Below are positions 1-64,000 of a stretch of 64,000 bases of DNA, one piece after another. The translations under genes were made by a program, and so were the position numbers. Each line of letters starts with the position of its first letter. Within the stretch, counting starts at the first letter, position 1. The notes beneath the pieces were generated by a model, which was not told where the DNA came from, did no database searches, and saw only the letters and a program-made list of their open reading frames with translations. Origin of the DNA: an uncultured Candidatus Saccharibacteria bacterium (lineage in GTDB: Bacteria; Patescibacteriota; Minisyncoccia; Phycocordibacterales; PALSA-1337); assembly GCA_964406895.1 (NCBI GenBank), contig CAYOTK010000004.1, positions 26,016 through 90,015 of the forward strand. The letters are read 5' to 3'.

Positions 1-1236
1 CCCCATAGCGGGAAGACCGTCCTCATGGGTTTGCTTCGGGGCCTGTTGCCCCGGGACAAATTCATGGTTGCAGAGGCGGCACCTGATGGTGAAGGTATCA
101 CCGGATGGTCTGCCGAAGCGACGCAGGAGCTTGTCAAAGCGGTTCGCCGCAAGGGCAAGTTCCTGCCACAGTTCGTGGATTGGGTGTGCGCCTCGGTGCA
201 TAACTCCACGATGCCGATCACTCTCGTCGACTTGGGCGGAATGCTCTTGGACGATGAGGGAAAGTTCTCCGCCACGGGTGTCAGGCTGACAACGGAGAAT
301 GAACGAATCATGCGGGAATGCAGTCACTTGATCGTGATTGCGAACCCGAGCTACATGGAGTCGGCGGTGCCTACCTGGATCGCTGAAGCCAATCGTCTGG
401 GGGTCAAACCCTTGGCCATCCTCGAGTCGGTTCTTACGGGAGCTGATGATGAGATTGTAGCTGGGGGTGAACTCCCGATGCGAGCGCGTATCACGAAGCT
501 CGACCGGGAAAATCCTCCCCAATCCACAACCGCAAAGGTGGTCGTGGATTTGATCCTTTCACTCACAACAACGGAAGTCGTTGTGAAGGATGGTTCGGAA
601 GTCGCGGATGTGAATTTCCCGCGACTTGCCGAAACGCTCAACCTGCCGGTAAAAAACGGCGGGGCGGATCGCGACTGGCGACCTTCGGATCTTCCGAAAG
701 TACTGGCTGAAGCCAAAAAGCTTCTGGCCGGAAAATCGGAAGTGCGCCTTTGGGGAAACACTCCTCTCGGCGCACCGTACCATGTCCTCGCGGCAAATCT
801 GTCGCAGGAGGTTTGGTACGCTGATCCGAAAGTTCCGGGTGGCTATGTAGCTATTCCGGAAATGCCGGCCAGCACGGGAACACTCCTTGACTGGAAAGTC
901 GGGGAACGGGATGACAGCTCTCTCGTGGAGTTTGTCATTCCTGGGCAGGTGTTCAATGCGAACACTCTGCCCACACTCACCTTGCCGGAAGTGGACACTC
1001 GCAATGGTGTCGTAATTTCCGGCAAAGGACCACGTTGGCTCACCGGCGCAATCGCTCGGGCTTATGCTCGGGCAGGCGCCGCCTGGGTAGCGGTCTTTGA
1101 ACCGCGCGAGTCCAGCCGGATGCAGACTGACGGAAAGAAATGGTCGGAACACCATTCTGGCCAAGCTCCGGCAATTGTGGTCTACACGCGAGAGCGAGAC
1201 CACACCATCGGAACGATCATTCCGTTCAGTCTGTAA
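1..1236 (+). CDS. P-loop GTPase-like protein, paralog A (5' partial; continues upstream of window)
   Basis: Frame 1 is open from nt 1 and reads PHSGKTVLMG before the ATG at 25, so the Walker A/G1 lies at the window edge. ITLVDLGG is a G3-like DxxG motif. The N-terminus (PHSGK[ST]..L..LLP....FGAPDGE..W..EA.Q.LVK, hhhVDxGG) and the C-terminal block (GP.WL...IAR.YA.AGA.W.AVF.P.ES.R.Q...G.KWS..H) are homologous to ORF 7006..8715. Codon usage is GC-rich. Confidence 0.6.
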   Translation, partial: PHSGKTVLMGLLRGLLPRDKFMVAEAAPDGEGITGWSAEATQELVKAVRRKGKFLPQFVDWVCASVHNSTMPITLVDLGGMLLDDEGKFSATGVRLTTENERIMRECSHLIVIANPSYMESAVPTWIAEANRLGVKPLAILESVLTGADDEIVAGGELPMRARITKLDRENPPQSTTAKVVVDLILSLTTTEVVVKDGSEVADVNFPRLAETLNLPVKNGGADRDWRPSDLPKVLAEAKKLLAGKSEVRLWGNTPLGAPYHVLAANLSQEVWYADPKVPGGYVAIPEMPASTGTLLDWKVGERDDSSLVEFVIPGQVFNANTLPTLTLPEVDTRNGVVISGKGPRWLTGAIARAYARAGAAWVAVFEPRESSRMQTDGKKWSEHHSGQAPAIVVYTRERDHTIGTIIPFSL

Positions 1237-1370
1237 CAATTCAAAGGAATGGCAACTTCCTGATCCTTGATGGACAAATCGTTGCAGAAGCTTCGGAGAA
1301 GTGCTTCGGTTTTACTTCTCCACTTTATTCAACTCACGAATGGTTCGTGGGTTGACTGAGAAAGGTTTTC

Positions 1371-1871
1371 ATGAAAAAAGTTCTTGAGGCGATTGAGTTC
1401 GCTTTTTTGAAACACTTGGGCCAAGAGCGCCCAGGAGGTGAACCACAATTCGCACACGTGCTCCGAGTCGCCAAGTTGGCGGAGGAATGCGCGCAATGGC
1501 TGTCGCCAGAATCCGGTGAAGTTTTGGTCGTGTCGGAAATCCTCCACGATGTGTTGGAGGACACGCCGACGACGGACGCAGAAATCTGCAAGAAGTTCGG
1601 TGATGAGGTTGCCAAAATCGTCCGCGCTCTCTCGCATGAAAGCGAGGAGGAACCGGATGAGGTATATCTCCGCCGAGTAGCTCGGGGAGGTAAGATTGCA
1701 GTGTTAGCCAAACGGTTTGACCGACTGGACAACCTGCGATCGCTTGCCACAATGCCAGCGGAATTTCGCGAGCGAAAACTCGCGGAAGTTCGCTCGGCAC
1801 TTCCCATCTGGCGAGAGATCGATCCGGATGGAGCTTTGGAAATTGAGAAAGGAGTGGAGAGTTATGGATAA
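1371..1871 (+). CDS. Small HD-domain hydrolase, SpoT/Mesh1-like (small alarmone hydrolase-like)
   Basis: HLGQERPGGEPQFAHV...SEILHDVLEDTPTTDAEICKKFGDEVAKIV...VLAKRFDRLDNLRSL follows the RelA/SpoT hydrolase HD pattern block by block (H..Q.RKSGEPYI.HP / LLHDV(I/L)EDT / FG..VA.LV / KLADR.HNMR.L). It is 166 aa with no synthetase domain. Confidence 0.65.
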   Translation: MKKVLEAIEFAFLKHLGQERPGGEPQFAHVLRVAKLAEECAQWLSPESGEVLVVSEILHDVLEDTPTTDAEICKKFGDEVAKIVRALSHESEEEPDEVYLRRVARGGKIAVLAKRFDRLDNLRSLATMPAEFRERKLAEVRSALPIWREIDPDGALEIEKGVESYG

Positions 1872-2118
1872 CCGACCACTTTACGAACTCAAAATCAGAG
1901 CAACTTTTGTCCTTAGACTCCCCGAACCAGTTCGCGCTGAATTCGTGGAAATCGCGAGGGCAAAGTCTCCTTCGGCGAGTTTTGATCTCGCCCAGTTCGC
2001 CGCGCGAGCACGCGGAATTGTTAGTACGGAAGTCATTGCGATCGCAAAAGCTACGCGTTGGCTCTCAGTGATTCGCCGTGATCATGGCGATCAAGTGTTT
2101 GAACAGATTGTCGCTTAA
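1864..2118 (+). CDS. Ribbon-helix-helix (Arc/MetJ-like) DNA-binding protein
   Basis: The ATG at 1864 overlaps the HD gene stop (ATGGATAA), suggesting translational coupling. N-terminus MDNRPLYELKIRATFVLRLPEPVRAEFVEIARA matches the Arc-type beta-strand/helix signature (..R.P..L...L...A). It is 84 aa. Confidence 0.45.
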   Translation: MDNRPLYELKIRATFVLRLPEPVRAEFVEIARAKSPSASFDLAQFAARARGIVSTEVIAIAKATRWLSVIRRDHGDQVFEQIVA

Positions 2119-2136
2119 CGTGGTAACGGGGGTTTT

Positions 2137-2352
2137 ATGCCAAAGAAAAAAAAGATGCCCAACCGACGGATAAAGGTAAAAGGGTTCACATTGGAAGTAG
2201 TTTCTCCGAAATGTCCTTTTTCCGACGCTACGACGGAGGAGCGAGCAAAGGATCAGGCAGAAATGATTGCCAATGGAGGAATTCATCCTGCATGGTTCTC
2301 GGTTACAGCCGAAGACGTCCAACGCGAGTTAGATAAGGACAAGCTCAATTAG
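2137..2352 (+). CDS. Hypothetical small basic protein
   Basis: 71-aa ORF starting 19 nt after the RHH gene, same strand, with GC-rich codon usage. No recognisable motif. Confidence 0.3.
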   Translation: MPKKKKMPNRRIKVKGFTLEVVSPKCPFSDATTEERAKDQAEMIANGGIHPAWFSVTAEDVQRELDKDKLN

Positions 2353-2387
2353 GAGCACATCGCGCCACAACGCGAACAATTTCAATC

Positions 2388-2420
2388 GGCGAGTTTTTGT
2401 GGAAACTCGCCCACTTTTTT
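2388..2420 (+). terminator. Rho-independent terminator followed by an AT-rich promoter-like patch (to ~2470)
   Basis: GGCGAGUUU / AAACUCGCC stem followed by CACUUUUUU. Then cctataatatttgtttttttaaaattgtagg forms an AT-rich patch inside the otherwise GC-rich island, upstream of the MoxR gene. Confidence 0.45.
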
Positions 2421-2530
2421 GAGCCTATAATATTTGTTTTTTTAAAATTGTAGGCTCTTTGAGTAAACGCCACAAAAATGGCGACGGCTTCAAATAGGTG
2501 CGCCGGAATAAGCACCAGTGGAGAATCACA

Positions 2531-3742
2531 ATGAGTGATATCGTCCAATTGGGGATTGATCTCGCCCCCAAGGTGTCCGCTGTAATGACGGATGTCCTAA
2601 CGCGAAATCTCGGCCGTGAGGCAATTGTGCGGGCAACAATGCTCGCGCTCGTTTCGGGCAGACCGGCGTTTTTCCTGGGCAGTCCTGGGATCAACAAAAC
2701 CGGGACGGTGCAGGACATCGCCCGTCGGGTTGACGGTGCGGTGTTTTTTGACGCGCTCATGCCGACCATCGTGTCGGTTGAGCAACTGTTGGTGGAGAGC
2801 ACCTCCATCGTGGAGTCCCCGATAACTGATGGAGGTAAATCCATCAGCACCAGCGACAAGCTTGGGCGAGCAGCAAACGCGCACATTCTGTTCGCCGACG
2901 AGATTTGGAAAGCAGAACCTCGAGTTTTGCAGACCGTTTTGGACTTGGCGAAAGGCGACGGCGTTCGGCACGAGGGACGGATGATTAAAACCCCGCTTCT
3001 CGCTTTTGTGGCGGCCAGCAATGAGCTGCCGGATTCTGAAGGAAACCTCGGAGCACTGTGGTCACGAATGACCATTCGAGCCGAGGTGAAGTCCCTTGAC
3101 CGGGCCGGAAAAAAAAGCCTGGTCGCGACGCGATTGAACCGGCAACAGGCCGGCAAGTCAGCGCCGACAGGGGCGACTCTGACACTCGCTGAAGTGGAAA
3201 CGCTTCGCGAGGTTCGGCCGTTCGTGGAGGTTGGTGACGATATCGTCGAGATTGTACTCGACCTTTACCAATCGCTCCTTGACGGGGACAACGCCGGGTT
3301 CGCCTGGCTATGGGCCGACGACCGACGGTTCGGTCGTTGCATTGACGTTTTGCAGGCCAGTGCACTCCTTGACGGGAGAGCGCGAGTCGGCAAGCAGGAC
3401 CTTCGGGTTCTGGAGTTCTTGCTCTGGGACACCCCCGAGCAGATCCCCGTCGTCAAAAGCAAAATCGCCCCGCTCTGTCGGACACCACTGTCCGACGCGC
3501 AGGAGCTCGTAGACACACTCTTCGCTCCAGCGGGAGTGGTGGCGGAAGCGCTGGCTGGCGATCGGAACAAGATTGTTCCGGCCATCACCCAGTTTGAGGA
3601 GGCTGAGAAGGAACTCAGCCGGCTCGCGGGTGAGGCGAGTGGAACGGAAAAGGAGCAGATCGGCACGCTCCTCGCCAAAATTGCCGAGGAAAAACAGAAC
3701 GCGGTGGCGATCATACTTGGCGCCAAGCGTTGGAAAAAGTAG
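2531..3742 (+). CDS. MoxR-like AAA+ ATPase with atypical Walker A
   Basis: Start taken at the second ATG (MSDIVQLG), with GGAGA 8 nt upstream. Walker A is LGSPGINKTG (N replaces the conserved second G). Walker B is ILFADEIWKA. The MoxR sensor region DEI.KA.P.....LL....E......G......P..F..ASNELP parallels DEINRA...TQ.ALLEAM.E..V......-....F.VIATQNP. Confidence 0.7.
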   Translation: MSDIVQLGIDLAPKVSAVMTDVLTRNLGREAIVRATMLALVSGRPAFFLGSPGINKTGTVQDIARRVDGAVFFDALMPTIVSVEQLLVESTSIVESPITDGGKSISTSDKLGRAANAHILFADEIWKAEPRVLQTVLDLAKGDGVRHEGRMIKTPLLAFVAASNELPDSEGNLGALWSRMTIRAEVKSLDRAGKKSLVATRLNRQQAGKSAPTGATLTLAEVETLREVRPFVEVGDDIVEIVLDLYQSLLDGDNAGFAWLWADDRRFGRCIDVLQASALLDGRARVGKQDLRVLEFLLWDTPEQIPVVKSKIAPLCRTPLSDAQELVDTLFAPAGVVAEALAGDRNKIVPAITQFEEAEKELSRLAGEASGTEKEQIGTLLAKIAEEKQNAVAIILGAKRWKK

Positions 3743-3754
3743 AAAGGATCGGAA

Positions 3755-5491
3755 ATGCAAACGAAAGCCAGCCCGCTCATGCGGCAGGAGTTGCAGAAAC
3801 TCCTGGTCACGGATGCGGACGCTTTCACGGCGCTCCGCTTCCTGCGTCACCGCGAGCGCACCCCAGCGCTTTCGGAATTGGAAAACCAAGGAGGAAACGA
3901 GGTGCCCGGTTTTGCCGGAGCGCTTTGTGACCTCTACCACTCACTGTGGACGGAGACACCCAAGGTCAAGGAAGAAATTCCGGCTGACCGGCGGTTCTTC
4001 GCGGAGATTCTTCGGGGGGCGCTGGCATCGTCAGCGTTTGATGGTCTCCACGCGCAGACACAGTACTCAGACATCAAGTCGGTACTCGGCACCCTTTCCA
4101 TGGGTGATGCAGTGCTGGCAACGATGTCTCCGGAGGAAAAGAAAAATCTCCAAGACACTGCTAGTGCGCAGAAAACAGCGGATGAAGCCGAGGACGAGGC
4201 CAAACAGGCCGAGAACGAAGCTGATTCTGCTGAAGCACTCGCCCAGATGGTGGAGCAATCCGCCGGACAGGGCGAGAGCAGTGAGGGCGGACAAGAATCA
4301 TCCGGCGATCCTTCGGGAGAAGCCGAGGGTGGTTCTGGAGCGCCCAAATCAGGCAGTCCTTCAGGATCGCCAAGTGGTGGTTCACACGGAGCAGTTAGCG
4401 GAATGACGCCCGATGAAGCGCAGGCACTTGCGAACGAACTCGCTCGACAAGCGAGGGAGGCGCGTGCCAAAGCCAACTCGGCACGCGAAACTGCGAACAG
4501 CGCCAAAGAGGTCGCCGAATCCATCGCCAACCAACTTCTGGGGCAACCCGGAAGCGAGGAGGCGATGGAGAGAGCGAAAGATCTGGCGCGTCGTGGATTA
4601 GCCGCTGCTCAAAAGGCCCAAGCGAAGGTTGAGGAAGTATCCAAGACCATTGACTCGTGGGGGCTTGAGGAAGGCGAGCTCGTCCAGATGGGCATTCCGG
4701 AGGCCATGGGGCTTCTAGAAAAAATGCGCCAGAGCACGGCGCTCAAGAAGTTTGCTCAACTCCTGGGCCGAATCAAAAAGATTGCCGCTCGAAAAGCGGC
4801 GTCCGATGATAAAGCCGATGGAGTGCGAGTCACGAAGCCGGAAACGGGTCATGATATCAAAAGAGCGCTTCCGAGGGAGCTCACTGCTCTCTCGCACCCA
4901 TCGCTTCGTTTCGGCGCACTGACGCGCTGGAGCCGAGGAGAACTCGCTCTTCGGGGCGAGGAATCAAAGAGGAAATTGGGCGAGGGGCCGGTCGTGGTCT
5001 GCGAAGACTCGTCAGGCTCTATGGACGGGGTTAAGCAACAGTGGGCAAAGGCTGTAGTTTTAGCACTGGCCCATTACGCAAAGCTTCGTAACCGATCGTT
5101 CGCGTGGATCATGTTTGACACTGCTATCCAGCGGAGTCGCATTTACACTCGCGGGCGATTAACGCCCAAGGACCTTTTGGAAATCGCCGAGTCACGCTCA
5201 GGAGGTGGGACGAATTTTGAAATCCCCCTTCGCGAAGCCGTCAAAGTGATTCGTGGTGCTGGCCTTAAGAAAGCCGACATTGCGTTCATCACCGACGGGG
5301 ATTGCGCGATTTCGGACGAATTCGTTCGGGAGTTTGGTGGGGTCAAGAAGGCATTGGAAGTCAACGTGTTCGCAGTTCTCTGCGATGTTGGCCATACTGC
5401 CGAGGCGACCATTGCAAAATTCTCGGACAGAATTGAACAGGCTTCATCTTTCAACGAGGATGAAGCGGAACAATTTTTCCAAAAACTCTGA
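3755..5491 (+). CDS. von Willebrand factor A (vWA) domain protein with acidic/coiled-coil N-terminal region
   Basis: Starts 12 nt after MoxR, with AAAGGA upstream. The C-terminal vWA domain has a complete MIDAS: VVVCEDSSGSMDG (DxSxS), SRSGGGTNF (T) and AFITDGD (D). The N-terminal ~380 aa are Ala/Glu/Ser/Gly-rich low-complexity and coiled-coil. Confidence 0.75.
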   Translation: MQTKASPLMRQELQKLLVTDADAFTALRFLRHRERTPALSELENQGGNEVPGFAGALCDLYHSLWTETPKVKEEIPADRRFFAEILRGALASSAFDGLHAQTQYSDIKSVLGTLSMGDAVLATMSPEEKKNLQDTASAQKTADEAEDEAKQAENEADSAEALAQMVEQSAGQGESSEGGQESSGDPSGEAEGGSGAPKSGSPSGSPSGGSHGAVSGMTPDEAQALANELARQAREARAKANSARETANSAKEVAESIANQLLGQPGSEEAMERAKDLARRGLAAAQKAQAKVEEVSKTIDSWGLEEGELVQMGIPEAMGLLEKMRQSTALKKFAQLLGRIKKIAARKAASDDKADGVRVTKPETGHDIKRALPRELTALSHPSLRFGALTRWSRGELALRGEESKRKLGEGPVVVCEDSSGSMDGVKQQWAKAVVLALAHYAKLRNRSFAWIMFDTAIQRSRIYTRGRLTPKDLLEIAESRSGGGTNFEIPLREAVKVIRGAGLKKADIAFITDGDCAISDEFVREFGGVKKALEVNVFAVLCDVGHTAEATIAKFSDRIEQASSFNEDEAEQFFQKL

Positions 5492-5502
5492 AAGAGGAAA
5501 TT

Positions 5503-6156
5503 ATGGAAAATATCGTTGTAACGCTTCGAGCTGACCGGGGCAACAAGTTCGATGAAGACGGTCAGTGTATCGGGACCCATGAAAGGTCAATCGTCTTCAT
5601 GCCACGCGAGGTCAAGCCTGACCAAGTTGTCCGCGTCCGACTCATACCGATCATGGATCGAATGACGGGGAAAGAAAGAGTGGACAAAGGTGGCAGAGTT
5701 ATGTACCGCGCCGAACTCGCACCAGCGGAACTGCCGAGGAAATGCGAGGAAGACATTGCAAGGCAAGCAAAAGCCTTGCGGCAAGGCAAACCCTTTCCGA
5801 AGGATCAAGGCGAGGCACTCGCCAAATCCATATTTGGTAAGCGATTGGAACGTACTGACCACAAGTGGTACTACTTTTTCGCTGATGCCATCTTGGGGTC
5901 GCGGTTTTCACCCGCTGCCCTATTGATCTTAGAGGGGATGCCGATGTCTTCTGGTAGCTCATACGATGAGCTTATGGGGTGGTTGATCGGTAAAACTCGC
6001 TGGGGTTACAACTGGTACCACTTCCGAGAATCAGGAAAGATCGGAAAGGATGAGGTTCCGGAGTTTCCAGAAATAGAGCTCCGGACACTTATCGCGCGCC
6101 TTGAAAAAGGCGAATGGGTCATCGCAGACCTCTTGGTTAAGGAGGAACCGCGATGA
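5503..6156 (+). CDS. Hypothetical protein with TRAM-like (OB-fold) N-terminus; candidate vWA-MoxR-associated partner
   Basis: Starts 11 nt after the vWA gene. N-terminus VVTLRADRGNKFDEDGQCIGTHERSIVFMPREVKPDQVVRVRLIPI resembles the TRAM pattern (G.G.....g.vvFV....PGE.V.v.I). The rest is unassigned. Confidence 0.4.
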   Translation: MENIVVTLRADRGNKFDEDGQCIGTHERSIVFMPREVKPDQVVRVRLIPIMDRMTGKERVDKGGRVMYRAELAPAELPRKCEEDIARQAKALRQGKPFPKDQGEALAKSIFGKRLERTDHKWYYFFADAILGSRFSPAALLILEGMPMSSGSSYDELMGWLIGKTRWGYNWYHFRESGKIGKDEVPEFPEIELRTLIARLEKGEWVIADLLVKEEPR

Positions 6157-6191
6157 AAGGTTTTTGGTGCTGCAACACCAGTGGTTAAACC

Positions 6192-6235
6192 GGACGAATT
6201 TTTGCAGAAATTCGTCCACTTTATTCAATTCATAA
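6192..6235 (+). terminator. Hairpin after the TRAM-like gene (possible terminator)
   Basis: GGACGAAUUU / AAAUUCGUCC 10-bp stem, followed by ACUUUAUUCAAUUC, which is only moderately U-rich. Confidence 0.35.
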
Positions 6236-6327
6236 CTTCGGTTACGGATTGATAGAGTTTCAGCTCGAACCGCGTCCGCAGGCGCAACAATTTGCGGAAA
6301 AATTGCCCTTGAAAGGAGGGCTAACAG

Positions 6328-6774
6328 ATGAATTACAAAATCATCCCCGGATCCGTCGGGGTCCGGAAGTCGTTTCAGGTTACCTGCGGACTGCGCGTCG
6401 GGTACGACGCAGCCGCGGTGACTCACACCGGCGAGGAGGCCGTCGAGTCCGTCCTCGAACAATTGAAGTTCCGTGCGGCTGCGGGACTGCCGTACCTAAC
6501 CGGTACAATCACAACCGGAGAGGTCGTGTATGCATGGTCGGATGGGCCGGGCAAGGCCGGCGGCGGGCACGAGCCCGTCATCCGGTACGAGGGAGAAGTC
6601 AACCCCCTGTACAACAAGAATCTTCTCGAGAATCACGACGAGGTCGTCGCGATCTTGAACGAGCTCGGCATCGCCCTCGGAGCGGCGCTCGGGCAAACGC
6701 GGATCTACCTGGCCTACGACGGCCAGACGTGGATCCTCGAGGCGGAGAAGGCGGTTACCCCGACGGGTAACTAA
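6328..6774 (+). CDS. Hypothetical protein
   Basis: 148-aa ORF on the same strand within the island, with GGAGGG upstream. No recognisable motif. Confidence 0.35.
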   Translation: MNYKIIPGSVGVRKSFQVTCGLRVGYDAAAVTHTGEEAVESVLEQLKFRAAAGLPYLTGTITTGEVVYAWSDGPGKAGGGHEPVIRYEGEVNPLYNKNLLENHDEVVAILNELGIALGAALGQTRIYLAYDGQTWILEAEKAVTPTGN

Positions 6775-7005
6775 TTTCTCCAAAGGTTGTGTGAACCTTC
6801 AAAACATTCTGCGTCCCGCGTGGCGCAAAAAAATTTGGTTAACGGTGAGTGTATGCGGACACCCACAAAACTTTCAGCACCGGTCGGGTTGATCGGTGCT
6901 GGACTTTATTGAGTCCGTCCGCTTTTAGCGGGTTGATTCAAAAAGTTAAAGACAGCGACGAGAGTCGCCCGAGCCAGTCGGGTACTGGCATGAAAGGATA
7001 GCGGA

Positions 7006-8715
7006 ATGAAAAATATCCGCCGAGTAGTGGTTTGCGGACCCCCGCATTCGGGAAAGTCTGTGTTCCTAGCCAATCTCCAACGGCTATTGCCGGTTGAGCA
7101 TCACATGCTCATTTTCGGCGCTCCCGACGGTGAGTGGCATTGGAGCAACGAGGCCAACCAGAGCCTCGTCAAAAACCTGCGGGAAAAGAAAGGCTTCTCG
7201 CAGGACTGGTGCCGTCAAATCGTAACAGCGATCCAGAGTGCCGATCAGAAATTGGTACTCGTGGATACGGGTGGCAAGCGATTGCCACCGAACGATGAGA
7301 TCTTCTCGTCGTGCGATGGTTTCATCATTATTTCCTCATCGCCGGAGGAAATGATTGAGTGGCGGAAGTTCGGCGAGAGTTTCGGATGCCAGTGCTTGGC
7401 CGAGCTTGACTCGGTTTTGCATGGAACGTCAGAGCTCTATCCAGACCGCAAGGACGGCATCATCCGCGGTCAGATATGCGGTCTCGAGCGCGGGAAGACC
7501 ATTGAGTCGCCTGTGATGGACGCGGTGGCCAGTCGGCTTTGCGAAGTCATCAAAGCTAACGCTGAAATGACCAAGGCCGAACTTCTCGCCAACATCAATG
7601 GCGTGAAGTTGGTAGACCATCTGGGAATCACAGATCGCTCGGATCCGTATCTCGGAGTGAGGCCCTGGCACACGGCTCCTGCACTCAAACTCACGGCCGT
7701 GGCGCGCCGACTGGAAATCGTGCGAATCTGGAATGTCCGCACAAGTTTCCTGTCCTGCGCCTTCGCCTCGATGCTCCCAGGAAAAGTCCAGCTCTTCGGC
7801 GTGTCCGAGGGGTATGTGGAATTACCTGAAGTCGTTCCGGCTGGGAACGCTTCCGGCGATGGGGTGGAATGGGAAGTTACCGAACTGGCCGAGTATACCT
7901 TAGTGGAATTCCGCAAAACACGATTCTTCACTAAGGAACTGCTGGCGAGCGTGGTACCGCCCGTAGTCAATTCTCGCAAGGGGGTTGTGCTGTCTACGGA
8001 CGGTCCGCCCATCTGGCTAGACGCGACGATCGCAAGGTCGTATGCAAAAGCTGGCGCACCATGGATTGCTGTCTTCGTTCCGGTTGAGTCCGGACGAGTC
8101 CAGCCGTCTTTGGACGGCCAGAAATGGAGTGATGTGCACCCACCAGACGGACCGTGCGTGATAATTTACGGTCCGGAAAATCGGCTGGGAGAAATCATTC
8201 CCGTGCCGATTGCCCTGCTTAAATGGCAAGGGGGTGGACGTAAGTGGCGACTCGGGTCGGGCGAGCCAGTCGTGGATCGACAGAACAGCCACCTTGCCAC
8301 GCACGGCACGGTTTTGCCGTTCGTGGGTGAAGCCTTGCTCCAGATTCAATCCGGAGGACAAGACTTCATCGCCGAAGAAGTAGGTTTTGGCGAAGCCATC
8401 GGGCAGACGATTTGTGTCGCCACCCGCGAGGATGACGACATCGTTTTCGCCCAGCGGCCAAACCGAGCCGGACTCACACGGTTCGTGAAAGGTCGCGAGC
8501 CGGAGTCGTGCTCGACGGTTGTGGTTTGTCTAAAGCGAGCGCGGGAGGGCGGATACATCCTCCTTACTGCGTACATTGGTAGACGCACACCGGCCGAACC
8601 GTGGGACATGGAATGGGCAACGGATCAGTCCGTGCCTTTCTGGAATTCCCATGCTCTGATTTGGGGGCACGAATCAACAATACCAGGAACTGAAACGAAG
8701 GTTTGTTCTTGGTGA
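7006..8715 (+). CDS. P-loop GTPase-like protein, paralog B
   Basis: G1 is VVVCGPPHSGKS and G3-like is LVLVDTGGK. The N-terminal domain and a C-terminal block (GPPIWLDATIARSYAKAGAPWIAVFVPVESGRVQ...GQKWSDVH) are paralogous to ORF 1..1236. An additional ~170-aa C-terminal extension is present. Confidence 0.65.
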   Translation: MKNIRRVVVCGPPHSGKSVFLANLQRLLPVEHHMLIFGAPDGEWHWSNEANQSLVKNLREKKGFSQDWCRQIVTAIQSADQKLVLVDTGGKRLPPNDEIFSSCDGFIIISSSPEEMIEWRKFGESFGCQCLAELDSVLHGTSELYPDRKDGIIRGQICGLERGKTIESPVMDAVASRLCEVIKANAEMTKAELLANINGVKLVDHLGITDRSDPYLGVRPWHTAPALKLTAVARRLEIVRIWNVRTSFLSCAFASMLPGKVQLFGVSEGYVELPEVVPAGNASGDGVEWEVTELAEYTLVEFRKTRFFTKELLASVVPPVVNSRKGVVLSTDGPPIWLDATIARSYAKAGAPWIAVFVPVESGRVQPSLDGQKWSDVHPPDGPCVIIYGPENRLGEIIPVPIALLKWQGGGRKWRLGSGEPVVDRQNSHLATHGTVLPFVGEALLQIQSGGQDFIAEEVGFGEAIGQTICVATREDDDIVFAQRPNRAGLTRFVKGREPESCSTVVVCLKRAREGGYILLTAYIGRRTPAEPWDMEWATDQSVPFWNSHALIWGHESTIPGTETKVCSW

Positions 8716-9295
8716 AAAAAGTGTTAGAAAGTGCACCCAAAAAACTTTCCTCCGCTACAGAGCGTTGTGGCAAACATACGCATATGTAATTGTTCTTTTG
8801 GTCAACGGTAGTTCTGATGCGTCAGGGTTACCACAACAAAATTCCCAGCACCGCCTTGGTCGGTGGCGCTGGACTCAATTGAGTTCATGATTTTAGAGGA
8901 TCGTGAATTCATAGAGTATTACGCAGTGAAATAAGCATTAAAACAAAAAGAAGGCCCCATAAAGCTATAGGCCAGCATGACGGAATCAGATCAGGAAAAA
9001 GTGCGAGTGATTGCAAAATCTCTCTCCTCTAACCCTTCGACAAGCTCAGGATTATCCCGAGCAAAGTCGAGGGACAAACACGATTTCTTGGTTTGTCATC
9101 CAGTCGTTATGACCTGTAGCTTTATGGGGCTTTTTCATAATTCAAGACAATATACATTGCCACAATGTCAACATGGTTATTAGGTTGCTTAAAATATGGC
9201 TTATTATATAATTGATGCATGGTTCGAAACTCGATCCACCTTCACACTAGTGAATGGTAGGCCGAGACCATTTATTAGCATTAACAATAAATATA

Positions 9296-9568
9296 ATGAA
9301 CAAAGCAAGCATTGTAGAAGCAGTTCATGCAGTTCTCGGTGGAACAAAGGTTCAGGCCGAGCAAGCAGTAGAAGCAGTGATCAACAGTGTCATTGATTCT
9401 CTCAAGAAGGGTGAGGAGGTCTCAATCGCAGGTCTCGGCATCTTCTCGGTCAAACAGCGTGCAGCACGCGAGGCTCGTAACCCAAGGACAGGTGAATCCA
9501 TAAAGGTTCCTGCCATGAAGGTTCCTAAGTTCCGCGCCGCAAAGGCATTGAAGGATGCAGTAAAATAA
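9296..9568 (+). CDS. hup: HU family nucleoid DNA-binding protein
   Basis: MNKASIVEAVHAVLGGTKVQAEQAVEAVINSVIDSLKKGEEVSIAGLGIFSVKQRAAREARNPRTGESIKVPAMKVPKFRAAKALKDAV matches the HU/IHF signature (GFG.F.....R.GRNP.TGE...IPA...P.F.AGK.LKD). Start taken at the internal ATG (MNKAS). Confidence 0.85.
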   Translation: MNKASIVEAVHAVLGGTKVQAEQAVEAVINSVIDSLKKGEEVSIAGLGIFSVKQRAAREARNPRTGESIKVPAMKVPKFRAAKALKDAVK

Positions 9569-9598
9569 TACTTCAACTTCGTTTCTTACAGAAAAACA

Positions 9599-9635
9599 AG
9601 AACCACCCTGATTTTTAAGGGGTGGTTTTTGTTTT
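9599..9635 (+). terminator. Rho-independent terminator downstream of hup
   Basis: GAACCACCC / GGGUGGUU stem followed by UUUUGUUUUG. Confidence 0.5.
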
Positions 9636-9680
9636 GATAAAAAATTATGTACAGAGAGATGATATAATACGATCACAATC

Positions 9681-10433
9681 ATGGACATATCGCCAGACAG
9701 AAAACTTGTAACCAGTATGGAAATCGGCCCAGAAAGATTACCGAAAATCGAAGTCGACGTTTATAAAGACGCGGTAAATTACTGGGGTGCATGTAATCAT
9801 TCGATTCAATCTAAAGACTGGACGACTAGTATGGATCCCGATGTTGTTGAAAAAATTCGTGGCAAAACCAGAGAAGAGGCTGATAAGTTCCTCATCCCAT
9901 ATTTACAAGAAAAACATTTAGAAAAAACGCTCGAAATAGAGCGGTTTAAACAATTTGCACTCAAAGAGTTTAGCGAAAAATTTGAGACTGCATGTAATAA
10001 ACTTAAGCAGGTAATGTGTGGATATGAGATTTATAGAAATGATTTTACAATATTTATCACAACAATAAGTCGTCAACCCTACAACAAGGAAAACGGCTGG
10101 ATTTGGATGGGTATCAATAATACAGATCCGATACGCACATTTTTGCATGAATTATGTCATTTTCAATTTATTCATTATTGGCAAGAAAATACAGATTCGC
10201 CAGTAAGCAAACTTAGTCCTGAAGAATTCAATTATTTGAAAGAATCCTTAACAATGATTCTTGATGATGATTTCTTCCCTATTATACGAGCAGTAGACAG
10301 GGGCTATGAAGCACACCAAAGTTTTCGCGCCGTCTTAAAAGAATTCTGGTCAAAAAACAAAGATTTCAACGCGCTCGTTGATTATGCACTTAAAAGACTG
10401 CCGGAATTTATTTCAAAACCACAAAAAAATTAG
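9681..10433 (+). CDS. Hypothetical protein with HExxH motif (possible zinc metallopeptidase-like)
   Basis: 250-aa ORF with AT-rich codon usage. Contains FLHELCHFQF (HExxH). No further family assignment possible by eye. Confidence 0.5.
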   Translation: MDISPDRKLVTSMEIGPERLPKIEVDVYKDAVNYWGACNHSIQSKDWTTSMDPDVVEKIRGKTREEADKFLIPYLQEKHLEKTLEIERFKQFALKEFSEKFETACNKLKQVMCGYEIYRNDFTIFITTISRQPYNKENGWIWMGINNTDPIRTFLHELCHFQFIHYWQENTDSPVSKLSPEEFNYLKESLTMILDDDFFPIIRAVDRGYEAHQSFRAVLKEFWSKNKDFNALVDYALKRLPEFISKPQKN

Positions 10434-10454
10434 TATGTTCGTATTTTGTATACC

Positions 10455-11039
10455 CTATTTCCTCGCTACAAATTGAAACACATGCCCTGAGCGCACCTCA
10501 TGGTCTGCGTCTTTGTCATCATTCTCTTTCTCAACAAAATCCAAAATTTCTAAATCTTGCAATAATTTCTCGACCCTTTCCCTACTTGGATAAGTCTTAT
10601 CTAAACCACTATTACCAGCAGATTTGTCACGATTACCGAATAATTGACAGCAGAAAATACCGTCTTTCTTCAAACTATTCTTGATTTTCTCGAAAACCAT
10701 ATCGAAATTATTAGGGCTGCAAAAGTTCAAAGAAAACATTGCCGAAGCCAAGTCGTATTCATTTTCTGGAAATTGAAAATCCTCAAAAGATTCGATGACG
10801 GGGTGTAATTTATTATTGGCCAAACTGGTCGCCTCTTGAGCCAAAAGAGGACTATTATCAATAACCGTTACTTCGAAACCTTGTTTCAATAAATAAACAC
10901 AGTCTCTCAATGCCCCACCACCAATATCGATCGCCCTCCCTTTTGCTTTTACATACTTTTGAGCCTCAACAAGAAAAGAATATGGTGGCAAATTTCGAGT
11001 ATATTCATAATATTGAGACCAATCTGTTGTTTTTGCCAT
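10455..11039 (-). CDS. Class I SAM-dependent methyltransferase
   Basis: Motif I AIDIGGGALRD and a downstream acidic motif (VTVIDNSP). Overall TehB/UbiE-like fold pattern over 194 aa. Confidence 0.7.
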   Translation of the reverse strand: MAKTTDWSQYYEYTRNLPPYSFLVEAQKYVKAKGRAIDIGGGALRDCVYLLKQGFEVTVIDNSPLLAQEATSLANNKLHPVIESFEDFQFPENEYDLASAMFSLNFCSPNNFDMVFEKIKNSLKKDGIFCCQLFGNRDKSAGNSGLDKTYPSRERVEKLLQDLEILDFVEKENDDKDADHEVRSGHVFQFVARK

Positions 11040-11214
11040 AAGTTATATTTCTACTACTCACTTTTTCTACAAAATTTATTACAATACATTCATGACCTAA
11101 TAAATCTCTTATGAGAATGATCTGAAAAAATCTTAACACCGGAACAAATCAGTAGTGCCTGCACCGAGCGAGGAACAAACCCTCATCTTAGGCACAAACT
11201 TCAACGAATCGAGG

Positions 11215-11285
11215 TGCGGGCAGGGAGAATCGAACTCCCGTCTACACATTGGAAGTGTGTTATTCTACCACTAAACCATGCCCGC
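11215..11285 (-). tRNA. tRNA-Gly (anticodon UCC)
   Basis: The reverse complement reads GCGGGCAUGGUUUAGUGGUAGAAUAACACACUUCCAAUGUGUAGACGGGAGUUCGAUUCUCCCUGCCCGCA. It has a 7-bp acceptor, a GUUU/GAAU D-stem, an ACACA/UGUGU anticodon stem with loop CUUCCAA, and T-arm GGGAG-UUCGAUU-CUCCC. CC is encoded after the discriminator but the final A is not. Confidence 0.8.
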
Positions 11286-11363
11286 AATATTCAGTTATTT
11301 AAGAACAAAGTCAATACTAGCAATTATTTTTCGATATAACAAGACACTAATTTATCCAAAAAA

Positions 11364-11804
11364 TTATTTTTTATTTTCGTTTTCACTCTTTCCATCAACA
11401 ATCACCTCTTTGATCTCATCAATCTCCTTTTTCATCTCCTTGATTGTTGTTCTGATCTGCCCTATCTGCATTTCTTCCTCTTCTATTTCCTTCTCAGTTT
11501 TGTCCGTAACCTTCTTTTGCCCCTTCAAACCACTAATCAATATGGTGTCCCCTATAAAATAAGAAACAAACAATCCGGTAGCAAGCAAAACAATCAACAC
11601 CAAGATAAGACTTATAGGTTCATAGAATATGATGCCCCACCACCCTCCTTTGGCCTGAAGTATGTCGGCAGTATGCCAAACACCTCTCCAAAACAAAACA
11701 ATAGCCGTACCCCCTATCAACGTATAAAGAATAGGATAACGACTGAGGTGAACCCTGATCACATCCTCCAATTTATCAAAGAAATTTACTACTCTTTTTA
11801 TCAT
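11364..11804 (-). CDS. Hypothetical small membrane protein with Lys/Glu-rich C-terminus
   Basis: 146-aa ORF with two hydrophobic segments (LIGGTAIVLFW, ISLILVLIVLLATGLFV). AT-rich codon usage consistent with the host. Confidence 0.4.
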   Translation of the reverse strand: MIKRVVNFFDKLEDVIRVHLSRYPILYTLIGGTAIVLFWRGVWHTADILQAKGGWWGIIFYEPISLILVLIVLLATGLFVSYFIGDTILISGLKGQKKVTDKTEKEIEEEEMQIGQIRTTIKEMKKEIDEIKEVIVDGKSENENKK

Positions 11805-11831
11805 TTTTATGATTAATTTACTTAATATTCT

Positions 11832-11907
11832 TGGTCGGAGCGCCGGGATTCGAACCCGGAGTCACCTGTACCCAAAACAGGTATGTTAGCCGTTACACCA
11901 CGCTCCG
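11832..11907 (-). tRNA. tRNA-Pro (anticodon UGG), CCA encoded
   Basis: The reverse complement reads CGGAGCGUGGUGUAACGGCUAACAUACCUGUUUUGGGUACAGGUGACUCCGGGUUCGAAUCCCGGCGCUCCGACCA. Anticodon loop is UUUGGGU, T-arm is CCGGG-UUCGAAU-CCCGG, and the 3' CCA is genomically encoded. Confidence 0.8.
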
Positions 11908-11949
11908 TATGCAATGATATTAGCATAATATATCGAAATTGCACACGAA

Positions 11950-12348
11950 TCACAAAATAATATCCTGAATCCAATTGATATTCCCTGCCCTATTATCAGA
12001 ATCGATGTGAATTGCCAAAACGTGAAAATAAAATCTGATCTCATCACTTATTTTATTTTCATTCAAGTATGTTTCTATCATTCTGCGAATATGCTTCACC
12101 TTGAAACCATGAACATTCTCTTCCGGCCTATGGATGTCTGTTACATTTCCTATATTAAAAGTCGTGCTTTTTACCTCGAAGAAATGTATAGCACCATCCT
12201 TGAAACCAACAATATCTAATTCTCCCCATTTACGTTGGTAATTTCTAGCTATAATAGAAAAATTATTTTTCTTCAAGAAATCGCAAGCAATATCTTCTCC
12301 AATCTTTCCAAAGTATTTATTTTGTTTTTTGTTTGCATTATTTAACAT
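11950..12348 (-). CDS. YraN/UPF0102 family endonuclease-like protein
   Basis: 132-aa protein with GELDIVGFKDGAIHFFEVKS, matching the UPF0102 core (GE.DI.....L.FVEVK.R). Confidence 0.6.
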   Translation of the reverse strand: MLNNANKKQNKYFGKIGEDIACDFLKKNNFSIIARNYQRKWGELDIVGFKDGAIHFFEVKSTTFNIGNVTDIHRPEENVHGFKVKHIRRMIETYLNENKISDEIRFYFHVLAIHIDSDNRAGNINWIQDIIL

Positions 12349-12692
12349 AAATGTCCTGACTTTTAAACTTGAATAATAATAGTACGGCCCAAATTAGCCA
12401 CATTCACAGTATTCACAAATAATAGGACCAAAAAACACGAATATTAGCCATATTTCCTGTCTTTTATCACCACTATTAACAGACTTATCCACAGTTTGTC
12501 CTTTCAGCCCACGAATTTAAGCCGTATTTATCCGACTTATATGTGTATAAAGTACTGTCGTTTATACTTTACAATTCGTACTAATATTCCGCTCTAATAA
12601 AGCATTGTCTAACAAAAAACTACACACTTATTGTGCCTGCACCGAGCGAGGTGCTAAATCGAAATTATTTACTAATCACGAAAAAATTGAGG

Positions 12693-12763
12693 TGCGGGTA
12701 GGGAGAATCGAACTCCCACCTCGTCCTTGGCAAGGACGCGTCCTACCACTAAACGATACCCGC
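12693..12763 (-). tRNA. tRNA-Gly (anticodon GCC)
   Basis: The reverse complement reads GCGGGUAUCGUUUAGUGGUAGGACGCGUCCUUGCCAAGGACGAGGUGGGAGUUCGAUUCUCCCUACCCGCA. Anticodon loop is UUGCCAA. It is a paralog of the tRNA-Gly(UCC) and shares part of its 3' flank. Confidence 0.8.
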
Positions 12764-13001
12764 GGATTTCAACAAAAGGCATTATAGCCTATAATTTCAA
12801 AATTTGAAAGTTTTTACAAAACACTCTTGCTTCGCCAAAGGCTTCGCAAGACGAGTGCGTTTTTATAACTGTCCTACTACGCTCCTCACTCCGTTCGGAG
12901 CTTCGTAGGACTGCTTCGCGAAAGTGTATTATTGAGAATGCAATTAAACAAGTACTTGTACTGCGAAGCGACCCCAGCGATTAGCTGGGGTCGCGAAGCA
13001 G

Positions 13002-13075
13002 TACGCCCGGCAGGACTCGAACCTGCAACCCCTTGGTTCGAAGCCAAGTACTCTATCCAATTGAGCTACGGGCGC
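13002..13075 (-). tRNA. tRNA-Arg (anticodon UCG)
   Basis: The reverse complement reads GCGCCCGUAGCUCAAUUGGAUAGAGUACUUGGCUUCGAACCAAGGGGUUGCAGGUUCGAGUCCUGCCGGGCGUA. Anticodon loop is CUUCGAA, T-arm is GCAGG-UUCGAGU-CCUGC, with a G1-U72 wobble. CCA is not encoded. Confidence 0.7.
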
Positions 13076-13139
13076 GCATTGACATCATACCCTACTTGCA
13101 GTATTTGTGAAGTACTAAAATTAGTATATACTTGATTAC

Positions 13140-14609
13140 ATGATAATACCGAGTGAAATAAGCATAATCCTTGAAACGATCCGCAAATCCGGCCATGAAG
13201 CATATCTAGTCGGGGGTTGTGTTCGAGATATATTCCTCGGAAGAAAGCCAAAAGATTGGGACATAACAACGAATGCCAAGCCAGAAGAAATCCAGAAACT
13301 GTTTACAAAAACCGTGTATGAGAATATATACGGTACTGTAGCAGTAATAAACGAGGAAACTCTTGATGACACTCTAAGACAGGTAGAAATAACTCCCTAT
13401 CGACTAGAATCAATATATTCAGACAGCAGACACCCTGATCACGTAATATTTAGTGAGGAAATTGAAGATGATCTGAAAAGAAGAGACTTTACTATCAATT
13501 CCCTAGCTCTCAATGTCTCAGAAGATACAATAAAAGACACCATTGACCTTTTTGGCGGTTTAAAAGATATAAAAGACAAACTTATAAAGACAGTCGGCAA
13601 TCCAGACGATAGATTCACGGAAGATAGCCTTAGAATGATGCGTGCCATAAGACTGTCAGTTGAACTTGATTTCAAAATCGACATAGATACACTAAATTCT
13701 ATAAAGAAGCTAAACAAATCAATAAAACTGATAGCCATTGAGCGTGTAAGGGATGAATTCATAAAAATAATTATGTCTGACAGGCCTAAATTGGGCATTG
13801 AAATGCTGTATTCTACCGGATTATTGCAACATATAGTGCCAGAACTGATAAAAACAATCGGTGTTACACAAAACCAAGCTCATGCATATAATGTCTGGGA
13901 ACACCTGTTATTCAGTCTTCAACACGCTGCAGACAAGAAATGGCCTCTAGAAATAAGGCTTTCTGCCCTATTTCACGATATTTCAAAGCCACAAAAGAAG
14001 GGTCTTTCACGTGAAACAGGGATAATTACATTCTATGGACACGAATTGGCTGGTTCACGTGAAACACAAAAAATACTCGAAAGGCTCAAGTTTTCACGTG
14101 TAACTATAGACAAGATCGCCAAATTAGTGAGATGGCATATGTTCTTCTCGGATACCGAGATGATCACTCTATCGGCTGTTAGACGTATGATCGTTAACGT
14201 GGGACGCGAAAATATATGGGATTTAATGAATTTAAGAGTATGTGACAGAGTTGGCACCGGAAGACCTAAAGAAAATCCTTATAGGTTAAGAAAATACAAA
14301 GCAATGATCGAGGAGGCTCTGAGAGACCCAATCTCAGTTTCTATGCTGAAAATTGATGGAAACACTCTAATGAGTAAGTACAATCTCAAACCTGGTCCAA
14401 TCATAGGTAATATACTAAATGCACTTATGGAAGAGGTTCTAGAAGATCCAAAGCTAAATAATGAAGAATACCTGTTTTCACGTGTAAATGAACTAATATC
14501 TCTATCAGATAGTGAATTAAGAAAATTAGCAGATAAAGGCAAGGAAAAAAGAAATGAATTGGAAGAAAATGAAATAAAAGACATAAGAAATAAGCATCAC
14601 GTTGATTAG
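13140..14609 (+). CDS. cca: CCA-adding tRNA nucleotidyltransferase with C-terminal HD domain
   Basis: N-terminal nucleotidyltransferase motif YLVGGCVRD...DWDI, and an HD-domain region (HD at LFHDISKP). 489 aa. Confidence 0.85.
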   Translation: MIIPSEISIILETIRKSGHEAYLVGGCVRDIFLGRKPKDWDITTNAKPEEIQKLFTKTVYENIYGTVAVINEETLDDTLRQVEITPYRLESIYSDSRHPDHVIFSEEIEDDLKRRDFTINSLALNVSEDTIKDTIDLFGGLKDIKDKLIKTVGNPDDRFTEDSLRMMRAIRLSVELDFKIDIDTLNSIKKLNKSIKLIAIERVRDEFIKIIMSDRPKLGIEMLYSTGLLQHIVPELIKTIGVTQNQAHAYNVWEHLLFSLQHAADKKWPLEIRLSALFHDISKPQKKGLSRETGIITFYGHELAGSRETQKILERLKFSRVTIDKIAKLVRWHMFFSDTEMITLSAVRRMIVNVGRENIWDLMNLRVCDRVGTGRPKENPYRLRKYKAMIEEALRDPISVSMLKIDGNTLMSKYNLKPGPIIGNILNALMEEVLEDPKLNNEEYLFSRVNELISLSDSELRKLADKGKEKRNELEENEIKDIRNKHHVD

Positions 14610-14639
14610 TTTGTATAAAAGACAGAGTTATCCACAGTG

Positions 14640-15075
14640 TGTCCTTTACAGACATTCGTATAAGACATAAAATGTACACCAGATGGTTCGTCAACCGAGG
14701 AAAAAAGTTCAGAAAATATTTCCCATGAAATATCTGAACAAAAAGGACGAACACTGATCTTTGAAGTAAGGTGTGTTTGGGGTAAGGGTAGACCCCATCT
14801 AATTGATCAGTAACCATTAATATTTTTGTGTCGCTCTTTTGCTTGAGGAGCAATGAGAGTGCATGCTGTCATACAACAAAAATAGCCTCCCGACGGGAGA
14901 GCTCTTAAAAAAGACATGCGCACGCTCACCCAAGGAAAAGTCCTGACATCCATCCCTAGTAAGTGGTGTGAAAAGGGGATAAGGGTCTGTGGACCCATCG
15001 TGAGTTACTGACGCGCTTCGAGCCGCGTCCTTCGCATTCAATCTCTAGAGTGCCGACGCGGCTTCTTTTGTTATT
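14640..15075 (+). ncRNA. Candidate structured non-coding RNA in the 750-bp cca/TrmB-like gap (identity unresolved)
   Basis: About 50% GC in an AT-rich context with no credible ORF. Several hairpins (CUCCC-GAC-GGGAG, GGGUC-UGU-GGACCC, GACGCG...CGCGUC). An RNase P P4-like AGGAAAAGUCC motif is present, but its spacing to the following GUGAAAAGGGG element is not RNase-P-like. Ends with GCCG-ACG-CGGC plus UUCUUUUGUUAUUUG. Confidence 0.25.
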
Positions 15076-15361
15076 TGTAGAGTCTATTTTCAATTTAGTC
15101 CGCTCAGCAAAAACCCAGACATTTCACGCTACATTATTTGCATATAGACAAAAATTATTGTATTTCAAACTCGAGTTTTAGCAAAAATTCACAAGAATAC
15201 CGACATGATATGTAGTCAATAGTAAATTTCATTTAATGACGTCTATAAATTGAGTGAAAAAACGCCTAACGTTTTATTAATACGCTTATTTATGGCTGTA
15301 TAAAACAACCGTATTTTGAATTACTTTTTACTTCACCGTCAACCCTATAGGGCAATGATCA

Positions 15362-16129
15362 CTACCTATAAAAAACCTGATCCTTAGTTGTCTTCCACAT
15401 CACCTCAAAAAGCTCTTGATGCATCTTTATAGTACTTTTGTTTTCAATCACTATAGCCATAATCGGCATTTCTAACTGATGAATCAGAATCCTCTGTGGA
15501 GTTATAACCATATTTGTTGTTAATTTGGTCTCCGGCGGTAAAGCCCTGGCTTCCATGTTGAAATTCTTCTGAAATTGAAGGATCTTCTTACTTTCTTCAT
15601 TTTCCGGATCAGCAACTAAAATTCTGACACGGATTGGCAGTTTCGACCGCCTATCACGTAAGTCGTCGTAAAAAGCCTTGTCTAAGGCATAAGCCTTCTG
15701 CATACCAGCAATAATCATATAATCCTCTTTAGGCTTGATGTCAGTAAGTAAACTATTATAAACCGATCGAATTCCTTCCATGCCTTCATATATTCTTATT
15801 AAAGTCTCCCCGCCACCCTTATTGTATATATCCATAAAATCTCTTAAGCGGGTCTTCAGTTTGCTTTTCCTTTGTTCCAAAATAATTTCCAGCTTTTCTG
15901 GACTTTCGGCCGCAAATAAACTTTTAAAGCCTCTGAACTCAACTCTAACCAACCCTTTTTCTTTTAAAGCATCGATTACTGTGTATATGGTGGTTCTTTT
16001 TACTCCAGAAGCTCTAGAAATCTTCAAAACTGATGTAGGGCCAAGGGAAATCATGGCAAAATACACGGCCGACTCATGTTCGGATAGGCCAATGTCTTTC
16101 AGAATATCAAAATATTGATTCTTTTCCAT
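15362..16129 (-). CDS. TrmB-like HTH transcriptional regulator
   Basis: N-terminus MEKNQYFDILKDIGLSEHESAVYFAMISLGPTSVLKISRASGVKRTTIYTVIDALKEKGLV is a winged-helix TrmB-family pattern. 255 aa. Confidence 0.55.
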   Translation of the reverse strand: MEKNQYFDILKDIGLSEHESAVYFAMISLGPTSVLKISRASGVKRTTIYTVIDALKEKGLVRVEFRGFKSLFAAESPEKLEIILEQRKSKLKTRLRDFMDIYNKGGGETLIRIYEGMEGIRSVYNSLLTDIKPKEDYMIIAGMQKAYALDKAFYDDLRDRRSKLPIRVRILVADPENEESKKILQFQKNFNMEARALPPETKLTTNMVITPQRILIHQLEMPIMAIVIENKSTIKMHQELFEVMWKTTKDQVFYR

Positions 16130-16312
16130 TATTGTTTTAATAAAAGTGTCTAATAAATCGACAACATAAATACTAACATAATCAACAATATAATTAAACT
16201 TTCTTACGATATGACGACATTTTCGACTATTTTAGTGCTTAGTAATAAAATTTATCGAGAACGATTAAGCAATGTGCTTAATTGAAAAACGGTCTTAAAC
16301 ATAGGAGTCATT

Positions 16313-17059
16313 ATGTTGCAAGATAACAATAAGAAAATTCTCTGGTATCGTTTACGAGAAGCAGCGACAATAGGGAGCTCGTTGTTTCTTGTTTTTGGTC
16401 CCACTTTTCTATTTTGTGCAACCATAATTTATGGTTGTGAAAGGCGATATCCGATTGAATTATTCTCTGCCGCATCATGTGTCGTTGTGGCAATAGTAAT
16501 TGTCGGTTTTCTTTTGGCCCTTAGTGACAGTGTGCCGACAGGCAAATGGCTAATTGAAGTTCAGGGCGGAACAATTGTATTGGATAAGGAAACCAATAAA
16601 ATTGTGGAGGTACAGAATAAAAATGTGGTTCTAAGAAAGAGTCACCCAATCTTCAACGAAAAGTATCAATTTCTTACCATAAATCCCTCACAAGAAATTG
16701 GAATTACCATTCACCAATTGAAAGAAAAAAATGTAAACAATATTCATTGCAGGTTGACTCTGAAGATTAAGGAGGTGAATTGTCAAGGCTTTCAAGTCTT
16801 GTTTGACTTTCTAGTACGTAAAAAAATGTGGAAGGTTGACAGCGTTGATGGAGGAAAAACAGAGATCATTTGGCAGAGACCTGTTCGAGGCATGCTCTAT
16901 GATTTCTGCAACACGCATTCATTTCAACTGTCTGAGCTTTTCAACCCAATGAGAGAGGAGCAACAAGAACGGTTCGAAATCATTATGCACAGCTACTTTG
17001 ATCCACTTTTAGACGAATCCGGTATCGAAATCACTAGTTGCCGATTCTCAGTAAGCTGA
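16313..17059 (+). CDS. Hypothetical membrane protein (two N-terminal TM segments)
   Basis: 248-aa ORF with TM segments ATIGSSLFLVFGPTFLFCATIIYG and AASCVVVAIVIVGFLLAL. No known motif. Confidence 0.45.
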   Translation: MLQDNNKKILWYRLREAATIGSSLFLVFGPTFLFCATIIYGCERRYPIELFSAASCVVVAIVIVGFLLALSDSVPTGKWLIEVQGGTIVLDKETNKIVEVQNKNVVLRKSHPIFNEKYQFLTINPSQEIGITIHQLKEKNVNNIHCRLTLKIKEVNCQGFQVLFDFLVRKKMWKVDSVDGGKTEIIWQRPVRGMLYDFCNTHSFQLSELFNPMREEQQERFEIIMHSYFDPLLDESGIEITSCRFSVS

Positions 17060-17088
17060 AAAGCTATGTACCATTGATTCATTTTCAT

Positions 17089-17119
17089 CCCCCCGTCGAG
17101 TTTGCTCGTCGGGGGTTTT
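17089..17119. terminator. Bidirectional terminator between convergent ORF 16313..17059 and xth
   Basis: CCCCCGUCGAG / CUCGUCGGGGG stem with one U-U mismatch, followed by UUUUC on the + strand and an A-run on the other strand. Confidence 0.5.
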
Positions 17120-17148
17120 CATGAATTCAGAAAATATCACAAATAAAT

Positions 17149-17937
17149 TTACATTATCTCCAACCCTATCGGGCAATGATCTGAGCCCATAACATTGTCT
17201 AAAATTTCAGTTTTCTTAACTAAATCAATCAAACCTTGAGAAATAAAGAAATAATCAATACGCCACCCAACGTTACGATCTCGAGCAAAGGTTTTCATGT
17301 CCCAGTATGTATAAGCATCTTTCAAATCAGGGTGTTGATGGCGGAAAATATCGACATAACCAGATTCGATGACTTTGTCTATCCACGCGCGTTCAATAGG
17401 TAAGAAGCCTGTGTTTTCTTCATTTTCTTTTGGACGAGCAAGATCGATCTCAGTATGAGCAGTATTAACATCCCCACAAAAAATAACTTCGTAACCATTT
17501 TTTCTTTGCTTATTCACATATTTCAAGAATTCATCGTAGAATCTTAATTTGAAATCCAATCGATCAGGCCCACCACCACCGTTAGGGAAGTAGGTGTTGA
17601 TAATAACCAATTTATTCGGCATATTATTCAGGTCATGAAAAAATAGGGCAAGAAAACGACCTTCTTGATCAAGTTCCTCCTTACCAAGTCCATATTCAAC
17701 CTTATTGGGCTCAATTTTCGAATATATAGCGACACCACTATAGCCTTTGCGACCTTTTGAATGGTCGAAATATGCATAATAACCATTTGGATTTCTAACA
17801 CCTTCTTCCAGTTGATCGGGGTGAGCTTTTGTTTCCTGAATACAATAAACATCAGGAGATTCATTTATAAACCAATCAAAACCGCCTTTCTTAACATTTG
17901 CACGAAGGCCATTTAAGTTCCAAGAAATGATTCGCAT
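17149..17937 (-). CDS. xth: Exodeoxyribonuclease III (Xth/AP endonuclease family)
   Basis: MRIISWNLNGLRA start, with NTYFPNGG and GDVNTAHTEID, and the C-terminal SDHCPIGLEIM motif. True start taken at the internal ATG; the longer ORF to 18042 extends into the palindromic repeat. Confidence 0.85.
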   Translation of the reverse strand: MRIISWNLNGLRANVKKGGFDWFINESPDVYCIQETKAHPDQLEEGVRNPNGYYAYFDHSKGRKGYSGVAIYSKIEPNKVEYGLGKEELDQEGRFLALFFHDLNNMPNKLVIINTYFPNGGGGPDRLDFKLRFYDEFLKYVNKQRKNGYEVIFCGDVNTAHTEIDLARPKENEENTGFLPIERAWIDKVIESGYVDIFRHQHPDLKDAYTYWDMKTFARDRNVGWRIDYFFISQGLIDLVKKTEILDNVMGSDHCPIGLEIM

Positions 17938-17966
17938 GGGGAAATTATAACTTAATCCGGAAGGGG

Positions 17967-18134
17967 AAACAAAGCAGGTACAGCATGTACATACTAGTCG
18001 TTGCGAAAACTCACTCCTTAAATTTCTAAGAAAAAGCCTCACGAGGTCATCACGGTTCGGCTTTTTCTAAGAAATTTATAGTCGTTCAAACAGTTCGCAA
18101 CGACTAGTATGTACATGCTGTACCTGCTTTGTTT
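17967..18134. repeat. Palindromic element copy 1: perfect 41-bp inverted repeats flanking an 86-bp conserved core
   Basis: aaacaaagcaggtacagcatgtacatactagtcgttgcgaa at 17967-18007 is the exact reverse complement of 18094-18134. The core at 18008-18093 has its own internal inverted repeat (aaatttctaagaaaaagcc / ggctttttctaagaaattt) and is shared with 20813-20898 and, in reverse orientation, 62079-62167. Confidence 0.7.
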
Positions 18135-18261
18135 TCATCGAACACCACACCCTGCACATGAATTTTTGTGAGCAATCCAAATGAGGTGGTTACGCATGAC
18201 TATTGCATACGCACTTGTTTGCTCACAAAAATTCATGTGCAGGGTGTGGCGTGAAGAAAAA

Positions 18262-19209
18262 CTATTTCTTCTTATTATGAAACTTCTTATGAATATTCCT
18301 AAGCTCACTGTCTGTAACGTGAGTATAAATCTGAGTGGTTCCAATATTTGCATGACCAAGAAGCATTTGCACAGAACGCAAATCGGCACCATTTCTGAGT
18401 AAGTCAGTAGCGAAACTATGACGTATGACGTGTGGAGTAACTTTCTTCGAAATTCCAGCCTTAATAGCATAGTGTTTTATGATTCTTTCAACAGATCTTG
18501 TCGTCAACCTCGAAGCCTCCATATTGTTTTTCTTATTCGAAATCTGAACAAACAAAGCTTCTTCCATGTCATCTCTTTTGTCGAGATATTGCTTCAACCA
18601 TTTTTTGGCTTCATCAGAAAGAAAAACTACCCTTATCTTATCTCCTTTACCTCTGACAGAAAGCTCATCCAGCTTCATGTTGATTTCACGGGGCAGGGCA
18701 CAGAGCTCTGAAACACGCAAACCAGTCGAAAAAAGAAGTTCCATGATGGTTCGATCACGAAGGCCTCTCAATTTCGTTGTGTCGGGTGCATCCAATAATC
18801 GGCCTAATTCCTCGATTGTTATAAGATCCAGCGACCTTTCAGGAACTTTTGCCAATTCTATTCTCTCTGGCGGTAGTGATTTCACGCTCATTCTGGCAAG
18901 ATATTTGAGAAATGCTCTAAGAGCAATGAGATAGTAATTCTGAGTCTTCTTCTTCATGGTACCTGAAGCTAATCCTTTTGTTTTGCTTCCTTCTTGTCGA
19001 TTTAACCATAACCTAAACTCCCTAACCACATTATCTGTTATGTCATTTGGTGATTTCACCTTGGTAAATGATATGAAACGCGTCAAATATCGATCATAAT
19101 TTTCAACAGTCTTGAGTCCGCGACCTTTCTCTATCTCTATGTACTCCAAAAACTGTTGTTTCATGTCTTGAATATTGTGCGACATGAATACATTGTAGCA
19201 ATTATCCAC
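18262..19209 (-). CDS. xerC: Tyrosine site-specific recombinase, XerC/XerD family
   Basis: C-terminal catalytic motifs HVIRHSFATDLLRNGADLRSVQMLLGHANIGTTQIYTHV (R..H..R..LLGH...Y). N-terminal SAM-like domain (FLEYIEIEKGRGLKTVENYDRYL). Start could be any of the first three ATGs. Confidence 0.8.
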   Translation of the reverse strand: MDNCYNVFMSHNIQDMKQQFLEYIEIEKGRGLKTVENYDRYLTRFISFTKVKSPNDITDNVVREFRLWLNRQEGSKTKGLASGTMKKKTQNYYLIALRAFLKYLARMSVKSLPPERIELAKVPERSLDLITIEELGRLLDAPDTTKLRGLRDRTIMELLFSTGLRVSELCALPREINMKLDELSVRGKGDKIRVVFLSDEAKKWLKQYLDKRDDMEEALFVQISNKKNNMEASRLTTRSVERIIKHYAIKAGISKKVTPHVIRHSFATDLLRNGADLRSVQMLLGHANIGTTQIYTHVTDSELRNIHKKFHNKKK

Positions 19210-19249
19210 ATTTCAAACACACTTGACAAAAAAATGTGTGGTGGTAGTA

Positions 19250-19710
19250 TCTTACGTCAGATGACCTTTGGTAATGGTGAGGGCGCAGAACACACCACTC
19301 GTGGTGTGCAATACGCTTTGCATCGAAGGGTTGTCTGTGGCCTAACATCGAAAAAAAAGGCCACTATTGGAGGAAAGCCTATGAACAGTCCGCCCTGTGC
19401 GCTTCTCATGCGCACCAATGGAACGACCAAGAGTTCGGCGACATCCCGGGCGACCTGAAGCCCCGACCGGCCAACGGTACGCAGAACATCAACCAAAGAA
19501 AGGGGGTAGCGTGGAACGACTCGCAAAAATAGTCATCGCCCGAATGGTGGTGATTGAATGGCGGGCCAACACGGCCTTCACCTAACCAAACCTAGGGAAC
19601 CACAACAATTTCGCGGCCCTCCCTACCGCCCCGACCAGGCCGGTGAGCTAGTAAGAGCACGTACCCCACGTCGCTCGAGTTGGCTCACCGGCCGAATCTT
19701 TTTATATACC
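19250..19710 (+). ncRNA. GC-rich (~57%) candidate structured RNA (unidentified)
   Basis: A 460-nt non-coding GC island between the Xer gene and rpsO. It ends with an 11-bp stem (GGCCGGUGAGC...GCUCACCGGCC) followed by CGAAUCUUUUUAUAU. Contains a GAGGAAAGCC and a GUAAGAGCAC motif, and CGCAAAAAUAGUC resembling the tmRNA resume-codon context. No tRNA-like 3' domain was seen. ORFs in the track here are GC-biased and probably spurious. Confidence 0.3.
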
Positions 19711-19774
19711 TAGATAATGCAGATTTTAATACAGAAAGTTGCAAAAAAACCTCATTCATGCTATCATTTCCCAC

Positions 19775-20041
19775 ATGTTAACCACACGACAAAAGACAAA
19801 AGTAATCAAGGAAGTTGCTGTACATGACAAAGATACAGGCTCTTCTGAGGTTCAAATAGCTATTCTTACAAAGAGAATCACAGAATTAACCGACCATTTG
19901 AAGAAACACAAGAAAGACAATCACTCTCGACGTGGCCTTCTAGGCATGGTTGCAGACCGTCAAACACATTTGAATTATCTCAAACAATCTCATCCAAGAA
20001 GATACAGTACAGTAGTGAAGAAACTGGAGATTAAGAAATAA
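19775..20041 (+). CDS. rpsO: 30S ribosomal protein S15
   Basis: MLTTRQKTKVIKEVAVHDKDTGSSEVQIAILTKRITELTDHLKKHKKDNHSRRGLLGMVADRQTHLNYL is the S15 signature. Start taken at the second ATG. Confidence 0.85.
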   Translation: MLTTRQKTKVIKEVAVHDKDTGSSEVQIAILTKRITELTDHLKKHKKDNHSRRGLLGMVADRQTHLNYLKQSHPRRYSTVVKKLEIKK

Positions 20042-20081
20042 TGGTTCGACAAGCTCACCATAAATAATCAATAATCAAACA

Positions 20082-20135
20082 CCAATAACCAAGGACTAAC
20101 CTCGGTATGTTGGTTATTGGATCTTGGTTATTCTT
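20082..20135 (+). terminator. Hairpin downstream of rpsO (terminator/processing site)
   Basis: CCAAUAACCAA / UUGGUUAUUGG 11-bp stem with a 17-nt loop, followed by AUCUUGGUUAUUCUUCC. Confidence 0.4.
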
Positions 20136-20203
20136 CCATCACTGGTGTACAATACTGTATAGAGTCATTTTAATAATATTATTACTAATTTTTTCATAAA
20201 AAT

Positions 20204-20722
20204 ATGTCAGTCATAAAACACAAAGAACAGCGTGTTGGTATATTCATCGACGCTCAAAACCTATATCACAGCGGAAAGAATCTATATCATTCAAAGGTAA
20301 ATTTTGGTTCTATAGTCAAAGACGCTCTAGACGGCAGGAAACTAGTCCGTGCCGTGGCCTACGTTATTGCCACAGAATCTGGCGAAGAAAATAATTTCTT
20401 CGACGCCCTGACAAAAATGGGTATAGAAACCAAGGTCAAAGATTTACAAATATTCAGTTCTGGAGCCAAAAAAGCTGACTGGGACGTTGGTCTAGCTATT
20501 GATGCGGTGAAATTATCGCCAAAACTTGATGCTGTTATTCTTATTACCGGCGACGGAGACTTCGTGCCCCTTGTCGAGTATTTGCAGATGAATCAAGGTT
20601 GTCAGGTAGAAGTTGCCTCATTCGGCAAGTCAACCTCAGCTAAATTGATAGAATCAGCGGATCATTTCATGGATTTGGATGAAAACGCAGGTAAATATCT
20701 ATTGAGAGTAGGGAGGAAATAA
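20204..20722 (+). CDS. NYN/LabA-like (DUF88) domain protein
   Basis: VGIFIDAQNLYHS ... AVILITGDGDFVPLVEYLQ is the PIN-like NYN pattern (hhhD..N......GDGDF..L). 172 aa. Confidence 0.6.
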   Translation: MSVIKHKEQRVGIFIDAQNLYHSGKNLYHSKVNFGSIVKDALDGRKLVRAVAYVIATESGEENNFFDALTKMGIETKVKDLQIFSSGAKKADWDVGLAIDAVKLSPKLDAVILITGDGDFVPLVEYLQMNQGCQVEVASFGKSTSAKLIESADHFMDLDENAGKYLLRVGRK

Positions 20723-20774
20723 TATTTAAGCCCGCGTGAATTTATAAATCACCATTTTTAGTGTTGGGTGAATG

Positions 20775-20936
20775 TTTTTCAGCAGTACATGTGTGCTTTT
20801 GTTCGTTGCGAAAACTCACTCCTTAAATTTCTAAGAAAAAGCTTTACGAGGTCATCACGGTTCGGCTTTTTATAAGAAATTTATAGTCGTTCAAACAGTT
20901 CGCAACGAACAAAAGCACACATGTACTGCTGAAAAA
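20775..20936. repeat. Palindromic element copy 2: perfect 38-bp inverted repeats around the same 86-bp core
   Basis: tttttcagcagtacatgtgtgcttttgttcgttgcgaa at 20775-20812 is the exact reverse complement of 20899-20936. The core at 20813-20898 is ~95% identical to 18008-18093. The arm sequences differ from copy 1 but are again perfectly self-complementary. Confidence 0.7.
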
Positions 20937-21153
20937 CTCGTACCTTAGTAAGAAAGAATTTGATTCTCTGGAAAAAAATAAACTATCAATTTCTCCAGAA
21001 TCGTGTTAAATTACAAACATTAATATTAATAATTCGCCTGCAGATAGGCAGGTTTATCCTCCACAGCTTTTCCACATAAAAGCAAAAGAGGGAATCTGAA
21101 ATCTGAAGGCGAATAAGGTCGGACCTCTAAAAGGTCGGACCTCAAAGAAAAAA

Positions 21154-23289
21154 ATGAATAAAAAAGAATATACATTAGAATTGGGTGGCAAAACATTGAC
21201 CGCCGAATTCAACGATCTCGCAGACCAGACAAATGGTGCTGTGATGGTTAGATATGGAAATACCGTAATGCTTGCCACAGCAGTTATGGGAGATTATAAA
21301 GAAGGGGACTTTTTCCCACTTACAGTTGATTATGAGGAAAGGTTTTATGCAACAGGCAAAATTCTCGGTTCAAGATTCGTACGCAGAGAAGGAAGACCTT
21401 CTGAAGAAGCGATACTTTCTGGAAGAATAGTAGATAGAACGATCAGACCACTATTCAATCAAAAAATGAGAAATGAGGTTCAGGTTGTGCTAACAACAAT
21501 TGCCATCGATCAGGACGATCCTGATGTAGTGTCAGTCATTGCGGCTTCATTGGCACTCGGTGTATCAGATATACCTTGGAATGGACCAGTATCAGCTGTT
21601 CGTATAGGAAAGAATGGTGATTGGCTTATCAATCCAGACTTCAAGACAAGAGAAGATGAAAAAATAACCATCGACATGGTTGCTTGCGGAAAAGATGGAA
21701 TGATAAACATGATAGAAGTAGCAGGAAAAGAGGTCGATGAAAATACAGTCAATCAGGCTCTTAGTACAGCTTCTCTAGAAATCGAAAAAATACAAGCTTG
21801 GCAGAAGAAAATAATCGCTGAAATAGGCAAGCAAAAAACTGAAGTTAAGATAGAACAACCAACAGAGGGAACGAAAGAATTGTTTGATTCAGAAATATCA
21901 CCAATATTAGGTAAATTTGTTTTCAGTGGACCTGGGAAAAAGAAGCTTGCAGAGATAAATGAAAAGTGGATAAAACTTTTCACAGAGAAAATGCCTGAAG
22001 GAAATGTCGGCCAAGCACAAGAAGTGTTCGAAGAAGCTGTAAACGATCTACTACACAGCGAGGCGATCGATAATGATAAAAGACCTGACGGCAGAACAAT
22101 GGATGAAATCCGTCCACTTTTTGCAAAAGCAGGGGGTATTTCGTCAATACTGCACGGTACGGGAATATTCTTCCGCGGAGGCACACATGTTATGTCAGCA
22201 TTAACACTTGGATCACCTGGAGACGCTCTGGTTGTCGATGGGCTTATGGTTCAAGAAAACAAACGTTTCATGCATCACTATAACTTCCCACCATTTTCAA
22301 CAGGTGAGACAGGAAGGATGGGTGGAACAAACAGAAGAATGATTGGTCATGGAGCGCTTGCAGAAAAAGCCTTAGCGCCCATAATTCCTGCAAAAGAAAA
22401 ATTCCCTTATACAATTCGATTGGTATCAGAAGCTTTTGCTTCGAACGGTTCTACTTCTATGGGTTCAGTCTGCGCATCAACATTGGCACTTATGGACGGT
22501 GGAGTACCGATCAAAGCACCAGTTGCAGGAATTGCTTCTGGACTAATGATGCGAAATCAAAACGAATACAAAGTTCTTACAGATATTCAAGGTCCTGAAG
22601 ATCATCACGGGGACATGGATTTCAAGGTCGCCGGAACAAGAGAAGGAATAACAGCAGTACAAATGGATGTGAAAGTTGGGGGTATACCATTAAAAATCTT
22701 GACGGAAGCTTTCGTTAAGGCAAAAAATGCCCGCCTTCAAATTCTGGACCTAATCGAAAAGGAGATTTCACAACCTCGACAGACAATATCAGCCAATGCA
22801 CCTGAAATCATAATACTCAAGATAAAGCCTGATCAAATAGGTCTAGTTATTGGTACAGGAGGAAAAACTATAAACGAAATCAGGGACGTTACACACGTAG
22901 AAGACATAACCATTGAAGATGATGGAAGTGTTTTCATAACAGGAAAAGGGGGCACTGCAGAAAAAGCAAAAGAAATCATATATAACATGACCAGAGAATA
23001 TCTTCCTGGAGAAAAATTCGATGGGGAAGTTGTAAGAATGATGGACTTCGGTGCATTCGTGAAAATTGGCCCCAACGCAGAAGGACTAGTCCATGTATCT
23101 GAAATAGCTCCTTTCAGAGTTGAGAGAGTCGAAACTTACATCAAAGAAGGTGACAAAGTTCCTGTTGTGGTAAAAGAAATAGATGAAAAGGGAAGAATCA
23201 ATCTTTCTATTAAACAAGCGGATCCAAATTTCTTCACCAAGCGCGAGGAAACACCGAAGCCAAGACCAGCATTCAACAAGAGGCATTAG
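21154..23289 (+). CDS. pnp: Polyribonucleotide nucleotidyltransferase (PNPase)
   Basis: 711 aa with two RNase PH-like domains, KH (IGLVIGTGGKTINEI) and S1 (GEKFDGEVVRMMDFGAFVKI) domains. Typical N-terminus MNKKEYTLELGGKTL. Confidence 0.9.
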   Translation: MNKKEYTLELGGKTLTAEFNDLADQTNGAVMVRYGNTVMLATAVMGDYKEGDFFPLTVDYEERFYATGKILGSRFVRREGRPSEEAILSGRIVDRTIRPLFNQKMRNEVQVVLTTIAIDQDDPDVVSVIAASLALGVSDIPWNGPVSAVRIGKNGDWLINPDFKTREDEKITIDMVACGKDGMINMIEVAGKEVDENTVNQALSTASLEIEKIQAWQKKIIAEIGKQKTEVKIEQPTEGTKELFDSEISPILGKFVFSGPGKKKLAEINEKWIKLFTEKMPEGNVGQAQEVFEEAVNDLLHSEAIDNDKRPDGRTMDEIRPLFAKAGGISSILHGTGIFFRGGTHVMSALTLGSPGDALVVDGLMVQENKRFMHHYNFPPFSTGETGRMGGTNRRMIGHGALAEKALAPIIPAKEKFPYTIRLVSEAFASNGSTSMGSVCASTLALMDGGVPIKAPVAGIASGLMMRNQNEYKVLTDIQGPEDHHGDMDFKVAGTREGITAVQMDVKVGGIPLKILTEAFVKAKNARLQILDLIEKEISQPRQTISANAPEIIILKIKPDQIGLVIGTGGKTINEIRDVTHVEDITIEDDGSVFITGKGGTAEKAKEIIYNMTREYLPGEKFDGEVVRMMDFGAFVKIGPNAEGLVHVSEIAPFRVERVETYIKEGDKVPVVVKEIDEKGRINLSIKQADPNFFTKREETPKPRPAFNKRH

Positions 23290-23340
23290 AAATAAACTTA
23301 TCTTCTCGAATTATTTCATCATTCTAGGTATAATGAAGTC

Positions 23341-24906
23341 ATGAATGATGATAATAGTGATGCTCCACAACAATCCACAAAAGTCTTCGACATTTCATCA
23401 GACTTCGACATAAAACCTGCAAACGAAACAGATGAGTCAACGTCGTCTAGCAGTGATGTTGGTAAAATTTCTATTGTCAAAAAAAATCCCACAATATCTG
23501 CTACACCTACAAACAATACAACGAAACCAACAAACACCGATAATATTCCGGCTCAAACGCGAACTCCGTTTCCATCCAAACTAAATGTATTGAGTGCACA
23601 AGCAAATCTAGAGGTAAGAACTCCGCCTGTGGCAACACCACAACCAAAACCAATACCTACGATTACAAAGCCACTCACACAAACAACAGTGGTAAATCAG
23701 CCCGCACCAACGATACAAACGAATACTCCCGTAACGCCACCCCCAACGTCATCACCCGTCACACAAACGTCTCCAGCACCAACACTATCGACACCCACAA
23801 AAACCGCACAGACACCTTCATCTACTACTACTCCTGCAAATACGATATATCAAAGCCCAAACGTTAGGCCGATAAGAACCTATGAAGGCGATATGGCAGA
23901 AATCTTGGCACACAAGAGAACTTCTGTGGCAACAATTGCAATTGCTGAAAACAAAAAGAAGGAAGGCCAAGAGGTCATATCAAACAAAAAACCAGAACCG
24001 AAAGAAAGCTCTGGGTCTGGTCGCAAGATTTTATTATTCTTACTAAGTCTCATTTTGATAGGAGCGGGAATGATCGGAGCTTATTATCTATATACGAAGA
24101 GCCCTCTAGTAACAAGTAAACCAACATCTGTATACACGCCAAAGCCTGTTATAAAATCCATAATTCCTGCAGACACATATTATTCAATCAACATAGACAA
24201 CTCTACTCGAAATCAATTAAGGGAAAATCTTCTAGAAGAACTACATAAACAGCACGAGCCAAATACAGTCACTGATATTATAATTACAAGAACAATCAAT
24301 GGCGCGAAAACAAAAGTACCTCTAGCGGAGATGTTAAGTATTATGGATATAACCGCTCCTAGTATTCTCGTAAAATCATTCCTGCCTGATTGGATGTTGG
24401 GCATATACACTGACGAACAGGGAAACAATGACTTCTTTGTCACTGCGAATAGTGATTTCTTCCAGGATTCATTCGCAGGAATGTTAAATTGGGAAAAAGT
24501 AATGGCTGATGACATAAGGTCATACATAACTACTGAAAATATAAAAAACATAGTGAATGGACCACCACTACCACAAACAACTGTTGAAGTTAGAAAGCCA
24601 GAAACAAAAACTCAAACAAAAACAACGACCAAGAAAGTAACCAACACCAAAATTGCCACAACAAGCATAGAAACGGCCTCTACTACACCAGTCGCAGAAG
24701 AAGCTCCAGTGCCATTCCCAACACTGAGAGGACAATTCAGTGACAGAATCATAAAGAGTCGAGATGCCAGGGTATTCAAGACATCAGACGGAAAAACGTT
24801 ATTTATTTATTCCTTCATCAATGGAAAAACCCTTATTATTAGTGGCAGAGAGGCAACATTGTCAGAATTGATAACTCGCCTTGAAAAACAAGCCTACGTG
24901 CGCTAA
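23341..24906 (+). CDS. Hypothetical Pro/Thr-rich membrane-anchored protein
   Basis: 521-aa ORF. It has a long PT-rich low-complexity segment, a single TM segment (ILLFLLSLILIGAGMIGAYYLY) and an uncharacterised C-terminal domain. Confidence 0.5.
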   Translation: MNDDNSDAPQQSTKVFDISSDFDIKPANETDESTSSSSDVGKISIVKKNPTISATPTNNTTKPTNTDNIPAQTRTPFPSKLNVLSAQANLEVRTPPVATPQPKPIPTITKPLTQTTVVNQPAPTIQTNTPVTPPPTSSPVTQTSPAPTLSTPTKTAQTPSSTTTPANTIYQSPNVRPIRTYEGDMAEILAHKRTSVATIAIAENKKKEGQEVISNKKPEPKESSGSGRKILLFLLSLILIGAGMIGAYYLYTKSPLVTSKPTSVYTPKPVIKSIIPADTYYSINIDNSTRNQLRENLLEELHKQHEPNTVTDIIITRTINGAKTKVPLAEMLSIMDITAPSILVKSFLPDWMLGIYTDEQGNNDFFVTANSDFFQDSFAGMLNWEKVMADDIRSYITTENIKNIVNGPPLPQTTVEVRKPETKTQTKTTTKKVTNTKIATTSIETASTTPVAEEAPVPFPTLRGQFSDRIIKSRDARVFKTSDGKTLFIYSFINGKTLIISGREATLSELITRLEKQAYVR

Positions 24907-24915
24907 CATTAACTT

Positions 24916-25281
24916 ATGCAAGCAAAAGACTTAAAAAAATATAAAGAGCTATTACTAAAAGAAAAAGCTCGTTTGGAAGAGGACCTAAGCGGTATCGCAG
25001 AGAGAGATCCGAGTGCTTCCCGCGGTTGGGATGCCAAAACATCTGATATAGAGGTTGATTCTGCAGACGAAAATGAAGTTGCAGACAAATTCGAAGAACT
25101 CGAGGATAATGCGGGCATTGCTGATCAACTGGAAAATCAACTCCAAGAAGTTGATGCGGCATTACAAAGAATAGAAAGAGGTTCGTATGGCGTTTGTGAA
25201 AAATGCGGTAAACCAATAGAAAAAGACAGACTGGACGCAAACCCTTCTTCGAGAATATCTATCAAACACGATCACAAATAG
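24916..25281 (+). CDS. DksA/TraR-like protein (only one CxxC pair)
   Basis: Coiled-coil N-terminus and a C-terminal CEKCGKPIEKDRLDANPSSRISIKHDH. Resembles the DksA/TraR C4 finger but the second Cys pair is absent. Confidence 0.45.
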   Translation: MQAKDLKKYKELLLKEKARLEEDLSGIAERDPSASRGWDAKTSDIEVDSADENEVADKFEELEDNAGIADQLENQLQEVDAALQRIERGSYGVCEKCGKPIEKDRLDANPSSRISIKHDHK

Positions 25282-25343
25282 TCTCGAGCAAATCTTTAAT
25301 TAAAATTTAATAAATCTTTAACGTCGTACTGTATATTTGGCTA

Positions 25344-26879
25344 ATGAGCATAGCCAAAACCTTCAGTGCACAAACAATAGGATTAAAAACCGAAATAATA
25401 AGCGTTGAAATAGACATATCTAATGGTCTTAATTCCTTTTCTATTGTTGGAATGGGTGACAGGGCGGTTGCAGAAGCAAAAGACCGCATATCAGCAGCAA
25501 TCAAAAATTCTGGCTACACATCACCAAAACAAAAGAATCAAAAAGTCGTCATATCACTTGCTCCTGCCGATGTCAGGAAAGAAGGGCCGTCATTCGATCT
25601 TTCTATGGCAATCGGATATCTCAAGGCGTCAGGAGATGTTGATTTCGATACAGAAGGTAAATTATTTTTGGGAGAACTTTCATTATTGGGAGAAGTAAAA
25701 CAAATAAACGGCATATTGCCGATACTTTGTGCCGCGAAAAATATGGGCTTCAATCAAGCCTTTATTCCTGAAAAAAATAAAAAAGAGGCTTCTCTGGCTA
25801 AAAATATTGATATATATGCAGTTTCTTCACTGCAAGAATTGATAGAACATTTGTCCAACAAAAAACAAGCACCTAAAATACTTTTTGTCACACCACAGTC
25901 ACGCAGTTTCGTAGCAAAATACACAGACATGTCTTCTATACGTGGCAATGAAAACATAAAAAGAGGCCTAGAAATAGCCGCAGCAGGAGCTCATAACGTT
26001 ATCATGTGTGGCCCTCCTGGAACAGGCAAGACTATGCTTGCCCAAAGTTTTGTCACAATTCTGCCAGAACTTACGCAAGAACAATGCATTGAAGTTACTA
26101 GCATACATTCCATAGCAAAAATTCTAAAAGAAGAGCTGATAACAAATCCGCCGTTCCGTTCGCCACATCATACCGCCTCATATCCATCCATTGTCGGAGG
26201 CGGGAATATACCCAAACCTGGAGAAATTACCCTGGCACATAGAGGTGTGCTTTTTCTCGACGAACTACCAGAATTTGACCCGAAAGTATTAGAGGCTTTG
26301 AGACAACCCTTAGAAGAGAAAATTATTACAATATCTAGAGCGCGAGGATCTGTGGCATTCCCAGCACAATGCATTTTGATAGCCTCAATGAACCCGTGTC
26401 CATGTGGAAGAGGGGCTTCGAGAGGATGTGTTTGCCCCAATCACATTGTTGAGTCATACAAAAGAAGAATTTCTGGACCAATTACGGATAGGATTGATAT
26501 TTGGCTAAATGTTGAAAAAGTTGACTATGATAAACTTTCTGCGAGAAACCCTAGTGGAGAAAATTCTGCATCGATAGCCAATAGGGTAAAAGAAGCTAGA
26601 ATTTTACAAGAAGAAAGATTTTTAAAAATAAATAATAAAAATGATACACAAAAGTATTTCAACAGTGAAATGAACGCCGAAGACATAGATAAACTCATAG
26701 AAATGTCCGATGAATCGCGAAATACTCTTACTAAAACCTCACAAAAATTCCAATTATCAGGAAGATCTTTCCACAGATTAATAAAAGTCTCGAGAACTAT
26801 AGCGGATCTCTGCAAAAGCCCAATAATTCAAAACGAGCACGTTCTCGAAGCTATACAATATAGACAAAAAATATTTTAG
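25344..26879 (+). CDS. comM: YifB/ComM family Mg-chelatase-like AAA+ ATPase
   Basis: N-terminal Lon-like substrate-binding region (SIVGMGDRAVAEAKDRISAAI). Walker A is CGPPGTGKTMLA and Walker B is VLFLDELPEF. C-terminal ChlI-like region. 511 aa. Confidence 0.8.
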   Translation: MSIAKTFSAQTIGLKTEIISVEIDISNGLNSFSIVGMGDRAVAEAKDRISAAIKNSGYTSPKQKNQKVVISLAPADVRKEGPSFDLSMAIGYLKASGDVDFDTEGKLFLGELSLLGEVKQINGILPILCAAKNMGFNQAFIPEKNKKEASLAKNIDIYAVSSLQELIEHLSNKKQAPKILFVTPQSRSFVAKYTDMSSIRGNENIKRGLEIAAAGAHNVIMCGPPGTGKTMLAQSFVTILPELTQEQCIEVTSIHSIAKILKEELITNPPFRSPHHTASYPSIVGGGNIPKPGEITLAHRGVLFLDELPEFDPKVLEALRQPLEEKIITISRARGSVAFPAQCILIASMNPCPCGRGASRGCVCPNHIVESYKRRISGPITDRIDIWLNVEKVDYDKLSARNPSGENSASIANRVKEARILQEERFLKINNKNDTQKYFNSEMNAEDIDKLIEMSDESRNTLTKTSQKFQLSGRSFHRLIKVSRTIADLCKSPIIQNEHVLEAIQYRQKIF

Positions 26880-27928
26880 AACGGATTTCTGGCTCCACGA
26901 ATCTCAAAATGAAGGTGGGGGCCAGTCGATCTGCCTGTAGAACCAACATATCCAATTGTTTCACCTTGTTCTACTTTGGCCCCAACACGAGTTGCGCTCT
27001 TGATTATGTGAGCATAAAGGGTTTGTGTGCCGTTTGGATGCGAAACTACAATATAGTTTCCATATCCTCCATGCCAACCACCATCAGCAAGACTTATGAT
27101 AACTATTCCATCAGCTGACGCGCGTATAGGTGTGCCAATAGGAGCGGCCAAATCTACACCGTTGTGACCGTGTAGCCCCTGACTCCTATATCCTCCAATA
27201 ATAGGACGTATATAATAGCCGGAATATGCAGGCAAACCGGAGGAACTGCCACTAGAAATTTTGGATGCAACTGAAATTTCGGCATCTGGAATGATAATTG
27301 TCTGACCAGAAATAAGTTTGGTATTGATAGTAATATCGTTATATCTCAATACTTCTTCGATATCTGCTTTATATTTCTTTGTAATGGATGAAATTGTATC
27401 TCCCTTTGAAACTGTGTATTTAACACCAGAAACAGGCAAAATAATAAGAGTCTGACCGACCCTTAGGACTGATTTGCTACCACCTAGATCATTTGCCCAA
27501 ACAATTGTACTTATAGAAACATTAAACATCTTGGCAATACTGGACAAACTATCTCCTTCACGGACTATATATGTACTAATAGATGTATTATAGTCAGCTT
27601 CATCAATATTGGAACTCGATAATGCCTCTGCAGTAAGTACATTGCCTTGAATGGGTAGAGAATCAGCAGGTTTATTTGGATTTGGATCAAGATTCACGGC
27701 GGCCTGAAGTATGGGCATATTTTGTGAATTCATAACAACAGGTGGGTTAGATTTGGCAGAAGCAGACTCACCGCCAACCAATGAATTCACGAGTGAAACG
27801 ATGCTTGCATCAGCAGTTTTTGCTCCAAAAATAGTAGATGAAATAACCAGAACAGAAATTACAAATACAAAAAATATATTGCGGAATTCGAAAACATATT
27901 TAATTAATTTTTTATCAAATAATATCAT
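26876..27928 (-). CDS. LysM-domain M23 family metallopeptidase
   Basis: N-terminal TM/signal. Two LysM repeats (YIVREGDSLSSIAKMFNVSISTIVWANDL; YTVSKGDTISSITKKYKADIEEVLRYNDI). M23 motifs HNGVDLAAPIGTPIRA and YVGSTGRSTGPHLHFEIR. Confidence 0.8.
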   Translation of the reverse strand: MILFDKKLIKYVFEFRNIFFVFVISVLVISSTIFGAKTADASIVSLVNSLVGGESASAKSNPPVVMNSQNMPILQAAVNLDPNPNKPADSLPIQGNVLTAEALSSSNIDEADYNTSISTYIVREGDSLSSIAKMFNVSISTIVWANDLGGSKSVLRVGQTLIILPVSGVKYTVSKGDTISSITKKYKADIEEVLRYNDITINTKLISGQTIIIPDAEISVASKISSGSSSGLPAYSGYYIRPIIGGYRSQGLHGHNGVDLAAPIGTPIRASADGIVIISLADGGWHGGYGNYIVVSHPNGTQTLYAHIIKSATRVGAKVEQGETIGYVGSTGRSTGPHLHFEIRGARNPF

Positions 27929-28171
27929 AATACTTTTGAGAATCTTGCAATATTTTTATCGAGTCAATTCCGGAAATAAAACTTACTTCTATAATAAACA
28001 AATGGCTCTACAAAGCCATATAAGTAGTTTTTCTCGTTTGGGTATGTCTAAAGGGTATCAATCACAGAAATAAAGTCAACACTAAATATACACAGTCACA
28101 AATATCGTGGTTTTGTCAAATATTATGATTATATTTTTAGTTTTCTTATTGATCGTGTTAACATAGACCAA

Positions 28172-30103
28172 ATGAATCTAAACGAGGAACAGAAAAAAGC
28201 CGTCGAAACCACTGAGGGACCAGTTCTTATCGTGGCGGGAGCCGGATCAGGCAAAACAAAAGTCATAACTCACAGAATATTGAATCTTATGAAAAAGGGA
28301 ATTCCGGCATCTTCGATTCTGGCAATTACTTTCACCAACAAAGCTGCACGAGAAATGAAAGATCGTGTAGGCATACTTCTTTCTGAAGACAGAGAATTGA
28401 ATCGCCCGATTAGCTCCAACGAGAGACCATTCATAAGCACATTTCACGCATTAGGAGTTCATATAATTCGCGAGAATGCTTCAAAATTGGGTCTAAATAA
28501 ACATTTCAGCATATACGATAGGTCAGATTCCAAAAGAGCCATCAAAGAAGCAATGGAAAATTGCAATATTGATCCGAAAAAATTTGATCCCAATATGATT
28601 TTGAATCTAATTTCTAGGGCCAAGGGTGATGGCATGAATTATATTCAATATAGAGATACAGCCAAAGGATACATGGAGGAAGTAACAGCAGATATATGGG
28701 AAAAATATGACATCATAATGAATAAAGAAAAATCTTTAGACTTCGATGATCTATTGCTGAAAACCGCGCAACTTCTCGGTAATAACAGCGTTATAAGGGA
28801 GCATTACAATAATGTGTGGAAATATATTCACATTGATGAATATCAAGATACAAACAAAGTTCAATATCAGATTTCGCGATATTTGGCGGAAAAAAAACGA
28901 AACATTTGTGTAGTTGGCGATGCAGATCAAAATATATACACATGGCGAGGGGCAACAATCGAAAACATATTGAAATTTGAAAAAGATTATCCGGAATCTA
29001 CAGTCATTACTCTAGAAAAAAACTATCGATCAACAAAAACAATACTTTCAGCGGCAAATAGTGTAATTGAAAGAAATACTTTAAGAAAAAAGAAAAAACT
29101 ATATACTGACAATGAAGACGGAGAAAAAATATCACTTTTCGTCTCATATACAGAACAAGACGAAGCTAGAACAATTGCAGACACAACGAAAGAACTGATC
29201 AAATCAGGAGTTTCTCCTTCTCAAATAGCTGTACTATATAGAACTAACTTTCAATCAAGAGTCCTTGAAGAATTTTTCTTGAAAAAAAATCTTCCTTATC
29301 AATTACTGGGCACCAAATTCTTTGAAAGAAAAGAAATCAAAGATATTATTGCCTATATCAAAGCCTCACTTAACCGAGAAGGGTGGGGAGATATAGGTCG
29401 TTGTATAAATACTCCAACGAGAGGAATCGGCAAGGCCACTTTGGCCAAACTCGCCAGTGGACAAGAAAACTTGATAAACGAATCAACAAAAGTCAAAATC
29501 GCTGATTTCTGGAAACTTCTCGATGATATAAAAGAAGAAATTCATACAAAAAAACCTTCTGAGGTCATAAAATTTGTTCTAGAAAACACTGGTTTAGAAA
29601 GAAGCTTGCGTACGGGGGACAATGAGGATGAAGAGAGAATATTGAATGCAAGAGAGCTTGTTTCTGTAGCAAAACAATACGACCACCTAAGTTCCGACGT
29701 GGGTATGGAGACCTTCCTCACAAACGCCGCGCTTTCATCAGATCAAGATGAAATAAAAGAAAACAGTGAGGCGGTGAAACTCATGACTGTTCACGCCGCC
29801 AAAGGCCTAGAATTCGAACATGTTTTCGTTGCCGGCCTAGAAGAAAATCTTTTTCCATTGAAACATCTAGATGAGGGGGAAATAAGCAAATCCGAAGAAG
29901 AGGAAGAGCGCAGATTATTCTATGTCGCTATAACCAGAGCAAAAAAGAACCTGTATCTTAGCTATTCTATTGTTAGAACAATATACGGCTCCGAAAGAGT
30001 AAACGCCCCATCGGAATTCATAAATGACATAGAAAAGAAATTAATAGAAGAAAATACAGAACCCAAGCCAACGGGTGTTAAAGCAATTTTCATAGATTTC
30101 TGA
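28172..30103 (+). CDS. pcrA: ATP-dependent DNA helicase, UvrD/PcrA family
   Basis: Motif I AGAGSGKTKVITHRI, motif II VDEYQDTN, motif III GDADQNIY, motif V/VI (LMTVHAAKGLEF, VAITRA). 643 aa. Confidence 0.85.
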   Translation: MNLNEEQKKAVETTEGPVLIVAGAGSGKTKVITHRILNLMKKGIPASSILAITFTNKAAREMKDRVGILLSEDRELNRPISSNERPFISTFHALGVHIIRENASKLGLNKHFSIYDRSDSKRAIKEAMENCNIDPKKFDPNMILNLISRAKGDGMNYIQYRDTAKGYMEEVTADIWEKYDIIMNKEKSLDFDDLLLKTAQLLGNNSVIREHYNNVWKYIHIDEYQDTNKVQYQISRYLAEKKRNICVVGDADQNIYTWRGATIENILKFEKDYPESTVITLEKNYRSTKTILSAANSVIERNTLRKKKKLYTDNEDGEKISLFVSYTEQDEARTIADTTKELIKSGVSPSQIAVLYRTNFQSRVLEEFFLKKNLPYQLLGTKFFERKEIKDIIAYIKASLNREGWGDIGRCINTPTRGIGKATLAKLASGQENLINESTKVKIADFWKLLDDIKEEIHTKKPSEVIKFVLENTGLERSLRTGDNEDEERILNARELVSVAKQYDHLSSDVGMETFLTNAALSSDQDEIKENSEAVKLMTVHAAKGLEFEHVFVAGLEENLFPLKHLDEGEISKSEEEEERRLFYVAITRAKKNLYLSYSIVRTIYGSERVNAPSEFINDIEKKLIEENTEPKPTGVKAIFIDF

Positions 30104-30123
30104 ATATATGCTATTTTAAAGAT

Positions 30124-30918
30124 ATGCAAATCAGAGCAAAAAAATCATTAGGGCAACATTTCTTGAATTCAAAAAAGGCACTAGATCAAATAGTGCAAGC
30201 CTCTGGTCTATCAAAAAACGATATTGTGCTCGAAATAGGCCCTGGCACAGGAATATTAACAAAAGAAATACTATCTTCGGGGGCCAAAGTCATTGCTATA
30301 GAGAAAGATATCAGGGCCTTTGATTTGATAAAACAAAATTTCAAAAATGAAATAAAGTCAAACCAATTGCAAATCATTAACAAAGACATTCTAGAGATGG
30401 ACATGAATTCAATTGGCCTCCAGAATTCAAAATACGTCATTGTGGCAAATATTCCATATTATATAACTGGGACAATACTAGAAAAATTCCTAGAATATGA
30501 ACCGAGACCGCAAAAAATGGTTTTGCTGGTACAAAAAGAAGTCGCAGAAAGAATCATAACGAGAGACGGCAAGGAAAGCATATTATCAATATCTGTAAAG
30601 GCTTTTGGTAATCCCAAAATCATTGATACTGTGCCTCGCGGAGCCTTCGTGCCCCCACCAAACGTTGATTCTGCGATTTTACTCATAGATGAAATATCTG
30701 ATACGAAATTTTCAACACAAGGAATCAACATAAAACATTTTTTCAAAATAGTTAAAGCCGGTTTCGCACACAAAAGAAAATACCTGATAAGAAACATTGA
30801 GAGTGTTATTCCGAATCAAACAATCACAGAAATATGGTCAAAAAATAACATTGATCCTAAGATTCGCCCAGAAAATGTAAATATTTCAACATGGCTAAAT
30901 ATAGCCAAAGGTCAATAA
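30124..30918 (+). CDS. rsmA: 16S rRNA (adenine1518-N6/adenine1519-N6)-dimethyltransferase
   Basis: N-terminus KSLGQHFL, SAM motif LEIGPGTGILT, and NIPYYIT. Confidence 0.85.
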   Translation: MQIRAKKSLGQHFLNSKKALDQIVQASGLSKNDIVLEIGPGTGILTKEILSSGAKVIAIEKDIRAFDLIKQNFKNEIKSNQLQIINKDILEMDMNSIGLQNSKYVIVANIPYYITGTILEKFLEYEPRPQKMVLLVQKEVAERIITRDGKESILSISVKAFGNPKIIDTVPRGAFVPPPNVDSAILLIDEISDTKFSTQGINIKHFFKIVKAGFAHKRKYLIRNIESVIPNQTITEIWSKNNIDPKIRPENVNISTWLNIAKGQ

Positions 30919-30942
30919 ATATATCTGTGATATAATTATTTC

Positions 30943-31980
30943 ATGAAAAAAAATGTACTCAAATATACATTTATGTTGCTAGCTCTTTTTGTTATGTCTC
31001 GTGATGCATATGCACAGAACAACATTCCTCAGGACTTATTAAGTTCGGGTTTCAAATTTGAGAAAAACCTCAAGATGGGTGATTCTTCATATCCGGATGT
31101 CAATTATTTGCAATATTTCTTGAACAAAGATGACAGGACGATGGTTTCCAGAATCGGTGCAGGCTCAGACAAACAAACTACTTCATTTTTCGGGTCAAAA
31201 ACCAAGAAAGCTCTCAATAATTTCCAAAATATATACAAATTACCACAAGGAATATTCGGCCCAGAATCGAGAGCAAAAGCCAATCAAATACTGGATATTA
31301 TGAGAAGCGCCACCACGACTGCGAGCAAACAAGGCTCGAATAATTCATTTAGAGTAGATGATGAAAAAGTTATAAATCTAATGTCAGAGAAAATCGACAA
31401 ACAAACAAACAAAATCACCAGCAATTCGCAGAAAGAATCAATAAAAACCAACATTATAGCCAAACTCAAAGACGAAATACGTAGAGCAAGATTCCAATCA
31501 TATATCAACAAATCTGGTTTCCAAATGGTATATGACAGTGATAAAGAAGATCTGACATTCAAAAAAGATTCTCTAGGCCCTTCGGGTTGGGAAAAATTCT
31601 TAACATATGCAAAAAAAGCATTTTCAACAACAGTAGCGCATGCATACTCGAAATCTAGCTCCAATCAAAATCTCGCACTCGGTTTCGGTGGAGGGGGAGC
31701 AGAAACACCTTTTGGTGGAATGCACGTATTAGCTATACAATGCACTTGCGGACAAAATACTCTGCACTATATTCTGGATTATAGAACTAATAATCTTTTG
31801 GCTCTAATATATCAACCTGGAAGCTCAATTCTTTATTCGAACTATAACCTATATGGAACGTATGAGCTCGGAACATACGGCCAAGTCACACAAAGCTGCC
31901 AAATCGAAGCAGGCGAGGATTGTGTTGAACTACAATCAGACGGAGATTTGGGTCATTCACCTGGAACAGGAACATCATAA
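30943..31980 (+). CDS. Hypothetical secreted protein
   Basis: Signal peptide MKKNVLKYTFMLLALFVMSRDAYA. 345 aa with no recognisable catalytic motif. First gene of a block of secreted/membrane proteins leading to the VirB4 locus. Confidence 0.45.
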   Translation: MKKNVLKYTFMLLALFVMSRDAYAQNNIPQDLLSSGFKFEKNLKMGDSSYPDVNYLQYFLNKDDRTMVSRIGAGSDKQTTSFFGSKTKKALNNFQNIYKLPQGIFGPESRAKANQILDIMRSATTTASKQGSNNSFRVDDEKVINLMSEKIDKQTNKITSNSQKESIKTNIIAKLKDEIRRARFQSYINKSGFQMVYDSDKEDLTFKKDSLGPSGWEKFLTYAKKAFSTTVAHAYSKSSSNQNLALGFGGGGAETPFGGMHVLAIQCTCGQNTLHYILDYRTNNLLALIYQPGSSILYSNYNLYGTYELGTYGQVTQSCQIEAGEDCVELQSDGDLGHSPGTGTS

Positions 31981-32014
31981 AAAGACCGAGATGTTAACAT
32001 GTATTGGCGATTAA

Positions 32015-32914
32015 ATGCCTGATATAATTGAGTTTGGTATGTCTACCACCAAACTATTTCGTTTCAAAAATATTTTTGTATTGTTTATTTGCATATTGGC
32101 TGTATTCCTGACTCTTTTGTATACAAGAAACAAACAAAATGGTGGTAACACTGCCCAAAACAGCATTTCTGTTACAAATACAAAAACGCCTAACAAATTA
32201 CCTGAGAATTCTGAATGGAAAAAAGATTTTTTCACTGGTTCAGTGACAACAAACAAGGCAGATCAGAAAAGTTCAAAATCCACAAACGTCGAGAAACCAC
32301 TTACTTTGACTGACAAATTGGGCAGGGAATTCTTCACTAAATATGTTGAGTTGAAACAACAAAATTTGGCTGATGATCAAAAAACAGTCGCAAGCGCAAT
32401 GGAACAAACACTAGCAAACGCTCTAAGTGATATACCTCAAATAAAGAAATACACTCTAAATCAACTAAACATAACGAATACAAACGACAAAGAAAGCATA
32501 AAGAGTTATGCAAACTCTATTGGTCTTGTCTTCATAGAATTATGGCCAACAACAGATCCAGCACAAATTACGAACGAAGCATTTGAAAGCGGAAATGTGA
32601 AACTGTTGAAAAATATAGAGCCTCTCACTATTTCTTATGATAAAATAGTGAAAAGACTTCTTATTATCCCTGTGCCGAAAATTCTTGCTTCAGATCATCT
32701 CGACATTCTCAATTCCGCAAGTTCACTACTCAATATTTCCCAAGGATTAAGAAGTGTAGAAGCGGATCCAACAAAAGCAATTATTGCGTTAAATGACTAT
32801 CAAAATACCATGGACACATTGAAATACGCCCTCATAAATCTCAACACTTATTTCAAAAGTTATGGTTTGTATTTTGGGGATTCAGAGCCTGGAAATGTAT
32901 TTAGCACGATATAA
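32015..32914 (+). CDS. Hypothetical membrane-anchored protein
   Basis: N-terminal TM segment (IFVLFICILAVFLTLLY). 299 aa. Confidence 0.45.
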   Translation: MPDIIEFGMSTTKLFRFKNIFVLFICILAVFLTLLYTRNKQNGGNTAQNSISVTNTKTPNKLPENSEWKKDFFTGSVTTNKADQKSSKSTNVEKPLTLTDKLGREFFTKYVELKQQNLADDQKTVASAMEQTLANALSDIPQIKKYTLNQLNITNTNDKESIKSYANSIGLVFIELWPTTDPAQITNEAFESGNVKLLKNIEPLTISYDKIVKRLLIIPVPKILASDHLDILNSASSLLNISQGLRSVEADPTKAIIALNDYQNTMDTLKYALINLNTYFKSYGLYFGDSEPGNVFSTI

Positions 32915-32915
32915 A

Positions 32916-34700
32916 ATGAAATTTTATTTTACAAAAATTCAAAAAAGAATTCTGTTCATGAGCATGGTTGTAATCTTGCTCTTTGTATCGAATATTCAAA
33001 CAACAAAGGCCCAGCAAAGCCAGAATACCGTCCCTATAGGAACAGGATTTGATTTCCAGAGCATAATGAATTACAACAAGAATTTTAAATACGACAAAAT
33101 CGCCTATACAATTGCAAAGCAAATTCTTCACCAAATGACCGTTAGTGTAGTCAATTGGATCAATTCTGGTTTCAAGGGTAGTCCTGCATTCCTTACAAAT
33201 CCAGAAGGATTTTTCTTGGATGTTGGAGATCAACTCACGGGACAATTTATTTCAAATAGCGGACCGTTAGCCAGACTTTGTTCTCCGATCAATCTTGATC
33301 TACGACTTCAACTCGCACTCAATCAATCCGAATTCGTAGATCAGAGATATTCTTGTACCCTTAGCACGGTTATTGGCAATGTGAAGAGAGCACGAGTTCA
33401 AACTGGCATAGATATATCATCTCGACAGGGTGGAGCAACCATAGGAGATATGATTTCAGGAGATATTTTGACCAATCCGAATCAATTAAGTCTAGGTGCC
33501 GGTGGGACATCGCTGGATGCCGAAGGTCGTTTCTTATCTGGTAATTTCGATGAGGCGGGCTGGCAAGGATTCTTAGCATTAGCACTAGAACCACAAAACA
33601 ATTATTACGGAGCATACATGTTGGCCCAGAATGATCTGCAAACTCAAATAGCACAGAAACAGGCTGCTATAAATGCTGATTTGAATAGAGGTAACGGTTT
33701 CTTGTCTTGGCAAAAATGCGATGATGTTACAAGTCAGTTTTCTTTGTCTGCAAGCGATCCAAAAGGAGAAGGAGGGGCTGCCGGAAACTCATATGGATTA
33801 AATACCGATCAAATCAATCAGCTCAATGCGGGAGGTCCACAAGCAGTTAAGCTTCCTGCTGGCTCAAGCATACAAAAGAAAATCGATGTCAAAACTGGCA
33901 AAACAACATTTGAAAAATGTGAGACTGAAACCCCTGGCTCCGTCATATCTAATACACTTAAGAAGCAACTAGATGTTCCAGCCACAGAACTTGAGCTTGC
34001 GGATAACATAAATGCTGTTGTAAATGCTCTTGTAAGTCAGATGATAAGCAAAATGTTAGGCGGAGGTTTGCGCAGTTTGAGTCCTAATGGCTCTAGTAAT
34101 GGTGAGTCATTCACCAATCAAGTTATAAGAGAGGAAATCATTAATCCGCCGTATACAGGAGCACAAATTGCAAAATTAAATTCGGATATAGAAACAGCCA
34201 AAAAATCCGCTAATGATTACAAGTCCATATACGACCAATCGATAGGTTTGATGACTGATACCAAAACAAGATTTGAAACAGCCCAAGCATGTTTCGTAAC
34301 TCTGAATAATAATCCGATGGCTATATATACCATAAAGCAGAGAGCCGTAGATGGCATCGTAAATATAGAAAGTAAAATTAAAAATGTAATAGATCCAAAA
34401 CTGAAAGAATTAGCCTCTCAACAAAGGTACGCAAATTCCACAATAGACAAAATAAACCAGGTTCAGGCTGACGTTGCCGGACAAACAGCAAATAACAGCA
34501 CGAAACTGAGTGCTCAAGATTATTCAGAAACATATACGACTATAATAGAATCAACCATTAACTCTAACAATTCTGTGGCTACAGCCCAAAAGGCATTAGA
34601 CGAACTCAAGAAAACAATTACCGAATTAAACGCGGAAGCAAAGAGGTTACAAGATGAGTGTTACCAACTCAGTTATAATGCAGACAAACAAAATCGTTAA
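32916..34700 (+). CDS. Hypothetical secreted protein with coiled-coil C-terminus
   Basis: Start taken at MKFYFTK (signal peptide ILFMSMVVILLFVSNIQTTKA), 2 nt after the previous stop. About 595 aa. Confidence 0.45.
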   Translation: MKFYFTKIQKRILFMSMVVILLFVSNIQTTKAQQSQNTVPIGTGFDFQSIMNYNKNFKYDKIAYTIAKQILHQMTVSVVNWINSGFKGSPAFLTNPEGFFLDVGDQLTGQFISNSGPLARLCSPINLDLRLQLALNQSEFVDQRYSCTLSTVIGNVKRARVQTGIDISSRQGGATIGDMISGDILTNPNQLSLGAGGTSLDAEGRFLSGNFDEAGWQGFLALALEPQNNYYGAYMLAQNDLQTQIAQKQAAINADLNRGNGFLSWQKCDDVTSQFSLSASDPKGEGGAAGNSYGLNTDQINQLNAGGPQAVKLPAGSSIQKKIDVKTGKTTFEKCETETPGSVISNTLKKQLDVPATELELADNINAVVNALVSQMISKMLGGGLRSLSPNGSSNGESFTNQVIREEIINPPYTGAQIAKLNSDIETAKKSANDYKSIYDQSIGLMTDTKTRFETAQACFVTLNNNPMAIYTIKQRAVDGIVNIESKIKNVIDPKLKELASQQRYANSTIDKINQVQADVAGQTANNSTKLSAQDYSETYTTIIESTINSNNSVATAQKALDELKKTITELNAEAKRLQDECYQLSYNADKQNR

Positions 34701-34703
34701 AAC

Positions 34704-36614
34704 ATGAATAGAAATTATCAAAACAGAATATATAAAATACTTTCACTGATAATTGTCTTTGTTATTGTTGGTACCAATATCGTGCACGGTCAAGCAGCCG
34801 CATCTTCATTCACGTCTTTCCTTGGTGTTCCCGATATTTATGGCTTGGTAAATCAAGTACTTGGCTGGCTTGCCAACTATCTGCTCATGATAATGTCTTT
34901 GCTATTGAGCATGGCCGCTGCCGCGCTCAATACTTCAATAGTCATAACAATGCATATAAGGGAATTCGTTGATAGCACTCCTGTTATATATGAAGTCTGG
35001 AAAATAATAAGAGACATTTCAGGAATATTCTTCATATTCGTATTGCTTATTGCTGCAATCAAAATCATTCTTGGTCTTGATACGAAAATAAGCGAAGTTA
35101 TAAAAAACATAGTAATAGCCGGTGTTCTCATCAATTTCAGTTTCTTCATCGTTAGCGTCCTTATCGATGCTTCAAACATTGTTTCACAGACAATATACAA
35201 TGCCATGATACCCAATTCTCCAGCCGTAACTATGTCTGATTTTGGTCCTGCAGTTTCTGATGGTAAGGGTGGTTCGAACGGTGGCATCAAGGCATTGACT
35301 CAAAAATACTTCTCGAACACTCCTTCGAAGGGAAGTATAACCGACATATTCATGCAAAGTCTCAGTGTGCAGAGTTTGTACAACAAACAGCTCATGAATA
35401 ACAATCAATACAAAAATATTGATAATAATTCCAGTAGTGGCATCATGACAATGATCAAAATCATACTTATTGCAGTTGTTGGTTCAATAATCATGTTTAC
35501 ATCTGCTGTTAGTTTCATGATTGCCGCGGGAGCATTCATTGTAAGACTTGTAATATTATTGTTCTTATTGGCATTTTCACCGATATATTTTGCTGGAATG
35601 GTCATTCCTGGAATAAAAGAATACGTTGGCGACTTCAAAAATCAGCTCCAATCACAGCTTATATTCATGCCTGTATACTTACTGCTTATGTACGTGGCTC
35701 TAAGAGTTTTGAATGAAAGCAAAATATTAGGAACTGGCTATATGCAGTTATACCAGGGCAATCTGGGTAATTCATGGGCTATCGATCTTATAGCTCTTGG
35801 TGTTAACTTCGCACTAGTTATTGTCATTCTAAACATACCGCTTATAGGCGCCATGAAATTGGGCGGTTCTGCCACCAAGCTGTTCAGTAATTTGGCTTCG
35901 AAATATGGAGCGTCCAATGTGTGGAAAAATGTTGGCAGTTTCGCCGGAAGAAATACTATTGGTGTATCAGCTTCAATGCTTAATAACAGTCAGATTGCAA
36001 AAAGTATCTATGCATATACTCCTGGTCTAGGCAGAATCGTAAACAATAGACTATCCAAGATAAGCGGTTCTGGTTTCGGAGTTAAGGGTGGAAGCTATGA
36101 TCAAACCAGAAAAGAACACGTGGAGTCGGTCAGGAAATTCAGTGAGTCATTGGGGCATGATCCAAGCCTAACAAGCAAGGAGGCTATTGACAAGATAAAA
36201 GCAGACACGACACTTGAGTACAGTGGTCGTATTGTAGCAAAGGAATCTGCTGTGTCCATGGCTGAAAGAGCCATGATTGCAGAGACAGATCCAGTTCGCA
36301 AGGCATACAAAACTGAGGAGTACGATAAACTGAAGAGAGAGCTTGATGACATGCAGAAAAATAGAGAAACAAATATAAACAAACAATCGGAAGAAAAGAT
36401 AAATAAAATAAAAAATGAAAGAAAAAATAAAGTGGCAGATTACTATGAAAACGGGGTAAGGAATACTGTGCTGGGAGCTGTTGGTGTTAAACCAAAATTC
36501 AACATGGATATAGTTAGAGCTATTAAAAAAGAAAAAAAAGAAAGTGATGAAATAATGAATTTACTCAGAAAAATCGATGGCAAAGCAGGAAGTTCAGGTG
36601 ATTCAAAAAAATAA
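34704..36614 (+). CDS. Polytopic membrane protein, VirB6/TrbL-like candidate
   Basis: 636 aa, with at least 8 hydrophobic segments over the first ~400 aa and a hydrophilic Lys/Glu-rich coiled-coil tail. Lies 4 kb upstream of a VirB4-type ATPase. Confidence 0.4.
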   Translation: MNRNYQNRIYKILSLIIVFVIVGTNIVHGQAAASSFTSFLGVPDIYGLVNQVLGWLANYLLMIMSLLLSMAAAALNTSIVITMHIREFVDSTPVIYEVWKIIRDISGIFFIFVLLIAAIKIILGLDTKISEVIKNIVIAGVLINFSFFIVSVLIDASNIVSQTIYNAMIPNSPAVTMSDFGPAVSDGKGGSNGGIKALTQKYFSNTPSKGSITDIFMQSLSVQSLYNKQLMNNNQYKNIDNNSSSGIMTMIKIILIAVVGSIIMFTSAVSFMIAAGAFIVRLVILLFLLAFSPIYFAGMVIPGIKEYVGDFKNQLQSQLIFMPVYLLLMYVALRVLNESKILGTGYMQLYQGNLGNSWAIDLIALGVNFALVIVILNIPLIGAMKLGGSATKLFSNLASKYGASNVWKNVGSFAGRNTIGVSASMLNNSQIAKSIYAYTPGLGRIVNNRLSKISGSGFGVKGGSYDQTRKEHVESVRKFSESLGHDPSLTSKEAIDKIKADTTLEYSGRIVAKESAVSMAERAMIAETDPVRKAYKTEEYDKLKRELDDMQKNRETNINKQSEEKINKIKNERKNKVADYYENGVRNTVLGAVGVKPKFNMDIVRAIKKEKKESDEIMNLLRKIDGKAGSSGDSKK

Positions 36615-36617
36615 TAT

Positions 36618-37238
36618 ATGAATAATCAAATAAACATAGAGCAAGCAATAGAAGAGAAATACTCGAAATTACCAGAACCTTTGAAAAGGGCCATAAACAG
36701 TCCTGACCTGATGACAAAAGTCATAGCAATTGGCAAACAAAACGATTTGATGATAGACCAAATAGGACAACTACGAACAAATGTGTTGCTAACGATGCTA
36801 GGATTACAACCATCATCAACATTCACTGATATTTTGAAGGGGGACATGGGTGTACCGGAAATAAAAGCAAATAAAATCGCGACTGAAATCAACACTGCAG
36901 TTTTCCAGTCAATAAAAACTTATTTAGCCGAATTCGAGGAAGAAAACGAGACCGAAGAAGAAGCACCGGCTACAAATTCAGATCCACGCATCTCTTCCGT
37001 AGAAAAAGTAGGTGGATTCACAGTAGAGAAGCACGGTGATATACCAAAATTTGAAAAACCCGCCCCAACAGAGAAGGCAAATCCAGCACAAGGCAATACT
37101 CATGTAGAAGCTATTGTTGAAAACCTACTAACAACACCAAACATTCAACACGAACAGATAATCAATAAATCTGCCAGTGTAAATAATGCAGGCGTAAGCA
37201 TAAATCCGAGCACAGATCCTTACAGAGAAGAGTTCTAG
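36618..37238 (+). CDS. Hypothetical protein
   Basis: 206-aa ORF, 3 nt after the previous gene. No motif. Confidence 0.4.
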   Translation: MNNQINIEQAIEEKYSKLPEPLKRAINSPDLMTKVIAIGKQNDLMIDQIGQLRTNVLLTMLGLQPSSTFTDILKGDMGVPEIKANKIATEINTAVFQSIKTYLAEFEEENETEEEAPATNSDPRISSVEKVGGFTVEKHGDIPKFEKPAPTEKANPAQGNTHVEAIVENLLTTPNIQHEQIINKSASVNNAGVSINPSTDPYREEF

Positions 37239-37275
37239 GCTTTGGTAACTGCTTTTTGTACGTTATAATACTGTC

Positions 37276-37710
37276 ATGCGTTTACAAGTTCCTCAATTTA
37301 TTGAAGTCGAAGATAAGATATTCAATCAGCTAACACTCAAGCAATTCATATATTTGGCTGGTGGGGGAGGCTTATCATTCATGGTATATGCTTTCTTGGG
37401 CAATTTCCTCCTAGCACTTATACCTATAGCAATAATCATGGGGATATCTTCAACATTTGCCTTCTACAAAATCAACAACAAGCCTTTCATAAATGTTGTT
37501 GAGGCGGCATTCAAATATTATTTTGGTAACAAATTGTATATTTGGAGAAAAGAAGACAAGCCAAAACAGAATACAGAAGCAAATAACATAGCACAAGCCA
37601 AAAATTACGCATCAATAATGGTCCCCAAGATATCAGATAGTAAACTGAAAGATCTAACCTGGAGCCTAGATATCAAAGAAAGCATGTATTCAAATCGCAA
37701 TCAACAATAA
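37276..37710 (+). CDS. Small two-TM protein, PrgI/VirB3-like candidate
   Basis: 144 aa with two adjacent TM segments (FIYLAGGGGLSFMVYAFLG; LLALIPIAIIMGISSTFAFY). It sits immediately upstream of the VirB4-like ORFs, as VirB3/PrgI does. Confidence 0.4.
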   Translation: MRLQVPQFIEVEDKIFNQLTLKQFIYLAGGGGLSFMVYAFLGNFLLALIPIAIIMGISSTFAFYKINNKPFINVVEAAFKYYFGNKLYIWRKEDKPKQNTEANNIAQAKNYASIMVPKISDSKLKDLTWSLDIKESMYSNRNQQ

Positions 37711-37711
37711 T

Positions 37712-38350
37712 ATGGCCAACTCACAAACAACTCAAAATTTCGTACCAATCCAAGAAATAAGAGACGGTATTGTTATCCTGAAAGACGGAGGAATGAGATC
37801 TATTGTACTTGCATCTTCACTCAATTTTGCACTCAAATCCGCTGATGAACAAAATTCCATAATGCTTCAGTTCCAAAATTTCCTCAACTCTTTGGATTTT
37901 TCTGTTCAAATTTTCGTACAATCCAAGAAACTAGACATCCGACCATACATAGCGCTTCTAGAAGAGAGGTATAAAGAACAAGTAACAGATCTAATGAAGA
38001 TTCAGGTACGTGAATATATTGAGTTCATAAAAGCATTCGTCGAGAATACAAACATAATGTCGAAAAGTTTCTTCGTAGTCATACCGTATGATCCCGCACT
38101 GATTAATACAGGAGGGAATCCGCTATCAAAGGTCCTACCAGGCAAAAAAACTAGCACAGAAACATCCGACGCACAGAATGAGCAATTCCAAGAATACAGA
38201 AGTCAACTAGAGCAAAGAGTTGCAGTGGTTGAACAAGGATTAGTTAGATGTGGAATAAGAGCAGCAGAACTCGGAACCGAAGAAGTGGTAGAATTGTTCT
38301 ACAAGATATTCAATCCTGGAGAAACAGAAAAGCCAATTCAAATATCATAA
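37712..38350 (+). CDS. VirB4 N-terminal-domain-like protein (possible split or frameshifted VirB4)
   Basis: IQEIRDGIVILKDGGMRSIVLASSLNFALKSADEQNSIMLQFQNFLNSLDFSVQIFV resembles the VirB4/TraC N-terminal domain. Its stop is 1 nt before the ATG of the ATPase ORF, which is in a different frame. Confidence 0.4.
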   Translation: MANSQTTQNFVPIQEIRDGIVILKDGGMRSIVLASSLNFALKSADEQNSIMLQFQNFLNSLDFSVQIFVQSKKLDIRPYIALLEERYKEQVTDLMKIQVREYIEFIKAFVENTNIMSKSFFVVIPYDPALINTGGNPLSKVLPGKKTSTETSDAQNEQFQEYRSQLEQRVAVVEQGLVRCGIRAAELGTEEVVELFYKIFNPGETEKPIQIS

Positions 38351-38351
38351 T

Positions 38352-40166
38352 ATGTCATTATTTAGCAAATTATTTGGGAAAAAAGAAGAATCACCGCTGG
38401 TGTCCATATTGCCAGAGGAAATTTATCAAGCAGGCGTTCTAGAACTAAAAGACGTCATTGCTCCATCAGCGCTCAAAATAAGCCCGAAGGAAATGAATCT
38501 GGGTGAGAAAATAGGTCGTACTTTGTTCGTTATTTCATATCCTAGATTCCTAGACGAGAATTGGTTCGCGCCCATCATAAACCTAGACAAGGTTTTCAAT
38601 GTTTCAATATTCATACATCCTGTGGATACAGCAAAAATACTACGACACTTCCAGAAAAAAGTCGCCGAGGTTCAAAGCCAAATACAAATAAGAGAGCGCA
38701 AGGGTCTAGTTAGGGATCCTCAGCTCGACACAGCGTATCAGGATCTAGAAGCCTTGAGAGATCAACTCATGCAAGCACAAGAACACCTTTTCGATGTTGG
38801 TGTATATATAAACATCTTTGCCGACAATGAAAATGAGTTGGACAAACTAGAATCAGAAATAAAATCTATACTAGAATCAAAGCTCGTCTATGTTAAACCC
38901 GCTCTATTCCAGCAAGAACAGGGGTTCAAGAGTGTTATTCCAATAGCTGACGACTCTTTGGCGGTACACTCCAAACTCAACTCTTCACCATTGTCGAGCT
39001 TATTCCCATTCGTTTCTTTCGATCTAACATCTGACAAGGGCATACTTTATGGTATTAACAGACACAATTCTTCACTCGTTCTTTTCGATCGTTTTTCTCT
39101 CAACAATTACAATTCTGTAACATTTGCCGTTGCTGGTTCTGGTAAATCCTACTGTACGAAACTTGAGATTCTGAGAACACTCATGTTCGACACAGATGTC
39201 ATAGTTATAGATCCGGAAAAAGAATATGAGTATATGGCAGAAGCAACAGGAGGTAAGTATTTCAATATATCACTCAATTCTGAACACCATATCAATCCAT
39301 TTGATCTGCCAATACCGAGAGAAGACGAGGCTGCTTCGGACGTATTGCGTTCAAACATTGTTAACCTGGTCGGTCTATTCAGGATCATGTTGGGTGGATT
39401 GACCCAAGAAGAAGACGCCATCATAGATAGAGCCATAACAGAAACATATGCCTTGAAGGATATAACGGCTGATTCTAATTTCAAAAACGTTGAACCGCCA
39501 CTATTGTCTGATTTTGAATTAGTCTTGGCAGGAATGGAGGGCACTGACTCTCTCGTCCAGAGACTTACCAAATATACAAAAGGCACATGGGCCGGATTCA
39601 TCAATCGCCCATCGAACGTAGATATAAATAAGCGCTTCGTTGTATTCTCATTGCGAGACATGGAAGACGAATTGAAGCCTGTTGCCATGTATATAGTTAC
39701 ACATTATATATGGAACGCTATTCGCAAGAATTTGAAAAAGCGCTTATTGGTTATTGATGAGGCTTGGTGGATGATGAAATCAGAAGACACGGCATCATTC
39801 CTATTTGGTCTGGCCAAAAGAGGTCGTAAATATTTCTTGGGATTGTCTACTATTACTCAGGACGTGGACGACTTCTTACGATCTCCATATGGATTACCCA
39901 TAGTTACGAACTCTTCTATACAGATATTGCTCAAACAATCTCCTGCGGTCATCGATAATATTCAAAAAACCTTCAATCTCACAGATGAGGAAAAATACTT
40001 ACTTCTAGAGTCTGATGTGGGGGAGGGCATATTCTTCGTTGGACTAAAACACGTCGCCATAAAGATTGTTGGTTCATATACTGAAGATCAAATAATAACC
40101 ACAAATCCGGCACAGATATTACAGATAGAAAGATCGAAGAAAGAACTAGAACAGGCAAGCCGCTAA
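38352..40166 (+). CDS. virB4: Type IV secretion VirB4/TraC-family ATPase
   Basis: Walker A VTFAVAGSGKSYCTK and Walker B RLLVIDEAWWMM, plus a C-terminal RGRKYFLGLSTITQ sensor region. 604 aa. Confidence 0.75.
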   Translation: MSLFSKLFGKKEESPLVSILPEEIYQAGVLELKDVIAPSALKISPKEMNLGEKIGRTLFVISYPRFLDENWFAPIINLDKVFNVSIFIHPVDTAKILRHFQKKVAEVQSQIQIRERKGLVRDPQLDTAYQDLEALRDQLMQAQEHLFDVGVYINIFADNENELDKLESEIKSILESKLVYVKPALFQQEQGFKSVIPIADDSLAVHSKLNSSPLSSLFPFVSFDLTSDKGILYGINRHNSSLVLFDRFSLNNYNSVTFAVAGSGKSYCTKLEILRTLMFDTDVIVIDPEKEYEYMAEATGGKYFNISLNSEHHINPFDLPIPREDEAASDVLRSNIVNLVGLFRIMLGGLTQEEDAIIDRAITETYALKDITADSNFKNVEPPLLSDFELVLAGMEGTDSLVQRLTKYTKGTWAGFINRPSNVDINKRFVVFSLRDMEDELKPVAMYIVTHYIWNAIRKNLKKRLLVIDEAWWMMKSEDTASFLFGLAKRGRKYFLGLSTITQDVDDFLRSPYGLPIVTNSSIQILLKQSPAVIDNIQKTFNLTDEEKYLLLESDVGEGIFFVGLKHVAIKIVGSYTEDQIITTNPAQILQIERSKKELEQASR

Positions 40167-40170
40167 ATTC

Positions 40171-40620
40171 ATGAAAAAAGTAAATAAAAACACTTGGACA
40201 AAGTTATATGTCACAGCGGGTATTATAGATATCGTTCAATTAATCATTGATTTAACCGGCGTTGGTGTTGCCATAAACACTTTTGCCGATCCTGTAATTG
40301 GGATTGGATTTATTGCGTATCTGAATCACATTGGGGTAAGTGTGTTTAAGCATCCTTCTAGATTTGCATCAATGGTTGGTGTGGGTTTATTAGAAAATTT
40401 CACAGGTGGAATTGCACCAGCATGGATAGCTGATATATTCTACATTCATCATTCATACAAGAAAGAACTTGCTCAATATGAAGAAGATGAAAAAATAACA
40501 CAGTTAACATCAAATACTCGACCCACCATGTACGACGGGGGAATGAGGAATCCAGAAAGTTCAAACACAAATCAAAACGAACCCTTGGTCAATAACGGGT
40601 ACAGAAGGCCACAAAGATAA
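40171..40620 (+). CDS. Hypothetical small membrane protein
   Basis: 149 aa with hydrophobic segments. Immediately downstream of virB4. Confidence 0.4.
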   Translation: MKKVNKNTWTKLYVTAGIIDIVQLIIDLTGVGVAINTFADPVIGIGFIAYLNHIGVSVFKHPSRFASMVGVGLLENFTGGIAPAWIADIFYIHHSYKKELAQYEEDEKITQLTSNTRPTMYDGGMRNPESSNTNQNEPLVNNGYRRPQR

Positions 40621-40678
40621 ATATAAATTCAGCTAGCTGTGAATTGATGATATGTGACGTTCACGATACAATATAGTC

Positions 40679-41740
40679 ATGATTTCTCTCTTTTCGCAAA
40701 AAAATAAAATAATAAAGGAATATATCGGTATTTCTATTTTTGCTCTGTTATTTTTCAGTATTTTTTACACAGCACGAGCACAAGGTTTACCATCAGTAAT
40801 TGGCGGACTTGAGCTTACACCATCAACGTCTAGTCCCGCCCCAGGACAAACAGTAACAATTACCGCTCAAAGCTTCAGTTCAAACATAAATTCCGCTAAA
40901 ACAACATGGTCAGTGGGTGGCAAAGTATTACAATCAGGCACAGGACTTACAAAACTCGACATCGTTGCACCTGTTTTGGGTCAAAAAAAGACAGTTTTAT
41001 TGACAATAGTCACTAGCGAAGGGCAGACAATATCAAAAAGCATAGACATAATTCCTGGGTCCATAGATATGATCGTAGAAACGAATGGCTACAAACCGCC
41101 GTTATTTCTAGGCAAACTATCTCCCGTATATCAAAACGAAGTCAAAATAATCGCAATACCCCACATTGCCATCAATACAAAAGAAGAATTAGACCCCAAC
41201 AAATTGGTGTATCAATGGAAGAAGAATGATCAAGTACTACAGAGTCAATCTGGTTTCGGTAAGAATTTCGTCACCGTTTCTGGAGACATAATACCGAGGC
41301 CTTATATCGTAACTGTTACAGCAAGCACACAGGATGGTAGATATTCTTCGACCGGAGCAGTAAATATTGCAGAATCAGACCCACAAATATCTTTCTACAT
41401 TAACGATCCTTTATATGGGATTCTTTTTAACAAAATAGCAGACAGCAACATAAGGATTGATACAAACAGGAGAGTGAACGTTCTTTCAGTGCCTTATGGT
41501 TTCAATCCGAACACGGATCTTAGCAACATTGTTCTTGATTGGATAATAAACGGTGAATCTCATCAAGAATTAGCCAAGAGCACATCAGTTGTTTTGCGCG
41601 CACCTGAAGGCAAGGCAGGATACTCGAACATACAATTACAAATTAGCAATTCAGAGAAATTACTACAAAGAGCGTCTTCTGGTTTTTCGACCACTTTTAC
41701 AGCGAATAAAAGTTCAGCAGATAATAATGTGACATTTTGA
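40679..41740 (+). CDS. Hypothetical secreted protein
   Basis: Signal/TM IGISIFALLFFSIFYTARA. 353 aa, beta-rich composition. Confidence 0.45.
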   Translation: MISLFSQKNKIIKEYIGISIFALLFFSIFYTARAQGLPSVIGGLELTPSTSSPAPGQTVTITAQSFSSNINSAKTTWSVGGKVLQSGTGLTKLDIVAPVLGQKKTVLLTIVTSEGQTISKSIDIIPGSIDMIVETNGYKPPLFLGKLSPVYQNEVKIIAIPHIAINTKEELDPNKLVYQWKKNDQVLQSQSGFGKNFVTVSGDIIPRPYIVTVTASTQDGRYSSTGAVNIAESDPQISFYINDPLYGILFNKIADSNIRIDTNRRVNVLSVPYGFNPNTDLSNIVLDWIINGESHQELAKSTSVVLRAPEGKAGYSNIQLQISNSEKLLQRASSGFSTTFTANKSSADNNVTF

Positions 41741-43047
41741 TAAACATGAAAATAAATACAAAAAAAACAATTAGTGCATACATTTTGGCGATATTAATAT
41801 TGAGTTCATTTTCATATTCAGTATCAGCAATCACAAATACGAGAACCGCAAAAGCTGCGAGTGATGGGGAATATACACTTCTCGAACCCTTGCCTTGTAT
41901 TCCTGGGTCAGGTGTAACATGTCCTTCATCAATGAAAACGACAATTGATTTCAGGAATTACATGCAGTATGCGTTCAATCTTTTGATTGGCCTAGCCGCT
42001 GCTGCCGCCGTATTCATGATGGTTTGGGGTGGTTTCAAATACATGAGCACTGATTCTTGGTCAGATAAGTCTGAAGGTTTGGACATATTCAAACACGCAA
42101 TTTATGGATTGCTACTCGTCTTGTCTTCATATCTTATATTGAAAACCATCGATCCTCGCCTCGTTGAAATACCGAGCAATATTGTGCCAACGATTACGTT
42201 GAAAAAGAGTCTGGAAGCACCAATGGATGACTTTTTTGTTCAAATGATAAATGAGGCATCAAAATATCAAGAGCAAGGGCAAGGACTTGTTGAAAAAGCT
42301 AAAAAATCAAAAGCGGATGTTAGTGTACTTGAATCACAAAAACAAGACATAATCAAACAAATAAACGATTTAAAGAATCCAGATGAAATTACCCCTCTTG
42401 AGCAAGGACTAAATGAATCAGATCCAAAAATACAAGAACTTAGAGCAAAAATTGAAAATATTGACAATGAAATAAACAGAATAAAGGCTGAAATTTCAAT
42501 TGACGTTGGTTTGTCTACCATGACAAATGGGGTTGTTTCTCAAACGCTAAATGACTTGGCATTAAACAAGATTCGCCAAGACAGTGTGTTTAGAGAATTT
42601 TATACAGGAAATAAAAACATAAACAAAAGCACAATAGATGCAATTTTTGCTGAATCAAACATAGCTGTAGAAAAGATTGTTGCACAAAGGACCAGACAAC
42701 TTGAGGAATTGGGCAGTCAAGATAAAATAGGGCTTATTCAAGAAAAAGCACGAGAAGTTTATCTTACCTTAGATATAGCAAAGGTTAACGCAATAATTCA
42801 AAACACAAAAAGCCAAAATGATGTAAACGGAGCATTTGGAAATTTTGTATCTCGTAGTGACACAGAAACAGCATATGTCGGCAGCGAAAAAATGGGCACA
42901 AAGCAGGAACTAAGAAACAAACTTCAAACAGACATAAACAATATTTCAACTAAAATTAATAGCGTGAATAATCAAGATTCGAAAGCAGATCTCCAAAAAA
43001 AACTGAACGACACAAAAAATTTATTGATTGAAAAATTCGGCCATTAA
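41737..43047 (+). CDS. Membrane protein with pilin-like hydrophobic hairpin and long coiled-coil
   Basis: Signal peptide, then FNLLIGLAAAAAVFMMVWGGFKYM...IYGLLLVLSSYLIL (TrbC/VirB2-like two-helix hairpin), then a ~280-aa coiled-coil. Overlaps the previous gene by 4 nt. Confidence 0.4.
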   Translation: MINMKINTKKTISAYILAILILSSFSYSVSAITNTRTAKAASDGEYTLLEPLPCIPGSGVTCPSSMKTTIDFRNYMQYAFNLLIGLAAAAAVFMMVWGGFKYMSTDSWSDKSEGLDIFKHAIYGLLLVLSSYLILKTIDPRLVEIPSNIVPTITLKKSLEAPMDDFFVQMINEASKYQEQGQGLVEKAKKSKADVSVLESQKQDIIKQINDLKNPDEITPLEQGLNESDPKIQELRAKIENIDNEINRIKAEISIDVGLSTMTNGVVSQTLNDLALNKIRQDSVFREFYTGNKNINKSTIDAIFAESNIAVEKIVAQRTRQLEELGSQDKIGLIQEKAREVYLTLDIAKVNAIIQNTKSQNDVNGAFGNFVSRSDTETAYVGSEKMGTKQELRNKLQTDINNISTKINSVNNQDSKADLQKKLNDTKNLLIEKFGH

Positions 43048-43048
43048 A

Positions 43049-44356
43049 ATGACAAAAAAAACACTTATATTATTCATAGGATTGATAATACTTGCGGGAA
43101 TTGCTGGGGGAGCATATTGGTATTTCCTTATGCGCACGCCCGATGTGGGCCCAATAAATAGGAACAACAACCCAAGCAATAACTCAGGGGGATTTTCGCC
43201 CATATCAAGACCAGTTTCACAAAACAATTCTACAAGCACAGATATCACGGAGCCAGAAGTAAGCCCAACCCCAACTCAGACGAGCACAAGGAATACGCCT
43301 GACATATTGAGACTTATAAGCGAAACACCAGTGGGCGGTTATGGCATGCTGACAACAGCAACGACCACAATAATAAGATGGGTAGACAGGGGCAGAGGAA
43401 ACGTATATGAAACAACAGGGGAGAGTAACGAGATATCGACATTGTCGAACACTATTTTACCTAGAATATACAACAGCTTATGGAACAAAAACATCACTTC
43501 TTTCATAGGCAACATGATAGACAGTGAAGGAAATGATTATTCAACAATATTTGCCGAATTGAAACTTAGACCAGCAGAAAAAAGCGCAACAACATCAACG
43601 AGCACGGCAATAAGCACAGTTACAAAATACGAATTGAAAGGCAAGGAATTGCCCCAAAACATAATAACCATTGCAGTATCGCCCAAAAAAGACAAAATAT
43701 TTTTCGTAGTTGTAGGATCAGAAAAGGGAACAGGCTATGTTTCAACATTCGACGGTAAAAATATAGTGAAAATATTCGACACCCCCGTTACAGAAATAAC
43801 AGCCGACTGGCCAACAGAAGACTCCATAACCATAAACACGAAGGCGGCATCTGACATGTTCGGATTCATGTACAAAGTAGACCCCAAAACAGGAAAATGG
43901 AAAAAGCTTGTTAGTGGTTTGCCTGGAATGCAAACAAAAATGAGTCACGATGGTAAATACGTCATAATATCGGCATCAGGGAGCAATAGGGATGTGGTTA
44001 CAAGCATATACAATGTGCAGAAAAACACCGGCACAAGCATGCTAGTCAAAACAATGGCTGATAAGTGTGTTTGGGGCAATCAATACAAAAACGTTGTATA
44101 TTGTGCCGTACCATCTCAATTACCATCTGCTACATATCCTGACGATTGGTATGTGGGCAACGTGGTAACATCAGATAAAATCTGGCAAATAAACGCCGAT
44201 ACAGGAGAATTGCACTTGGTATCTTCAATTGTAGACAAAGCCAACAGACAAATAGACGCATACAACCTCATACTCGATGAAAAAGATAACTACTTATTAT
44301 TCACAAACAAAAGAGACCTCTCTCTTTGGTCTTTAGACCTGACTGCAACCAACTAG
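43049..44356 (+). CDS. Hypothetical secreted protein
   Basis: Start taken at MTKKTLILFIGLIILAGIAGG, 2 nt after the previous stop. 435 aa. Confidence 0.45.
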   Translation: MTKKTLILFIGLIILAGIAGGAYWYFLMRTPDVGPINRNNNPSNNSGGFSPISRPVSQNNSTSTDITEPEVSPTPTQTSTRNTPDILRLISETPVGGYGMLTTATTTIIRWVDRGRGNVYETTGESNEISTLSNTILPRIYNSLWNKNITSFIGNMIDSEGNDYSTIFAELKLRPAEKSATTSTSTAISTVTKYELKGKELPQNIITIAVSPKKDKIFFVVVGSEKGTGYVSTFDGKNIVKIFDTPVTEITADWPTEDSITINTKAASDMFGFMYKVDPKTGKWKKLVSGLPGMQTKMSHDGKYVIISASGSNRDVVTSIYNVQKNTGTSMLVKTMADKCVWGNQYKNVVYCAVPSQLPSATYPDDWYVGNVVTSDKIWQINADTGELHLVSSIVDKANRQIDAYNLILDEKDNYLLFTNKRDLSLWSLDLTATN

Positions 44357-44358
44357 AA

Positions 44359-45099
44359 TTATTTCTTCAGGAATTTCTTGCTAATATAAAGCTCCTGACA
44401 AAGTGTAAATAGGGAAGTAACAGACCAATAAATAGCAATTACCGCAGCTGCTCCAGGGAAACTCTTGGGGATGATCCAATATGTAGAAACAAAGGCGATT
44501 ATAGGAAAAACGTATTTCATTTGTGCGTTCATAGAATAAGCCACTTGAGCAGAAATATCTGATGTGTTGTTTGGTTTGGCAAGGCCTTTTTGTTGCCTAG
44601 AAGCGATACTAAAATACAATTGCAAGAATTGGGCCACAGCTGTTATGAGAGCCAAAACGAAACTTTTATGGGTTAGATCCAAACCCAGCAAGGAAGCCTT
44701 GATATGTGGAACACTAACAAAAGAATAAAGGAATTCTGGTCTGACTTCAGGAATAATCTTATAAAAAACTGATATTATACCGATAAGTATTGGTATCTGA
44801 ATCAAAAGCAACCAAACACTAGCAAAAGGTTTAATCTTCTTGTCTTTGTATAATTGCATGATCTTCAGGGCCTGAGTTTGTTTGTCGTTTGAATATTTTG
44901 ATTTTATTTCATTGGTCTCTGGTTCAACTTCTTTCATTCTTGCCTGCGTCAATAGTGCGCTTTTGGAAAGAGGGAAAAGAATAAATCTAACCACTATAGT
45001 AAAAAGGATAACAGCAACGCCGACATCAATTCCTGGTACAGAATTCATGATTAAGACAAGACCATTATAAAGCGGACGGAAAATTAATTCGTGATACAT
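44359..45099 (-). CDS. yidC: Membrane protein insertase YidC (short form)
   Basis: 246 aa with 5 TM segments in a YidC/Oxa1 arrangement. Gene order rpmH-rnpA-yidC. Confidence 0.8.
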   Translation of the reverse strand: MYHELIFRPLYNGLVLIMNSVPGIDVGVAVILFTIVVRFILFPLSKSALLTQARMKEVEPETNEIKSKYSNDKQTQALKIMQLYKDKKIKPFASVWLLLIQIPILIGIISVFYKIIPEVRPEFLYSFVSVPHIKASLLGLDLTHKSFVLALITAVAQFLQLYFSIASRQQKGLAKPNNTSDISAQVAYSMNAQMKYVFPIIAFVSTYWIIPKSFPGAAAVIAIYWSVTSLFTLCQELYISKKFLKK

Positions 45100-45113
45100 A
45101 TAATTGTATTATT

Positions 45114-45452
45114 CTACTTCAAAAACCCCAATTTAACAAAGATTTGTCTAACACCTTCATCAAGACTCTTATAGTCTGCTTTTATAACACCCGCTTTTGC
45201 CAAAAATATACCTTGAATAGGAATGGGTGTATTACCGATCACCCTTTCTATTGAACCATATATTCTTCTGCGTATTTTGTTTCTTTCAACGGCTGTTTTT
45301 GAAATCTTCTTAGGCGCAACAGAAACCAGCCCCATGGATTCAGCTTTATTCAAAGAATATACGAAAGTAAAAAAAGGGCTATGTATGGCCTTGCCCTGTG
45401 ACATTATTGAATCAAACTGCTTCTTTGAGAGTCTGTGCTTTTTTTGTAGCAT
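45114..45452 (-). CDS. rnpA: Ribonuclease P protein component
   Basis: 112-aa basic protein (KHRLSKKQFDSIM...RNKIRRRIYG). Sits between rpmH and yidC. Confidence 0.75.
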   Translation of the reverse strand: MLQKKHRLSKKQFDSIMSQGKAIHSPFFTFVYSLNKAESMGLVSVAPKKISKTAVERNKIRRRIYGSIERVIGNTPIPIQGIFLAKAGVIKADYKSLDEGVRQIFVKLGFLK

Positions 45453-45453
45453 A

Positions 45454-45588
45454 TCAAACCGCTATTCTATGGCGGCCCTTACTGCGTCTCTTGGCCAAAA
45501 CCTTTCGACCAGAAGTCTTCTTCATGCGGACTCTGAAACCATGACTCTTGGCGCGCTTTCTTTTTTTGGGATTATAAGTGAATGACAT
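45454..45588 (-). CDS. rpmH: 50S ribosomal protein L34
   Basis: Not in the ORF track (44 aa). The reverse complement translates to [44 protein letters not shown]. Confidence 0.85.
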
Positions 45589-45747
45589 GTCGATACTATA
45601 ATCTATACACGAACAAAAAGCAAATTTGATTTTTTATGAAAATTTATCAAAAAAGTTTTGAAAATTATCTTATGCACAACTTATCAACATATTTTGGAGT
45701 TCTCCACAAGTTTTCAGATTTATAAACAGGTATATACTTATAACACC
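45589..45747. promoter_or_regulatory. oriC-type region upstream of dnaA with DnaA-box cluster
   Basis: TTATGCACA (45670-45678), TTATCAACA (45681-45689) and TTCTCCACA (45700-45708) are each one mismatch from TTATCCACA. They lie in the AT-rich divergent rpmH/dnaA intergenic region. Confidence 0.5.
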
Positions 45748-47094
45748 ATGAACGATTATTCAAAAATTTGGCAATCAGCTTTGGTCGAAATAGAGACCAG
45801 CGTATCACAAGCCAACTTTTCTACATGGTTCAAAGACACAAGGATAGTAAAAGAGTCTGACGGAACGGTTTATCTGGGTGTACCAAACTCTTTCACACAA
45901 GAATGGCTATTCAAAAAGTTCCACAACTCCATTTTGAGAATATTAAGACAAATGAATGAGCAGGTGAGGGCACTGGAATACATTGTAGAGTCAGAAAATA
46001 GCCGTTCTAAGGATGATTCACGCAGAAAAGGCTCTGTTGCCCCAACAATGTCCATGCCTTTGCAGGATTTCTATATAAACAAAGAAGACAATCTCAATCC
46101 GCGTTACACATTCGAGAATTTTGTAGTCGGCCCTTTCAACGAAATAGCTCATGCCGCATCAAAAACCATAGTCAAAACCCCCGGACAAACATACAACCCG
46201 CTGTTTATATATGGTGACCCAGGAAGAGGAAAGACCCATCTCATACAAGCAGTCGGCAATCAGATCAAAAAAGACCATCCCAACAAAAAAGTCTATTATT
46301 TAACATCAGAATCTTTCTGTTCAGAGTTTTTAAGCGCACTCCAAGAAAGTCGCGCTCAAGTATTCAAGGAAAAATATCGTAAATATGACGTTGTTATCAT
46401 GGATGACGTTCAGTTCTTCTCAAACAAAGAGAAATTCCAGGAAGAACTTTTCCATCTTTTCAACACATTCAAGGATACGGGCAGACAATTGGTATTTTCT
46501 TCAGATAGAAATCCGAATATTATTCCTGGGCTGGAAGATCGTATAAGAAGCCGTTTTAGTGCAGGAATGATCGTAGATATACCAGAACCAGACAAAGAGT
46601 CTCGTGCAGAAATAGTGAAGATCAAATGCGCTGTTCACAACATAAGCTTACAAGACGAAATCATAGAGCTTTTGACCAATTCAGTTGAAGGCAACATAAG
46701 AGAAATAGAGGGTATAGTCAATATAATAGCCTGCCAAATACAAGTCAAAAACAGACCATTATCACTCAACGAAGTTAAAAACATACTCAAAAACAATTCC
46801 CGACCGAAGAAAAACCTTTCTGTGAAGGACGTTGTTAAGATAGTTTCTGATTTCTACAACATTAGCGAGGAAAGCATATATAACAAGACTCGTCGAAAAG
46901 AAGTTGTGAGGCCGAGACAAGTCGTTATGTACCTTTTGAGAGAGGATTTCAACGTGTCTTTTCCTTCAATTGGAGAAAAGATGGGTGGAAGAGATCATAC
47001 TACAGCCATTCACTCTTATGAGAAGGTAAAAGAAGAGTTGAAAACCGATCAGCTTTTGTTGCAGGAAATAGGTCAGATCCGTTCGATGTTGTAA
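45748..47094 (+). CDS. dnaA: Chromosomal replication initiator protein DnaA
   Basis: Start at MNDYSKIWQSAL. Walker A GDPGRGKTHL, Walker B VVIMDDVQF, and DnaA box-binding domain IV (RPRQVVMYLLRE...HTTAIHSYEK). Confidence 0.9.
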   Translation: MNDYSKIWQSALVEIETSVSQANFSTWFKDTRIVKESDGTVYLGVPNSFTQEWLFKKFHNSILRILRQMNEQVRALEYIVESENSRSKDDSRRKGSVAPTMSMPLQDFYINKEDNLNPRYTFENFVVGPFNEIAHAASKTIVKTPGQTYNPLFIYGDPGRGKTHLIQAVGNQIKKDHPNKKVYYLTSESFCSEFLSALQESRAQVFKEKYRKYDVVIMDDVQFFSNKEKFQEELFHLFNTFKDTGRQLVFSSDRNPNIIPGLEDRIRSRFSAGMIVDIPEPDKESRAEIVKIKCAVHNISLQDEIIELLTNSVEGNIREIEGIVNIIACQIQVKNRPLSLNEVKNILKNNSRPKKNLSVKDVVKIVSDFYNISEESIYNKTRRKEVVRPRQVVMYLLREDFNVSFPSIGEKMGGRDHTTAIHSYEKVKEELKTDQLLLQEIGQIRSML

Positions 47095-47320
47095 TGTGAA
47101 TAAGTTGTGATTAGTAAGTTAATAAAAACGTAATAAGTTGTTAATCAAGTATGAAGAGGTGTGAGGTGAGAGAGTTATTCAAACAATATTATTGAGAAAT
47201 CAACAGTTTATCCAATATTATCCAAGAAAAATACGGCTCAAAATATAAATAAAAAAAGTTAACCACATATCAACAGCCCTAATAATAACAATAAATTTTT
47301 AAAAAATAATTAATACTATT
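47095..47320. promoter_or_regulatory. dnaA-dnaN intergenic region with DnaA-box-like repeats and AT-rich stretch (DUE candidate)
   Basis: Tandem TTATCCAAT (47208-47216) and TTATCCAAG (47218-47226), followed by ~90 nt that is more than 85% AT. Confidence 0.4.
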
Positions 47321-48427
47321 ATGAACATAGAAGTCAGCGCCGAAAAATTCAAAGAAGCTATCCATTTGATCGAGAGAATTGCTGGTAAGCATCCAACACT
47401 TCCTGTTCTATCTTGTATTTTGATAGAAAGCACAAAAAACGCAGTTATTTTGAGAGCTACCAATCTTGATGTCGGAATGGAAATTTCAATACCAGCCAAA
47501 ACTGATTCAGAAACACGTATTGCGGTCCCTGCAAATATCCTATCTTCATTTATTGGCCAAATATCAGAACAAAACCAGACTATCAAGCTATCCGAAAGTT
47601 CAGGAAATGTAACAATTTCATCTCAAAAAACAAAAAGCATACTCAAAACACTTCCAAATGAAGATTTTCCGAGTGTTCCAAGAGTAAGCCAAGGAGAAAA
47701 GCTCGTTATAAATTCAGGTCTTGTATCAAAAGGCTTAAGTTCTGTTAGTTATAGTTCATCTATTTCGAGTGTTAAACCCGAATTATCAAGCGTTTATGTA
47801 TATTCTGAGTCAAATCAACTAGTTTTTGCGGCAACAGATTCATTTAGGCTTGCGGAGAAAAGAATCAGACTAACAAATCAAATTTCAAAATGTGATATTT
47901 TGATACCGTTCAAAAATACACCAGATATTATTCGTTTCCTAGAATATGTGAACAAAGACGTTGATATCAAATACAACAAAAACTTGATTTCGTTTGAAAC
48001 TAACGACGTTTATTTGGTTTCCAGAGTTATTGATGGTGTTTTCCCTGACTATAAACAGATAATTCCGAAATCTTTTGCTTCTGAAGCGGTGGTATTGAAA
48101 CAAGATTTTTGGAATGCAATAAAAATATCCAACATATTCTCTGATAAATTCAATCAAATTCATTTTTACATTGACCCCGCCAAGAAATTATTCGAAATCC
48201 AAACGAAAAATAGCGACATAGGTGAGAATAAAACCTCGATAGACGCCGCTCTTACAGGGGAGAGTGTAGAGATCAATTTCAATTACAAATACATATCAGA
48301 TTGTTTCCAGTCAATTGATTCAGATAGTTTGTCTTTACAACTTTCAGGTACAAATAAACCCATGGTTATAAGACCAATTGCGGGAGATCAGAATTTCATG
48401 TATCTAGTAATGCCTATGAATAGATAA
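47321..48427 (+). CDS. dnaN: DNA polymerase III beta subunit (sliding clamp)
   Basis: 368 aa with a three-domain beta-clamp pattern, directly downstream of dnaA. Confidence 0.85.
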   Translation: MNIEVSAEKFKEAIHLIERIAGKHPTLPVLSCILIESTKNAVILRATNLDVGMEISIPAKTDSETRIAVPANILSSFIGQISEQNQTIKLSESSGNVTISSQKTKSILKTLPNEDFPSVPRVSQGEKLVINSGLVSKGLSSVSYSSSISSVKPELSSVYVYSESNQLVFAATDSFRLAEKRIRLTNQISKCDILIPFKNTPDIIRFLEYVNKDVDIKYNKNLISFETNDVYLVSRVIDGVFPDYKQIIPKSFASEAVVLKQDFWNAIKISNIFSDKFNQIHFYIDPAKKLFEIQTKNSDIGENKTSIDAALTGESVEINFNYKYISDCFQSIDSDSLSLQLSGTNKPMVIRPIAGDQNFMYLVMPMNR

Positions 48428-48428
48428 T

Positions 48429-48686
48429 ATGTTCAATATCGGTCAATACATATCGAAACTGAACAATAAGAGGCTCAATCATATAACGAAAATCAACAAC
48501 ATCTCTGTTGTTATAAACAAAATAAGTGGTTTGAATGTTGGTGTGAATGACATTAAGATTCGAAATGGTGTTTTGTATATAGACAAAGTAAACAGCGTTG
48601 GAAGAAATGAAATTTTTATCAAAAAAAGTCTTCTTATAAAAGAAATTAATAATATTTGCGGAGAAAGTATCTCCGATATTAGATAA
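48429..48686 (+). CDS. Hypothetical small protein (possibly DUF721-like)
   Basis: 85 aa, 1 nt after dnaN. Pattern V..NG.L.I...NS....E.......L...IN. Confidence 0.3.
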   Translation: MFNIGQYISKLNNKRLNHITKINNISVVINKISGLNVGVNDIKIRNGVLYIDKVNSVGRNEIFIKKSLLIKEINNICGESISDIR

Positions 48687-51233
48687 TTACTGACTTTTGA
48701 AATTAATCGACGCCAGGCCTTTGTTATACGCTTGGTCGTAGACTGTGATGGACAAAGTGTTTTCTGTGTCTAGATCGGTCAAATCTGAAGGAATAAAGGA
48801 TATATTCAACGGGTCAGTGGTTGAAGTTAATATGTATTTATTATTTATATAAACTTCTGTTTTGATAATACTTCTACCATCCGCAATTTTTATCTGTAGA
48901 TTCAAAAGTTTTTGAGGATCAATAACTGTTCCGGAAACAGGGGAAAATATACTAACAACAGGACCTTTCCCCGCGAGGTGAACATCGTCTGTTTGGGTCG
49001 GTATTGTGAAAGATGTAGCTTCTTTGAATTCAGGATGTAATTTTTGCCAATTGTCGAACCATTGTCTAACGCCATACTCCCAATATTCATATTGTGAATC
49101 ATTTTTTGGATCTGCTGGCGCTGGACCACGAGGATCGTCTTTGTTTAACCATTGTAATATCGTATGAACACCATTTGATATTACGTCCTTCTGGGTTTCG
49201 ATCGGTGTTAGATCCGTTGCAACCTTTCCGGAAATTTTGTCGACTCGATAATACTGTCCACCAGACCAAACACCTCTAAGCACAGGTTTGCCGTCTAATA
49301 GTGGTTCTGGTGGGCTTTTGAAATTCTCAACAGGCAAAGATTTCACCGCTTGAGACATGAAGGCGCCCCAAAGAGGAGATATTATTAGTCCGGCGACATT
49401 GTGTTGCATGGGAACATTGTCACTATTTCCCGCCCAAGCCCCTACTACCAGGTTAGGTGTATATCCTATTGTCCAAACGTCACGGTAGTCATTTGTAGTA
49501 CCTGTTTTTATCGCTACTTGTCTTCCGACTCCATCCGCTATTGGTTTCAAGCTGTTCATTCTGACGGAGTTATCAGATAGTATGCTTGATATTTGTCTTG
49601 CTATTTCTGGTTGCAAGGCTTGGAAAGGAGAAACGGTTGCTTCCTCAATAACATTTCCCTTAGTGTCTTCTATTCTTAAGACTTCTCTTACAGGATTCCT
49701 CACGCCATCATTTGCGAAAACTCCATATGCGCTGGTTATATCGAGAAGTCGGACTTCACCACCACCTAGCACTAGTGTAAGGCCGTATCGATTTGGATCA
49801 GTTAAGGTTGTTATACCCATATCTCTTGCTGTGTTGATCGCATTTGCTATGCCGGCCAAGTAAAGTGTTTTGACTGCTGGTATGTTTCTCGATTGGGCAA
49901 GAGCTTTCCTCATAGGCATTGGGCCATCGAATATTTCATCATATTCATTTGGTGAATAACAAACTTTGGTGGGATCGTCGTTTGGATTCTTAGGTTTTCC
50001 TTCCACCGTACATTTGGTCGAGAATTCCGTTCTGACATCGAAAAGCATTGTTTCTGGCGTATAACCTTTCTTGAAAGCTGTTGCATATACGAATGGTTTG
50101 AATGTTGAGCCTGGTTGTCTCAAGGCAAGAGCCACATTGTAATTTCCAGCTATTGATGCGTCGAAATAATCTTTTGAACCAACCATTGCTAATATGTCTC
50201 CAGTTTTTGGATCTATAGCTACCATGGCCGTGTTGCTAGCGTTGAAGTTTGATGCGAGGGTGGGGGAGAATTTCTTGATTACCGACTCTGCTTTTTGTTG
50301 CATATCATAATCTAGCGTCGTTATTACTCTCAATCCTCCTGACGACACTCTCTCCTCGCCATATTTTTGTGTTAAATAGTCTTTGACCATCATGACGAAA
50401 TGTGGAGCCCTGATGCTGCCGTCATTTTTTGCAAGAAACTGTACTTTTTCCGCTGAGGCTTTCTTGAATTCGGCATCAGTTATGAAGCCCACAGATTTCA
50501 TTCTTTGTAATACAAGTTTTTGTCTGGCATCAAGTTCTGCCTTATGTGTACCGTAGGGCGAGAATCTTGACGGTGCTTGTGGTATTGCAGCCAAATATGC
50601 TGCTTCCGCCAATGTCACGTCCATCGATGTTTTCCCGAAGAATGACCTGCTGGCTTCTTCGACTCCATATATCGTGCCACCATACGATGTTTCATTCAGG
50701 TATGTTTCTAAGATTTTATTCTTAGGCATGATTTTTGTGAGTTTGATAGCCAAAACCCATTCTTTGATCTTTCTTGTTATGGTTTTGTCTTGAGTTAGAA
50801 GAGTGTTCTTAACGACCTGTTGGGTTATGGTTGATGCTCCTTGTCCATATCCGCCCGAAACAAGGTTCGCAATCACAGCCCTTATGATAGATGTCGGTTC
50901 TATACCAATGTTGTTATAGAAATTGGCATCCTCAATAGCTACTGTGGCTTTTTGTATATATGTTGAAACGTCGTCTATAGAAACATCGGTTCTTCGGACA
51001 TTGACACCAGAATCATAAAGCAGGATTTTCCCGGTCTTGTCATAGAATTTTGTGGACTCGATTATTTGCCTAGAATTGAACGAGGCCAGATCTGGCATTC
51101 TGAGCGTGGCTACCCACAAAGAAGCTGCTCCTGCCAGAATAAGGACGGCTGAAATGAACAGCAGAACTAACGATCTCAAGTGGTGGGTCGCCTTGCGACG
51201 CCTGTGTTTCATATGAGGGATATTATACAACAA
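48687..51233 (-). CDS. Bifunctional penicillin-binding protein 1A (transglycosylase/transpeptidase)
   Basis: GT51 motifs (EDANFYNNIGIE, GASTITQQ, RKIKE). Transpeptidase motifs SxxK (GSTFKP), SxN and KTG (KTGTTND). C-terminal extension. 848 aa. Confidence 0.85.
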   Translation of the reverse strand: MLYNIPHMKHRRRKATHHLRSLVLLFISAVLILAGAASLWVATLRMPDLASFNSRQIIESTKFYDKTGKILLYDSGVNVRRTDVSIDDVSTYIQKATVAIEDANFYNNIGIEPTSIIRAVIANLVSGGYGQGASTITQQVVKNTLLTQDKTITRKIKEWVLAIKLTKIMPKNKILETYLNETSYGGTIYGVEEASRSFFGKTSMDVTLAEAAYLAAIPQAPSRFSPYGTHKAELDARQKLVLQRMKSVGFITDAEFKKASAEKVQFLAKNDGSIRAPHFVMMVKDYLTQKYGEERVSSGGLRVITTLDYDMQQKAESVIKKFSPTLASNFNASNTAMVAIDPKTGDILAMVGSKDYFDASIAGNYNVALALRQPGSTFKPFVYATAFKKGYTPETMLFDVRTEFSTKCTVEGKPKNPNDDPTKVCYSPNEYDEIFDGPMPMRKALAQSRNIPAVKTLYLAGIANAINTARDMGITTLTDPNRYGLTLVLGGGEVRLLDITSAYGVFANDGVRNPVREVLRIEDTKGNVIEEATVSPFQALQPEIARQISSILSDNSVRMNSLKPIADGVGRQVAIKTGTTNDYRDVWTIGYTPNLVVGAWAGNSDNVPMQHNVAGLIISPLWGAFMSQAVKSLPVENFKSPPEPLLDGKPVLRGVWSGGQYYRVDKISGKVATDLTPIETQKDVISNGVHTILQWLNKDDPRGPAPADPKNDSQYEYWEYGVRQWFDNWQKLHPEFKEATSFTIPTQTDDVHLAGKGPVVSIFSPVSGTVIDPQKLLNLQIKIADGRSIIKTEVYINNKYILTSTTDPLNISFIPSDLTDLDTENTLSITVYDQAYNKGLASINFKSQ

Positions 51234-51252
51234 TAGTTGTTTGAGAAGAAAT

Positions 51253-51531
51253 CTATTGCTCCCATTTATCGCCGAAAGGATCTATTTCTTCATCGTCTGG
51301 ACTGAATGAATCGTCTTCTTCTTCAGGCAACAGAATATCACCGTCAGTTTTTTCATCTACTTCTGTAACGGTATCCACCTCATCAATTTCGATTGCTGTT
51401 ATGATTTTCTTTGGTTCAATCTCTGTTTCTTCAGATTCTTCTACGGGTGTTGCGACTTTTTTGATTTCTTTTTTGTCCGACTTCTCGGCTTTTATTGTTT
51501 TTTTGCTTTTGGATTTTTTTTGCTTTTTCAT
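51253..51531 (-). CDS. Hypothetical acidic protein
   Basis: 92-aa ORF with a Lys-rich N-terminus and an Asp/Glu-rich remainder. Confidence 0.35.
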   Translation of the reverse strand: MKKQKKSKSKKTIKAEKSDKKEIKKVATPVEESEETEIEPKKIITAIEIDEVDTVTEVDEKTDGDILLPEEEDDSFSPDDEEIDPFGDKWEQ

Positions 51532-51583
51532 AAATAATGTCTCCAGACTATTAATATTTATATGACATTATTATCAGACCGTA

Positions 51584-52111
51584 TTATTTTTTGCAATAAA
51601 GCCTTCCTGTGGATAATCTTGTGAGAGCAACAGCGATGGCGTCGTATTCATCGTCGAGAGCTTTTTTGTTTTTGATTTCTATCAATAGTTCTAGCATTTT
51701 TTTGATTCTTGCCTTATCGCTCGAACCGTCTCCCGTGATTGCCATTTTGATTTCCATTGGGCTGAATTCATATATGTCCATATTGTTTTTCATGGCTTCA
51801 TTTATGATTATTCCGCGCACCTCAGAAACGCGCATGGCAGTTTTTTGGTTTTTTGTAATAAACAAAGTTTCTATTGCCAGCGAATCGGGCTCATATTCTT
51901 TTATTATTTTTGTGACGAACTTACTTATCTCAAACATTCTTGTATATATGTTTGATTTCGATGATGTTTGTAAACAGTGTGAATACAGCAATTCTTCTTT
52001 GTTGTTAGGGTCTTTCTTGATAATACAAATACCCAAACGATCATAGCCTGGATCTATGCCGAGAACCACCTCGCTTGCTTTCACTGTTTTGATCAAATTA
52101 TTATTCCGCAT
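51584..52111 (-). CDS. ruvC: Crossover junction endodeoxyribonuclease RuvC
   Basis: VVLGIDPGYDRLGICII (first catalytic Asp), and later motifs (AIETLF, DAIAVAL). Start taken at MRNNNL to avoid overlapping yebC. Confidence 0.75.
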   Translation of the reverse strand: MRNNNLIKTVKASEVVLGIDPGYDRLGICIIKKDPNNKEELLYSHCLQTSSKSNIYTRMFEISKFVTKIIKEYEPDSLAIETLFITKNQKTAMRVSEVRGIIINEAMKNNMDIYEFSPMEIKMAITGDGSSDKARIKKMLELLIEIKNKKALDDEYDAIAVALTRLSTGRLYCKK

Positions 52112-52631
52112 TAGTGAAAACTTCTTGGACATCATCATTGTTCTCCAAGTCTTCAACTAATTTACCCAATAATTCAATATCCGAATCTTCAAGGGGCATT
52201 GTCGATGTTGCGGTCCAAATATTATCTTGCTTTTGGAATGCCCACGACGCACTCCCTGGAGAGGCGAGAGCAATGCCGTGTTGAGACAGTATGTGTTTGA
52301 TCTCTTGGGAAGACTTGTTTCGATTGTCTGTAAGAGCTTCTATGAGCATTGCTACTCCTCCTGGACCGTAGGCTTCGTATATTATTGTTTCCATCTCAGC
52401 GCTGTTATCAGTCATGGCCTTCTTCACAGCCCTGTCGATAGTATCGTTCGGCATGTTTTCTTTCTTCGCCTTCTCTATGGCTGTTGCAAGTCCTGGGGAT
52501 GAAAGATTGCCCTTGGCTTTTTTGGCCTCAACGGTTATTAGTCTGACTAATTTGCCAAAAGCTTTGCTTTTTTGAGCGTCATTTTTGGCTTTTAAATGTT
52601 TTATTTTGGAAAATTTATTATGTCCAGACAT
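52101..52631 (-). CDS. yebC: YebC/PmpR family DNA-binding regulator (short)
   Basis: MSGHNKFSKIKHLKAKNDAQKSKAFGKLVRLITVEAKKAKGNLSSPGLATAIEKAKKENMPNDTIDRAVKKAM is the YebC N-terminal signature. 176 aa is shorter than typical. Confidence 0.7.
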   Translation of the reverse strand: MSGHNKFSKIKHLKAKNDAQKSKAFGKLVRLITVEAKKAKGNLSSPGLATAIEKAKKENMPNDTIDRAVKKAMTDNSAEMETIIYEAYGPGGVAMLIEALTDNRNKSSQEIKHILSQHGIALASPGSASWAFQKQDNIWTATSTMPLEDSDIELLGKLVEDLENNDDVQEVFTNAE

Positions 52632-52656
52632 TTTGTTTATTATTATTGGTAATTAT

Positions 52657-53670
52657 TTACAAACTGAGTTTGTGTGGGCCTTTTTCACCCAAATGTGTAT
52701 AGGCTTTATCAGTAGCTATCCTACCTCGCGGGGTGCGCTCGAGCAAGCCGAGTTGTATGAGATATGGTTCATAGACTTCTTCGATCGTGGCTTGTTCTTC
52801 GGATAATGCGGCCGCAATAGTGTTGAGTCCCACTGGCCCGCCGTTAAATTTGTTGATTATGCTCCGCAGAATCTCTCTGTCTGCGTGATTGAGACCCAAG
52901 CGATCAACACCCAACATTGCCAGAGCTTTTTCTACAACTTCTTTTGTTAGATTTTTCTTTTCTATTTGGGCAAGATCTCTACATCTTTTCAAGTGATAAT
53001 TCGCTGTTCGTGGCGTGAATCTTGAACGAATAGCTATTTCTTTGATGGCGTCTTCTTCTATGCTCATGTCTAATATTTTCGAAGACCTTCTCACGATATC
53101 TGCTATTTCTTCATTGCTATAAAATTCGAGTTTGAATACTCCGCCCGAGAAACGTGAGCGCAACGGGGAAGATATCATTGCTATTCTCGTCGTGGCCGCA
53201 ATGAGAGTGAATGGTGGGAGGTCGAGTTGAATTGTTCTTGCAGAAGGTCCTTTGCCGATGATGATGTCTAGTTTGCCAGATTCCATAGCGGGGTAGAGGA
53301 CTTCTTCTATGGCTTTATTTAGTCTGTGTATTTCGTCTATGAACAATATATCTCCAGCCGAAAGATTGGTGACAATAGATGCCAGATCTCCAACCTTGAG
53401 AATTGCTGGGCCGGATGTGATCTTCATCTGTGCGCCAGTTTCTTTTGCTATAAGATGAGCTAGGGTTGTCTTGCCCAATCCTGGAGGACCGTAAAAAAGC
53501 ATGTGTTCAGGCGGGTGATTGCGTTCTTTTGCTGCCGTTAGAAGTATGTGAAGATTGTCTTTTATGTTTTTTTGACCAATGTATTCATGCCATCTTGATG
53601 GTCTCAGTGTTTGGTCTAGAAAACCCGTATCTTTGTCTCCAGTATTTGTATTGTTTTTCTTGCTTGACAT
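52657..53670 (-). CDS. ruvB: Holliday junction branch migration ATPase RuvB
   Basis: LRPSRWHEYIGQ, Walker A FYGPPGLGKTTLA, Walker B ILFIDEIHRL. Confidence 0.9.
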   Translation of the reverse strand: MSSKKNNTNTGDKDTGFLDQTLRPSRWHEYIGQKNIKDNLHILLTAAKERNHPPEHMLFYGPPGLGKTTLAHLIAKETGAQMKITSGPAILKVGDLASIVTNLSAGDILFIDEIHRLNKAIEEVLYPAMESGKLDIIIGKGPSARTIQLDLPPFTLIAATTRIAMISSPLRSRFSGGVFKLEFYSNEEIADIVRRSSKILDMSIEEDAIKEIAIRSRFTPRTANYHLKRCRDLAQIEKKNLTKEVVEKALAMLGVDRLGLNHADREILRSIINKFNGGPVGLNTIAAALSEEQATIEEVYEPYLIQLGLLERTPRGRIATDKAYTHLGEKGPHKLSL

Positions 53671-53999
53671 TTGAGTTTGAGTATGATAGTATACTTACGT
53701 AAAAGATTTTTATACAGTTCGTACCGGAAATGACAGAGAAATGCTGTTGTTTTATTTTTTCCTTGTAAATTGAGCTCGCAAACCTCTAAGCAATGGCCTT
53801 CCGAAGGTTTGGGTATAGTGCTAAGGACATTTTGGTTGAAAAGCTTGTCTTTTTTTTACTGAAATTATCCTCGGGACTTTACCTCGCTTAACGCATCACG
53901 CGATAAGATATTGCTTAGAGATTTACGCGCTTAATCTCTATTCACATACTACCTCTACGTCTATAGAAAAATCAATTGACACAGCTGTGGATTGCTGTT

Positions 54000-54320
54000 T
54001 TATCTCAACCCTACACCTGCATCATGTATTGTTTTTTGGAATGATTGCTGGGTTTTCGTGAGTTCTGTTGATTGGTCTCTTATTTTTTTCTCTGCAATAA
54101 CAACGTCGTTTTTCAATTGAGTGACTTTTCTCTCCGTGCCGACGAGGTTGGCTTTTTTTGTATCCAATTGTCTTTGTAGATTCGTTATGTCTTGTTTTGC
54201 AGACACTAAATTTGCTTCGGATTTTTGTAATTCGAGTTTTTTCGTCTGCAATTCACGACTTTCTTTTTCGATCTGTGTTCTAAGGGCGTTGACGAGCTGT
54301 GATAGATTCTGGTTTTGCAT
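54000..54320 (-). CDS. Hypothetical coiled-coil protein
   Basis: 106 aa, entirely heptad-like. Upstream of pilB on the same strand. Confidence 0.35.
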   Translation of the reverse strand: MQNQNLSQLVNALRTQIEKESRELQTKKLELQKSEANLVSAKQDITNLQRQLDTKKANLVGTERKVTQLKNDVVIAEKKIRDQSTELTKTQQSFQKTIHDAGVGLR

Positions 54321-54329
54321 GATTGTTTA

Positions 54330-56003
54330 TTAATCTTGTAAAGAAATGACTCTTTCTAACTCTTCCATAGAGGTCATTCCTTGAAGAATTTTCAATATAC
54401 CATCTTGTTTCATGGTTAGTATTCCTTGGCCTTTTGCTGCTTGCCAAATTTCTCTTTCGCTAGGGTTGAGCTCTACGGCATTTTCTATTTTGTCATCTGT
54501 AAGTATTGCTTCATATATACCTGTTCTGCCTTTGTATCCAATCTGGTTGCATTTGTCACAACCTACGGGAGTGTATATTTTTGTCGTATTTGCAGGAATG
54601 TAATTCTTGTCTTCTATCTCTGATAATGTTTGATCGATTTTGTTTTTTGTTTCTCCCTCGGCCAATACTTCTTTCTTGCAGAATTGACATAGTTTCCTAA
54701 CCAGTCTCTGTGCCATTGCTATTCGAAGTGCAGAAGTTATAACTTTTGAGTTTATTCCTAGATCAATAAGTCTTGGAAATGTGCCTGCCGCATCGTTCGT
54801 GTGTAGGGTAGAGAATACAAGGTGTCCTGTAAGAGCTGAGTTTATGGCTATACTTGCTGTTTCATTGTCTCGTATTTCACCTATCATGATAATGTCGGGA
54901 TCTTGTCTAACTGTTGCTCTCAATCCTTCTGCGAAGTTGTAGCCTTTCTCGTTTGTTTGTGTCTGTACGATTCCTGGAAGATGATATTCTATCGGGTCTT
55001 CTATTGTTACTATCTTGATTCCGGGGGTTTGAACTCTCTTTAGGAATGCGTATAGAGTGGTGGTTTTTCCTGATCCTGTTGGGCCTGTGGTCAGTATCAT
55101 GCCGTCAGGTCTGTCCATCTCTCTTTTCAATATATTAAGAAGTTTTTCGTTTATGCCCAAATCTTCCAATGGAACATTGATTGACTTTGGGTTAAGGATT
55201 CTCATAACGACTGATTCGTTGTACGCTCCAGGCAATATGGAAACACGAACCTCTACTTCTCCTGACGGTAGTCTTATGCTGAATCTACCATCCTGAGAAT
55301 CTTTCTTTATGTTTAATTTCATTCCTGAAATAAGCTTTATTCGTGAAAGAAGTAGGTTGTATGTTTCGGTGTCGAGTTTGGTTACTTCTGTTAATACTCC
55401 ATCCAATCTGTATCTGAGTTCGACATATGTTTCTTCCGGTTCCATATGAATATCAGAAGCGTCTATAGACAATGCTCCCGCTACTAATGTTTCTAGTATT
55501 CTAGATACTCTGTATGCTTTTTTTCCTGAAACCGAGGAATTCAGTATGTCGACTATTGCGGGTAGGTTTTTGGCTTGTTCTATGATTGTAGCCACTTCTT
55601 CATTTGATATTTCGAGAGATCCTGCTCGGCTTTCGTATGCAAAAGAAAGATCGTTATACATTTTCCATGCTTTCTCAAGGCTCTGTGTTGAGGCTATGTT
55701 GATTTCGATAATATAACCTTTCTCTTCGAGACCCTTCACCACCTCTAGTGTTTTTTCATCGTCTGGATTGCGTGCTGCTATTTTGAGTTTTTTGTCAGAA
55801 ATCGCATATGCTGCCATGAGTCTTTCTCTGGCTGTTTTCTCTTCTATAAGTCTCAGTGCGTCTGTGTTTATCGATATCGCTAGTAGGTTGACGTAATTCA
55901 CGCCGTATTTCGATGATAAAATTTGCACCAAGTCTTCTTCTTCGCGATGCAGAAGATCGTCTATTTTTCTTTTTTGCTTATCTTCGTCGAATTGAACTGT
56001 CAT
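54330..56003 (-). CDS. pilB: Type IV pilus / type II secretion assembly ATPase PilB/GspE
   Basis: Walker A TGPTGSGKTTTLYA, Asp box, Walker B MIGEIRD, His box, and tetracysteine CQFC...CDKC. N-terminal GspE_N-like domain. 557 aa. Confidence 0.85.
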   Translation of the reverse strand: MTVQFDEDKQKRKIDDLLHREEEDLVQILSSKYGVNYVNLLAISINTDALRLIEEKTARERLMAAYAISDKKLKIAARNPDDEKTLEVVKGLEEKGYIIEINIASTQSLEKAWKMYNDLSFAYESRAGSLEISNEEVATIIEQAKNLPAIVDILNSSVSGKKAYRVSRILETLVAGALSIDASDIHMEPEETYVELRYRLDGVLTEVTKLDTETYNLLLSRIKLISGMKLNIKKDSQDGRFSIRLPSGEVEVRVSILPGAYNESVVMRILNPKSINVPLEDLGINEKLLNILKREMDRPDGMILTTGPTGSGKTTTLYAFLKRVQTPGIKIVTIEDPIEYHLPGIVQTQTNEKGYNFAEGLRATVRQDPDIIMIGEIRDNETASIAINSALTGHLVFSTLHTNDAAGTFPRLIDLGINSKVITSALRIAMAQRLVRKLCQFCKKEVLAEGETKNKIDQTLSEIEDKNYIPANTTKIYTPVGCDKCNQIGYKGRTGIYEAILTDDKIENAVELNPSEREIWQAAKGQGILTMKQDGILKILQGMTSMEELERVISLQD

Positions 56004-56096
56004 ATGACTATGATTATAACAAGAAAGAATTGTCTGCGCATGTTGCTGTGTGATTTATCAAAAGCAGTCACACGCAATTTTGGACATGTTTTGATA

Positions 56097-56225
56097 ACAA
56101 AGAGGGGTTTTGTGTGCTTTGGGACATGCGGGAAATTTTCTGCAGAAAATTTCCCTTATCCTCGGCATTTTTCTGCTGAAAAATGCCTCCGGACATGTCC
56201 CAAAGCACACAAAACCCCTCTTTGT
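56097..56225. repeat. Nested perfect palindrome in the pilB/tsaE divergent region
   Basis: 56097-56128 is the exact reverse complement of 56194-56225 (32 bp). The inner segment contains a 26-bp perfect palindrome GGGAAATTTTCTGCAGAAAATTTCCC and a near-palindrome GGCATTTTTCTGCTGAAAAATGCC. Confidence 0.6.
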
Positions 56226-56269
56226 GGTGCAAACATGGCATTATTTCTCAATTGTATTATCATTAAGTC

Positions 56270-56755
56270 ATGAAAACTCACGTTACTAATTCACTGGAAG
56301 AAACTGAATCCTTGGCTCGTCTTTGGCTCGAGAATGTTTCGGCGAAATATGCTGGTATTGATAGCGCTCTTGTTGTGACTCTTTCTGGTCATATCGGAGC
56401 GGGCAAGACCGCTTTCGTGAATATGGTTGCCAAGATTTGTGGCGTTGAGGAGTCTGTGACAAGTCCAACTTTCGTTATCATGAAAATATATGAGTTGAAA
56501 GGTGGGGTGCGAAAGAGCGGGGAAGCGCCGGAAGTTCCAAATAATTGGAAGCGCCTGGTTCATATAGATGCATATCGCCTAGAAAAAGCCGAAGAATTCG
56601 AAATTGTTGGTTTGGAACAGCTGGTCGCGGACAAAAATAATTTGATTATGATCGAATGGCCAGAGAATGTTGCGGAGGCGCTCGCAGGTATTGAGCCTTT
56701 GGAAAAGATCAATTTCACTGTGATGGGTGAAAAGTCTAGGAGTGTGGAGTTTTAG
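56270..56755 (+). CDS. tsaE: tRNA threonylcarbamoyladenosine biosynthesis protein TsaE (YjeE ATPase)
   Basis: P-loop LSGHIGAGKTAFV and SPTFVIM motif. 161 aa. Confidence 0.75.
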   Translation: MKTHVTNSLEETESLARLWLENVSAKYAGIDSALVVTLSGHIGAGKTAFVNMVAKICGVEESVTSPTFVIMKIYELKGGVRKSGEAPEVPNNWKRLVHIDAYRLEKAEEFEIVGLEQLVADKNNLIMIEWPENVAEALAGIEPLEKINFTVMGEKSRSVEF

Positions 56756-56899
56756 AATATCACATTCATTTGACAATCACGCAATTATTATTGTAGTCTG
56801 ATTTCAGACCACCCCTGATTGCACCTGACCCTGTTTCTTGGCCCTGCAAATGAGAGGGTAAGAGAAATATGGACGGCACCATGACGGCGTGGAAGACAT

Positions 56900-57307
56900 A
56901 TGAATAGAAACGATCAATTCGGCCCCATCTTTGCCTTGGCGGCCCGGTTCGCCTCCGAAATCGCTGGCATGAATCTGCCCACTGAGGTAATTCAGAAAGC
57001 GAAAGAGCAAAAGAATCACCCTCTCTGGACGGCGGTAAACAGAGCGTTGTCGCCGGATGGTAACCCCAATCCGATCAGCGATGAGACCTCCCTGGTCCTG
57101 TCGAGACGCTTCACTCTTTTCATCGATTTTTTGGGATTGCCTGAAGAGGTGGCCGTGGCTGCGACAAAAAATGATCACCCGCTCTGGGGCGCCGTGAGAA
57201 AGGCGCTGTTGCCCGAAGAGATGTCGATGTCACCGGGTCTTGCCCTTAAGGAAAAGGGTGGAGACAAAAAGGTCGGGCGCTTCATTGTTTTGGATAATTT
57301 GTGGTGA
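56900..57307 (+). CDS. Hypothetical protein with internal tandem repeat (GC-rich ORF)
   Basis: 135 aa. Internal duplication KNHPLWTAVNRALSPD / KNDHPLWGAVRKALLPEE. It lies in a ~600-bp ~52% GC patch within AT-rich DNA. Confidence 0.35.
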   Translation: MNRNDQFGPIFALAARFASEIAGMNLPTEVIQKAKEQKNHPLWTAVNRALSPDGNPNPISDETSLVLSRRFTLFIDFLGLPEEVAVAATKNDHPLWGAVRKALLPEEMSMSPGLALKEKGGDKKVGRFIVLDNLW

Positions 57308-57380
57308 ACACGGGCAAAAGTGCACCTGTGAAGATCTGTCGTATCGGTCAGACCTTTTTGTTCTTTTGTCCTTTTTTCAT

Positions 57381-57418
57381 CCCTCCGCCTGTTTGCAGGC
57401 GGAGGGGTTTTCTTTTTG
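57381..57418 (+). terminator. Strong rho-independent terminator
   Basis: CCCUCCGCCUG-UUUG-CAGGCGGAGGG (11-bp GC-rich stem) followed by GUUUUCUUUUUG, immediately before the polA start. Confidence 0.65.
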
Positions 57419-57431
57419 CTACAATATACCC

Positions 57432-59885
57432 ATGCCCAAGCCTGAAAATAACAAGAAAAGACTCGTATTACTAGATGCGCACGCAATACTGCACCGTGCA
57501 TATCACGCTCTGCCCGATTTTCATACCAAGAAAGGCGAGCCAACGGGGGCATTATACGGCCTATCGGCAATGCTTATAAAGATAATAGAAGACTTGAAGC
57601 CAGACTATCTCGTGGCGTGTTACGACGTGCACGCGCCAACTATGAGGCATGAAATATACAAGGATTACAAGGCGGGTAGGAAAAAAGCCGAAGACGATTT
57701 GATATCGCAGATCAAGCGTTCAAGAGATGTTTTCGAAGCACTCAATGTTCCCATATATGAAAAGGCGGGTTACGAAGCGGATGACATTCTTGGGACAATC
57801 GTTTTAGAGGTCGGACTTCGAGGAGGTCGGACCTCTAAAAGGTCGGACCTCGAAATCATAATTGCTTCAGGAGATATGGATACGATGCAACTCATTTCTG
57901 GCGAAGATGTGAAAGTCTACACATTGAAAAAGGGGATTAAAGACACAATCATGTACGACGAGGAAGCTGTGAAAGAAAGATTTGGTTTTGGCCCGAAACT
58001 AATTCCTGACTACAAGGGTCTTTCTGGTGATCCGTCGGACAATATTGTGGGCGTGAAGGGTATAGGTGAGAAGACAGCGACGACACTCATCACAACTTTC
58101 GGCACCGTAGAAAAAATTTACCAAGAATTAGAAGCTGGTCACGAGAAGTCTTTCGAAAAGGCCGGAATAAAACCGCGAATCATTCAACTTTTGAAGGATA
58201 ATAAGGAAGAGGCAGAGTTCAGTAAAATGTTAGCGACTATAAGAACGGACGCGCCGATTGATTTCAAATTACCGGAAAAAACATTCAAGGAAACGCTCGA
58301 CGTCAAAAAAGCAAAATCATTCTGGACAGAGCTTGAATTCAGGACTTTGGGACAGAGATTGGAGCAAGTTATTTCAGGCGATAATAAAATCGTTACAAAA
58401 GGCGAGAATGTGACCAAGGAAGAAGTAGTGCAAAATGAAGAGGGATTATTTGGTTCAGAACAAAACAAAAAGACGCTCGAGAATATTCCGGCCGAAAGAC
58501 TAGAGAAGGTGGCTTTGGCTCTGTGGGTCGTTGATTCCAATATAACTAACCCGACTCTGGAAGACATTTTGAATTTCTCCAATACAGACAGCTTTGAAAC
58601 TGCTGAGAAAGCTATTTTCGATGAGCTAGAAAAGAGAGGCTTGAAGAAAGTCTATGAAGAAATAGAGTTGCCACTTATACCGATCATCAAAAAGATGGAA
58701 ACTCGCGGCGTGAAGATAGATCGTGCCACTCTCAAGGATCTTGCCACAAAATATCACACTGAAGCTGAGCGGTTGGAGAAGGAAATATGGCAGTTGGCAG
58801 GTGTAGAATTTAATATAAGTTCACCGAAACAGTTGGGAGAAGTTTTGTTCGACAAGCTTCAGCTCACCGCCAAGAATATGAAGAAAACTAGTGGTGGTGC
58901 TCGTTCAACCCGAGAATCAGAGCTGGAGAAATTGAGAGATCTTCACCCAATAGTTCCTCTCATATTCAGTCATCGCGAGCTTAGCAAACTCCTTTCGACT
59001 TACATAGACGCTATACCACCACTTCTTGATTGGAATGATCGTCTGCATACACATTTCATATCAACAGGCGCAACTACAGGCAGAATGGCGTCACAGAATC
59101 CAAATCTTCAGAATATTCCTATAAAAACAGAACTCGGTCGTGCCATAAGAAAAGCTTTTGTTGCAGAAAAAGATTTTGTTTTGGCTAGCTTCGATTATTC
59201 TCAAGTAGAATTGCGCATCGCCGCTTTTCTTTCTCACGATGAGAAGCTTATAGAGATTTTCAGGAAAGGGGAAGACGTGCATACTTCTGTGGCCTCATCG
59301 GTTTTCAAGGTTCCGTTTAATGAAGTTAGTGCAGAAATGCGCAGACGAGCTAAGGTTATAAATTTCGGCATCATATATGGCATGGGTGTTTTGGCCTTGA
59401 AGGACAATCTAGGCACGAGTAGAGATGAAGCGCAGAAATTCATGAATGATTATTTTGAAACATTTTCGACTTTGGCTAATTATCTCGACAAAATAAAAGT
59501 TGAGACCAATAAGAAAGGTTATACAGAAACTTTTTTCGGGCGTCGCAGGTATTTCGAGGGTATAAAGTCTAAAATTCCATATATTAGGGCACAGGCCGAG
59601 AGAATGGCTATCAATGCTCCTATTCAAGGAACGGGTGCAGATATCGTGAAAATTTCAATGAAAAATATCGATCGTTTCATTCAGGAAAAAGGTCTTGAAG
59701 GTTCTGTTTTTCCACTTCTCCAGGTTCACGATGAATTGATATATGAAATTCGTGCAGACGTTGCCGATAAGGTCTCGGCACAAATCAGAGAAATAATGGA
59801 GAAAGTGATTGATCCAAAAGAAATAGAGGGCATAATTTTGAAATCCAGTTGCTCACTCGGCAAGAATTGGGGGGAATTGAAGTGA
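57432..59885 (+). CDS. polA: DNA polymerase I
   Basis: Start at MPKPENNKKRLVLLDAHA. 5'-nuclease motifs (LLDAHAILHRAYHA, GYEADD). Polymerase motif A (ASFDYSQVELRI), motif B (RRRAKVINFGIIYG) and motif C (LQVHDELI). 817 aa. Contains an in-frame GC-rich tandem repeat at 57811-57856. Confidence 0.9.
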   Translation: MPKPENNKKRLVLLDAHAILHRAYHALPDFHTKKGEPTGALYGLSAMLIKIIEDLKPDYLVACYDVHAPTMRHEIYKDYKAGRKKAEDDLISQIKRSRDVFEALNVPIYEKAGYEADDILGTIVLEVGLRGGRTSKRSDLEIIIASGDMDTMQLISGEDVKVYTLKKGIKDTIMYDEEAVKERFGFGPKLIPDYKGLSGDPSDNIVGVKGIGEKTATTLITTFGTVEKIYQELEAGHEKSFEKAGIKPRIIQLLKDNKEEAEFSKMLATIRTDAPIDFKLPEKTFKETLDVKKAKSFWTELEFRTLGQRLEQVISGDNKIVTKGENVTKEEVVQNEEGLFGSEQNKKTLENIPAERLEKVALALWVVDSNITNPTLEDILNFSNTDSFETAEKAIFDELEKRGLKKVYEEIELPLIPIIKKMETRGVKIDRATLKDLATKYHTEAERLEKEIWQLAGVEFNISSPKQLGEVLFDKLQLTAKNMKKTSGGARSTRESELEKLRDLHPIVPLIFSHRELSKLLSTYIDAIPPLLDWNDRLHTHFISTGATTGRMASQNPNLQNIPIKTELGRAIRKAFVAEKDFVLASFDYSQVELRIAAFLSHDEKLIEIFRKGEDVHTSVASSVFKVPFNEVSAEMRRRAKVINFGIIYGMGVLALKDNLGTSRDEAQKFMNDYFETFSTLANYLDKIKVETNKKGYTETFFGRRRYFEGIKSKIPYIRAQAERMAINAPIQGTGADIVKISMKNIDRFIQEKGLEGSVFPLLQVHDELIYEIRADVADKVSAQIREIMEKVIDPKEIEGIILKSSCSLGKNWGELK

Positions 59886-59902
59886 TTTGTTATACTGCCA
59901 CT

Positions 59903-60631
59903 ATGCTATACGTAATTCATGGCCCAGATAAAAAAATAGCCACAGATAAAGCTCTTTCTTTGGTGCATTCTCTGCAAAGCAAAAAGCCAGATGCAACACT
60001 GGTAAAAATCGATGGTGATAATTGGAATTCTGCGATCATTCAGGAAAATTTCGGTGGTCAGGGACTTTTCTCGAACAAATATATAGTTTTTTTGAATCGT
60101 GTTTGCGAGAACGCTTCCGCAAAAGAAAAGATTCTGGATTTCGTTTCTGCCATGAAAGAATCAACAAATATTTTTATTATTCTCGAAGGAACCTTGAATG
60201 CAGAGCTGAAAAAATCATTCGAAAAATCCGCAGAGAAAATGGTTTTGTGCGAAGAAAAGACCGCCGTCAAAAAGGGTTTTGGTGATTTCAATATTTTTGC
60301 GCTTGGTGACGCACTAGGAGAAAAGAAATTCATGAATGCATGGGTACTATATAGGAAGGCCTTGGAGAAGGGTTTGGAAGTAGAAAGTATATTGGGCACC
60401 ATATTCTGGCAGATGAAATCTATATTACTCGCTTCTCGCTCAAGTTCCGCGTCCGAGGCAGGTCTCAGCCCCTTTGTTTTCAATAATTGCAAAAGGTTTG
60501 CGAAAAATTATTGTACCGAGGAATTAGAAAACACTTTGAGAAAATTAATTACTATTTATCACGATGGTCATAGGGGATTGGTCGATATGGAGGTTGAGGT
60601 GGAGGGGTGGGTGGTGAGGGGGTTAGATTAG
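59903..60631 (+). CDS. holA: DNA polymerase III delta subunit-like (HolA) protein
   Basis: Start taken at MLYVIHGPDKK (the delta N-terminus typically reads vyllyGee). Length 243 aa, consistent with a reduced delta. Confidence 0.45.
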   Translation: MLYVIHGPDKKIATDKALSLVHSLQSKKPDATLVKIDGDNWNSAIIQENFGGQGLFSNKYIVFLNRVCENASAKEKILDFVSAMKESTNIFIILEGTLNAELKKSFEKSAEKMVLCEEKTAVKKGFGDFNIFALGDALGEKKFMNAWVLYRKALEKGLEVESILGTIFWQMKSILLASRSSSASEAGLSPFVFNNCKRFAKNYCTEELENTLRKLITIYHDGHRGLVDMEVEVEGWVVRGLD

Positions 60632-60862
60632 TCTTTTTCTTGTAAAAGCAAAACCAGAACCTTGTTTCAGGTATTTTTCAAAAGAAAGACTTTTAACTTT
60701 ATTTTCAAAACAACAATACCAAATAATTTTGACTGGTCTTCTGTTTGATGTGCTTTGAACTGAACCTTTATTGTGATAGTTAATACGGTTTTTTAAATTG
60801 TTGGATGAGCCAACATAATATGAATTATCAGAACATTTAAGAATGTAAACATAATAAGGCAT
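60623..60862 (-). CDS. GIY-YIG nuclease-domain protein (YhbQ/UPF0213-like)
   Basis: MPYYVYILKCSDNSYYVGSSNNLKNRINYHNKG...RRPVKIIWY carries the GIY-YIG motifs. The longer track ORF (to 60994) runs into the repeat region and is not supported. Confidence 0.65.
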   Translation of the reverse strand: MPYYVYILKCSDNSYYVGSSNNLKNRINYHNKGSVQSTSNRRPVKIIWYCCFENKVKSLSFEKYLKQGSGFAFTRKRLI

Positions 60863-61024
60863 GAATAAAATTATAGCAGAATAGTGTCTTACTACGCTCG
60901 CTACGCGAGCTTCGTAGGACTGCTTTCCTGCTCCGCCAAAGGCTACGCAGGACAAGCGCGTTTTATGCATTATTGTGCCTGCACTGCGAAGCAACCCCAG
61001 CGATTAGCTGGGGTTGCGAGGCAG

Positions 61025-61098
61025 TGCGCCCAGTTGGATTCGAACCAACGACCCACTCCTTAAAAGGGAGTTGCTCTACCAGGCTGAGCTATGGGCGC
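61025..61098 (-). tRNA. tRNA-Lys (anticodon UUU)
   Basis: The reverse complement reads GCGCCCAUAGCUCAGCCUGGUAGAGCAACUCCCUUUUAAGGAGUGGGUCGUUGGUUCGAAUCCAACUGGGCGCA. Anticodon stem is ACUCC/GGAGU with loop CUUUUAA. CCA is not encoded. Confidence 0.8.
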
Positions 61099-61104
61099 GC
61101 GGAT

Positions 61105-61467
61105 TTATAGTGGCATATCGAAGGCAAAAAATCCAGCACCTGTAAGAGCTAGAGATACCGCCAATATAAAAAGTATTAAATAATAATTTACACCATCTGT
61201 AAGTAGCGCTCGTGATTTGGCCTTGTCGAAAAGCCTTATAAACATATCGATCGCTATTACAATTGCTGCTAATTGTGTCCAAAGTCCAATCAAAATAAGG
61301 ATTGCTGATAGTGATTCTACAACAGAAATGGCTTTTTCTTTGGGGGTGGCGTGAGGCTGTTTGAAAGTCTTGTATCTTAGAAATATAAGAGTAATTCCCA
61401 AGCATAATCTAATCAAAAAAGGAGAAAGTTGATTCCATGAAAGCAGACTAGGGAATAAAGATAGCAT
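61105..61467 (-). CDS. DoxX-like small membrane protein
   Basis: 120 aa with 3-4 TM segments (LIRLCLGITLIFLRY...; ILILIGLWTQLAAIVIAIDMFI; YYLILFILAVSLALTGAGFFAF). Confidence 0.45.
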   Translation of the reverse strand: MLSLFPSLLSWNQLSPFLIRLCLGITLIFLRYKTFKQPHATPKEKAISVVESLSAILILIGLWTQLAAIVIAIDMFIRLFDKAKSRALLTDGVNYYLILFILAVSLALTGAGFFAFDMPL

Positions 61468-61508
61468 AATAGTTAATTGTTATGTTAATGTGCATATTAT
61501 AAACCAAT

Positions 61509-62030
61509 ATGCGAACGAAACCAAATTCAAAGCACAACATAAGGACGCGTAGGTCTTTCGAAAAAACAATTCTTCTTGATAATATCAGAAGCGTTCACAA
61601 TGTTGGTTCAATATTCCGTACAGCAGAGACAATAGGTATAAGCAAAATATTTTGTTGTGGCACCACACCTGCTCCTGTAGACAGATTCGGCAGGAAGAGG
61701 GAAGATTTTGCTAAGGTCGCTTTGTGTGCCGAAAATGCAATCAGCTGGTCTTACGCGCCATCTTCCGAATCACTCTTGAAAAGTTTGAAGAAAAAAAATA
61801 AAAAATTGATAATAATTAGTCTTGAACAAGATAAGAACTCTGTTGATTATAAGAAAATAAAAATTAATTCTGATTGTCTCATTATTTTGGGTAATGAAGT
61901 GGAAGGTGTTTCTAAAAAACTATTGAAATTGTCTGATATTATTGCCGAAATACCAATGCGAGGCAAAAAAGAGTCCTTGAATGTTTCAGTGGCGGCCGGC
62001 ATTTTCCTTTTTAGGATTTTCGATAGGTAA
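61509..62030 (+). CDS. SpoU/TrmH family RNA 2'-O-methyltransferase
   Basis: LLDNIRSVHNVGSIFRTAETIG (motif 1), LGNEVEGVS (motif 2) and IPMRGKKESLNVSVAAGIFLF (motif 3). Confidence 0.75.
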   Translation: MRTKPNSKHNIRTRRSFEKTILLDNIRSVHNVGSIFRTAETIGISKIFCCGTTPAPVDRFGRKREDFAKVALCAENAISWSYAPSSESLLKSLKKKNKKLIIISLEQDKNSVDYKKIKINSDCLIILGNEVEGVSKKLLKLSDIIAEIPMRGKKESLNVSVAAGIFLFRIFDR

Positions 62031-62078
62031 TGTGTTGGTGGTGGGGAGGGGTGATGCACAAGATGTTGTATTTTTGTA

Positions 62079-62167
62079 TGCAGAGCAACTGTTTGAGCGA
62101 GTATAAATTTCTTGGAAAAAGCCGAACCGTGATGACCTCGTGAGGCTTTTTCCTAGAAATTTAACGA
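62079..62167. repeat. Palindromic element core, copy 3 (reverse orientation, without perfect outer arms)
   Basis: ctgtttgagcgagtataaatttcttggaaaaagccgaaccgtgatgacctcgtgaggctttttcctagaaatttaacgagcgagtt is ~85% identical to the reverse complement of 18008-18093. Confidence 0.6.
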
Positions 62168-62417
62168 GCGAGTTTTGTCGAGGACGATAATACATCATGC
62201 CTAGGGTTTCTTTTAATAAAGCTCCCGCCGGTTTTGGCCGGCGGGGTGAGGGTTCTTTCAAGACCTCCATGGACGCACTGGTCTCGATGCCCTTTTTTTC
62301 GCTCGTCTGATTTGAACTAGAAGCGCTTTAAGGGCTTTGAACTCTACTTTGATTCGTATGGGCATCAAATCCTCCTTGTTGAATTTATAACATCTTACAT
62401 CAAAAACAAAAAAACAC

Positions 62418-63332
62418 CTATTTTTGATGCAATGGACAAAAATGCGTACCACGACCAGCAACAACGATGCGTGCAATTATCCCACCGCAACCTTTTTTCA
62501 GGCATTTGAGGCCTTTCCTGCGATAAACACAATGCTTTTCTTGGAAACCACCTTTCTCGCCATGAATATTTCTATAATCAGACATAGAATCACCGCCAAG
62601 CTCTATGCCGTGCGCCAGTGTCTGCCTTATCGCCGTATATAATTTGCGTTTCGAGGAAGTGCTTAAACTTCTTACTAGAGTTTTTGGGTGAATATTTGCA
62701 CGCCAGAGGGATTCATCGGCGTAAATGTTGCCAATGCCGGCAATAACAGTTTGATCGAGCAGTGTCTGTTTGATTTTCCAATTATTTTTTGCAGTGATCT
62801 TCTCAGAAAAAATTTTGAAAGTAAATTTGTCATCCAAGGGTTCTGGACCAAGATCTTTTGTATGTATTGAGCTTTGTAATTCTGATGATTTGATGAGAGT
62901 AACCTTCGCGAATCTTCTCATATCAGAAAGGGCAATGAATTTTCCATTACTCATGCTGAGAACGAATCTGACTCTTCTGTTGAAGGGATCTTTGAGCCCA
63001 GAAGGGGATATTGGCTCCCATGGGTCCGATTTAATTCTAGGATTAAATTTGTATAGACCGTAGAGAAGATGGCCAGTCATTTTCATATGGACTAGAATAG
63101 TGTTTCCATTTTCGAGATTGATGAGAACATTCTTGGCTCTTCTTTTCACAGAAATAATTTTGCTACCAGTAACAGCCTTTTTGAATTTGGTAAAATAGGC
63201 GGTGTCTTTTATTGTTTCGGAGCCTTTGAAATATGAACTATTGTAATTCGACCAGACGTCGCGAATGACCAAGCCAACAATGTGCTCGTTTAAACCCGTT
63301 ACAGTTGTTTGAACTTCTGGTAATTCTGGCAT
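62418..63332 (-). CDS. mutM: Formamidopyrimidine-DNA glycosylase (Fpg/MutM)
   Basis: Start at MPELPEV (catalytic Pro2/Glu3). C-terminal zinc finger CxxC...CxxC (CLKKGCGGII...CPLHQ). H2TH region. Confidence 0.8.
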   Translation of the reverse strand: MPELPEVQTTVTGLNEHIVGLVIRDVWSNYNSSYFKGSETIKDTAYFTKFKKAVTGSKIISVKRRAKNVLINLENGNTILVHMKMTGHLLYGLYKFNPRIKSDPWEPISPSGLKDPFNRRVRFVLSMSNGKFIALSDMRRFAKVTLIKSSELQSSIHTKDLGPEPLDDKFTFKIFSEKITAKNNWKIKQTLLDQTVIAGIGNIYADESLWRANIHPKTLVRSLSTSSKRKLYTAIRQTLAHGIELGGDSMSDYRNIHGEKGGFQEKHCVYRRKGLKCLKKGCGGIIARIVVAGRGTHFCPLHQK

Positions 63333-63407
63333 AATCACACTATACAAGTCTTTTGAGATATTAAGCAAGATTGAAAAAAGACTGTTCGTGTTATAATTAT
63401 TTTCATT

Positions 63408-64000
63408 ATGAGATATTTCGTTGCTCTCGCAATAGTCATGGGTATATTTGTTTTGCCGTGGCTATATGTTAATTATCCAACGAAGATCAATTACGTACTC
63501 AATTCTATCGGTAGTGCAGGGGAACAAATTGCCGCTGTTATTTTGTCTCATAAGCCCAAAACCATAGATGAACTCAAATCAAAATACAATGTTGCACAGG
63601 ATTCCAACAATATCAAAGTTAAGATACTGATCGTTCCTGGACATGAACCGAGTTACGGTGGAGCTGAATATGGCAATATAAAAGAAAGAGAAATGACGGT
63701 AGAATTGGCCAATTATCTAGCTGATTTCCTGAAGAATAATAATAGGTATAGAGTCTATATGACTCGCGATAACAATTCTTGGAGTTCAGAATTCAATACG
63801 TATTTCACGAATAATTGGAACAACATAGAGGAGTGGAGGAAGGCTCACAAAGAAGAAGTTGCAGAACTCATTCGTGTTGGGAGTTTCCGTCCAGTCAATC
63901 CAGAGGTTTATCACAACAATGCTCCGACCGATGTTGCTATAAGATTGGCGGGTATCAACAAGTGGGCAGACGATAATGATATAGACATGGTCATTCATGT
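63408..64000 (+). CDS. N-acetylmuramoyl-L-alanine amidase (Amidase_3 family), 3' partial at window edge
   Basis: Not in the ORF track (no stop in window). Translation reads MRYFVALAIVMGIFVLP...ILIVPGHEPSYGGAEYGNIKEREMTVELANYLADFLKNNNRYRVYMTRDNN...DIDMVIH, following the Amidase_3 pattern (DAGHGG..GA...E......la..l...g..V..TR..D.....adlfiSiH). Confidence 0.6.
   Translation, partial: MRYFVALAIVMGIFVLPWLYVNYPTKINYVLNSIGSAGEQIAAVILSHKPKTIDELKSKYNVAQDSNNIKVKILIVPGHEPSYGGAEYGNIKEREMTVELANYLADFLKNNNRYRVYMTRDNNSWSSEFNTYFTNNWNNIEEWRKAHKEEVAELIRVGSFRPVNPEVYHNNAPTDVAIRLAGINKWADDNDIDMVIH

Follow-up and report, generated by a model that had tools for sequence, protein, structure and literature searches.

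The 3' end of xth, the gene for exodeoxyribonuclease III, is a recombination hot spot, and in the 64-kb stretch of genomic DNA analyzed here (the window) it holds an insertion, a 1,821-bp accessory gene cassette (about 15361-17160). By alignment with relatives, the direct repeats that flank this cassette are reciprocal mosaics of two different xth alleles. Reciprocal mosaics imply that the xth end of the chromosome crossed over, inside a block of identity, with an xth-like end on incoming DNA. We hypothesize that this crossover was guided by homology at the hot spot, a reading to which we assign a probability of about 0.5 and which we favor over the action of a recombinase in trans.

The xth gene is intact (262 aa; 17149-17937, minus strand; Pfam Exo_endo_phos, 1e-28) and its product is identical to NCBI protein P0248. 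As the preliminary description reported, two 21-bp direct repeats that differ at one base, CAACCCTATAGGGCAATGATC (15340-15360) and CAACCCTATCGGGCAATGATC (17161-17181), lie on the minus strand. The latter falls within xth as the codons for DHCPIGL, in a coding end that reads MGSDHCPIGLEIM and then stops. The former lies just outside the TrmB-like gene, beginning one base past its stop codon, and is part of an orphan xth 3' end of 45 nt (15327-15371, minus strand) that reads IGSDHCPIGLTVK and a stop, so both copies are what they had been taken to be. The similarity around the 21-mers is accordingly wider than the repeats themselves, covering 45 nt at 76% identity (15327-15371 versus 17148-17192), with TTA stop codons matched in register (15328-15330 and 17149-17151). 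A search for further copies, which the preliminary description had recommended, found only these two in the 64-kb window with up to three mismatches allowed, against an expectation of 0 from 100 shuffles; the viral contigs contain no match to the 21-mer.

Metagenome-derived genomes invite suspicion of an assembly artefact or chimera, and the window begins with 9 kb of foreign composition. However, the base composition of the cassette resembles that of the rest of the genome, and analogous structures occur in two relatives, L082 and L092. The junction on the remnant side is also present in L083 and L084, which were assembled independently, from other runs, for a 96%-identical strain, and the L083 assembly covers the entire arrangement with both repeats, its repeat being a perfect 22-mer (GATCATTGCCCTATAGGGTTGA; window equivalent 17160-17181). 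Because the junction recurs in two independent assemblies, one of which spans the whole arrangement, we regard the chance of an artefact as negligible.

The origin of each part of the two copies can be traced by comparison with other Xth sequences. Up to the repeat, the body of xth is the resident allele: against L093, a relative with 92% Xth identity, it is mostly 82-97% identical up to the core and 88.6% identical overall. The tail that follows is E-I-M-stop (17149-17160, minus strand), and among 120 Xth homologues the ending GLEIM is found in this species only. Real Xth proteins ending in GLTVK do exist (P0126, 84% identity; P0246, 9 differences), and other close relatives end in GLTMK (P0125, 92%) or GLTTK (P0247). 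These endings indicate that the present tail arrived with the insert and that the downstream copy, ending in GLTVK, is the ancestral tail, displaced; the new tail and the displaced T-V-K-stop are of equal length. The orphan matches the real xth 3' end of L092 at 43 of 45 positions, and the DNA downstream of it is homologous to the DNA downstream of L092's own orphan. Of 11 positions in the head of the orphan that lie outside the identity block, 10 agree with the xth of a relative, and the head has AGT as its serine codon (TTATAGGTAGT), versus the L093-like TCA in the window xth. The orphan joins a displaced tail of ancestral type to an xth-like head from the incoming DNA, and neither this head nor the present E-I-M-stop tail derives from the resident allele (GGCTCA ... 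TVK-stop). In other words, the intact gene is composed of the resident xth body, a 22-bp identity block and the foreign tail followed by a hairpin, and the orphan is composed of the foreign head, the identity block, the ancestral T-V-K-stop and resident downstream DNA.

The mosaic nature of the copies excludes a target duplication by a transposase, and the duplication of the target postulated in the preliminary description has to be given up; its opinion that the repeats are not a classical transposase duplication is borne out. Insertion of a transposon or IS with a long target-site duplication would explain direct repeats around a discrete segment, and perfect tracts of 22-24 bp do occur in four modules. 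Yet profile searches found no transposase in the cassette, and no terminal inverted repeats pair its ends. The similarity also outgrows the perfect block, in frame and with matched stops, and target duplication cannot give an orphan head that resembles a relative's xth outside the block. The mosaic structure refutes this explanation, and we retain practically no probability for it.

A second exchange at the same gene end is visible within the species. Two proteins, P0244 and P0245, agree with the Xth of this species as far as residue 231 and then continue with a 31-residue end like that of L082. Before residue 231 they differ only at residues 8 and 49, and both differences are also present in the conspecific P0124. 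In a conspecific strain with an otherwise identical Xth, sequence from a distant lineage has taken the place of the final 31 codons.

The cassette contains two open reading frames only, for a TrmBL2-like regulator and a divergently encoded membrane protein. The regulator (15362-16129, minus strand; Pfam TrmB, 2e-14), whose last codons run into the xth remnant, belongs to the TrmB/TrmBL2 family. It has a winged helix (PF01978), a long helix and a PLD-like C-terminal domain, and its AF2 model (pLDDT 89.5) matches TrmBL2 over its full length (Foldseek, 5box, 2e-13) and TrmB (3qph, 4e-10), with the C-terminal domain matching NucT and PLD3. The sugar-binding domain of TrmB proper is absent, and the NCBIfam equivalog model scores 45.9 bits versus a cut-off of 650. 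The PLD-like domain made this protein a candidate for a hidden recombinase, which we rejected: the fold is that of TrmBL2, the catalytic HKD motif is missing (no H-x-K in the invariant columns), and most TrmB paralogues in the examined loci have no flanking repeats. The membrane protein (248 aa; 16313-17059, plus strand) has two N-terminal transmembrane helices and an alpha/beta domain, no Pfam or NCBIfam match and only three homologues in 5.8 billion proteins, and it is shortened to 140 aa in strain L083. In the predicted structure (AF2 pLDDT 69) the alpha/beta domain weakly resembles the SPFH/stomatin fold, the best PDB matches being stomatin and erlin (E about 1e-3).

Between the two genes lies a divergent promoter region (16130-16312) with promoter-like sites at 16223-16251 (plus) and 16258-16229 (minus). 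The region is conserved with L082 despite a different partner gene there, blastn homology spanning 16290 to 15325, and the TrmBL2-like regulator probably controls the membrane protein from this shared promoter. The GC-rich hairpin at the other end of the insert (17090-17115, plus strand; -22.9 kcal/mol, z = -4.2) had been described as a bidirectional terminator. It is indeed stable and has a U-tract on the plus strand, that of the membrane-protein gene, but it has none on the xth strand, and it would act as an intrinsic-terminator-like element for the cargo membrane-protein gene only. On the other side of the cassette, beyond the remnant, folding identifies a small hairpin with a U-run after it (15259-15275, minus strand), in a flank homologous to that downstream of L092's remnant. 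Probably this hairpin was once the terminator of xth and now acts for the TrmB-like gene. For the GC-rich neighbors, Rfam gave spurious miRNA-hairpin matches only.

The preliminary description also proposed an insertion into the xth 3' end and suggested looking for empty ends in relatives, and such ends exist. The gene order NYN-S15-Xer-Xth-CCA-YraN is conserved in syntenic relatives, and the gap between xth and the CCA-enzyme gene is below 1 kb in 35 of 53 syntenic loci, versus 2,540 nt in the window. There is no insertion in the tree neighbor L006 or in the 80%-identical L095/L096. Because relatives have these unoccupied sites, we conclude that the cassette was inserted into the last codons of xth. 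Both repeats are also found in L082 and L092, an observation that could have spoken against an insertion, but there are unoccupied sites as well, and with its two copies in 64 kb the 21-mer does not behave as a genomic repeat. L093 was rejected as a further unoccupied site: it has at least 0.8 kb of unrelated DNA behind xth, including a 107-aa membrane-like ORF, and its contig stops before any remnant. The TrmB gene is 77-86% identical between genomes in which Xth and CCA are only 55-74% identical, an imbalance which argues that it has moved laterally; it has no match in the viral contigs, and a scan of metagenome contigs with the TrmB protein gave chance peptide matches and one unrelated locus. 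A "split Xer" in L001, a candidate for a second gene-end duplication, proved to be an intein with a LAGLIDADG domain inside Xer.

At least four further lineages carry other cassettes at the same spot, each with its own xth-end remnant, and remnant-bearing cassettes occur in at least 5 of about 55 lineages. Their cargos comprise a 133-aa ORF with a 25%-identical TrmB paralogue (L092), a 185-aa ORF with an 84% TrmB (L082), a RelE/ParD toxin-antitoxin pair (L027) and a 162-aa membrane ORF (L059). The remnants are 35 to about 60 nt long, and all five start within the last ~60 nt of the 790-nt gene. The repeats extend over 22 nt, 24 of 30 or 23 of 35 depending on the lineage, and their core varies freely at every synonymous position, with a 30-40% difference between lineages; the L027 ends have no identical run above 5 nt and differ mostly synonymously. 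The window, L082 and, in decayed form, L081 have one junction in common, that of TrmB stop and remnant, with the TrmB C-terminus WKTxK abutting the latter. The remnants of the window and L082 match the codons of their own hosts (GGG TTG versus TAT TTG). A shared junction with host-matched remnants requires repeated re-integration or gene conversion, a requirement that counts against homology-guided recombination. In the window and in L082 alike, the identity block is directly followed by the 8-mer AAGATAAT, which was considered as a defined element end; since in-frame alignment of both tails explains it equally well, we regard the match as due to chance in A-rich DNA. A second TrmB module in L059 lies in non-coding DNA between perfect 23-nt direct repeats with sharp edges; these resemble the core of an attachment site more than a tract of homology, again a point against homology-guided recombination.

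The only tyrosine recombinase gene near the cassette encodes an Xer-like enzyme (18262-19209, same orientation as xth; Phage_integrase, 3e-45), 1.1 kb away and scoring 237.9 bits with the NCBIfam XerA model (cut-off 220). No integrase, resolvase or transposase family is represented among the 36 ORFs of 15 occupied intervals, and an Xer-derived HMM run over the window and 97 loci (1.18 Mb) detected the conserved Xer orthologue and no second tyrosine recombinase. The core contains no dif-like 11-6-11 palindrome: GATCATTGCCCTATAGGGTTGA is palindromic only in the part CCCTATAGGG, and in this lineage only, the L082 core being CACTGCCCTATATATTTGGAGGT. A search for dif-like motifs around xer and xth in 49 loci returned only the xer coding start ATGTCGCACAATAT (MSHNI) and the promoter-like AGTTATCCACA..GTCCTTTACA.

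Homology-guided recombination is favored because the cassettes contain no integrase or transposase, the loci contain no extra tyrosine recombinase, and a strain exists in which 31 codons were replaced. The replacement tail supplied by the incoming DNA kept xth intact. We propose that both the crossover and the later spread of cassettes relied on the general homologous-recombination machinery of the host, acting on short or long homology. The SDHCPI-coding block would be the last stretch where diverged alleles still match before the variable region. Entry could have occurred by Campbell-type insertion of a circularized fragment bearing a short xth end, or by allelic replacement, in which xth would serve as left arm and the ncRNA/CCA genes as right arm. 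What counts against homology as the guide is the size of the identity block, which at 22-24 nt is barely long enough for RecA-type recombination, although remnant-bearing cassettes recur in at least five lineages. The strongest alternative, though in our view an unlikely one, is the site-specific integration suggested in the preliminary description, with a recombinase that acts in trans. The cassette would then count as a miniature integrative element similar to a CIME or IMEX, with the xth-like 45-mer as attP, the xth end as attB and the 22-bp block as the common core, moved by the adjacent Xer-like enzyme or by an unseen integrase elsewhere. In its favor, the layout is classic att architecture: the direct repeats, of 22-24 bp, lie where a conserved gene ends, and the element brings its own replacement for that 3' end; unrelated cargos reuse the same short target, the L059 TrmB module has its sharp 23-bp perfect repeat, and an Xer/XerA-type tyrosine recombinase is always beside xth. 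However, Xer is equally conserved beside unoccupied sites, and neither the cassettes nor the 1.18 Mb of loci encode an integrase or second tyrosine recombinase to go with it. The core is not dif-like and diverges freely, the repeat extent and the apparent crossover position shift between lineages, the breakpoint of the conspecific strain lies 31 codons upstream, and the viral contigs hold neither the 21-mer nor the TrmB gene. With 64 kb of the genome examined, a recombinase may be encoded elsewhere in it, or on a phage or plasmid.

Two other histories seem to us very improbable, to much the same degree. One is homology-facilitated illegitimate recombination, in which a linear foreign fragment (the 3' part of xth plus the cassette) was anchored within xth and its far end joined 45 nt before the host stop, making the orphan wholly host-derived and the present 3' part of xth donor-derived. 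The orphan does look contiguous, like a single natural allele in its match to the L092 xth end, and both the varying remnant lengths and the absence of long identical runs in L027 are in keeping with such joining. However, the window xth is L093-like up to the block, with TCA where the orphan has AGT, so the host allele must have been L092-like and the whole gene donated. The five remnants all start in the last ~60 nt, a pattern that could be biased if repeats that are long and unstable get lost, and independent joins would not yield the TrmB-stop/remnant junction common to the window, L082 and L081. That shared abutment is what favors the other history, in which the common ancestor of the window and L082 already had the TrmB cassette and remnant, the "empty" sites are precise secondary deletions between the repeats, and gene conversion keeps these alike. 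Direct repeats delete easily, and when the window is compared with L082, the nucleotide identity of TrmB, 78%, does not greatly exceed the 73% of xth. Yet at least five insertion-free lineages separate the two in a tree of Xth, Xer and CCA, their partner genes differ, and the identity of TrmB does not follow how far the hosts have diverged (83% with CCA at 55%). Conversion would have to homogenize the central 22 nt only, leaving flanks about 50% identical, and the closest relatives, L092 and L093, carry quite different cassettes.

Little is understood about gene flow in Patescibacteria, since their tiny genomes hold few recognizable mobile elements; the Paceibacteria, which are CPR bacteria, have very few known ones. 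At this locus the entry of accessory genes into such a genome can be followed in a concrete and datable case: the genes come in at a hot spot immediately behind a conserved gene, the arriving DNA mends the end that it disrupts, and a short scar is left as a record. From this scar, junctions can be attributed to donor or recipient, and in public data at least five independent cassettes occur at the same place. If insertion is plain homologous recombination, as we think likelier, the locus is instructive but represents ordinary island turnover, and a two-gene cassette at the xth end is in itself an ordinary genome-plasticity scar of a kind already known. Should insertion be driven by a host enzyme, for instance the adjacent Xer, this would be a new cassette-capture system. 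A bolder proposal, which we rate as improbable, is a chromosomal gene-capture platform in Paceibacteria with the SDHCPI-coding xth end as its attachment site, a functional analogue of integrons and dif modules that uses the end of a protein-coding gene. That a host recombinase in trans inserts and excises the recombinase-less cassettes (TrmB modules, toxin-antitoxin pairs, membrane proteins) is as doubtful, and so is the identification of this enzyme with the universally adjacent, single Xer-like protein, its most plausible candidate, and of the L059 23-bp module with a secondary site.

A close architectural parallel is the prophage e14 in icd of Escherichia coli, which is integrated at the 3' end of the gene, brings a replacement end and leaves a short pseudo-copy on the far side, so that its left and right junctions are homologous (PMC6379469). 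Like e14 (and phage 21), the cassette sits in the last codons of a housekeeping gene and substitutes its 3' end, the original end surviving here as the 45-nt orphan opposite the new E-I-M-stop tail. The flanking repeats, one of which completes xth, and the unoccupied sites in relatives are likewise shared. In contrast, e14 has its own integrase, a length of about 15 kb and a fixed core, whereas the present 1.8-kb cassette encodes neither a tyrosine nor a serine integrase, and its relatives vary in repeat extent and breakpoint. Cis-mobilizable elements (CIMEs) keep attL and attR and are missing the genes for integration and transfer (PMC5704250), and a decayed element of the ICESt1 type at the fda 3' end is similar in being a recombinase-less segment between direct repeats at a gene end; no recombination or transfer genes were found between the repeats here. 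However, CIMEs derive from ICEs or IMEs whose integrase-bearing relatives use the same site, and none of the 18 occupied sites or the 1.18 Mb of related loci holds such a parent.

IMEX and the dif modules of Acinetobacter are small and recombinase-less, often carry toxin-antitoxin or single accessory genes, and are moved by the host Xer (PMC6449649, PMC13141974). The ever-adjacent Xer-type gene and the toxin-antitoxin pair of L027 recall them. Their sites are 28-bp, dif-like and palindromic in the arms, with two Xer-binding arms of roughly 11 bp on either side of a 6-8-bp spacer, and alternate in orientation in dif modules, whereas the present repeats are the end of a protein-coding gene, are not dif-like and are not conserved in DNA sequence between lineages. 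Integron cassettes, too, are small, exchangeable, recombinase-less cargos at one site beside an Xer-related tyrosine recombinase. The cassettes here differ in having terminator-like hairpins only, with no attC hairpins bearing GTTRRRY cores, and the recombinase is co-oriented with xth, not divergent from attI, and scores far below the cut-offs of two integron-integrase models (130.9 bits versus 265; 79.5 bits versus 435).

Flexible genomic islands are exchanged by homologous recombination between conserved flanking genes. The xth locus resembles them in its hypervariable interval between two anchors, xth and ncRNA/CCA, in cargos that differ among close relatives, and in breakpoints at various positions in the anchor gene. 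A plain double crossover, however, leaves no duplicated gene end, so the orphan tail calls for an additional single-crossover (Campbell-type) or illegitimate step at the origin.

The best GTDB matches to the Xth protein of the window are MAGs of Patescibacteria (Paceibacteria), at no more than 76% identity, and sequence places the host organism in this group. Read in the orientation of xth, the locus begins with the gene of a Xer-type tyrosine recombinase (18262-19209), continues through two long hairpin elements (17967-18252), and reaches xth itself (17149-17937, minus strand; Exo_endo_phos, 1e-28), with a further hairpin past its end (17090-17115). There follow a gene for a 248-aa membrane protein on the strand opposite to xth (16313-17059), a 183-nt divergent promoter region (16130-16312), a TrmB-like gene (15362-16129, minus strand) and a second, orphan xth end (15327-15371). 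About 250 nt of non-coding DNA separate this orphan from an unclassified candidate RNA gene of ~385 nt (~14690-15075) on the plus strand, opposite to xth, and the gene of the CCA-adding enzyme (13140-14609) comes last.

The preliminary description took this arrangement to be an insertion at the xth 3' end, and the unoccupied sites found in relatives bear it out. The gene order NYN-S15-Xer-Xth-CCA-YraN is kept in about 50 related genomes. Among the 53 loci in which a CCA gene follows xth, the gap between the two is below 1 kb in 35 (typically ~500-650 nt) and above 1.2 kb in 18; in the window it is 2,540 nt. Subtracting the 1,821 nt that separate the repeat copies leaves 718 nt from xth to the CCA gene, as in relatives that lack an insertion. 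These include L006, the window's neighbour on the Xth+Xer+CCA tree, and L095/L096, two loci with an Xth 80% identical to that of the window. Base composition along the window does not set the cassette apart. With the cassette removed, the restored site is predicted to read ...GGCTCAGATCATTGCCCTATAGGGTTGACGGTGAAGTAAAAAGTAATTC, and the junction of an excised circle ...TTATAGGTAGTGATCATTGCCCTATAGGGTTGAAGATAATGTAAATTT.

The two 21-mers said to bound the cassette (15340-15360 and 17161-17181) are present and differ at one base, and searching the 64-kb window with up to three mismatches recovers these two copies only, where shuffled sequences lead one to expect none. Similarity between the copies extends over 45 nt at 76% identity (15327-15371 versus 17148-17192); it is in frame, and the two stop codons are in register. 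The second copy is indeed the end of the intact xth and reads ...VMGSDHCPIGLEIM, while the orphan reads ...IGSDHCPIGLTVK, its 21-mer starting one base past the stop codon of the TrmB-like gene. A palindrome, CCCTATAGGG, lies inside the repeat. A 96%-identical strain, assembled twice independently (L083, L084), has the remnant junction in both assemblies, and L083 covers the arrangement from end to end, with a perfect 22-mer as its repeat; the structure is therefore no artefact. In L083 an extra G just before the remnant makes the TrmB gene end differently, giving 254 aa against 255 in the window.

The tails of 120 Xth homologues indicate where the two ends came from. Tails of the 'G-L' type are limited to close relatives of the window: GLTVK in P0126 (84% identical), GLTMK in P0125 (92%) and, within the window's 90% cluster, GLTVK in P0246 and GLTTK in P0247. 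The tail GLEIM occurs only in the window's own species (P0124, P0248). By this distribution the orphan keeps the ancestral type of tail, and the present xth tail arrived with the insert. The orphan agrees with L092's real xth end at 43 of 45 nt. The window xth, over its whole length up to the 21/22-nt block common to both copies, is mostly 82-97% identical to that of L093 (88.6% overall). The Gly-Ser codons are GGC-TCA in the window xth, as in L093, and GGT-AGT in the orphan, as in L092. Past the block, the orphan runs into the clade tail ACGGTGAAGTAA and then into DNA homologous to that downstream of L092's orphan; the xth gene runs into (A/G)AGATAATGTAA and then into cassette DNA. By sequence comparison, the two copies are mosaics in a reciprocal pattern, as expected if the chromosomal xth end had crossed over, within the 22-bp block, with an incoming xth-like 45-mer. 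Duplication of a target site, as first proposed, is ruled out because the orphan head fits xth at 10 of the 11 positions outside the identical block.

At the same position relatives have other cassettes, each accompanied by its own remnant of the xth end. L092 (Xth 84% identical) carries a 133-aa ORF and a TrmB paralogue 25% identical to the window's, and its repeat, TCATTGCCCTATAGGGTTGACGGT, is perfect over 24 nt and has one mismatch over 30 nt. In L082 a 185-aa ORF is joined by a TrmB that shares 84% identity with the window's; the repeat there measures 35 nt with three mismatches, and the orphan peptide, DHCPIYLEVR*, is the same as the end of L082's own gene. A RelE/YafQ-ParD toxin-antitoxin pair is found in L027, with a 19-codon orphan whose differences from the gene are mostly synonymous, a 162-aa membrane ORF in L059, and a further unrelated insert in L093 (Xth 92% identical), on a contig that stops short of the far side. 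Away from xth, L059 has a second TrmB module (10678-12086), composed of a TrmB gene (10762-11520, minus strand), an ORF of 121 aa divergent from it and a terminator hairpin. On either side of the module stands a copy of TTTTCTATTTCACCCCGTAGCGT, a 23-nt direct repeat that is perfect, has sharp borders, bears no relation to xth and lies beside terminator hairpins. With these varied cassettes and their remnants the xth 3' end is an insertion hot spot, and the pairing of a TrmB gene with a small gene transcribed divergently from it recurs as cargo.

TrmBL2 is an archaeal chromatin protein and regulator. The high-confidence model of the TrmB-like protein (pLDDT 89.5) matches it over the full length (5box, 2e-13), and also matches TrmB (3qph). 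The C-terminal domain resembles PLD-family nucleases, and the protein has no conserved HKD-type residues; its predicted fold makes it a DNA-binding protein and not a recombinase. Genomes in which Xth and CCA have only 55-74% identity encode close homologues of it (77-86% identical), at differing sites (between xer and xth, beside yraN, elsewhere) and each with a different divergent partner gene, which points to lateral movement of the TrmB module. The membrane protein has three homologues only among 5.8 billion proteins, and one of them (49% identical) is again divergent from a TrmB gene (71% identical). Its model (pLDDT 69) comprises two transmembrane helices and an alpha/beta domain with a hint of likeness to the SPFH domains of stomatin and erlin (E ~1e-3). 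Divergent promoter-like sites overlap between the two cargo genes. In L083 (803-1225) an A-run (window ...AAAGAAAAAAATG...) adjoins the point where the membrane-protein gene stops, at 140 codons; the cause is a frameshift, phase variation at this tract or a sequencing error in the homopolymer.

As to mechanism, the preliminary description had named site-specific integration or recombination between the repeats, and not transposase-type duplication; the mosaic upholds the exclusion of the latter, while site-specific integration is now less favoured. A site-specific recombinase acting in trans, the main rival, would be in keeping with identity tracts as short as 22-24 nt, with the sharp repeat in L059, and with the way the orphan matches its own gene, lineage by lineage, in the window and L082; moreover, our view of the genome spans 64 kb only. 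However, no recombinase was found in the cassette, no integrase, resolvase or transposase family in the 36 ORFs of 15 occupied xth-CCA intervals, and nothing but Xer orthologues with a Xer-orthologue HMM over the window and 97 loci (1.18 Mb). The Xer gene is equally conserved beside unoccupied sites, and the repeat lacks dif-like character and shifts in extent and borders from lineage to lineage. We consider such an enzyme less likely than homology-based recombination. Inverted repeats bounding the cassette are absent. Among relatives the block differs at every synonymous position (GAT/GAC, CAT/CAC, TGC/TGT, CCN, ATH), and so is not a conserved protein-recognition sequence.

Two further homologues, P0244 and P0245 (JGI contigs up to 15.9 kb), are this species' Xth through residue 231 except at residues 8 and 49, and both of these differences are found in conspecific P0124 as well. 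Past residue 231 the sequence turns L082-like (VTEGILKKVKNTKILDSVMGSDHCPIEVEVR versus L082's VTEGIMKKVKNTKILDNVMGSDHCPIYLEVR) for the last 31 residues, which puts the breakpoint ~93 nt before the xth stop. Within a single species, then, a distant lineage has supplied a new xth 3' end, with the breakpoint at another position. Together with the missing recombinase, the varying, non-dif repeat and the Xer gene at empty sites, this breakpoint leads us to favour, with a probability of about 0.5, homology-guided recombination in which xth provides one arm. The SDHCPI-coding block is the last stretch with a match between diverged alleles, and the orphan would be the scar of a single-crossover (Campbell-type) event when each cassette lineage arose.

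The surroundings of the cassette have features of their own. The candidate structured RNA gene has a good promoter, TTTACA-17-TAAAAT (14645-14673), with AGTTATCCACAG ahead of it, and its terminator (~15050-15075) consists of GCCGACGCGGC with a T-run after it. Conservation of the gene is 80% in L092, its 5' part is kept in L095, L006 and L082, and it matches no Rfam family even at E <= 10. The motif AGTTATCCACA(G)...TGTCCTTTACA with a DnaA-box-like TTATCCACA (12479-12504, 14622-14647) is intergenic at many loci clade-wide, a short way upstream of -10-like boxes, and probably represents a promoter layout typical of the lineage. The hairpins between xer and xth are long and near-perfect (41-nt arms at 17967-18007/18094-18134, 34-nt arms at 18142-18175/18219-18252) and fill a spacer that measures only 5-160 nt in relatives. 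Their inner 106 nt are repeated after the NYN gene (20803-20908, 97% identity) and upstream of xth in L093 (1-107, 96%), which gives them the look of a palindromic element of MITE type. About 500 nt (19200-19720) lying between rpsO (S15) and xer, with a G+C of 0.53-0.55, are non-coding in appearance and have no Rfam match; the interval is 480-720 nt in several relatives too. In L001 (5822-7999) the Xer gene encodes 725 aa, including an intein with a LAGLIDADG-type domain at the catalytic motif (...VIRHC / ... SHN / CFATDLL). In L086 (3853-4290) a small GIY-YIG endonuclease ORF lies between the copies of a 38-nt direct repeat that resembles a tRNA gene's 5' half; a homing endonuclease may have inserted here, next to a tRNA gene or inside one. 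Window positions 1-9300, with 55% G+C versus ~37% elsewhere, contain Csx3-domain ORFs (25-1236 and 7006-8715), a MoxR-type AAA ATPase (2498-3742) and a VWA protein (3755-5491), and have the look of either a defence-type island of foreign origin or a chimeric join.

Insertion at gene ends is a textbook principle. In e14, which inserts at the 3' end of icd, the element supplies a replacement end and a short pseudo-copy remains on the far side (PMC6379469); the cassette has this architecture, but without e14's integrase. The descriptive part of the CIME definition (PMC5704250) fits the cassette, whereas the required ICE or IME parent does not. Xer-dependent dif modules (PMC6449649) are alike in size and cargo, yet the cassette lacks a dif site by the test applied, and an integron cassette was rejected on an integron-integrase model test. 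Its behaviour is best matched by flexible islands with homologous turnover between conserved flanking genes, to which it adds a gene-end scar. New in comparison with these systems are xth as the target, Patescibacteria as the host group, the very small size of the cassettes, which lack a recombinase, and how many independent occupants the site has.

Follow-up and report, generated by a model that had tools for sequence, protein, structure and literature searches.

Foldback repeats with a conserved core and largely locus-specific, self-complementary arms in an uncultured Candidatus Saccharibacteria bacterium

Three copies of a ~166-bp intergenic repeat, here called X, were found in the stretch of DNA analysed (64,000 nucleotides, hereafter the window), each built on an asymmetric 86-nt core, M, with arms of 39–41 bp. 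The chromosome that carries them is patescibacterial (Parcubacteria/Taylorbacteria-like). The evidence points to a repeat element at the level of DNA, with an unusual layout, and not to a known RNA gene. The explanation we favour, to which we give about an even chance, is that of an old, lineage-specific family of non-coding foldback DNA repeats, the core of which is likely read by a protein and the arms of which are made symmetric again at the DNA level. The family was assessed from three loci in two lineages, and its three copies lie in ~54 kb of native sequence.

Structure of the repeat elements

Copy 1 is a complete foldback of 168 bp on the forward strand (17967–18134), in which the core (18008–18093) lies between two 41-nt arms (17967–18007 and 18094–18134) that are 100% complementary. 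Along its length the core comprises a ACTCACTC box, an inner stem, a 20-nt loop (TCACGAGGTCATCACGGTTC) and a AGTCGTTC box, whereby the stem of 19–20 bp is formed by positions 18019–18038 and 18059–18078 with one A·A mismatch. Copy 2, likewise complete and on the forward strand (164 bp, 20774–20937), has its core at 20813–20898 and 39-nt arms (20774–20812 and 20899–20937), again 100% complementary. Of their 86 positions the two cores share all but 3 (96.5% identity), and they are part of a direct repeat of 106 nt with 97% identity (17998–18103 and 20803–20908). The core of copy 2 in the window has three private changes, which weaken the inner stem. A preliminary description of this DNA had placed both cores at these positions and had noted the zero-mismatch arms, the inverted repeat inside the core and the foldback build of the family, all of which held up. 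Calculated folds were very stable, with ~−100 kcal/mol on each strand for copy 1 (z = −17 and −19) and −83.6 kcal/mol for copy 2 (z = −14.7).

The third copy is reversed and lacks perfect arms, as had been noted before, its flanks being ~40% complementary in an ungapped comparison; its core occupies 62089–62174 on the reverse strand and not 62079–62167 as first given. Similarity to the other copies reaches 90% across 62087–62185. Where copies 1 and 2 have an A-T pair in the inner stem, copy 3 has G-C, a compensated change. The left flank (62050–62088) is a decayed former arm from which the inner box is gone (...GCAGAGCAA), and the right flank (62175–62215) retains the inner box TTGTCGA and is ~65–70% like the perfect arm of its ortholog, a value read by eye rather than from a computed alignment. 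Leaving the hairpin families aside, the longest local inverted repeats of the 64-kb window measure 26–36 nt and are 71–85% complementary; since these are both shorter and imperfect, the perfect arms of X are beyond chance.

The earlier view that the arms differ wholly between copies was wrong. Copies 1 and 2 have the inner 10 bp (TCGTTGCGAA / TTCGCAACGA) in common, which leaves 31 and 29 bp of locus-specific arm; copy 3 shares 5 bp of this inner box with them, and an inner box of the form TCG..AA is present in all arms. Moreover, an AGCAG box lies 27–30 nt from the core at all three loci (p about 0.0004–0.003), and the arms are of uniform length with abrupt ends (41, 39, 41 and 40 bp across the three loci). 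Outside these boxes the similarity between paralogous arms is weak (p about 0.01–0.03). The word CATG occurs 12 times in the arms against 2.5 times expected.

Two further foldback families with cores unrelated to that of X are present. The Y element (18142–18252) has the same layout as X, with 34-bp arms (97% complementary), a 43-nt loop and a conserved 12-bp inner box, TTTTGTGAGCAA. The W element (56085–56237) is T-shaped: its arms are perfect over the inner 32 bp, and its 67-nt core contains two perfect mini-hairpins.

Conservation and inheritance of X

All three copies of X were found at the same loci in a sister lineage, the coding DNA of which is ~87% identical to that of the window. Orthologs at locus 3 were reached through SpoU homologs; contigs found via fpg homologs ended short of this locus. 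At 4-fold degenerate sites of the flanking genes the two lineages differ by 41–48%. In comparison, orthologous cores differ at 0, 1 and 5 of 86 positions at the three loci (1/86 for copy 1, and 0/86 for copy 3 against its ortholog in L046–L049), a conservation comparable to that of non-synonymous sites of the neighbouring genes. As the cores are conserved like amino-acid-changing sites of essential genes while nearly half of the silent sites have changed, something presumably reads them. The variants of M are locus-specific and common to both lineages, so that M has not often been replaced.

The comparison of filled with empty sites that the preliminary description had proposed was possible beside copy 1. 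In relatives with an 81–82% identical Xer protein, X and its arms are absent, and xer and exoIII are 1 nt apart. A short haplotype also exists in which X and both arms are missing, although xer and exoIII are identical over 1728 nt to those of X-bearing strains; the spacer between these identical genes measures 469 nt in the long haplotype and 173 nt in the short one. No lineage-specific insertion of X was seen in the ~31 kb of orthologous sequence compared, so X is not demonstrably mobile today. When the sequences beside the foldbacks were read at loci 1–3 in both lineages, no direct repeat of the kind left by target-site duplication was present.

Symmetry of the arms

In the perfect copies the arm stems amount to 161 pairs, all of them Watson–Crick, with neither a G-T wobble nor a mismatch, and 32 of 39 arm positions show at least two Watson–Crick pair types among these copies. 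The distribution is bimodal: arms are either perfect or at least 8 mismatches away from it. The covariation claimed from the window sequence is real and extends to the orthologs. At locus 2 the lineages differ by one indel and one substitution, both mirrored in the two arms, and both versions are perfect (41-bp arms in L021, L022, L032 and L034). At locus 3 the sister lineage has perfect 40-bp arms entirely different from those of the window. At locus 1 one arm is conserved between the lineages (29/31), and the other differs at ~9 positions in L022 and is an exact copy in the window; in L022, L023 and L033 one arm of the copy 1 ortholog has diverged to 23/31 matches. The locus 1 pattern fits a one-step conversion. 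The other families behave similarly: Y has perfect arms with mirrored differences in L022, and in L046 the core of W is 100% identical to that of the window and its arms differ at ~9 mirrored positions. Taken together, the arm data favour one-step arm-to-arm copying over stepwise compensation. In L022 alone a larger quasi-palindromy extends past the arms, with two Y copies lying on either side of X as mirror images; loci 2 and 3 show nothing of the kind.

An important question is whether these patterns could instead reflect a family of structured non-coding RNAs, in which M would be the conserved apical domain on a basal stem kept by compensatory evolution, for example a stem for RNase III processing. 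A conserved centre on covarying stems is the classical RNA signature, and the stable folds of copies 1 and 2, the compensated pair in the inner stem of copy 3 and the strong conservation of every part of M, at the level of non-synonymous sites, fit an RNA too. Nevertheless, we consider this explanation unlikely, and the preliminary suggestion of an RNA family is disfavoured. A stem maintained as RNA would be expected to include wobble pairs and occasional mismatches, yet none of the 161 pairs is G-T and the arms are either perfect or decayed. Both strands fold equally well, and copies 1 and 2 lie in opposite orientations relative to their flanking genes. Scans for promoters and terminators gave no site within or beside X, and Rfam returned no match at gathering thresholds (at E ≤ 5, just sub-threshold miRNA-hairpin artefacts). 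A role of X as intrinsic terminator was rejected as well. Such terminators consist of a short stem rich in G+C with a run of T after it; the X stems are ~40 bp long and A+T-rich, copy 2 is without a T tract, and the scan placed no terminator there.

Orientation of the core

At locus 3 the core has one orientation in the window and in the independent contig L040, and the opposite one in L051 and L046–L050. This flip separates strains that are 98.5% identical in the adjacent SpoU gene and was seen as a difference between strains rather than within one population. The core nonetheless stays 100% conserved, which is a further argument against the RNA explanation. In L051 the left flank of the window's copy 3 is joined to the oppositely oriented core, a junction that rests on the final 24 nt of the contig. 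The flip begins and ends exactly at the boundaries of M, even where one arm has decayed. The only symmetry at these points is AA/TT, and a simple template switch does not easily account for this. Copies 1 and 2 have the same orientation in both lineages.

These observations bear on the possibility that X is an inverton, i.e., that a recombinase flips M between the inverted arms and thereby alters the expression of flanking genes. It would account for long inverted repeats round a short asymmetric segment, for the two orientations of M at locus 3, which change exactly at the arm–core boundary, and for the loop of Y, which is inverted in L022 relative to the window. Moreover, a tyrosine recombinase gene adjoins copy 1, as pointed out in the preliminary description. 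This adjacency carries no information, because xer is a conserved, housekeeping chromosomal gene present with the same synteny in relatives without X; it is coincidental, and Xer was rejected as the partner enzyme. With 86 bp (and 43 nt in Y) the segment leaves very little length for the synapsis of duplex DNA, no promoter-like site was detected in M, and copies 1 and 2 have kept their orientation in both lineages. An invertible switch of this kind is thus very unlikely.

Equally improbable, in our judgement, is that the 86-nt core alone is mobile and inserts at the centre of pre-existing palindromes. Removal of M would leave GCGAA|TTCGC at loci 1 and 2 and GACAA|TTGTC at locus 3, and every copy has its junctions at an AA|TT centre; such mobility would also agree with the ~30 bp of locus-specific arm and with flip end points that follow M exactly, even beside a decayed arm. 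However, no unoccupied long perfect palindrome was present in the ~280 kb examined, the window included, and the uniform arm length and the AGCAG box common to all loci point to arms inherited together with the element. The locus-specific M variants common to both lineages argue in the same direction, as does the single X-less haplotype, from which both arms are gone as well. Finally, it is most improbable that snap-back synthesis, in which a 3' end folded on the core hairpin copies one flank across, creates new arms at every insertion or repair event: perfect, abruptly ended and mostly locus-specific arms and the same layout in the three core families X, Y and W would follow from it, but the boxes are shared, the arm length is uniform, orthologous arms persist across the 41–48% divergence at 4-fold sites, and no empty site with a single arm was found.

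Searches for related sequences and partner proteins

Exact words of the core gave 18 matches in GTDB representatives, all in unrelated coding sequence, and none in JGI metagenome contigs or in IMG/VR; a gapped pattern of the inner boxes likewise had no match in IMG/VR. BLAST of the whole foldback against phages found nothing, and against plasmids just a 22-nt chance match in Borreliella. Exact matches to window proteins, followed up for further copies outside the window, led to short Logan contigs only. The five matches to a Y-family pattern in metagenomes were all unrelated (one contig-end foldback in coding sequence and four copies of another repeat). That the arms are captured foreign DNA, comparable to spacers, is unsupported, arm words having no match in IMG/VR; nor do they appear to be copies of another dispersed repeat, as BLAST of the arms against the window and the sequences of relatives gave orthologs alone. 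In the window no site complementary to the loop was found, and among the ~40 window proteins scanned none had a transposase domain, including Y1_Tnp, or the domain of a dedicated recombinase. The palindromes end de Bruijn-graph contigs exactly k−1 bases into the arm. Contig ends of this kind may partly explain both the invisibility of the family in most public assemblies and the fragmentation of genomes in this group.

Proposed model

Under the favoured explanation, the repeated unit is the whole foldback, arms included. X would have been gained in the common ancestor of the window organism and its ~87%-identical sister, perhaps by mobility in the past, and would have occupied the same three intergenic sites since. 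The core M is probably a protein recognition module, to judge from its conservation. Its near-invariance would most probably be due to a DNA-binding or DNA-processing protein acting in trans, which would read the two ACTCGCTC boxes, the inner hairpin and its 20-nt loop. For the arms complementarity alone would be needed, so that their sequence could drift. The arms are probably re-symmetrised at the DNA level, as the mirrored changes suggest: they would be perfected periodically by DNA copying that rewrites one arm from the sequence of the other, either through a template switch during replication or through correction within the hairpin (quasi-palindrome correction). M could be inverted in place by an event of this type or by a site-specific one.

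A bolder possibility, which we regard as doubtful and offer tentatively, is that X, W and Y belong to a class of functional DNA hairpins of candidate-phyla-radiation bacteria that has not been described before. A dedicated protein would read the folded single-stranded or cruciform core, which would be asymmetric and ultra-conserved, the cell would keep the long stem perfectly symmetric by arm-to-arm copying, and the core could flip in place. Such elements would be neither selfish repeats nor RNAs and would have a role for the host, e.g., in replication, in the processing of taken-up DNA or as a switch.

Comparison with known systems

Integron attC sites have conserved R and L boxes at the base of the stem, a variable centre and a cassette context with IntI. 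X shows the opposite conservation pattern and has housekeeping genes as neighbours, and its identification as attC was rejected. Typical invertons measure 100 to several hundred bp, contain a promoter and are served by a dedicated invertase; X is like them in having inverted repeats round a short asymmetric segment found in both orientations, and differs in that M has no detected promoter and no dedicated invertase was seen among the ~40 window proteins. Bacterial MITEs of the Correia/NEMIS, RUP and Nezha types have the same terminal repeats in all copies, matching those of a parent IS, and are accompanied by a target-site duplication. X is also small, non-coding, repeated and intergenic, with inverted repeats, and is present or absent among relatives, but its arms are largely locus-specific, there is no target-site duplication and no parent IS is in view.

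Parvovirus-type terminal hairpins are T-shaped inverted terminal repeats with flip and flop forms at the ends of linear single-stranded genomes. The likeness here is one of resemblance only: two small perfect palindromes sit on top of the long stem of W, both orientations (flip and flop) are seen for X and for Y, and M has GAGCGAG-type direct boxes that recall Rep-binding repeats. In contrast to the viral hairpins, X, Y and W are internal to the chromosome, and no Rep or HUH protein was seen.

REPINs, REP doublets that fold into hairpins, are mobilised by RAYT, a Y1 HUH transposase whose gene is flanked by REPs, and they number tens to hundreds per genome. Like these, X is an intergenic non-coding foldback of ~100–170 nt that would form a long hairpin in single-stranded DNA. 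However, no RAYT was seen among the ~40 window proteins scanned, and X has three copies in ~54 kb. REPINs have conserved REP sequences at both ends of the hairpin and a variable spacer, and compensatory changes on the two hairpin sides are common (PMC3116915). X, on the contrary, is conserved in the central 86 nt and variable in the outer ~30 bp of the arms; it has no GTAG-type REP motif, and its arms are perfect, unlike the imperfect arms of REPINs.

For the upkeep of the arms, the closest likeness is quasi-palindrome correction, in which DNA synthesis turns imperfect inverted repeats into perfect ones or lengthens the stretch that is identical (PMC3820800). Such correction would yield the mirrored changes and one-step perfecting seen at loci 1–3 and in W and Y. 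It is known as a class of mutation that strikes quasi-palindromes arbitrarily placed; it is not known as the means by which a family of conserved elements is maintained, and its action on X is our proposal. Overall, the layout of REPs, REPINs and MITEs is reversed in X, whose centre is conserved and whose arms drift yet stay perfectly self-complementary. The reversed layout recurs in three mutually unrelated core families of one small genome, and their arms are a natural record of how long palindromes are maintained.

Structure of the foldback repeat

X is a real, lineage-specific family of foldback repeats, of which three copies are present in the window. As the preliminary description had claimed, these are palindromes with a conserved core: copies 1 (17967-18134) and 2 (20774-20937) carry perfect arms of 41 and 39 nt, respectively, with 0 mismatches, around an 86-nt spacer, the asymmetric core M, which differs between the two at 3 positions. 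The reversed third copy was also found, with decayed arms, but the earlier coordinates needed small corrections, e.g., its core lies at 62089-62174. Compared with the other two cores, this one has 6 and 9 differences. M consists of two ACTCGCTC boxes in direct orientation around a hairpin with a 20-bp stem and an invariant 20-nt loop. The segment repeated between copies 1 and 2 spans 106 nt at 97% identity (17998-18103 and 20803-20908); 10 bp at either end of it (TCGTTGCGAA / TTCGCAACGA) are the innermost part of the arms. The folding energy of copy 1 is about -100 kcal/mol for either strand (z-scores of -17 and -19). Apart from the hairpin elements W and Y described below, the window scan found no local inverted repeat above 36 nt at 78% complementarity.

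The arms had been described as completely different between copies. This was true only in part: they share their length (39–41 bp), the inner box, and the motif AGCAG, located in all arms 27–30 nt from M, whereas the remaining arm sequence shows weak pairwise similarity. Such placement of AGCAG occurred in 36 of 100,000 triples of shuffled arms and in 530 of 200,000 triples drawn at random from genomic sequence. Because of these common features, we conclude that the repeated unit is the whole foldback of ~166 bp.

Genomic context

The copies sit between ordinary chromosomal genes: copy 1 between those for exonuclease III and Xer, copy 2 between an NYN-domain gene and pnp, and copy 3 between a SpoU methylase gene and fpg, with dnaA and dnaN at 45.7–48.4 kb of the window. 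Judged by its Xer homologs, the organism falls within Patescibacteria, close to Taylorbacteria. The previously noted proximity of copy 1 to the Xer recombinase gene is correct but uninformative, since the gene order around xer is shared by every relative, whether X is there or not. Neither a transposase nor another obvious partner of X was present among the ~40 proteins scanned.

Several other features were seen in the window. Positions 1-9000 have 55% G+C (~37% elsewhere) and code for two Csx3-domain proteins (25-1236 and 7006-8715), an HD protein, and a MoxR-like AAA + VWA pair; this is probably a defence island gained by horizontal transfer. Between xer and rpsO (19223-19700, plus strand), a sigma-70-like promoter (TTGACA, 16 nt, TAGTAT) is followed by ~440 nt of 56% G+C without a long ORF, terminating in a hairpin and a T run. 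In the sister lineage (contig L021, 9737-10000), the same promoter and 3' hairpin are only ~110 nt apart, which points to a small, conserved RNA-like gene, interrupted in the window by a G+C-rich insertion of ~330 nt; Rfam gave nothing for this stretch, even at E <= 5. In a 650-nt intergenic region, an imperfect inverted repeat of 26 nt with a spacer of ~115 nt (53769-53935; sister contig L046, 2038-2203) has identical arm sequences in the sister lineage and may be a conserved structured element, also without an Rfam hit. The tandem near-palindromic motif AGGTCGGACCTC stands immediately 5' of the pnp start codon (21116-21146), recurs at 57808-57854, and is partially conserved in the sister lineage. 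Two similar hairpins with 21-bp stems (12958-13004 and 60981-61027) lie at the 3' ends of tRNA-Arg and tRNA-Lys, overlapping or adjoining them, and fall within a 126-nt direct repeat of 75% identity.

Distribution among relatives

Contigs of relatives were obtained via Xer, fpg, and SpoU homologs. The sister lineage, with 86.9% coding DNA identity in xer + exoIII and 41–48% difference at 4-fold degenerate sites (exoIII, NYN, pnp, and fpg), has X at all three loci. No X was detected by BLAST or profile search in more distant relatives (81–82% Xer identity), so its gain falls in the common ancestor of the window organism and the sister lineage. In the ~31 kb of orthologous sequence compared, neither lineage showed an insertion of its own. 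The comparison of filled and empty sites suggested in the preliminary description showed that the xer to exoIII gap is a single base in one of the distant X-less relatives. Moreover, there was one structural polymorphism: strains with identical xer + exoIII (1728 nt) have a spacer of either 469 nt, containing Y1, X, and Y2, or 173 nt, containing a single Y-type hairpin without X and without its arms.

M was absent from GTDB representatives, JGI contigs, IMG/VR, and phage and plasmid records, and the arms had no viral matches. Two independent Logan contigs (L019 and L020) end within the left arm of copy 2, of which each covers exactly 30 nt (20774-20803), i.e., they stop at k-1 if they were built with the assumed k = 31. 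In a k = 31 de Bruijn graph, a perfect inverted repeat is expected to cause a break at k-1 into the arm; thus, palindromes such as X break short-k assemblies.

Conserved core and mirrored arms

Between the lineages, M differs at 0 (locus 3), 1 (locus 1), and 5 (locus 2) of 86 positions, i.e., by ~2% overall, far below the divergence at silent sites and comparable to the first and second codon positions of the adjoining genes. At locus 2, 3 of the 5 differences are private to the window and weaken the inner stem. The variants of M are locus-specific and common to both lineages, which argues that the copies are true orthologs rather than recent replacements. M is oriented one way at locus 3 of the window, as confirmed by the independent Logan contig L040, and the other way in the sister lineage (L046-L050) and in a strain whose SpoU gene is 98.5% identical (L051). 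The decayed flank of the window copy (...GCAGAGC) is joined in L051 to the opposite end of M, suggesting that M alone, bounded only by AA/TT, was inverted; this junction is read from the last 24 nt of the L051 contig.

The covariation proposed for the arms was borne out, with more than one pair type at 32 of 39 arm positions. All 161 stem pairs in the four perfect copies are Watson-Crick, and left arms are only 28–50% complementary to right arms of other copies. At locus 2, one inserted base and one substitution between the lineages are both mirrored in the opposite arm, leaving both versions perfect. At locus 1, one arm was kept (29/31), and the second, an exact complement of it in the window, has ~9 differences from the conserved arm in the sister lineage. 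At locus 3, the arms of the sister lineage are perfect over 40 bp (TTCTGGAAGCAGGGGGCAGGACATTATTATTCCTCGACAA and its complement) and, by eye, ~65–70% similar to one window flank; in the other window flank, even the inner box is gone.

Two other families have the same layout. W (56085-56237; L046, 4322-4462) is a T-shaped foldback, whose 67-nt core, made up of a pair of perfect mini-hairpins, is unchanged in the sister lineage and whose arms differ at ~9 mirrored positions. In Y (18142-18252; relatives' contigs L022, 2855-2965 and 3144-3264, and L024, 1174-1276), an inner box of 12 bp is conserved and the loop measures 43 nt; between the lineages, the loop is inverted and the arms differ in mirrored fashion. 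The left arm of its short form matches the window allele, not the co-occurring long form. CATG and GTAC were observed inside the X, Y, and W elements 12 and 6 times against 2.5 and 1.2 expected.

Possible mechanism and comparison with known elements

One arm might be episodically copied from the other. This would fit the bimodal arms, which are either perfect or clearly decayed, as well as the indel that is mirrored and the difference that affects only one side of locus 1. Arm-to-arm copying is known behavior of quasi-palindromes under template switching, as described in one account (PMC3820800). That M hardly varies implies a sequence-specific reader, probably a protein binding folded or duplex DNA. 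A family of structured RNAs, another earlier suggestion, would show the same conservation pattern; however, this reading is disfavoured by stems without wobble pairs, by strands that fold equally well, by an orientation inconsistent between loci and flipped at locus 3, and by the lack of any promoter, terminator, or Rfam family. Hence, we prefer the reading of X as an element whose arm symmetry is maintained at the DNA level.

The suggested MITE-like nature is supported by the presence/absence polymorphism only, as X has neither uniform terminal repeats nor a target-site duplication. Inverton, attC, and terminator identities failed on the tested points. Among known elements, REPINs come closest; they are likewise foldbacks with compensatory changes, but have conserved ends, a variable middle, and an accompanying RAYT gene (PMC3116915). 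In X, the pattern of conservation is unusual in being reversed, which, together with the symmetry of its arms, sets it apart among palindromic repeats.

Follow-up and report, generated by a model that had tools for sequence, protein, structure and literature searches.

A GC-rich island between a tyrosine-recombinase gene (xer) and rpsO, in the 64,000-nucleotide stretch of DNA analysed here (the window), is probably an accessory, separately transcribed, short structured mRNA for a fast-evolving micropeptide, and belongs to a family specific to the xer-rpsO site of Paceibacteria-like Patescibacteria. The island has the anatomy of a transcription unit, is homologous to units restricted to the same locus in related genomes, and is part of a family whose short ORFs show coding-type periodicity; we further infer that the unit yields a micropeptide in abundance and that the body of this peptide diverges fast.

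Composition and anatomy of the island

The island (Table 1) contained 55.3% GC, compared with 38.7% in positions 9001-64000 of the window, and segments of 200 nt had GC fractions of 0.55-0.59 inside it and 0.31-0.45 in the flanks. An earlier note on this DNA had reported a GC content of about 57%, a slightly too high figure for a segment that it had correctly described as GC-rich. The genes around the island are xth, xer, rpsO, NYN and pnp. In the Logan assembly SRR12487045 the corresponding locus (L083) was 100% identical to the window across positions 18220-19926, which rules out a local error of assembly as the origin of the island. Samples containing the organism also include the sources of SRR23702521/2 and JGI 3300045330, and in L001 and L084 the contigs break at positions 19735-19772. 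A self-blast detected no second copy within the window, and neither inverted nor direct repeats were found flanking the island. The plus strand folded better than shuffled sequence (z = -4.0), which is weak evidence by itself because the minus strand also folds well (z = -3.15).

Table 1. Features of the xer-rpsO region, in positions of the window
Feature	Position	Strand	Description
xer, tyrosine-recombinase gene	18262-19185	minus	Pfam Phage_integrase, 3e-45; one side of island
Promoter P1	19223-19250	plus	sigma-70-like; consensus scan, 10/12 matches
P1 -35 box	19223-19228	plus	TTGACA; 16-nt spacer with TG follows
P1 -10 box	19245-19250	plus	TAGTAT
Island	19250-19710
Conserved 5' motif (5' arm)	19258-19269	plus	cAGAUGACCUUU
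5'-terminal stem-loop	19259-19336	plus	minimum-free-energy folds
Segment missing from near-identical strain L002	19265-19611		347 nt
3' arm of stem-loop	19325-19337	plus	GAAGGGUUGUCUG
Second hairpin	19337-19364	plus	7-bp stem GUGGCCU/AGGCCAC, A-rich loop; in minimum-free-energy and centroid structures
Shine-Dalgarno	19369-19373	plus	GGAGG; 7 nt before ATG of short ORF 1
First string of earlier note	19370-19379		GAGGAAAGCC
Short ORF 1	19381-19458	plus	MNSPPCALLMRTNGTTKSSATSRAT, stop TGA; M-N/K-S/G-P-P family; predicted peptide MNSPPCALLMRTNGTTK...
Repeat of part of terminator 3' arm	19467-19473		ACCGGCC; past stop of short ORF 1
Second Shine-Dalgarno-like motif	19497-19507	plus	purine-rich; AAGAAAGGGGG
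Short ORF 2	19511-19585	plus	GTG start; VERLAKIVIARMVVIEWRANTAFT
tmRNA-like string of earlier note	19522-19534		CGCAAAAATAGTC; within short ORF 2
Intrinsic terminator	19638-19703	plus	outer stem 19638-19651 with 19680-19693, inner hairpin
Perfect 11-bp arms of terminator	19638-19648, 19683-19693	plus	14 bp with G-U pairs
Other string of earlier note	19651-19660		GTAAGAGCAC; within terminator hairpin
U-tract	19697-19703	plus	UCUUUUU
rpsO promoter	19739-19767	plus	TTGCAA-17-TGCTATCAT; downstream of terminator, outside unit
rpsO	19775-20041	plus	PF00312; other side of island

The conserved 5' motif pairs with the 3' arm to form the 5'-terminal stem-loop, which encloses an inner hairpin. At the other end, the 11-bp stem with U-tract described in the earlier note was recovered with perfect arms; the GC-rich stem, the U-tract directly after it and the transcribed strand are those of an intrinsic terminator. 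The promoter P1 did not figure in the earlier account of the island.

Read as a single transcript, the near-consensus promoter P1 would start an RNA at about position 19257, and the first ~80 nt would fold into the 5'-terminal stem-loop, which may protect the RNA from 5'-end-dependent decay. The second hairpin and an A-rich linker would present the strong Shine-Dalgarno sequence, and ribosomes would translate the short ORF, in which strict conservation is limited to the N-terminus Met-Asn/Lys-Ser/Gly-Pro-Pro. A GC-rich tail with the second Shine-Dalgarno-like motif would follow the ORF, and the transcript would end at the strong terminator, ahead of the rpsO promoter.

The earlier note had seen in the island a candidate structured RNA, perhaps of the housekeeping kind, and had proposed a search with covariance models for tmRNA, RNase P, 6S, SRP and group I/II introns. 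At the gathering threshold, Rfam 15 returned five tRNAs and nothing else over the whole window; its 4227 models gave zero matches at E <= 10 on positions 19100-19800, and none on 18 related long-gap loci. A tmRNA (RF00023, as well as the permuted alpha, beta and cyano forms) was rejected, as ARAGORN detected five tRNAs and no tmRNA, and no tRNA-like domain was found; nor does a universal single-copy gene fit a locus that has lost most of the island, including the supposed tag region, in strain L002 and that holds no unit in 45 of 72 relatives, findings that also count against a housekeeping RNA of any type. RNase P of types A and B was rejected likewise, with no RNaseP_bact_a/b, archaeal or nuclear match at E <= 10 and an unfitting order of motifs, and 6S, SRP, group I/II introns, riboswitches, S15 leaders and large ornate RNAs gave no covariance-model match. 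The island resembles tmRNA and RNase P RNA in its size (~450 nt), in being GC-rich in an AT-rich genome, and in short strings like RNase P CR-I and J11-12 and the tmRNA segment that precedes the resume codon; it differs from them in matching no model, in having no tRNA-like domain and in being dispensable in a conspecific strain.

The three strings quoted in the earlier note are all present in the sequence, and those resembling RNase P and tmRNA have simpler readings. GAGGAAAGCC stands 7 nt before the conserved ATG and thus serves as Shine-Dalgarno sequence plus spacer; GTAAGAGCAC falls within the hairpin of the terminator, and CGCAAAAAUAGUC within the non-conserved short ORF 2. Thus the tmRNA-like string CGCAAAAATAGTC exists, but the identity that it had suggested was not borne out. 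What survived of the structured-RNA proposal was a plus-strand unit with its own promoter, terminator and conserved 5' leader structure, but not membership of a known RNA family. A false lead is thereby removed, since the island is not where a CPR bacterium keeps a tmRNA or RNase P RNA that had seemed to be missing.

Homologous units in related genomes

The region was compared across 72 related Paceibacteria loci, in all of which the xer(-)/rpsO(+) synteny was constant and the Xer recombinase was conserved (60-78% identity). The gap between the two genes measured 33-170 nt in 45 loci, which had nothing at the position of the unit, and 250-1165 nt in 27. A homologous unit was recognised in about 17 of the 72 loci, plus two metagenome loci, with a patchy distribution among the closest relatives. 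These units are about 100 to >600 nt long and have 42-50% GC in host genomes of 33-48% GC. The long-gap units share, in this order, a CTTGACAA promoter, a stem-loop with the cAGAUGAUCUUU motif, a hairpin, a Shine-Dalgarno sequence, an ORF starting with MNSPP, a GC-rich tail and a terminator, after which comes the rpsO promoter.

The P1-type promoter CTTGACAA was found at the same alignment position in 16 of the 17 homologous units and was missing from the short-gap loci, and the motif cAGAUGAUCUUU, conserved directly after the -10 box, closes the 5'-terminal stem-loop; in 14 of 15 members the 5' and 3' arms formed a more stable duplex with each other than one arm did with a shuffled counterpart (mean z = -1.8). 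Most members have a simple equivalent of the second hairpin upstream of the Shine-Dalgarno sequence, all have a purine-rich AAAGG/GGAG before the homologous ORF, and the relatives' units also end in a hairpin and a U-tract. As for the second Shine-Dalgarno-like motif, 11 of 17 units contain AGAAAGG and nine of 17 contain AAGAAAGG, the ORFs after this motif not being conserved; no homologue of short ORF 2 was found in other units, either in the ORF listings or by tblastx among the long gaps.

When the island was compared by blastn with 80 related loci, L002 alone showed similarity, and tblastx among the long gaps revealed no protein-level conservation beyond the matches seen in the DNA. A metagenome scan for the pattern of promoter, gap and ORF start yielded seven hits, of which three were real, all between xer and rpsO and representing two distinct sequences (L086, identical to L089, and L090). 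A three-frame pseudo-protein of the island, searched against viral and JGI metagenome contigs, gave no confirmed relatives.

In strain L002, which encodes an identical S15 protein, blastn and alignment showed that 347 nt of the island are missing. What is left comprises P1, some 10 nt at the start of the transcript, and the terminator, in which the sole changes preserve pairing (G-U to G-C and G-C to G-U). Because the promoter, 5' motif and terminator typical of the family are all still there in L002, the difference is a deletion in L002 and not an insertion in the window. The unit is therefore dispensable, as indicated by this internal deletion and by the patchy occurrence among the closest relatives.

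The same comparison bears on the idea that the island is a foreign or mobile insertion, be it a transferred GC-rich fragment, an integron-like cassette or an element exploiting Xer beside the recombinase gene. The foreign-looking GC content, the adjoining tyrosine-recombinase gene, the presence/absence polymorphism seen with L002 and the unrelated small genes that some genomes have in the gap (in L021, L079 and L082, and as second units in L030/L035) are in its favour. However, L002 has an internal deletion and no empty site, the homologous ends and ORF start across genomes point to descent at this locus, and the adjoining recombinase is Xer, which is conserved and in synteny. Moreover, flanking repeats were not found, the short gaps consist of two promoters only, with no space for a dif or att site, and neither further copies (in the window, the loci and the metagenome scans) nor a viral match were detected, which makes an insertion very improbable. 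The decayed, transferred fragment envisaged in the earlier note is not the best fit to homologous units at the same site in relatives, although decay is visible within the species.

Two other roles for the locus were rejected: a replication origin, terminus or dif, as there was no GC-skew switch and the short gaps are too small for dif (DnaA-box-like 9-mers were enriched only about twofold), and an invertible or phase-variable switch operated by the adjacent recombinase, as flanking inverted repeats were not found.

Coding signal of the short ORF

The start motif ATGAAN-(Ser/Gly codon)-CCN-CCN had nine hits in 1.285 Mb. Each of them lies upstream of rpsO and on the plus strand, where about 0.14 would be expected by chance. 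The motif thus occurs at this locus only, with a Shine-Dalgarno sequence and a start codon at a conserved position, as in a small-protein gene. The coding signal came to light only once the ORFs were anchored at the start motif and examined for periodicity. In the tails of the family ORFs the third codon position was C in 50% and A in 10% of cases, GC3 was 68% compared with a GC1 of 47%, GGC was distributed over the three frames as 30:3:14, and the reading frame was top-scoring in 16 of 18 leave-one-out tests, an argument at the codon level that is partly circular, the members having been gathered with a start-motif regular expression and the divergent ones picked by hand.

The family thus has a reading-frame signature of 3-nt periodicity, in-frame indels and synonymous variation. 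Between L090 and L028, the two ends of the peptide are homologous and in frame, but the lengths differ by 25 codons, with flanks that are 84-86% identical; the L053 and L058 peptides, compared by eye with no alignment run, share RNTEYPD.P and PSTY in frame on either side of an 11-residue gap that only L053 has. Ser codons alternate between AGU, AGC and UCG, and Pro codons differ at the third position. The ORF tails diverge faster than the flanks. The sole invariant part is Pro-Pro, which occupies codons 4-5, or lies within codons 3-7 in divergent members. The peptides are rich in Ser, Thr, Gly, Asn and Pro, and many carry one to three Cys near the C-terminus. The ORF lengths, 8-58 aa, are close to the expectation from stop-codon frequency alone in GC-rich sequence.

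For the copy in the window the signal is ambiguous. The periodicity of its short ORF 1 was 0.6 bits in frame 0 and 0.9 bits in frame 2, and the close homologues offer no intact, differing copy for comparison, L083 being identical and L002 deleted. Moreover, UUCGGC, a motif of the family, does not lie in frame here. Because of this ambiguous periodicity and the out-of-frame motif, the window copy may not make a family-like peptide, and it may be frameshifted or decaying.

A reading with no role for the ORFs is a structured non-coding RNA, trans-acting or of a housekeeping type too diverged for Rfam, in which the ORFs would be incidental. It would account for the GC enrichment in AT-rich hosts, the folding of the plus strand, the 5' stem conserved with compensating partners and the recurring purine-rich GGA/GGAG motifs. 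In the pair L086/L036, the ORF tail is less well conserved than part of the 3' region, and these two share a conserved 3' domain without a conserved ORF; the 3' part might therefore have a function at the RNA level. Against it stand the empty Rfam searches in the region and in the 18 related loci and the missing tRNA-like domain, a body that cannot be aligned between relatives whose flanks are 84-86% identical, the wide range of lengths, the rarity of the unit among relatives and its internal deletion in a conspecific strain, and folding of the minus strand that nearly equals that of the plus strand. The 3-nt periodicity and in-frame indels indicate translation, and the conserved start of a short ORF at this locus, together with the family's codon periodicity, speaks against the non-coding character that the earlier note had assigned to the island. 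We consider a purely non-coding RNA quite unlikely and favour the micropeptide mRNA.

Proline codons, the rpsO operon and known small-peptide systems

The invariant Pro-Pro invites a regulatory reading, in which codons 4-5 make translation dependent on EF-P or prolyl-tRNA and the position of the ribosome sets the downstream folding, so that transcription would stop at the terminator or read through into rpsO-NYN-pnp, or the lifetime of the RNA would change. The Pro-codon leaders mgtL and mgtP of Salmonella operate in such a manner. In E. coli, polyproline stalling uncouples translation from transcription and alters termination (PMC5021804), which we counted in favour of this reading. Like those leaders and that EF-P coupling, the unit has consecutive, invariant Pro codons close to the beginning of a short ORF, which is followed by GC-rich hairpins and a terminator, and it is always co-oriented with rpsO and immediately upstream of it. 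Conservation is limited to M-N/K-S/G-P-P, the tails being free in sequence and length (8-58 aa). In the window, the ACCGGCC past the stop codon repeats part of the 3' arm of the terminator and could pair with its 5' arm.

In contrast to such leaders, however, rpsO has its own promoter past the terminator, TTGC(A/G)-N17-TGCTAnnAT, conserved in 72 of 72 loci whether a unit is present or not; a conserved alternative terminator/antiterminator pairing was not seen among the members in a search by eye; and 45 of the 72 genomes do without the unit. Thus, of the marks of an attenuator, the conserved regulatory codons were found, and a downstream dependence on read-through was not. The distance from ORF to terminator is also long and variable (100-300+ nt), and the codon-optimised periodic tails (C3 50%) would be unneeded in a pure stalling sensor. 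We regard a proline-stalling leader as unlikely; if the Pro-Pro start were regulatory after all, a minimal genome would here offer a natural example of a leader that senses EF-P or proline.

For the preferred micropeptide mRNA, a close likeness is to small-protein genes on stand-alone structured mRNAs, which include the dual-function sRNAs SgrS/SgrT and RNAIII/hld. Like these, the unit would be transcribed independently as a short RNA, between a promoter and an intrinsic terminator that belong to it alone; it likewise has a structured leader and a strong Shine-Dalgarno sequence before an ORF of 10-60 codons, and it has been overlooked by gene callers. It differs from them in having no sequence relation to the described families, in an N-terminus conserved over 5 residues, in a body that outpaces the flanking non-coding parts and in a GC3 of 68% in AT-rich hosts; no base-pairing target is evident.

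The literature on CPR small ORFs, structured RNAs and leader peptides yielded nothing on this element, and to our knowledge almost nothing is known about small proteins and post-transcriptional control in Patescibacteria. Tentatively, the units might constitute a new class of hypervariable micropeptides, that is, a strongly expressed micro-gene at a fixed xer/rpsO site, in which MNSPP is kept, the body outpaces non-coding DNA and loss is repeated. If so, the peptide could be a strain-specific signal or a host-interaction peptide of these episymbiotic bacteria or, alternatively, a sensor of translation that relies on Pro-Pro and is linked to rpsO-NYN-pnp, an operon of RNA metabolism. The fixed locus, MNSPP start, hypervariable body and frequent loss or decay would make a compact, testable micropeptide case in Patescibacteria. 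The family also suggests that, where a reduced genome is AT-rich, a GC-rich island can turn out to be a tiny protein-coding unit skipped by annotation pipelines.

A hypervariable body behind a conserved N-terminus, a composition rich in Ser, Thr, Gly, Asn and Pro with Cys towards the C-terminus, and signs of high expression also recall polymorphic signalling or antimicrobial precursors of the pherotype or RiPP kind. The leaders of such precursors usually have 15 residues or more, whereas only 5 are conserved in the unit. A RiPP or pheromone precursor was not supported, as among the neighbouring genes there is none for a modifying enzyme, transporter or receptor and 10 family peptides had no match in Pfam or NCBIfam; likewise, the long ORFs on both strands of the island had no match in Pfam, and no signal sequence, domain or partner gene was recognised for the peptide. 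A collection of 15 billion proteins holds one of the 10 family peptides, which is unnamed there.

The GC-rich island and known RNA families

The island between the xer and rpsO genes (19250-19710) had a GC content of 55.3%, against 38.7% for positions 9001-64000 of the window, and in 200-nt windows it stayed at 0.55-0.59, against 0.31-0.45 in the flanks. It is not a local mis-assembly, because a locus from a Logan assembly of another run (L083) was 100% identical to the window over 18220-19926. The 11-bp stem described in the earlier note was recovered as a perfect inverted repeat. Counting G-U pairs, the stem reaches 14 bp; a small hairpin lies inside it, and UCUUUUU comes after it. The window contained no second copy of the island, no viral relatives were found, and the unit is not flanked by inverted or direct repeats.

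The island is most plausibly a short, structured mRNA that stands alone and would belong to an unannotated, lineage-specific short-ORF family. The earlier note had proposed a candidate structured RNA with a tmRNA-like string. All three strings that it quoted were found in the island; the island does not belong to a known structured-RNA family. Rfam 15 at gathering thresholds detected five tRNAs and nothing else in the whole 64 kb, permissive filters (E<=10) gave zero matches among 4227 families over 701 nt around the island, and ARAGORN reported no tmRNA. The tmRNA-like CGCAAAAAUAGUC lies inside the GTG ORF, and GAGGAAAGCC is the Shine-Dalgarno sequence plus spacer of the short ORF. ORFs inside the island, on either strand, had no Pfam match, and the relatives' long gaps had none in Rfam. 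It is unlikely that the unit as a whole is a structured RNA that codes for nothing, though its 3' part may act as one. The plus strand folded better than shuffles (z = -4.0), an excess that argues little alone because the minus strand also beat them (z = -3.15).

Features of the window and of the shared unit architecture (coordinates refer to the window)
Feature	Position	Strand	Remarks
Csx3-domain proteins, two	25-1236 and 7006-8715		
MoxR-like AAA+ ATPase	2498-3742		
VWA-domain protein	3755-5491		
Tyrosine-recombinase ('Xer') gene	18262-19185	minus	Phage_integrase 3e-45
Promoter-like site	19223-19250	plus	TTGACA / 16-nt spacer with TG / TAGTAT; precedes island
5'-terminal stem	19259-19336		minimum-free-energy fold
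Simple hairpin	19337-19364		after 5' stem; minimum-free-energy fold
Shine-Dalgarno GGAGG	19369-19373		7 nt before ATG
Short ORF	ATG 19381		product MNSPPCALLMRTNGTTKSSATSRAT
Second purine-rich motif AAGAAAGGGGG	19497-19507		precedes GTG ORF 19511-19585
Perfect inverted repeat, 11 bp	19638-19648 / 19683-19693		terminator stem
rpsO	19775-20041	plus	
Units: extra near-consensus promoter			CTTGACAA...TGCTAnnAT; 16/17 units
Units: motif cAGAUGAUCUUU			immediately 3' of -10 box
Units: one or two hairpins			after 5' motif
Units: A-rich stretch			AAGAAAGG or GGAGG; before ATG
Units: short ORF			from ATG; start M-N/K-S/G-P-P
Units: GC-rich stretch			then long GC-rich hairpin and U-tract, then ordinary rpsO promoter

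Units in the xer-rpsO gap of relatives

A scan with the S15 protein, using one genome per species, yielded 80 loci from Paceibacteria/'Taylorbacteria'-like Patescibacteria, across which the gene order xer(-), rpsO(+), NYN-domain gene(+) was kept. The xer-rpsO gap was short in 45 loci (33-170 nt) and long in 27 (250-1165 nt); short gaps held two promoters only, the xer -10 and TTGC(A/G)-N17-TGCTAnnAT before rpsO. By blastn the long gaps were not alignable to the window, and to one another at their edges only, and tblastx among them revealed no conservation beyond the DNA-level matches. Read side by side, about 17 long gaps shared the architecture of the window.

Two units stand in tandem in L044 (3431-4000), L053 (3127-4000) and L058 (2909-4000), the first as one transcript with two MN(S/G)PP ORFs and the others each as two full promoter-ORF-terminator units in series. 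Unrelated small genes occupy the gap in L021, L079 and L082, as does a second unit common to L030 (3686-4000) and L035 (3700-4000). The latter, a candidate small RNA of about 220 nt, is GC-rich, 81% identical between the two loci and devoid of a conserved ORF; it carries a terminator (GGGGGCCTCAGAAYGAGGCCCCC plus T-tract) and a promoter-like site of its own, and sits between an MNSPP-type unit (or xer) and rpsO.

The predicted short ORF is conserved and specific to this locus. In 1.285 Mb searched on both strands (the window and 82 loci), the pattern ATGAAN-(AGY/TCN/GGN)-CCN-CCN, which itself sets the start-motif positions that can vary, had nine matches. Eight fell in xer-rpsO gaps on the plus strand (19.4 kb in total), where about 0.14 would be expected by chance; the ninth (L045) came from a truncated contig and is also upstream of rpsO. 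Of seven matches to ACTTGACAA-N(134-164)-ATGAAYAGTCCNCC in a metagenome scan, three were real (L086, equal to L089, and L090) and all three lay between xer and rpsO; the other four were unrelated GC-rich or chance matches.

From about 140 to 540 nt downstream of the short-ORF start, L086 and L036 were 67% identical over 419 nt; their ORF tails were unalignable. This stretch opens in the 3' part of the units (...GCUGUCUUACAYCC...UUGACGCAAURGUGUGACCAAAAGU...) and could include an internal promoter. Part of the alignment may extend into the terminator, the rpsO promoter and rpsO, in which case the conserved 3' RNA domain would be shorter than 419 nt.

Coding signatures and the 5' leader

Past codon 5, 3-nt periodicity was strong in the ORF tails, which carried C at 50% and A at 10% of third positions, with a GC3 of 68% versus a GC1 of 47%, and GGC occurred 30 times in frame versus 3 and 14 times in the other frames. 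In a leave-one-out analysis of position-specific composition, the reading frame ranked top in 16 of 18 members (the divergent ones chosen by eye), often by 10-50 bits; the longest antisense stop-free stretches were flat in composition. Serine codons alternate among AGU, AGC and UCG, and proline codons vary at the third position. L090 and L028, 84-86% identical in the flanks, have tails unalignable by blastn; their peptides differ by 25 codons in length and correspond in frame at either end (MNSPPNTNIV... / MKSPPKNIGTNV..., and ...GISASRAAYS / ...SISAAGAACLGTQ). Both L053 and L058 have RNTEYPD.P and PSTY in frame, with an 11-residue gap present only in L053 (as read by eye from the peptides). 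At the sequence level, such periodicity, codon variation and in-frame indels are signatures of coding.

The tails span 8-58 residues, among which Ser, Thr, Gly, Asn, Pro and Ala are abundant; past the N-terminus only loose motifs recur (K-N-x-x-F/S-T/x-C-x-G-P-G; one to three Cys). The mean ORF length is near that expected from stop codons in GC-rich sequence. None of 10 family peptides matched NCBIfam or Pfam, and a collection of 15 billion predicted proteins contained only one of them, unnamed.

In minimum-free-energy folds the conserved 5' motif pairs with a segment lying 40-80 nt further downstream and so closes a long stem. For 14 of 15 members, the first 26 nt paired more strongly with the remaining leader than with a shuffled partner (mean z = -1.8), and the native partner changes together with the 5' arm (GAUGAUCUUU/GAGAUCAUU, UUGAUCCUUGC/UGUGAGGAUCA, AGAUGACCUUU/GAAGGGUUGUCU). 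A stable stem at the extreme 5' end usually shields bacterial mRNA from 5'-end-dependent decay, and we infer such protection for the unit. The motif (window 19258-19269, about 17 loci) holds UUGAUC(C/U)U, which we take to resemble the 16S rRNA 5' end AGAGUUUGAUCCUGGCUCAG; this likeness is probably a coincidence, and rRNA models had no match there. The mRNA is probably highly expressed, given its near-consensus promoter, strong Shine-Dalgarno sequence, C-ending codons, 5' stem and strong terminator. With its invariant Pro-Pro at codons 4-5, the ORF might serve as a leader that senses translation (EF-P or proline), for which PMC5021804 offers a comparison case, although a classical attenuator is opposed by the independent promoter of rpsO and by the lack of the unit in most relatives.

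Deletion, possible decay and other features of the window

An exact-protein look-up of S15 retrieved a near-identical strain (L002, a 969-bp contig from a different run) whose S15 protein is identical. In L002 the 5' end of xer remains, along with the promoter and roughly the first 10 transcribed bases (96% identical to the window), and so do the terminator and the rpsO promoter (85%); 347 nt are missing (window 19265-19611). Differences at paired positions of its terminator all preserve pairing (G-U to G-C, G-C to G-U). Most of the unit is deleted in at least one strain of the window's species and, judged from this allele, is dispensable. Contigs of two other near-identical strains (L001 and L084) end at 19735-19772, which would fit allele heterogeneity.

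The unit is accessory and fast-evolving. The first short ORF of L044 (~3605-3720) reads UGA in frame at the position of a UGC (Cys) codon in L035, and a family-like Pro-Gly-Pro-Gly motif goes on in frame past it; either a nonsense mutation in this copy or read-through of the stop codon could account for this. Along with the deletion in L002 and the patchy presence of the unit among the closest relatives, this UGA suggests that family members often decay. The window copy may be among them: its ORF scored 0.6 bits in frame 0 versus 0.9 bits in frame 2, with no clear periodicity, and the family motif UUCGGC, in frame in L060, L011, L035 and L024, falls in its frame 2. The second purine-rich motif was found in 9-11 of 17 units, and the ORFs behind it were not conserved among units.

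GC skew showed no switch at the locus, and DnaA-box-like 9-mers in the gaps were enriched only about twofold. Four loci (the window at 19202-19210, L002, L030 and L035) have a perfect DnaA box, TTATCCACA, between the start of xer and the unit promoter.

Positions 1-8715 form an 8.7-kb block of 55% GC adjoining the ~38% GC remainder. The block encodes the Csx3-domain, MoxR-like and VWA-domain proteins and had no rRNA or Rfam matches. It resembles either a defence-type island acquired by horizontal transfer or a chimeric join. A second GC-rich island (56780-57420, 52-56% GC), with no sequence relation to the 19.3-kb unit, lies between a ~160-aa gene (56270-56755) and a gene likely to encode DNA polymerase I. 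This island carries a TTGACA promoter of its own, a strong terminator (CCCTCCGCCTG...CAGGCGGAGGG plus T-tract) and a 135-aa ORF (56900-57307) with the internal repeat (N/D)HPLW(T/G)AV(N/R)(R/K)AL; it had no Pfam match and chance-level Rfam matches only. Four minus-strand tRNA genes (Gly-TCC, Pro-TGG, Gly-GCC and Arg-TCG) are clustered at 11213-13075, and a fifth, tRNA-Lys, lies at 61024-61098.
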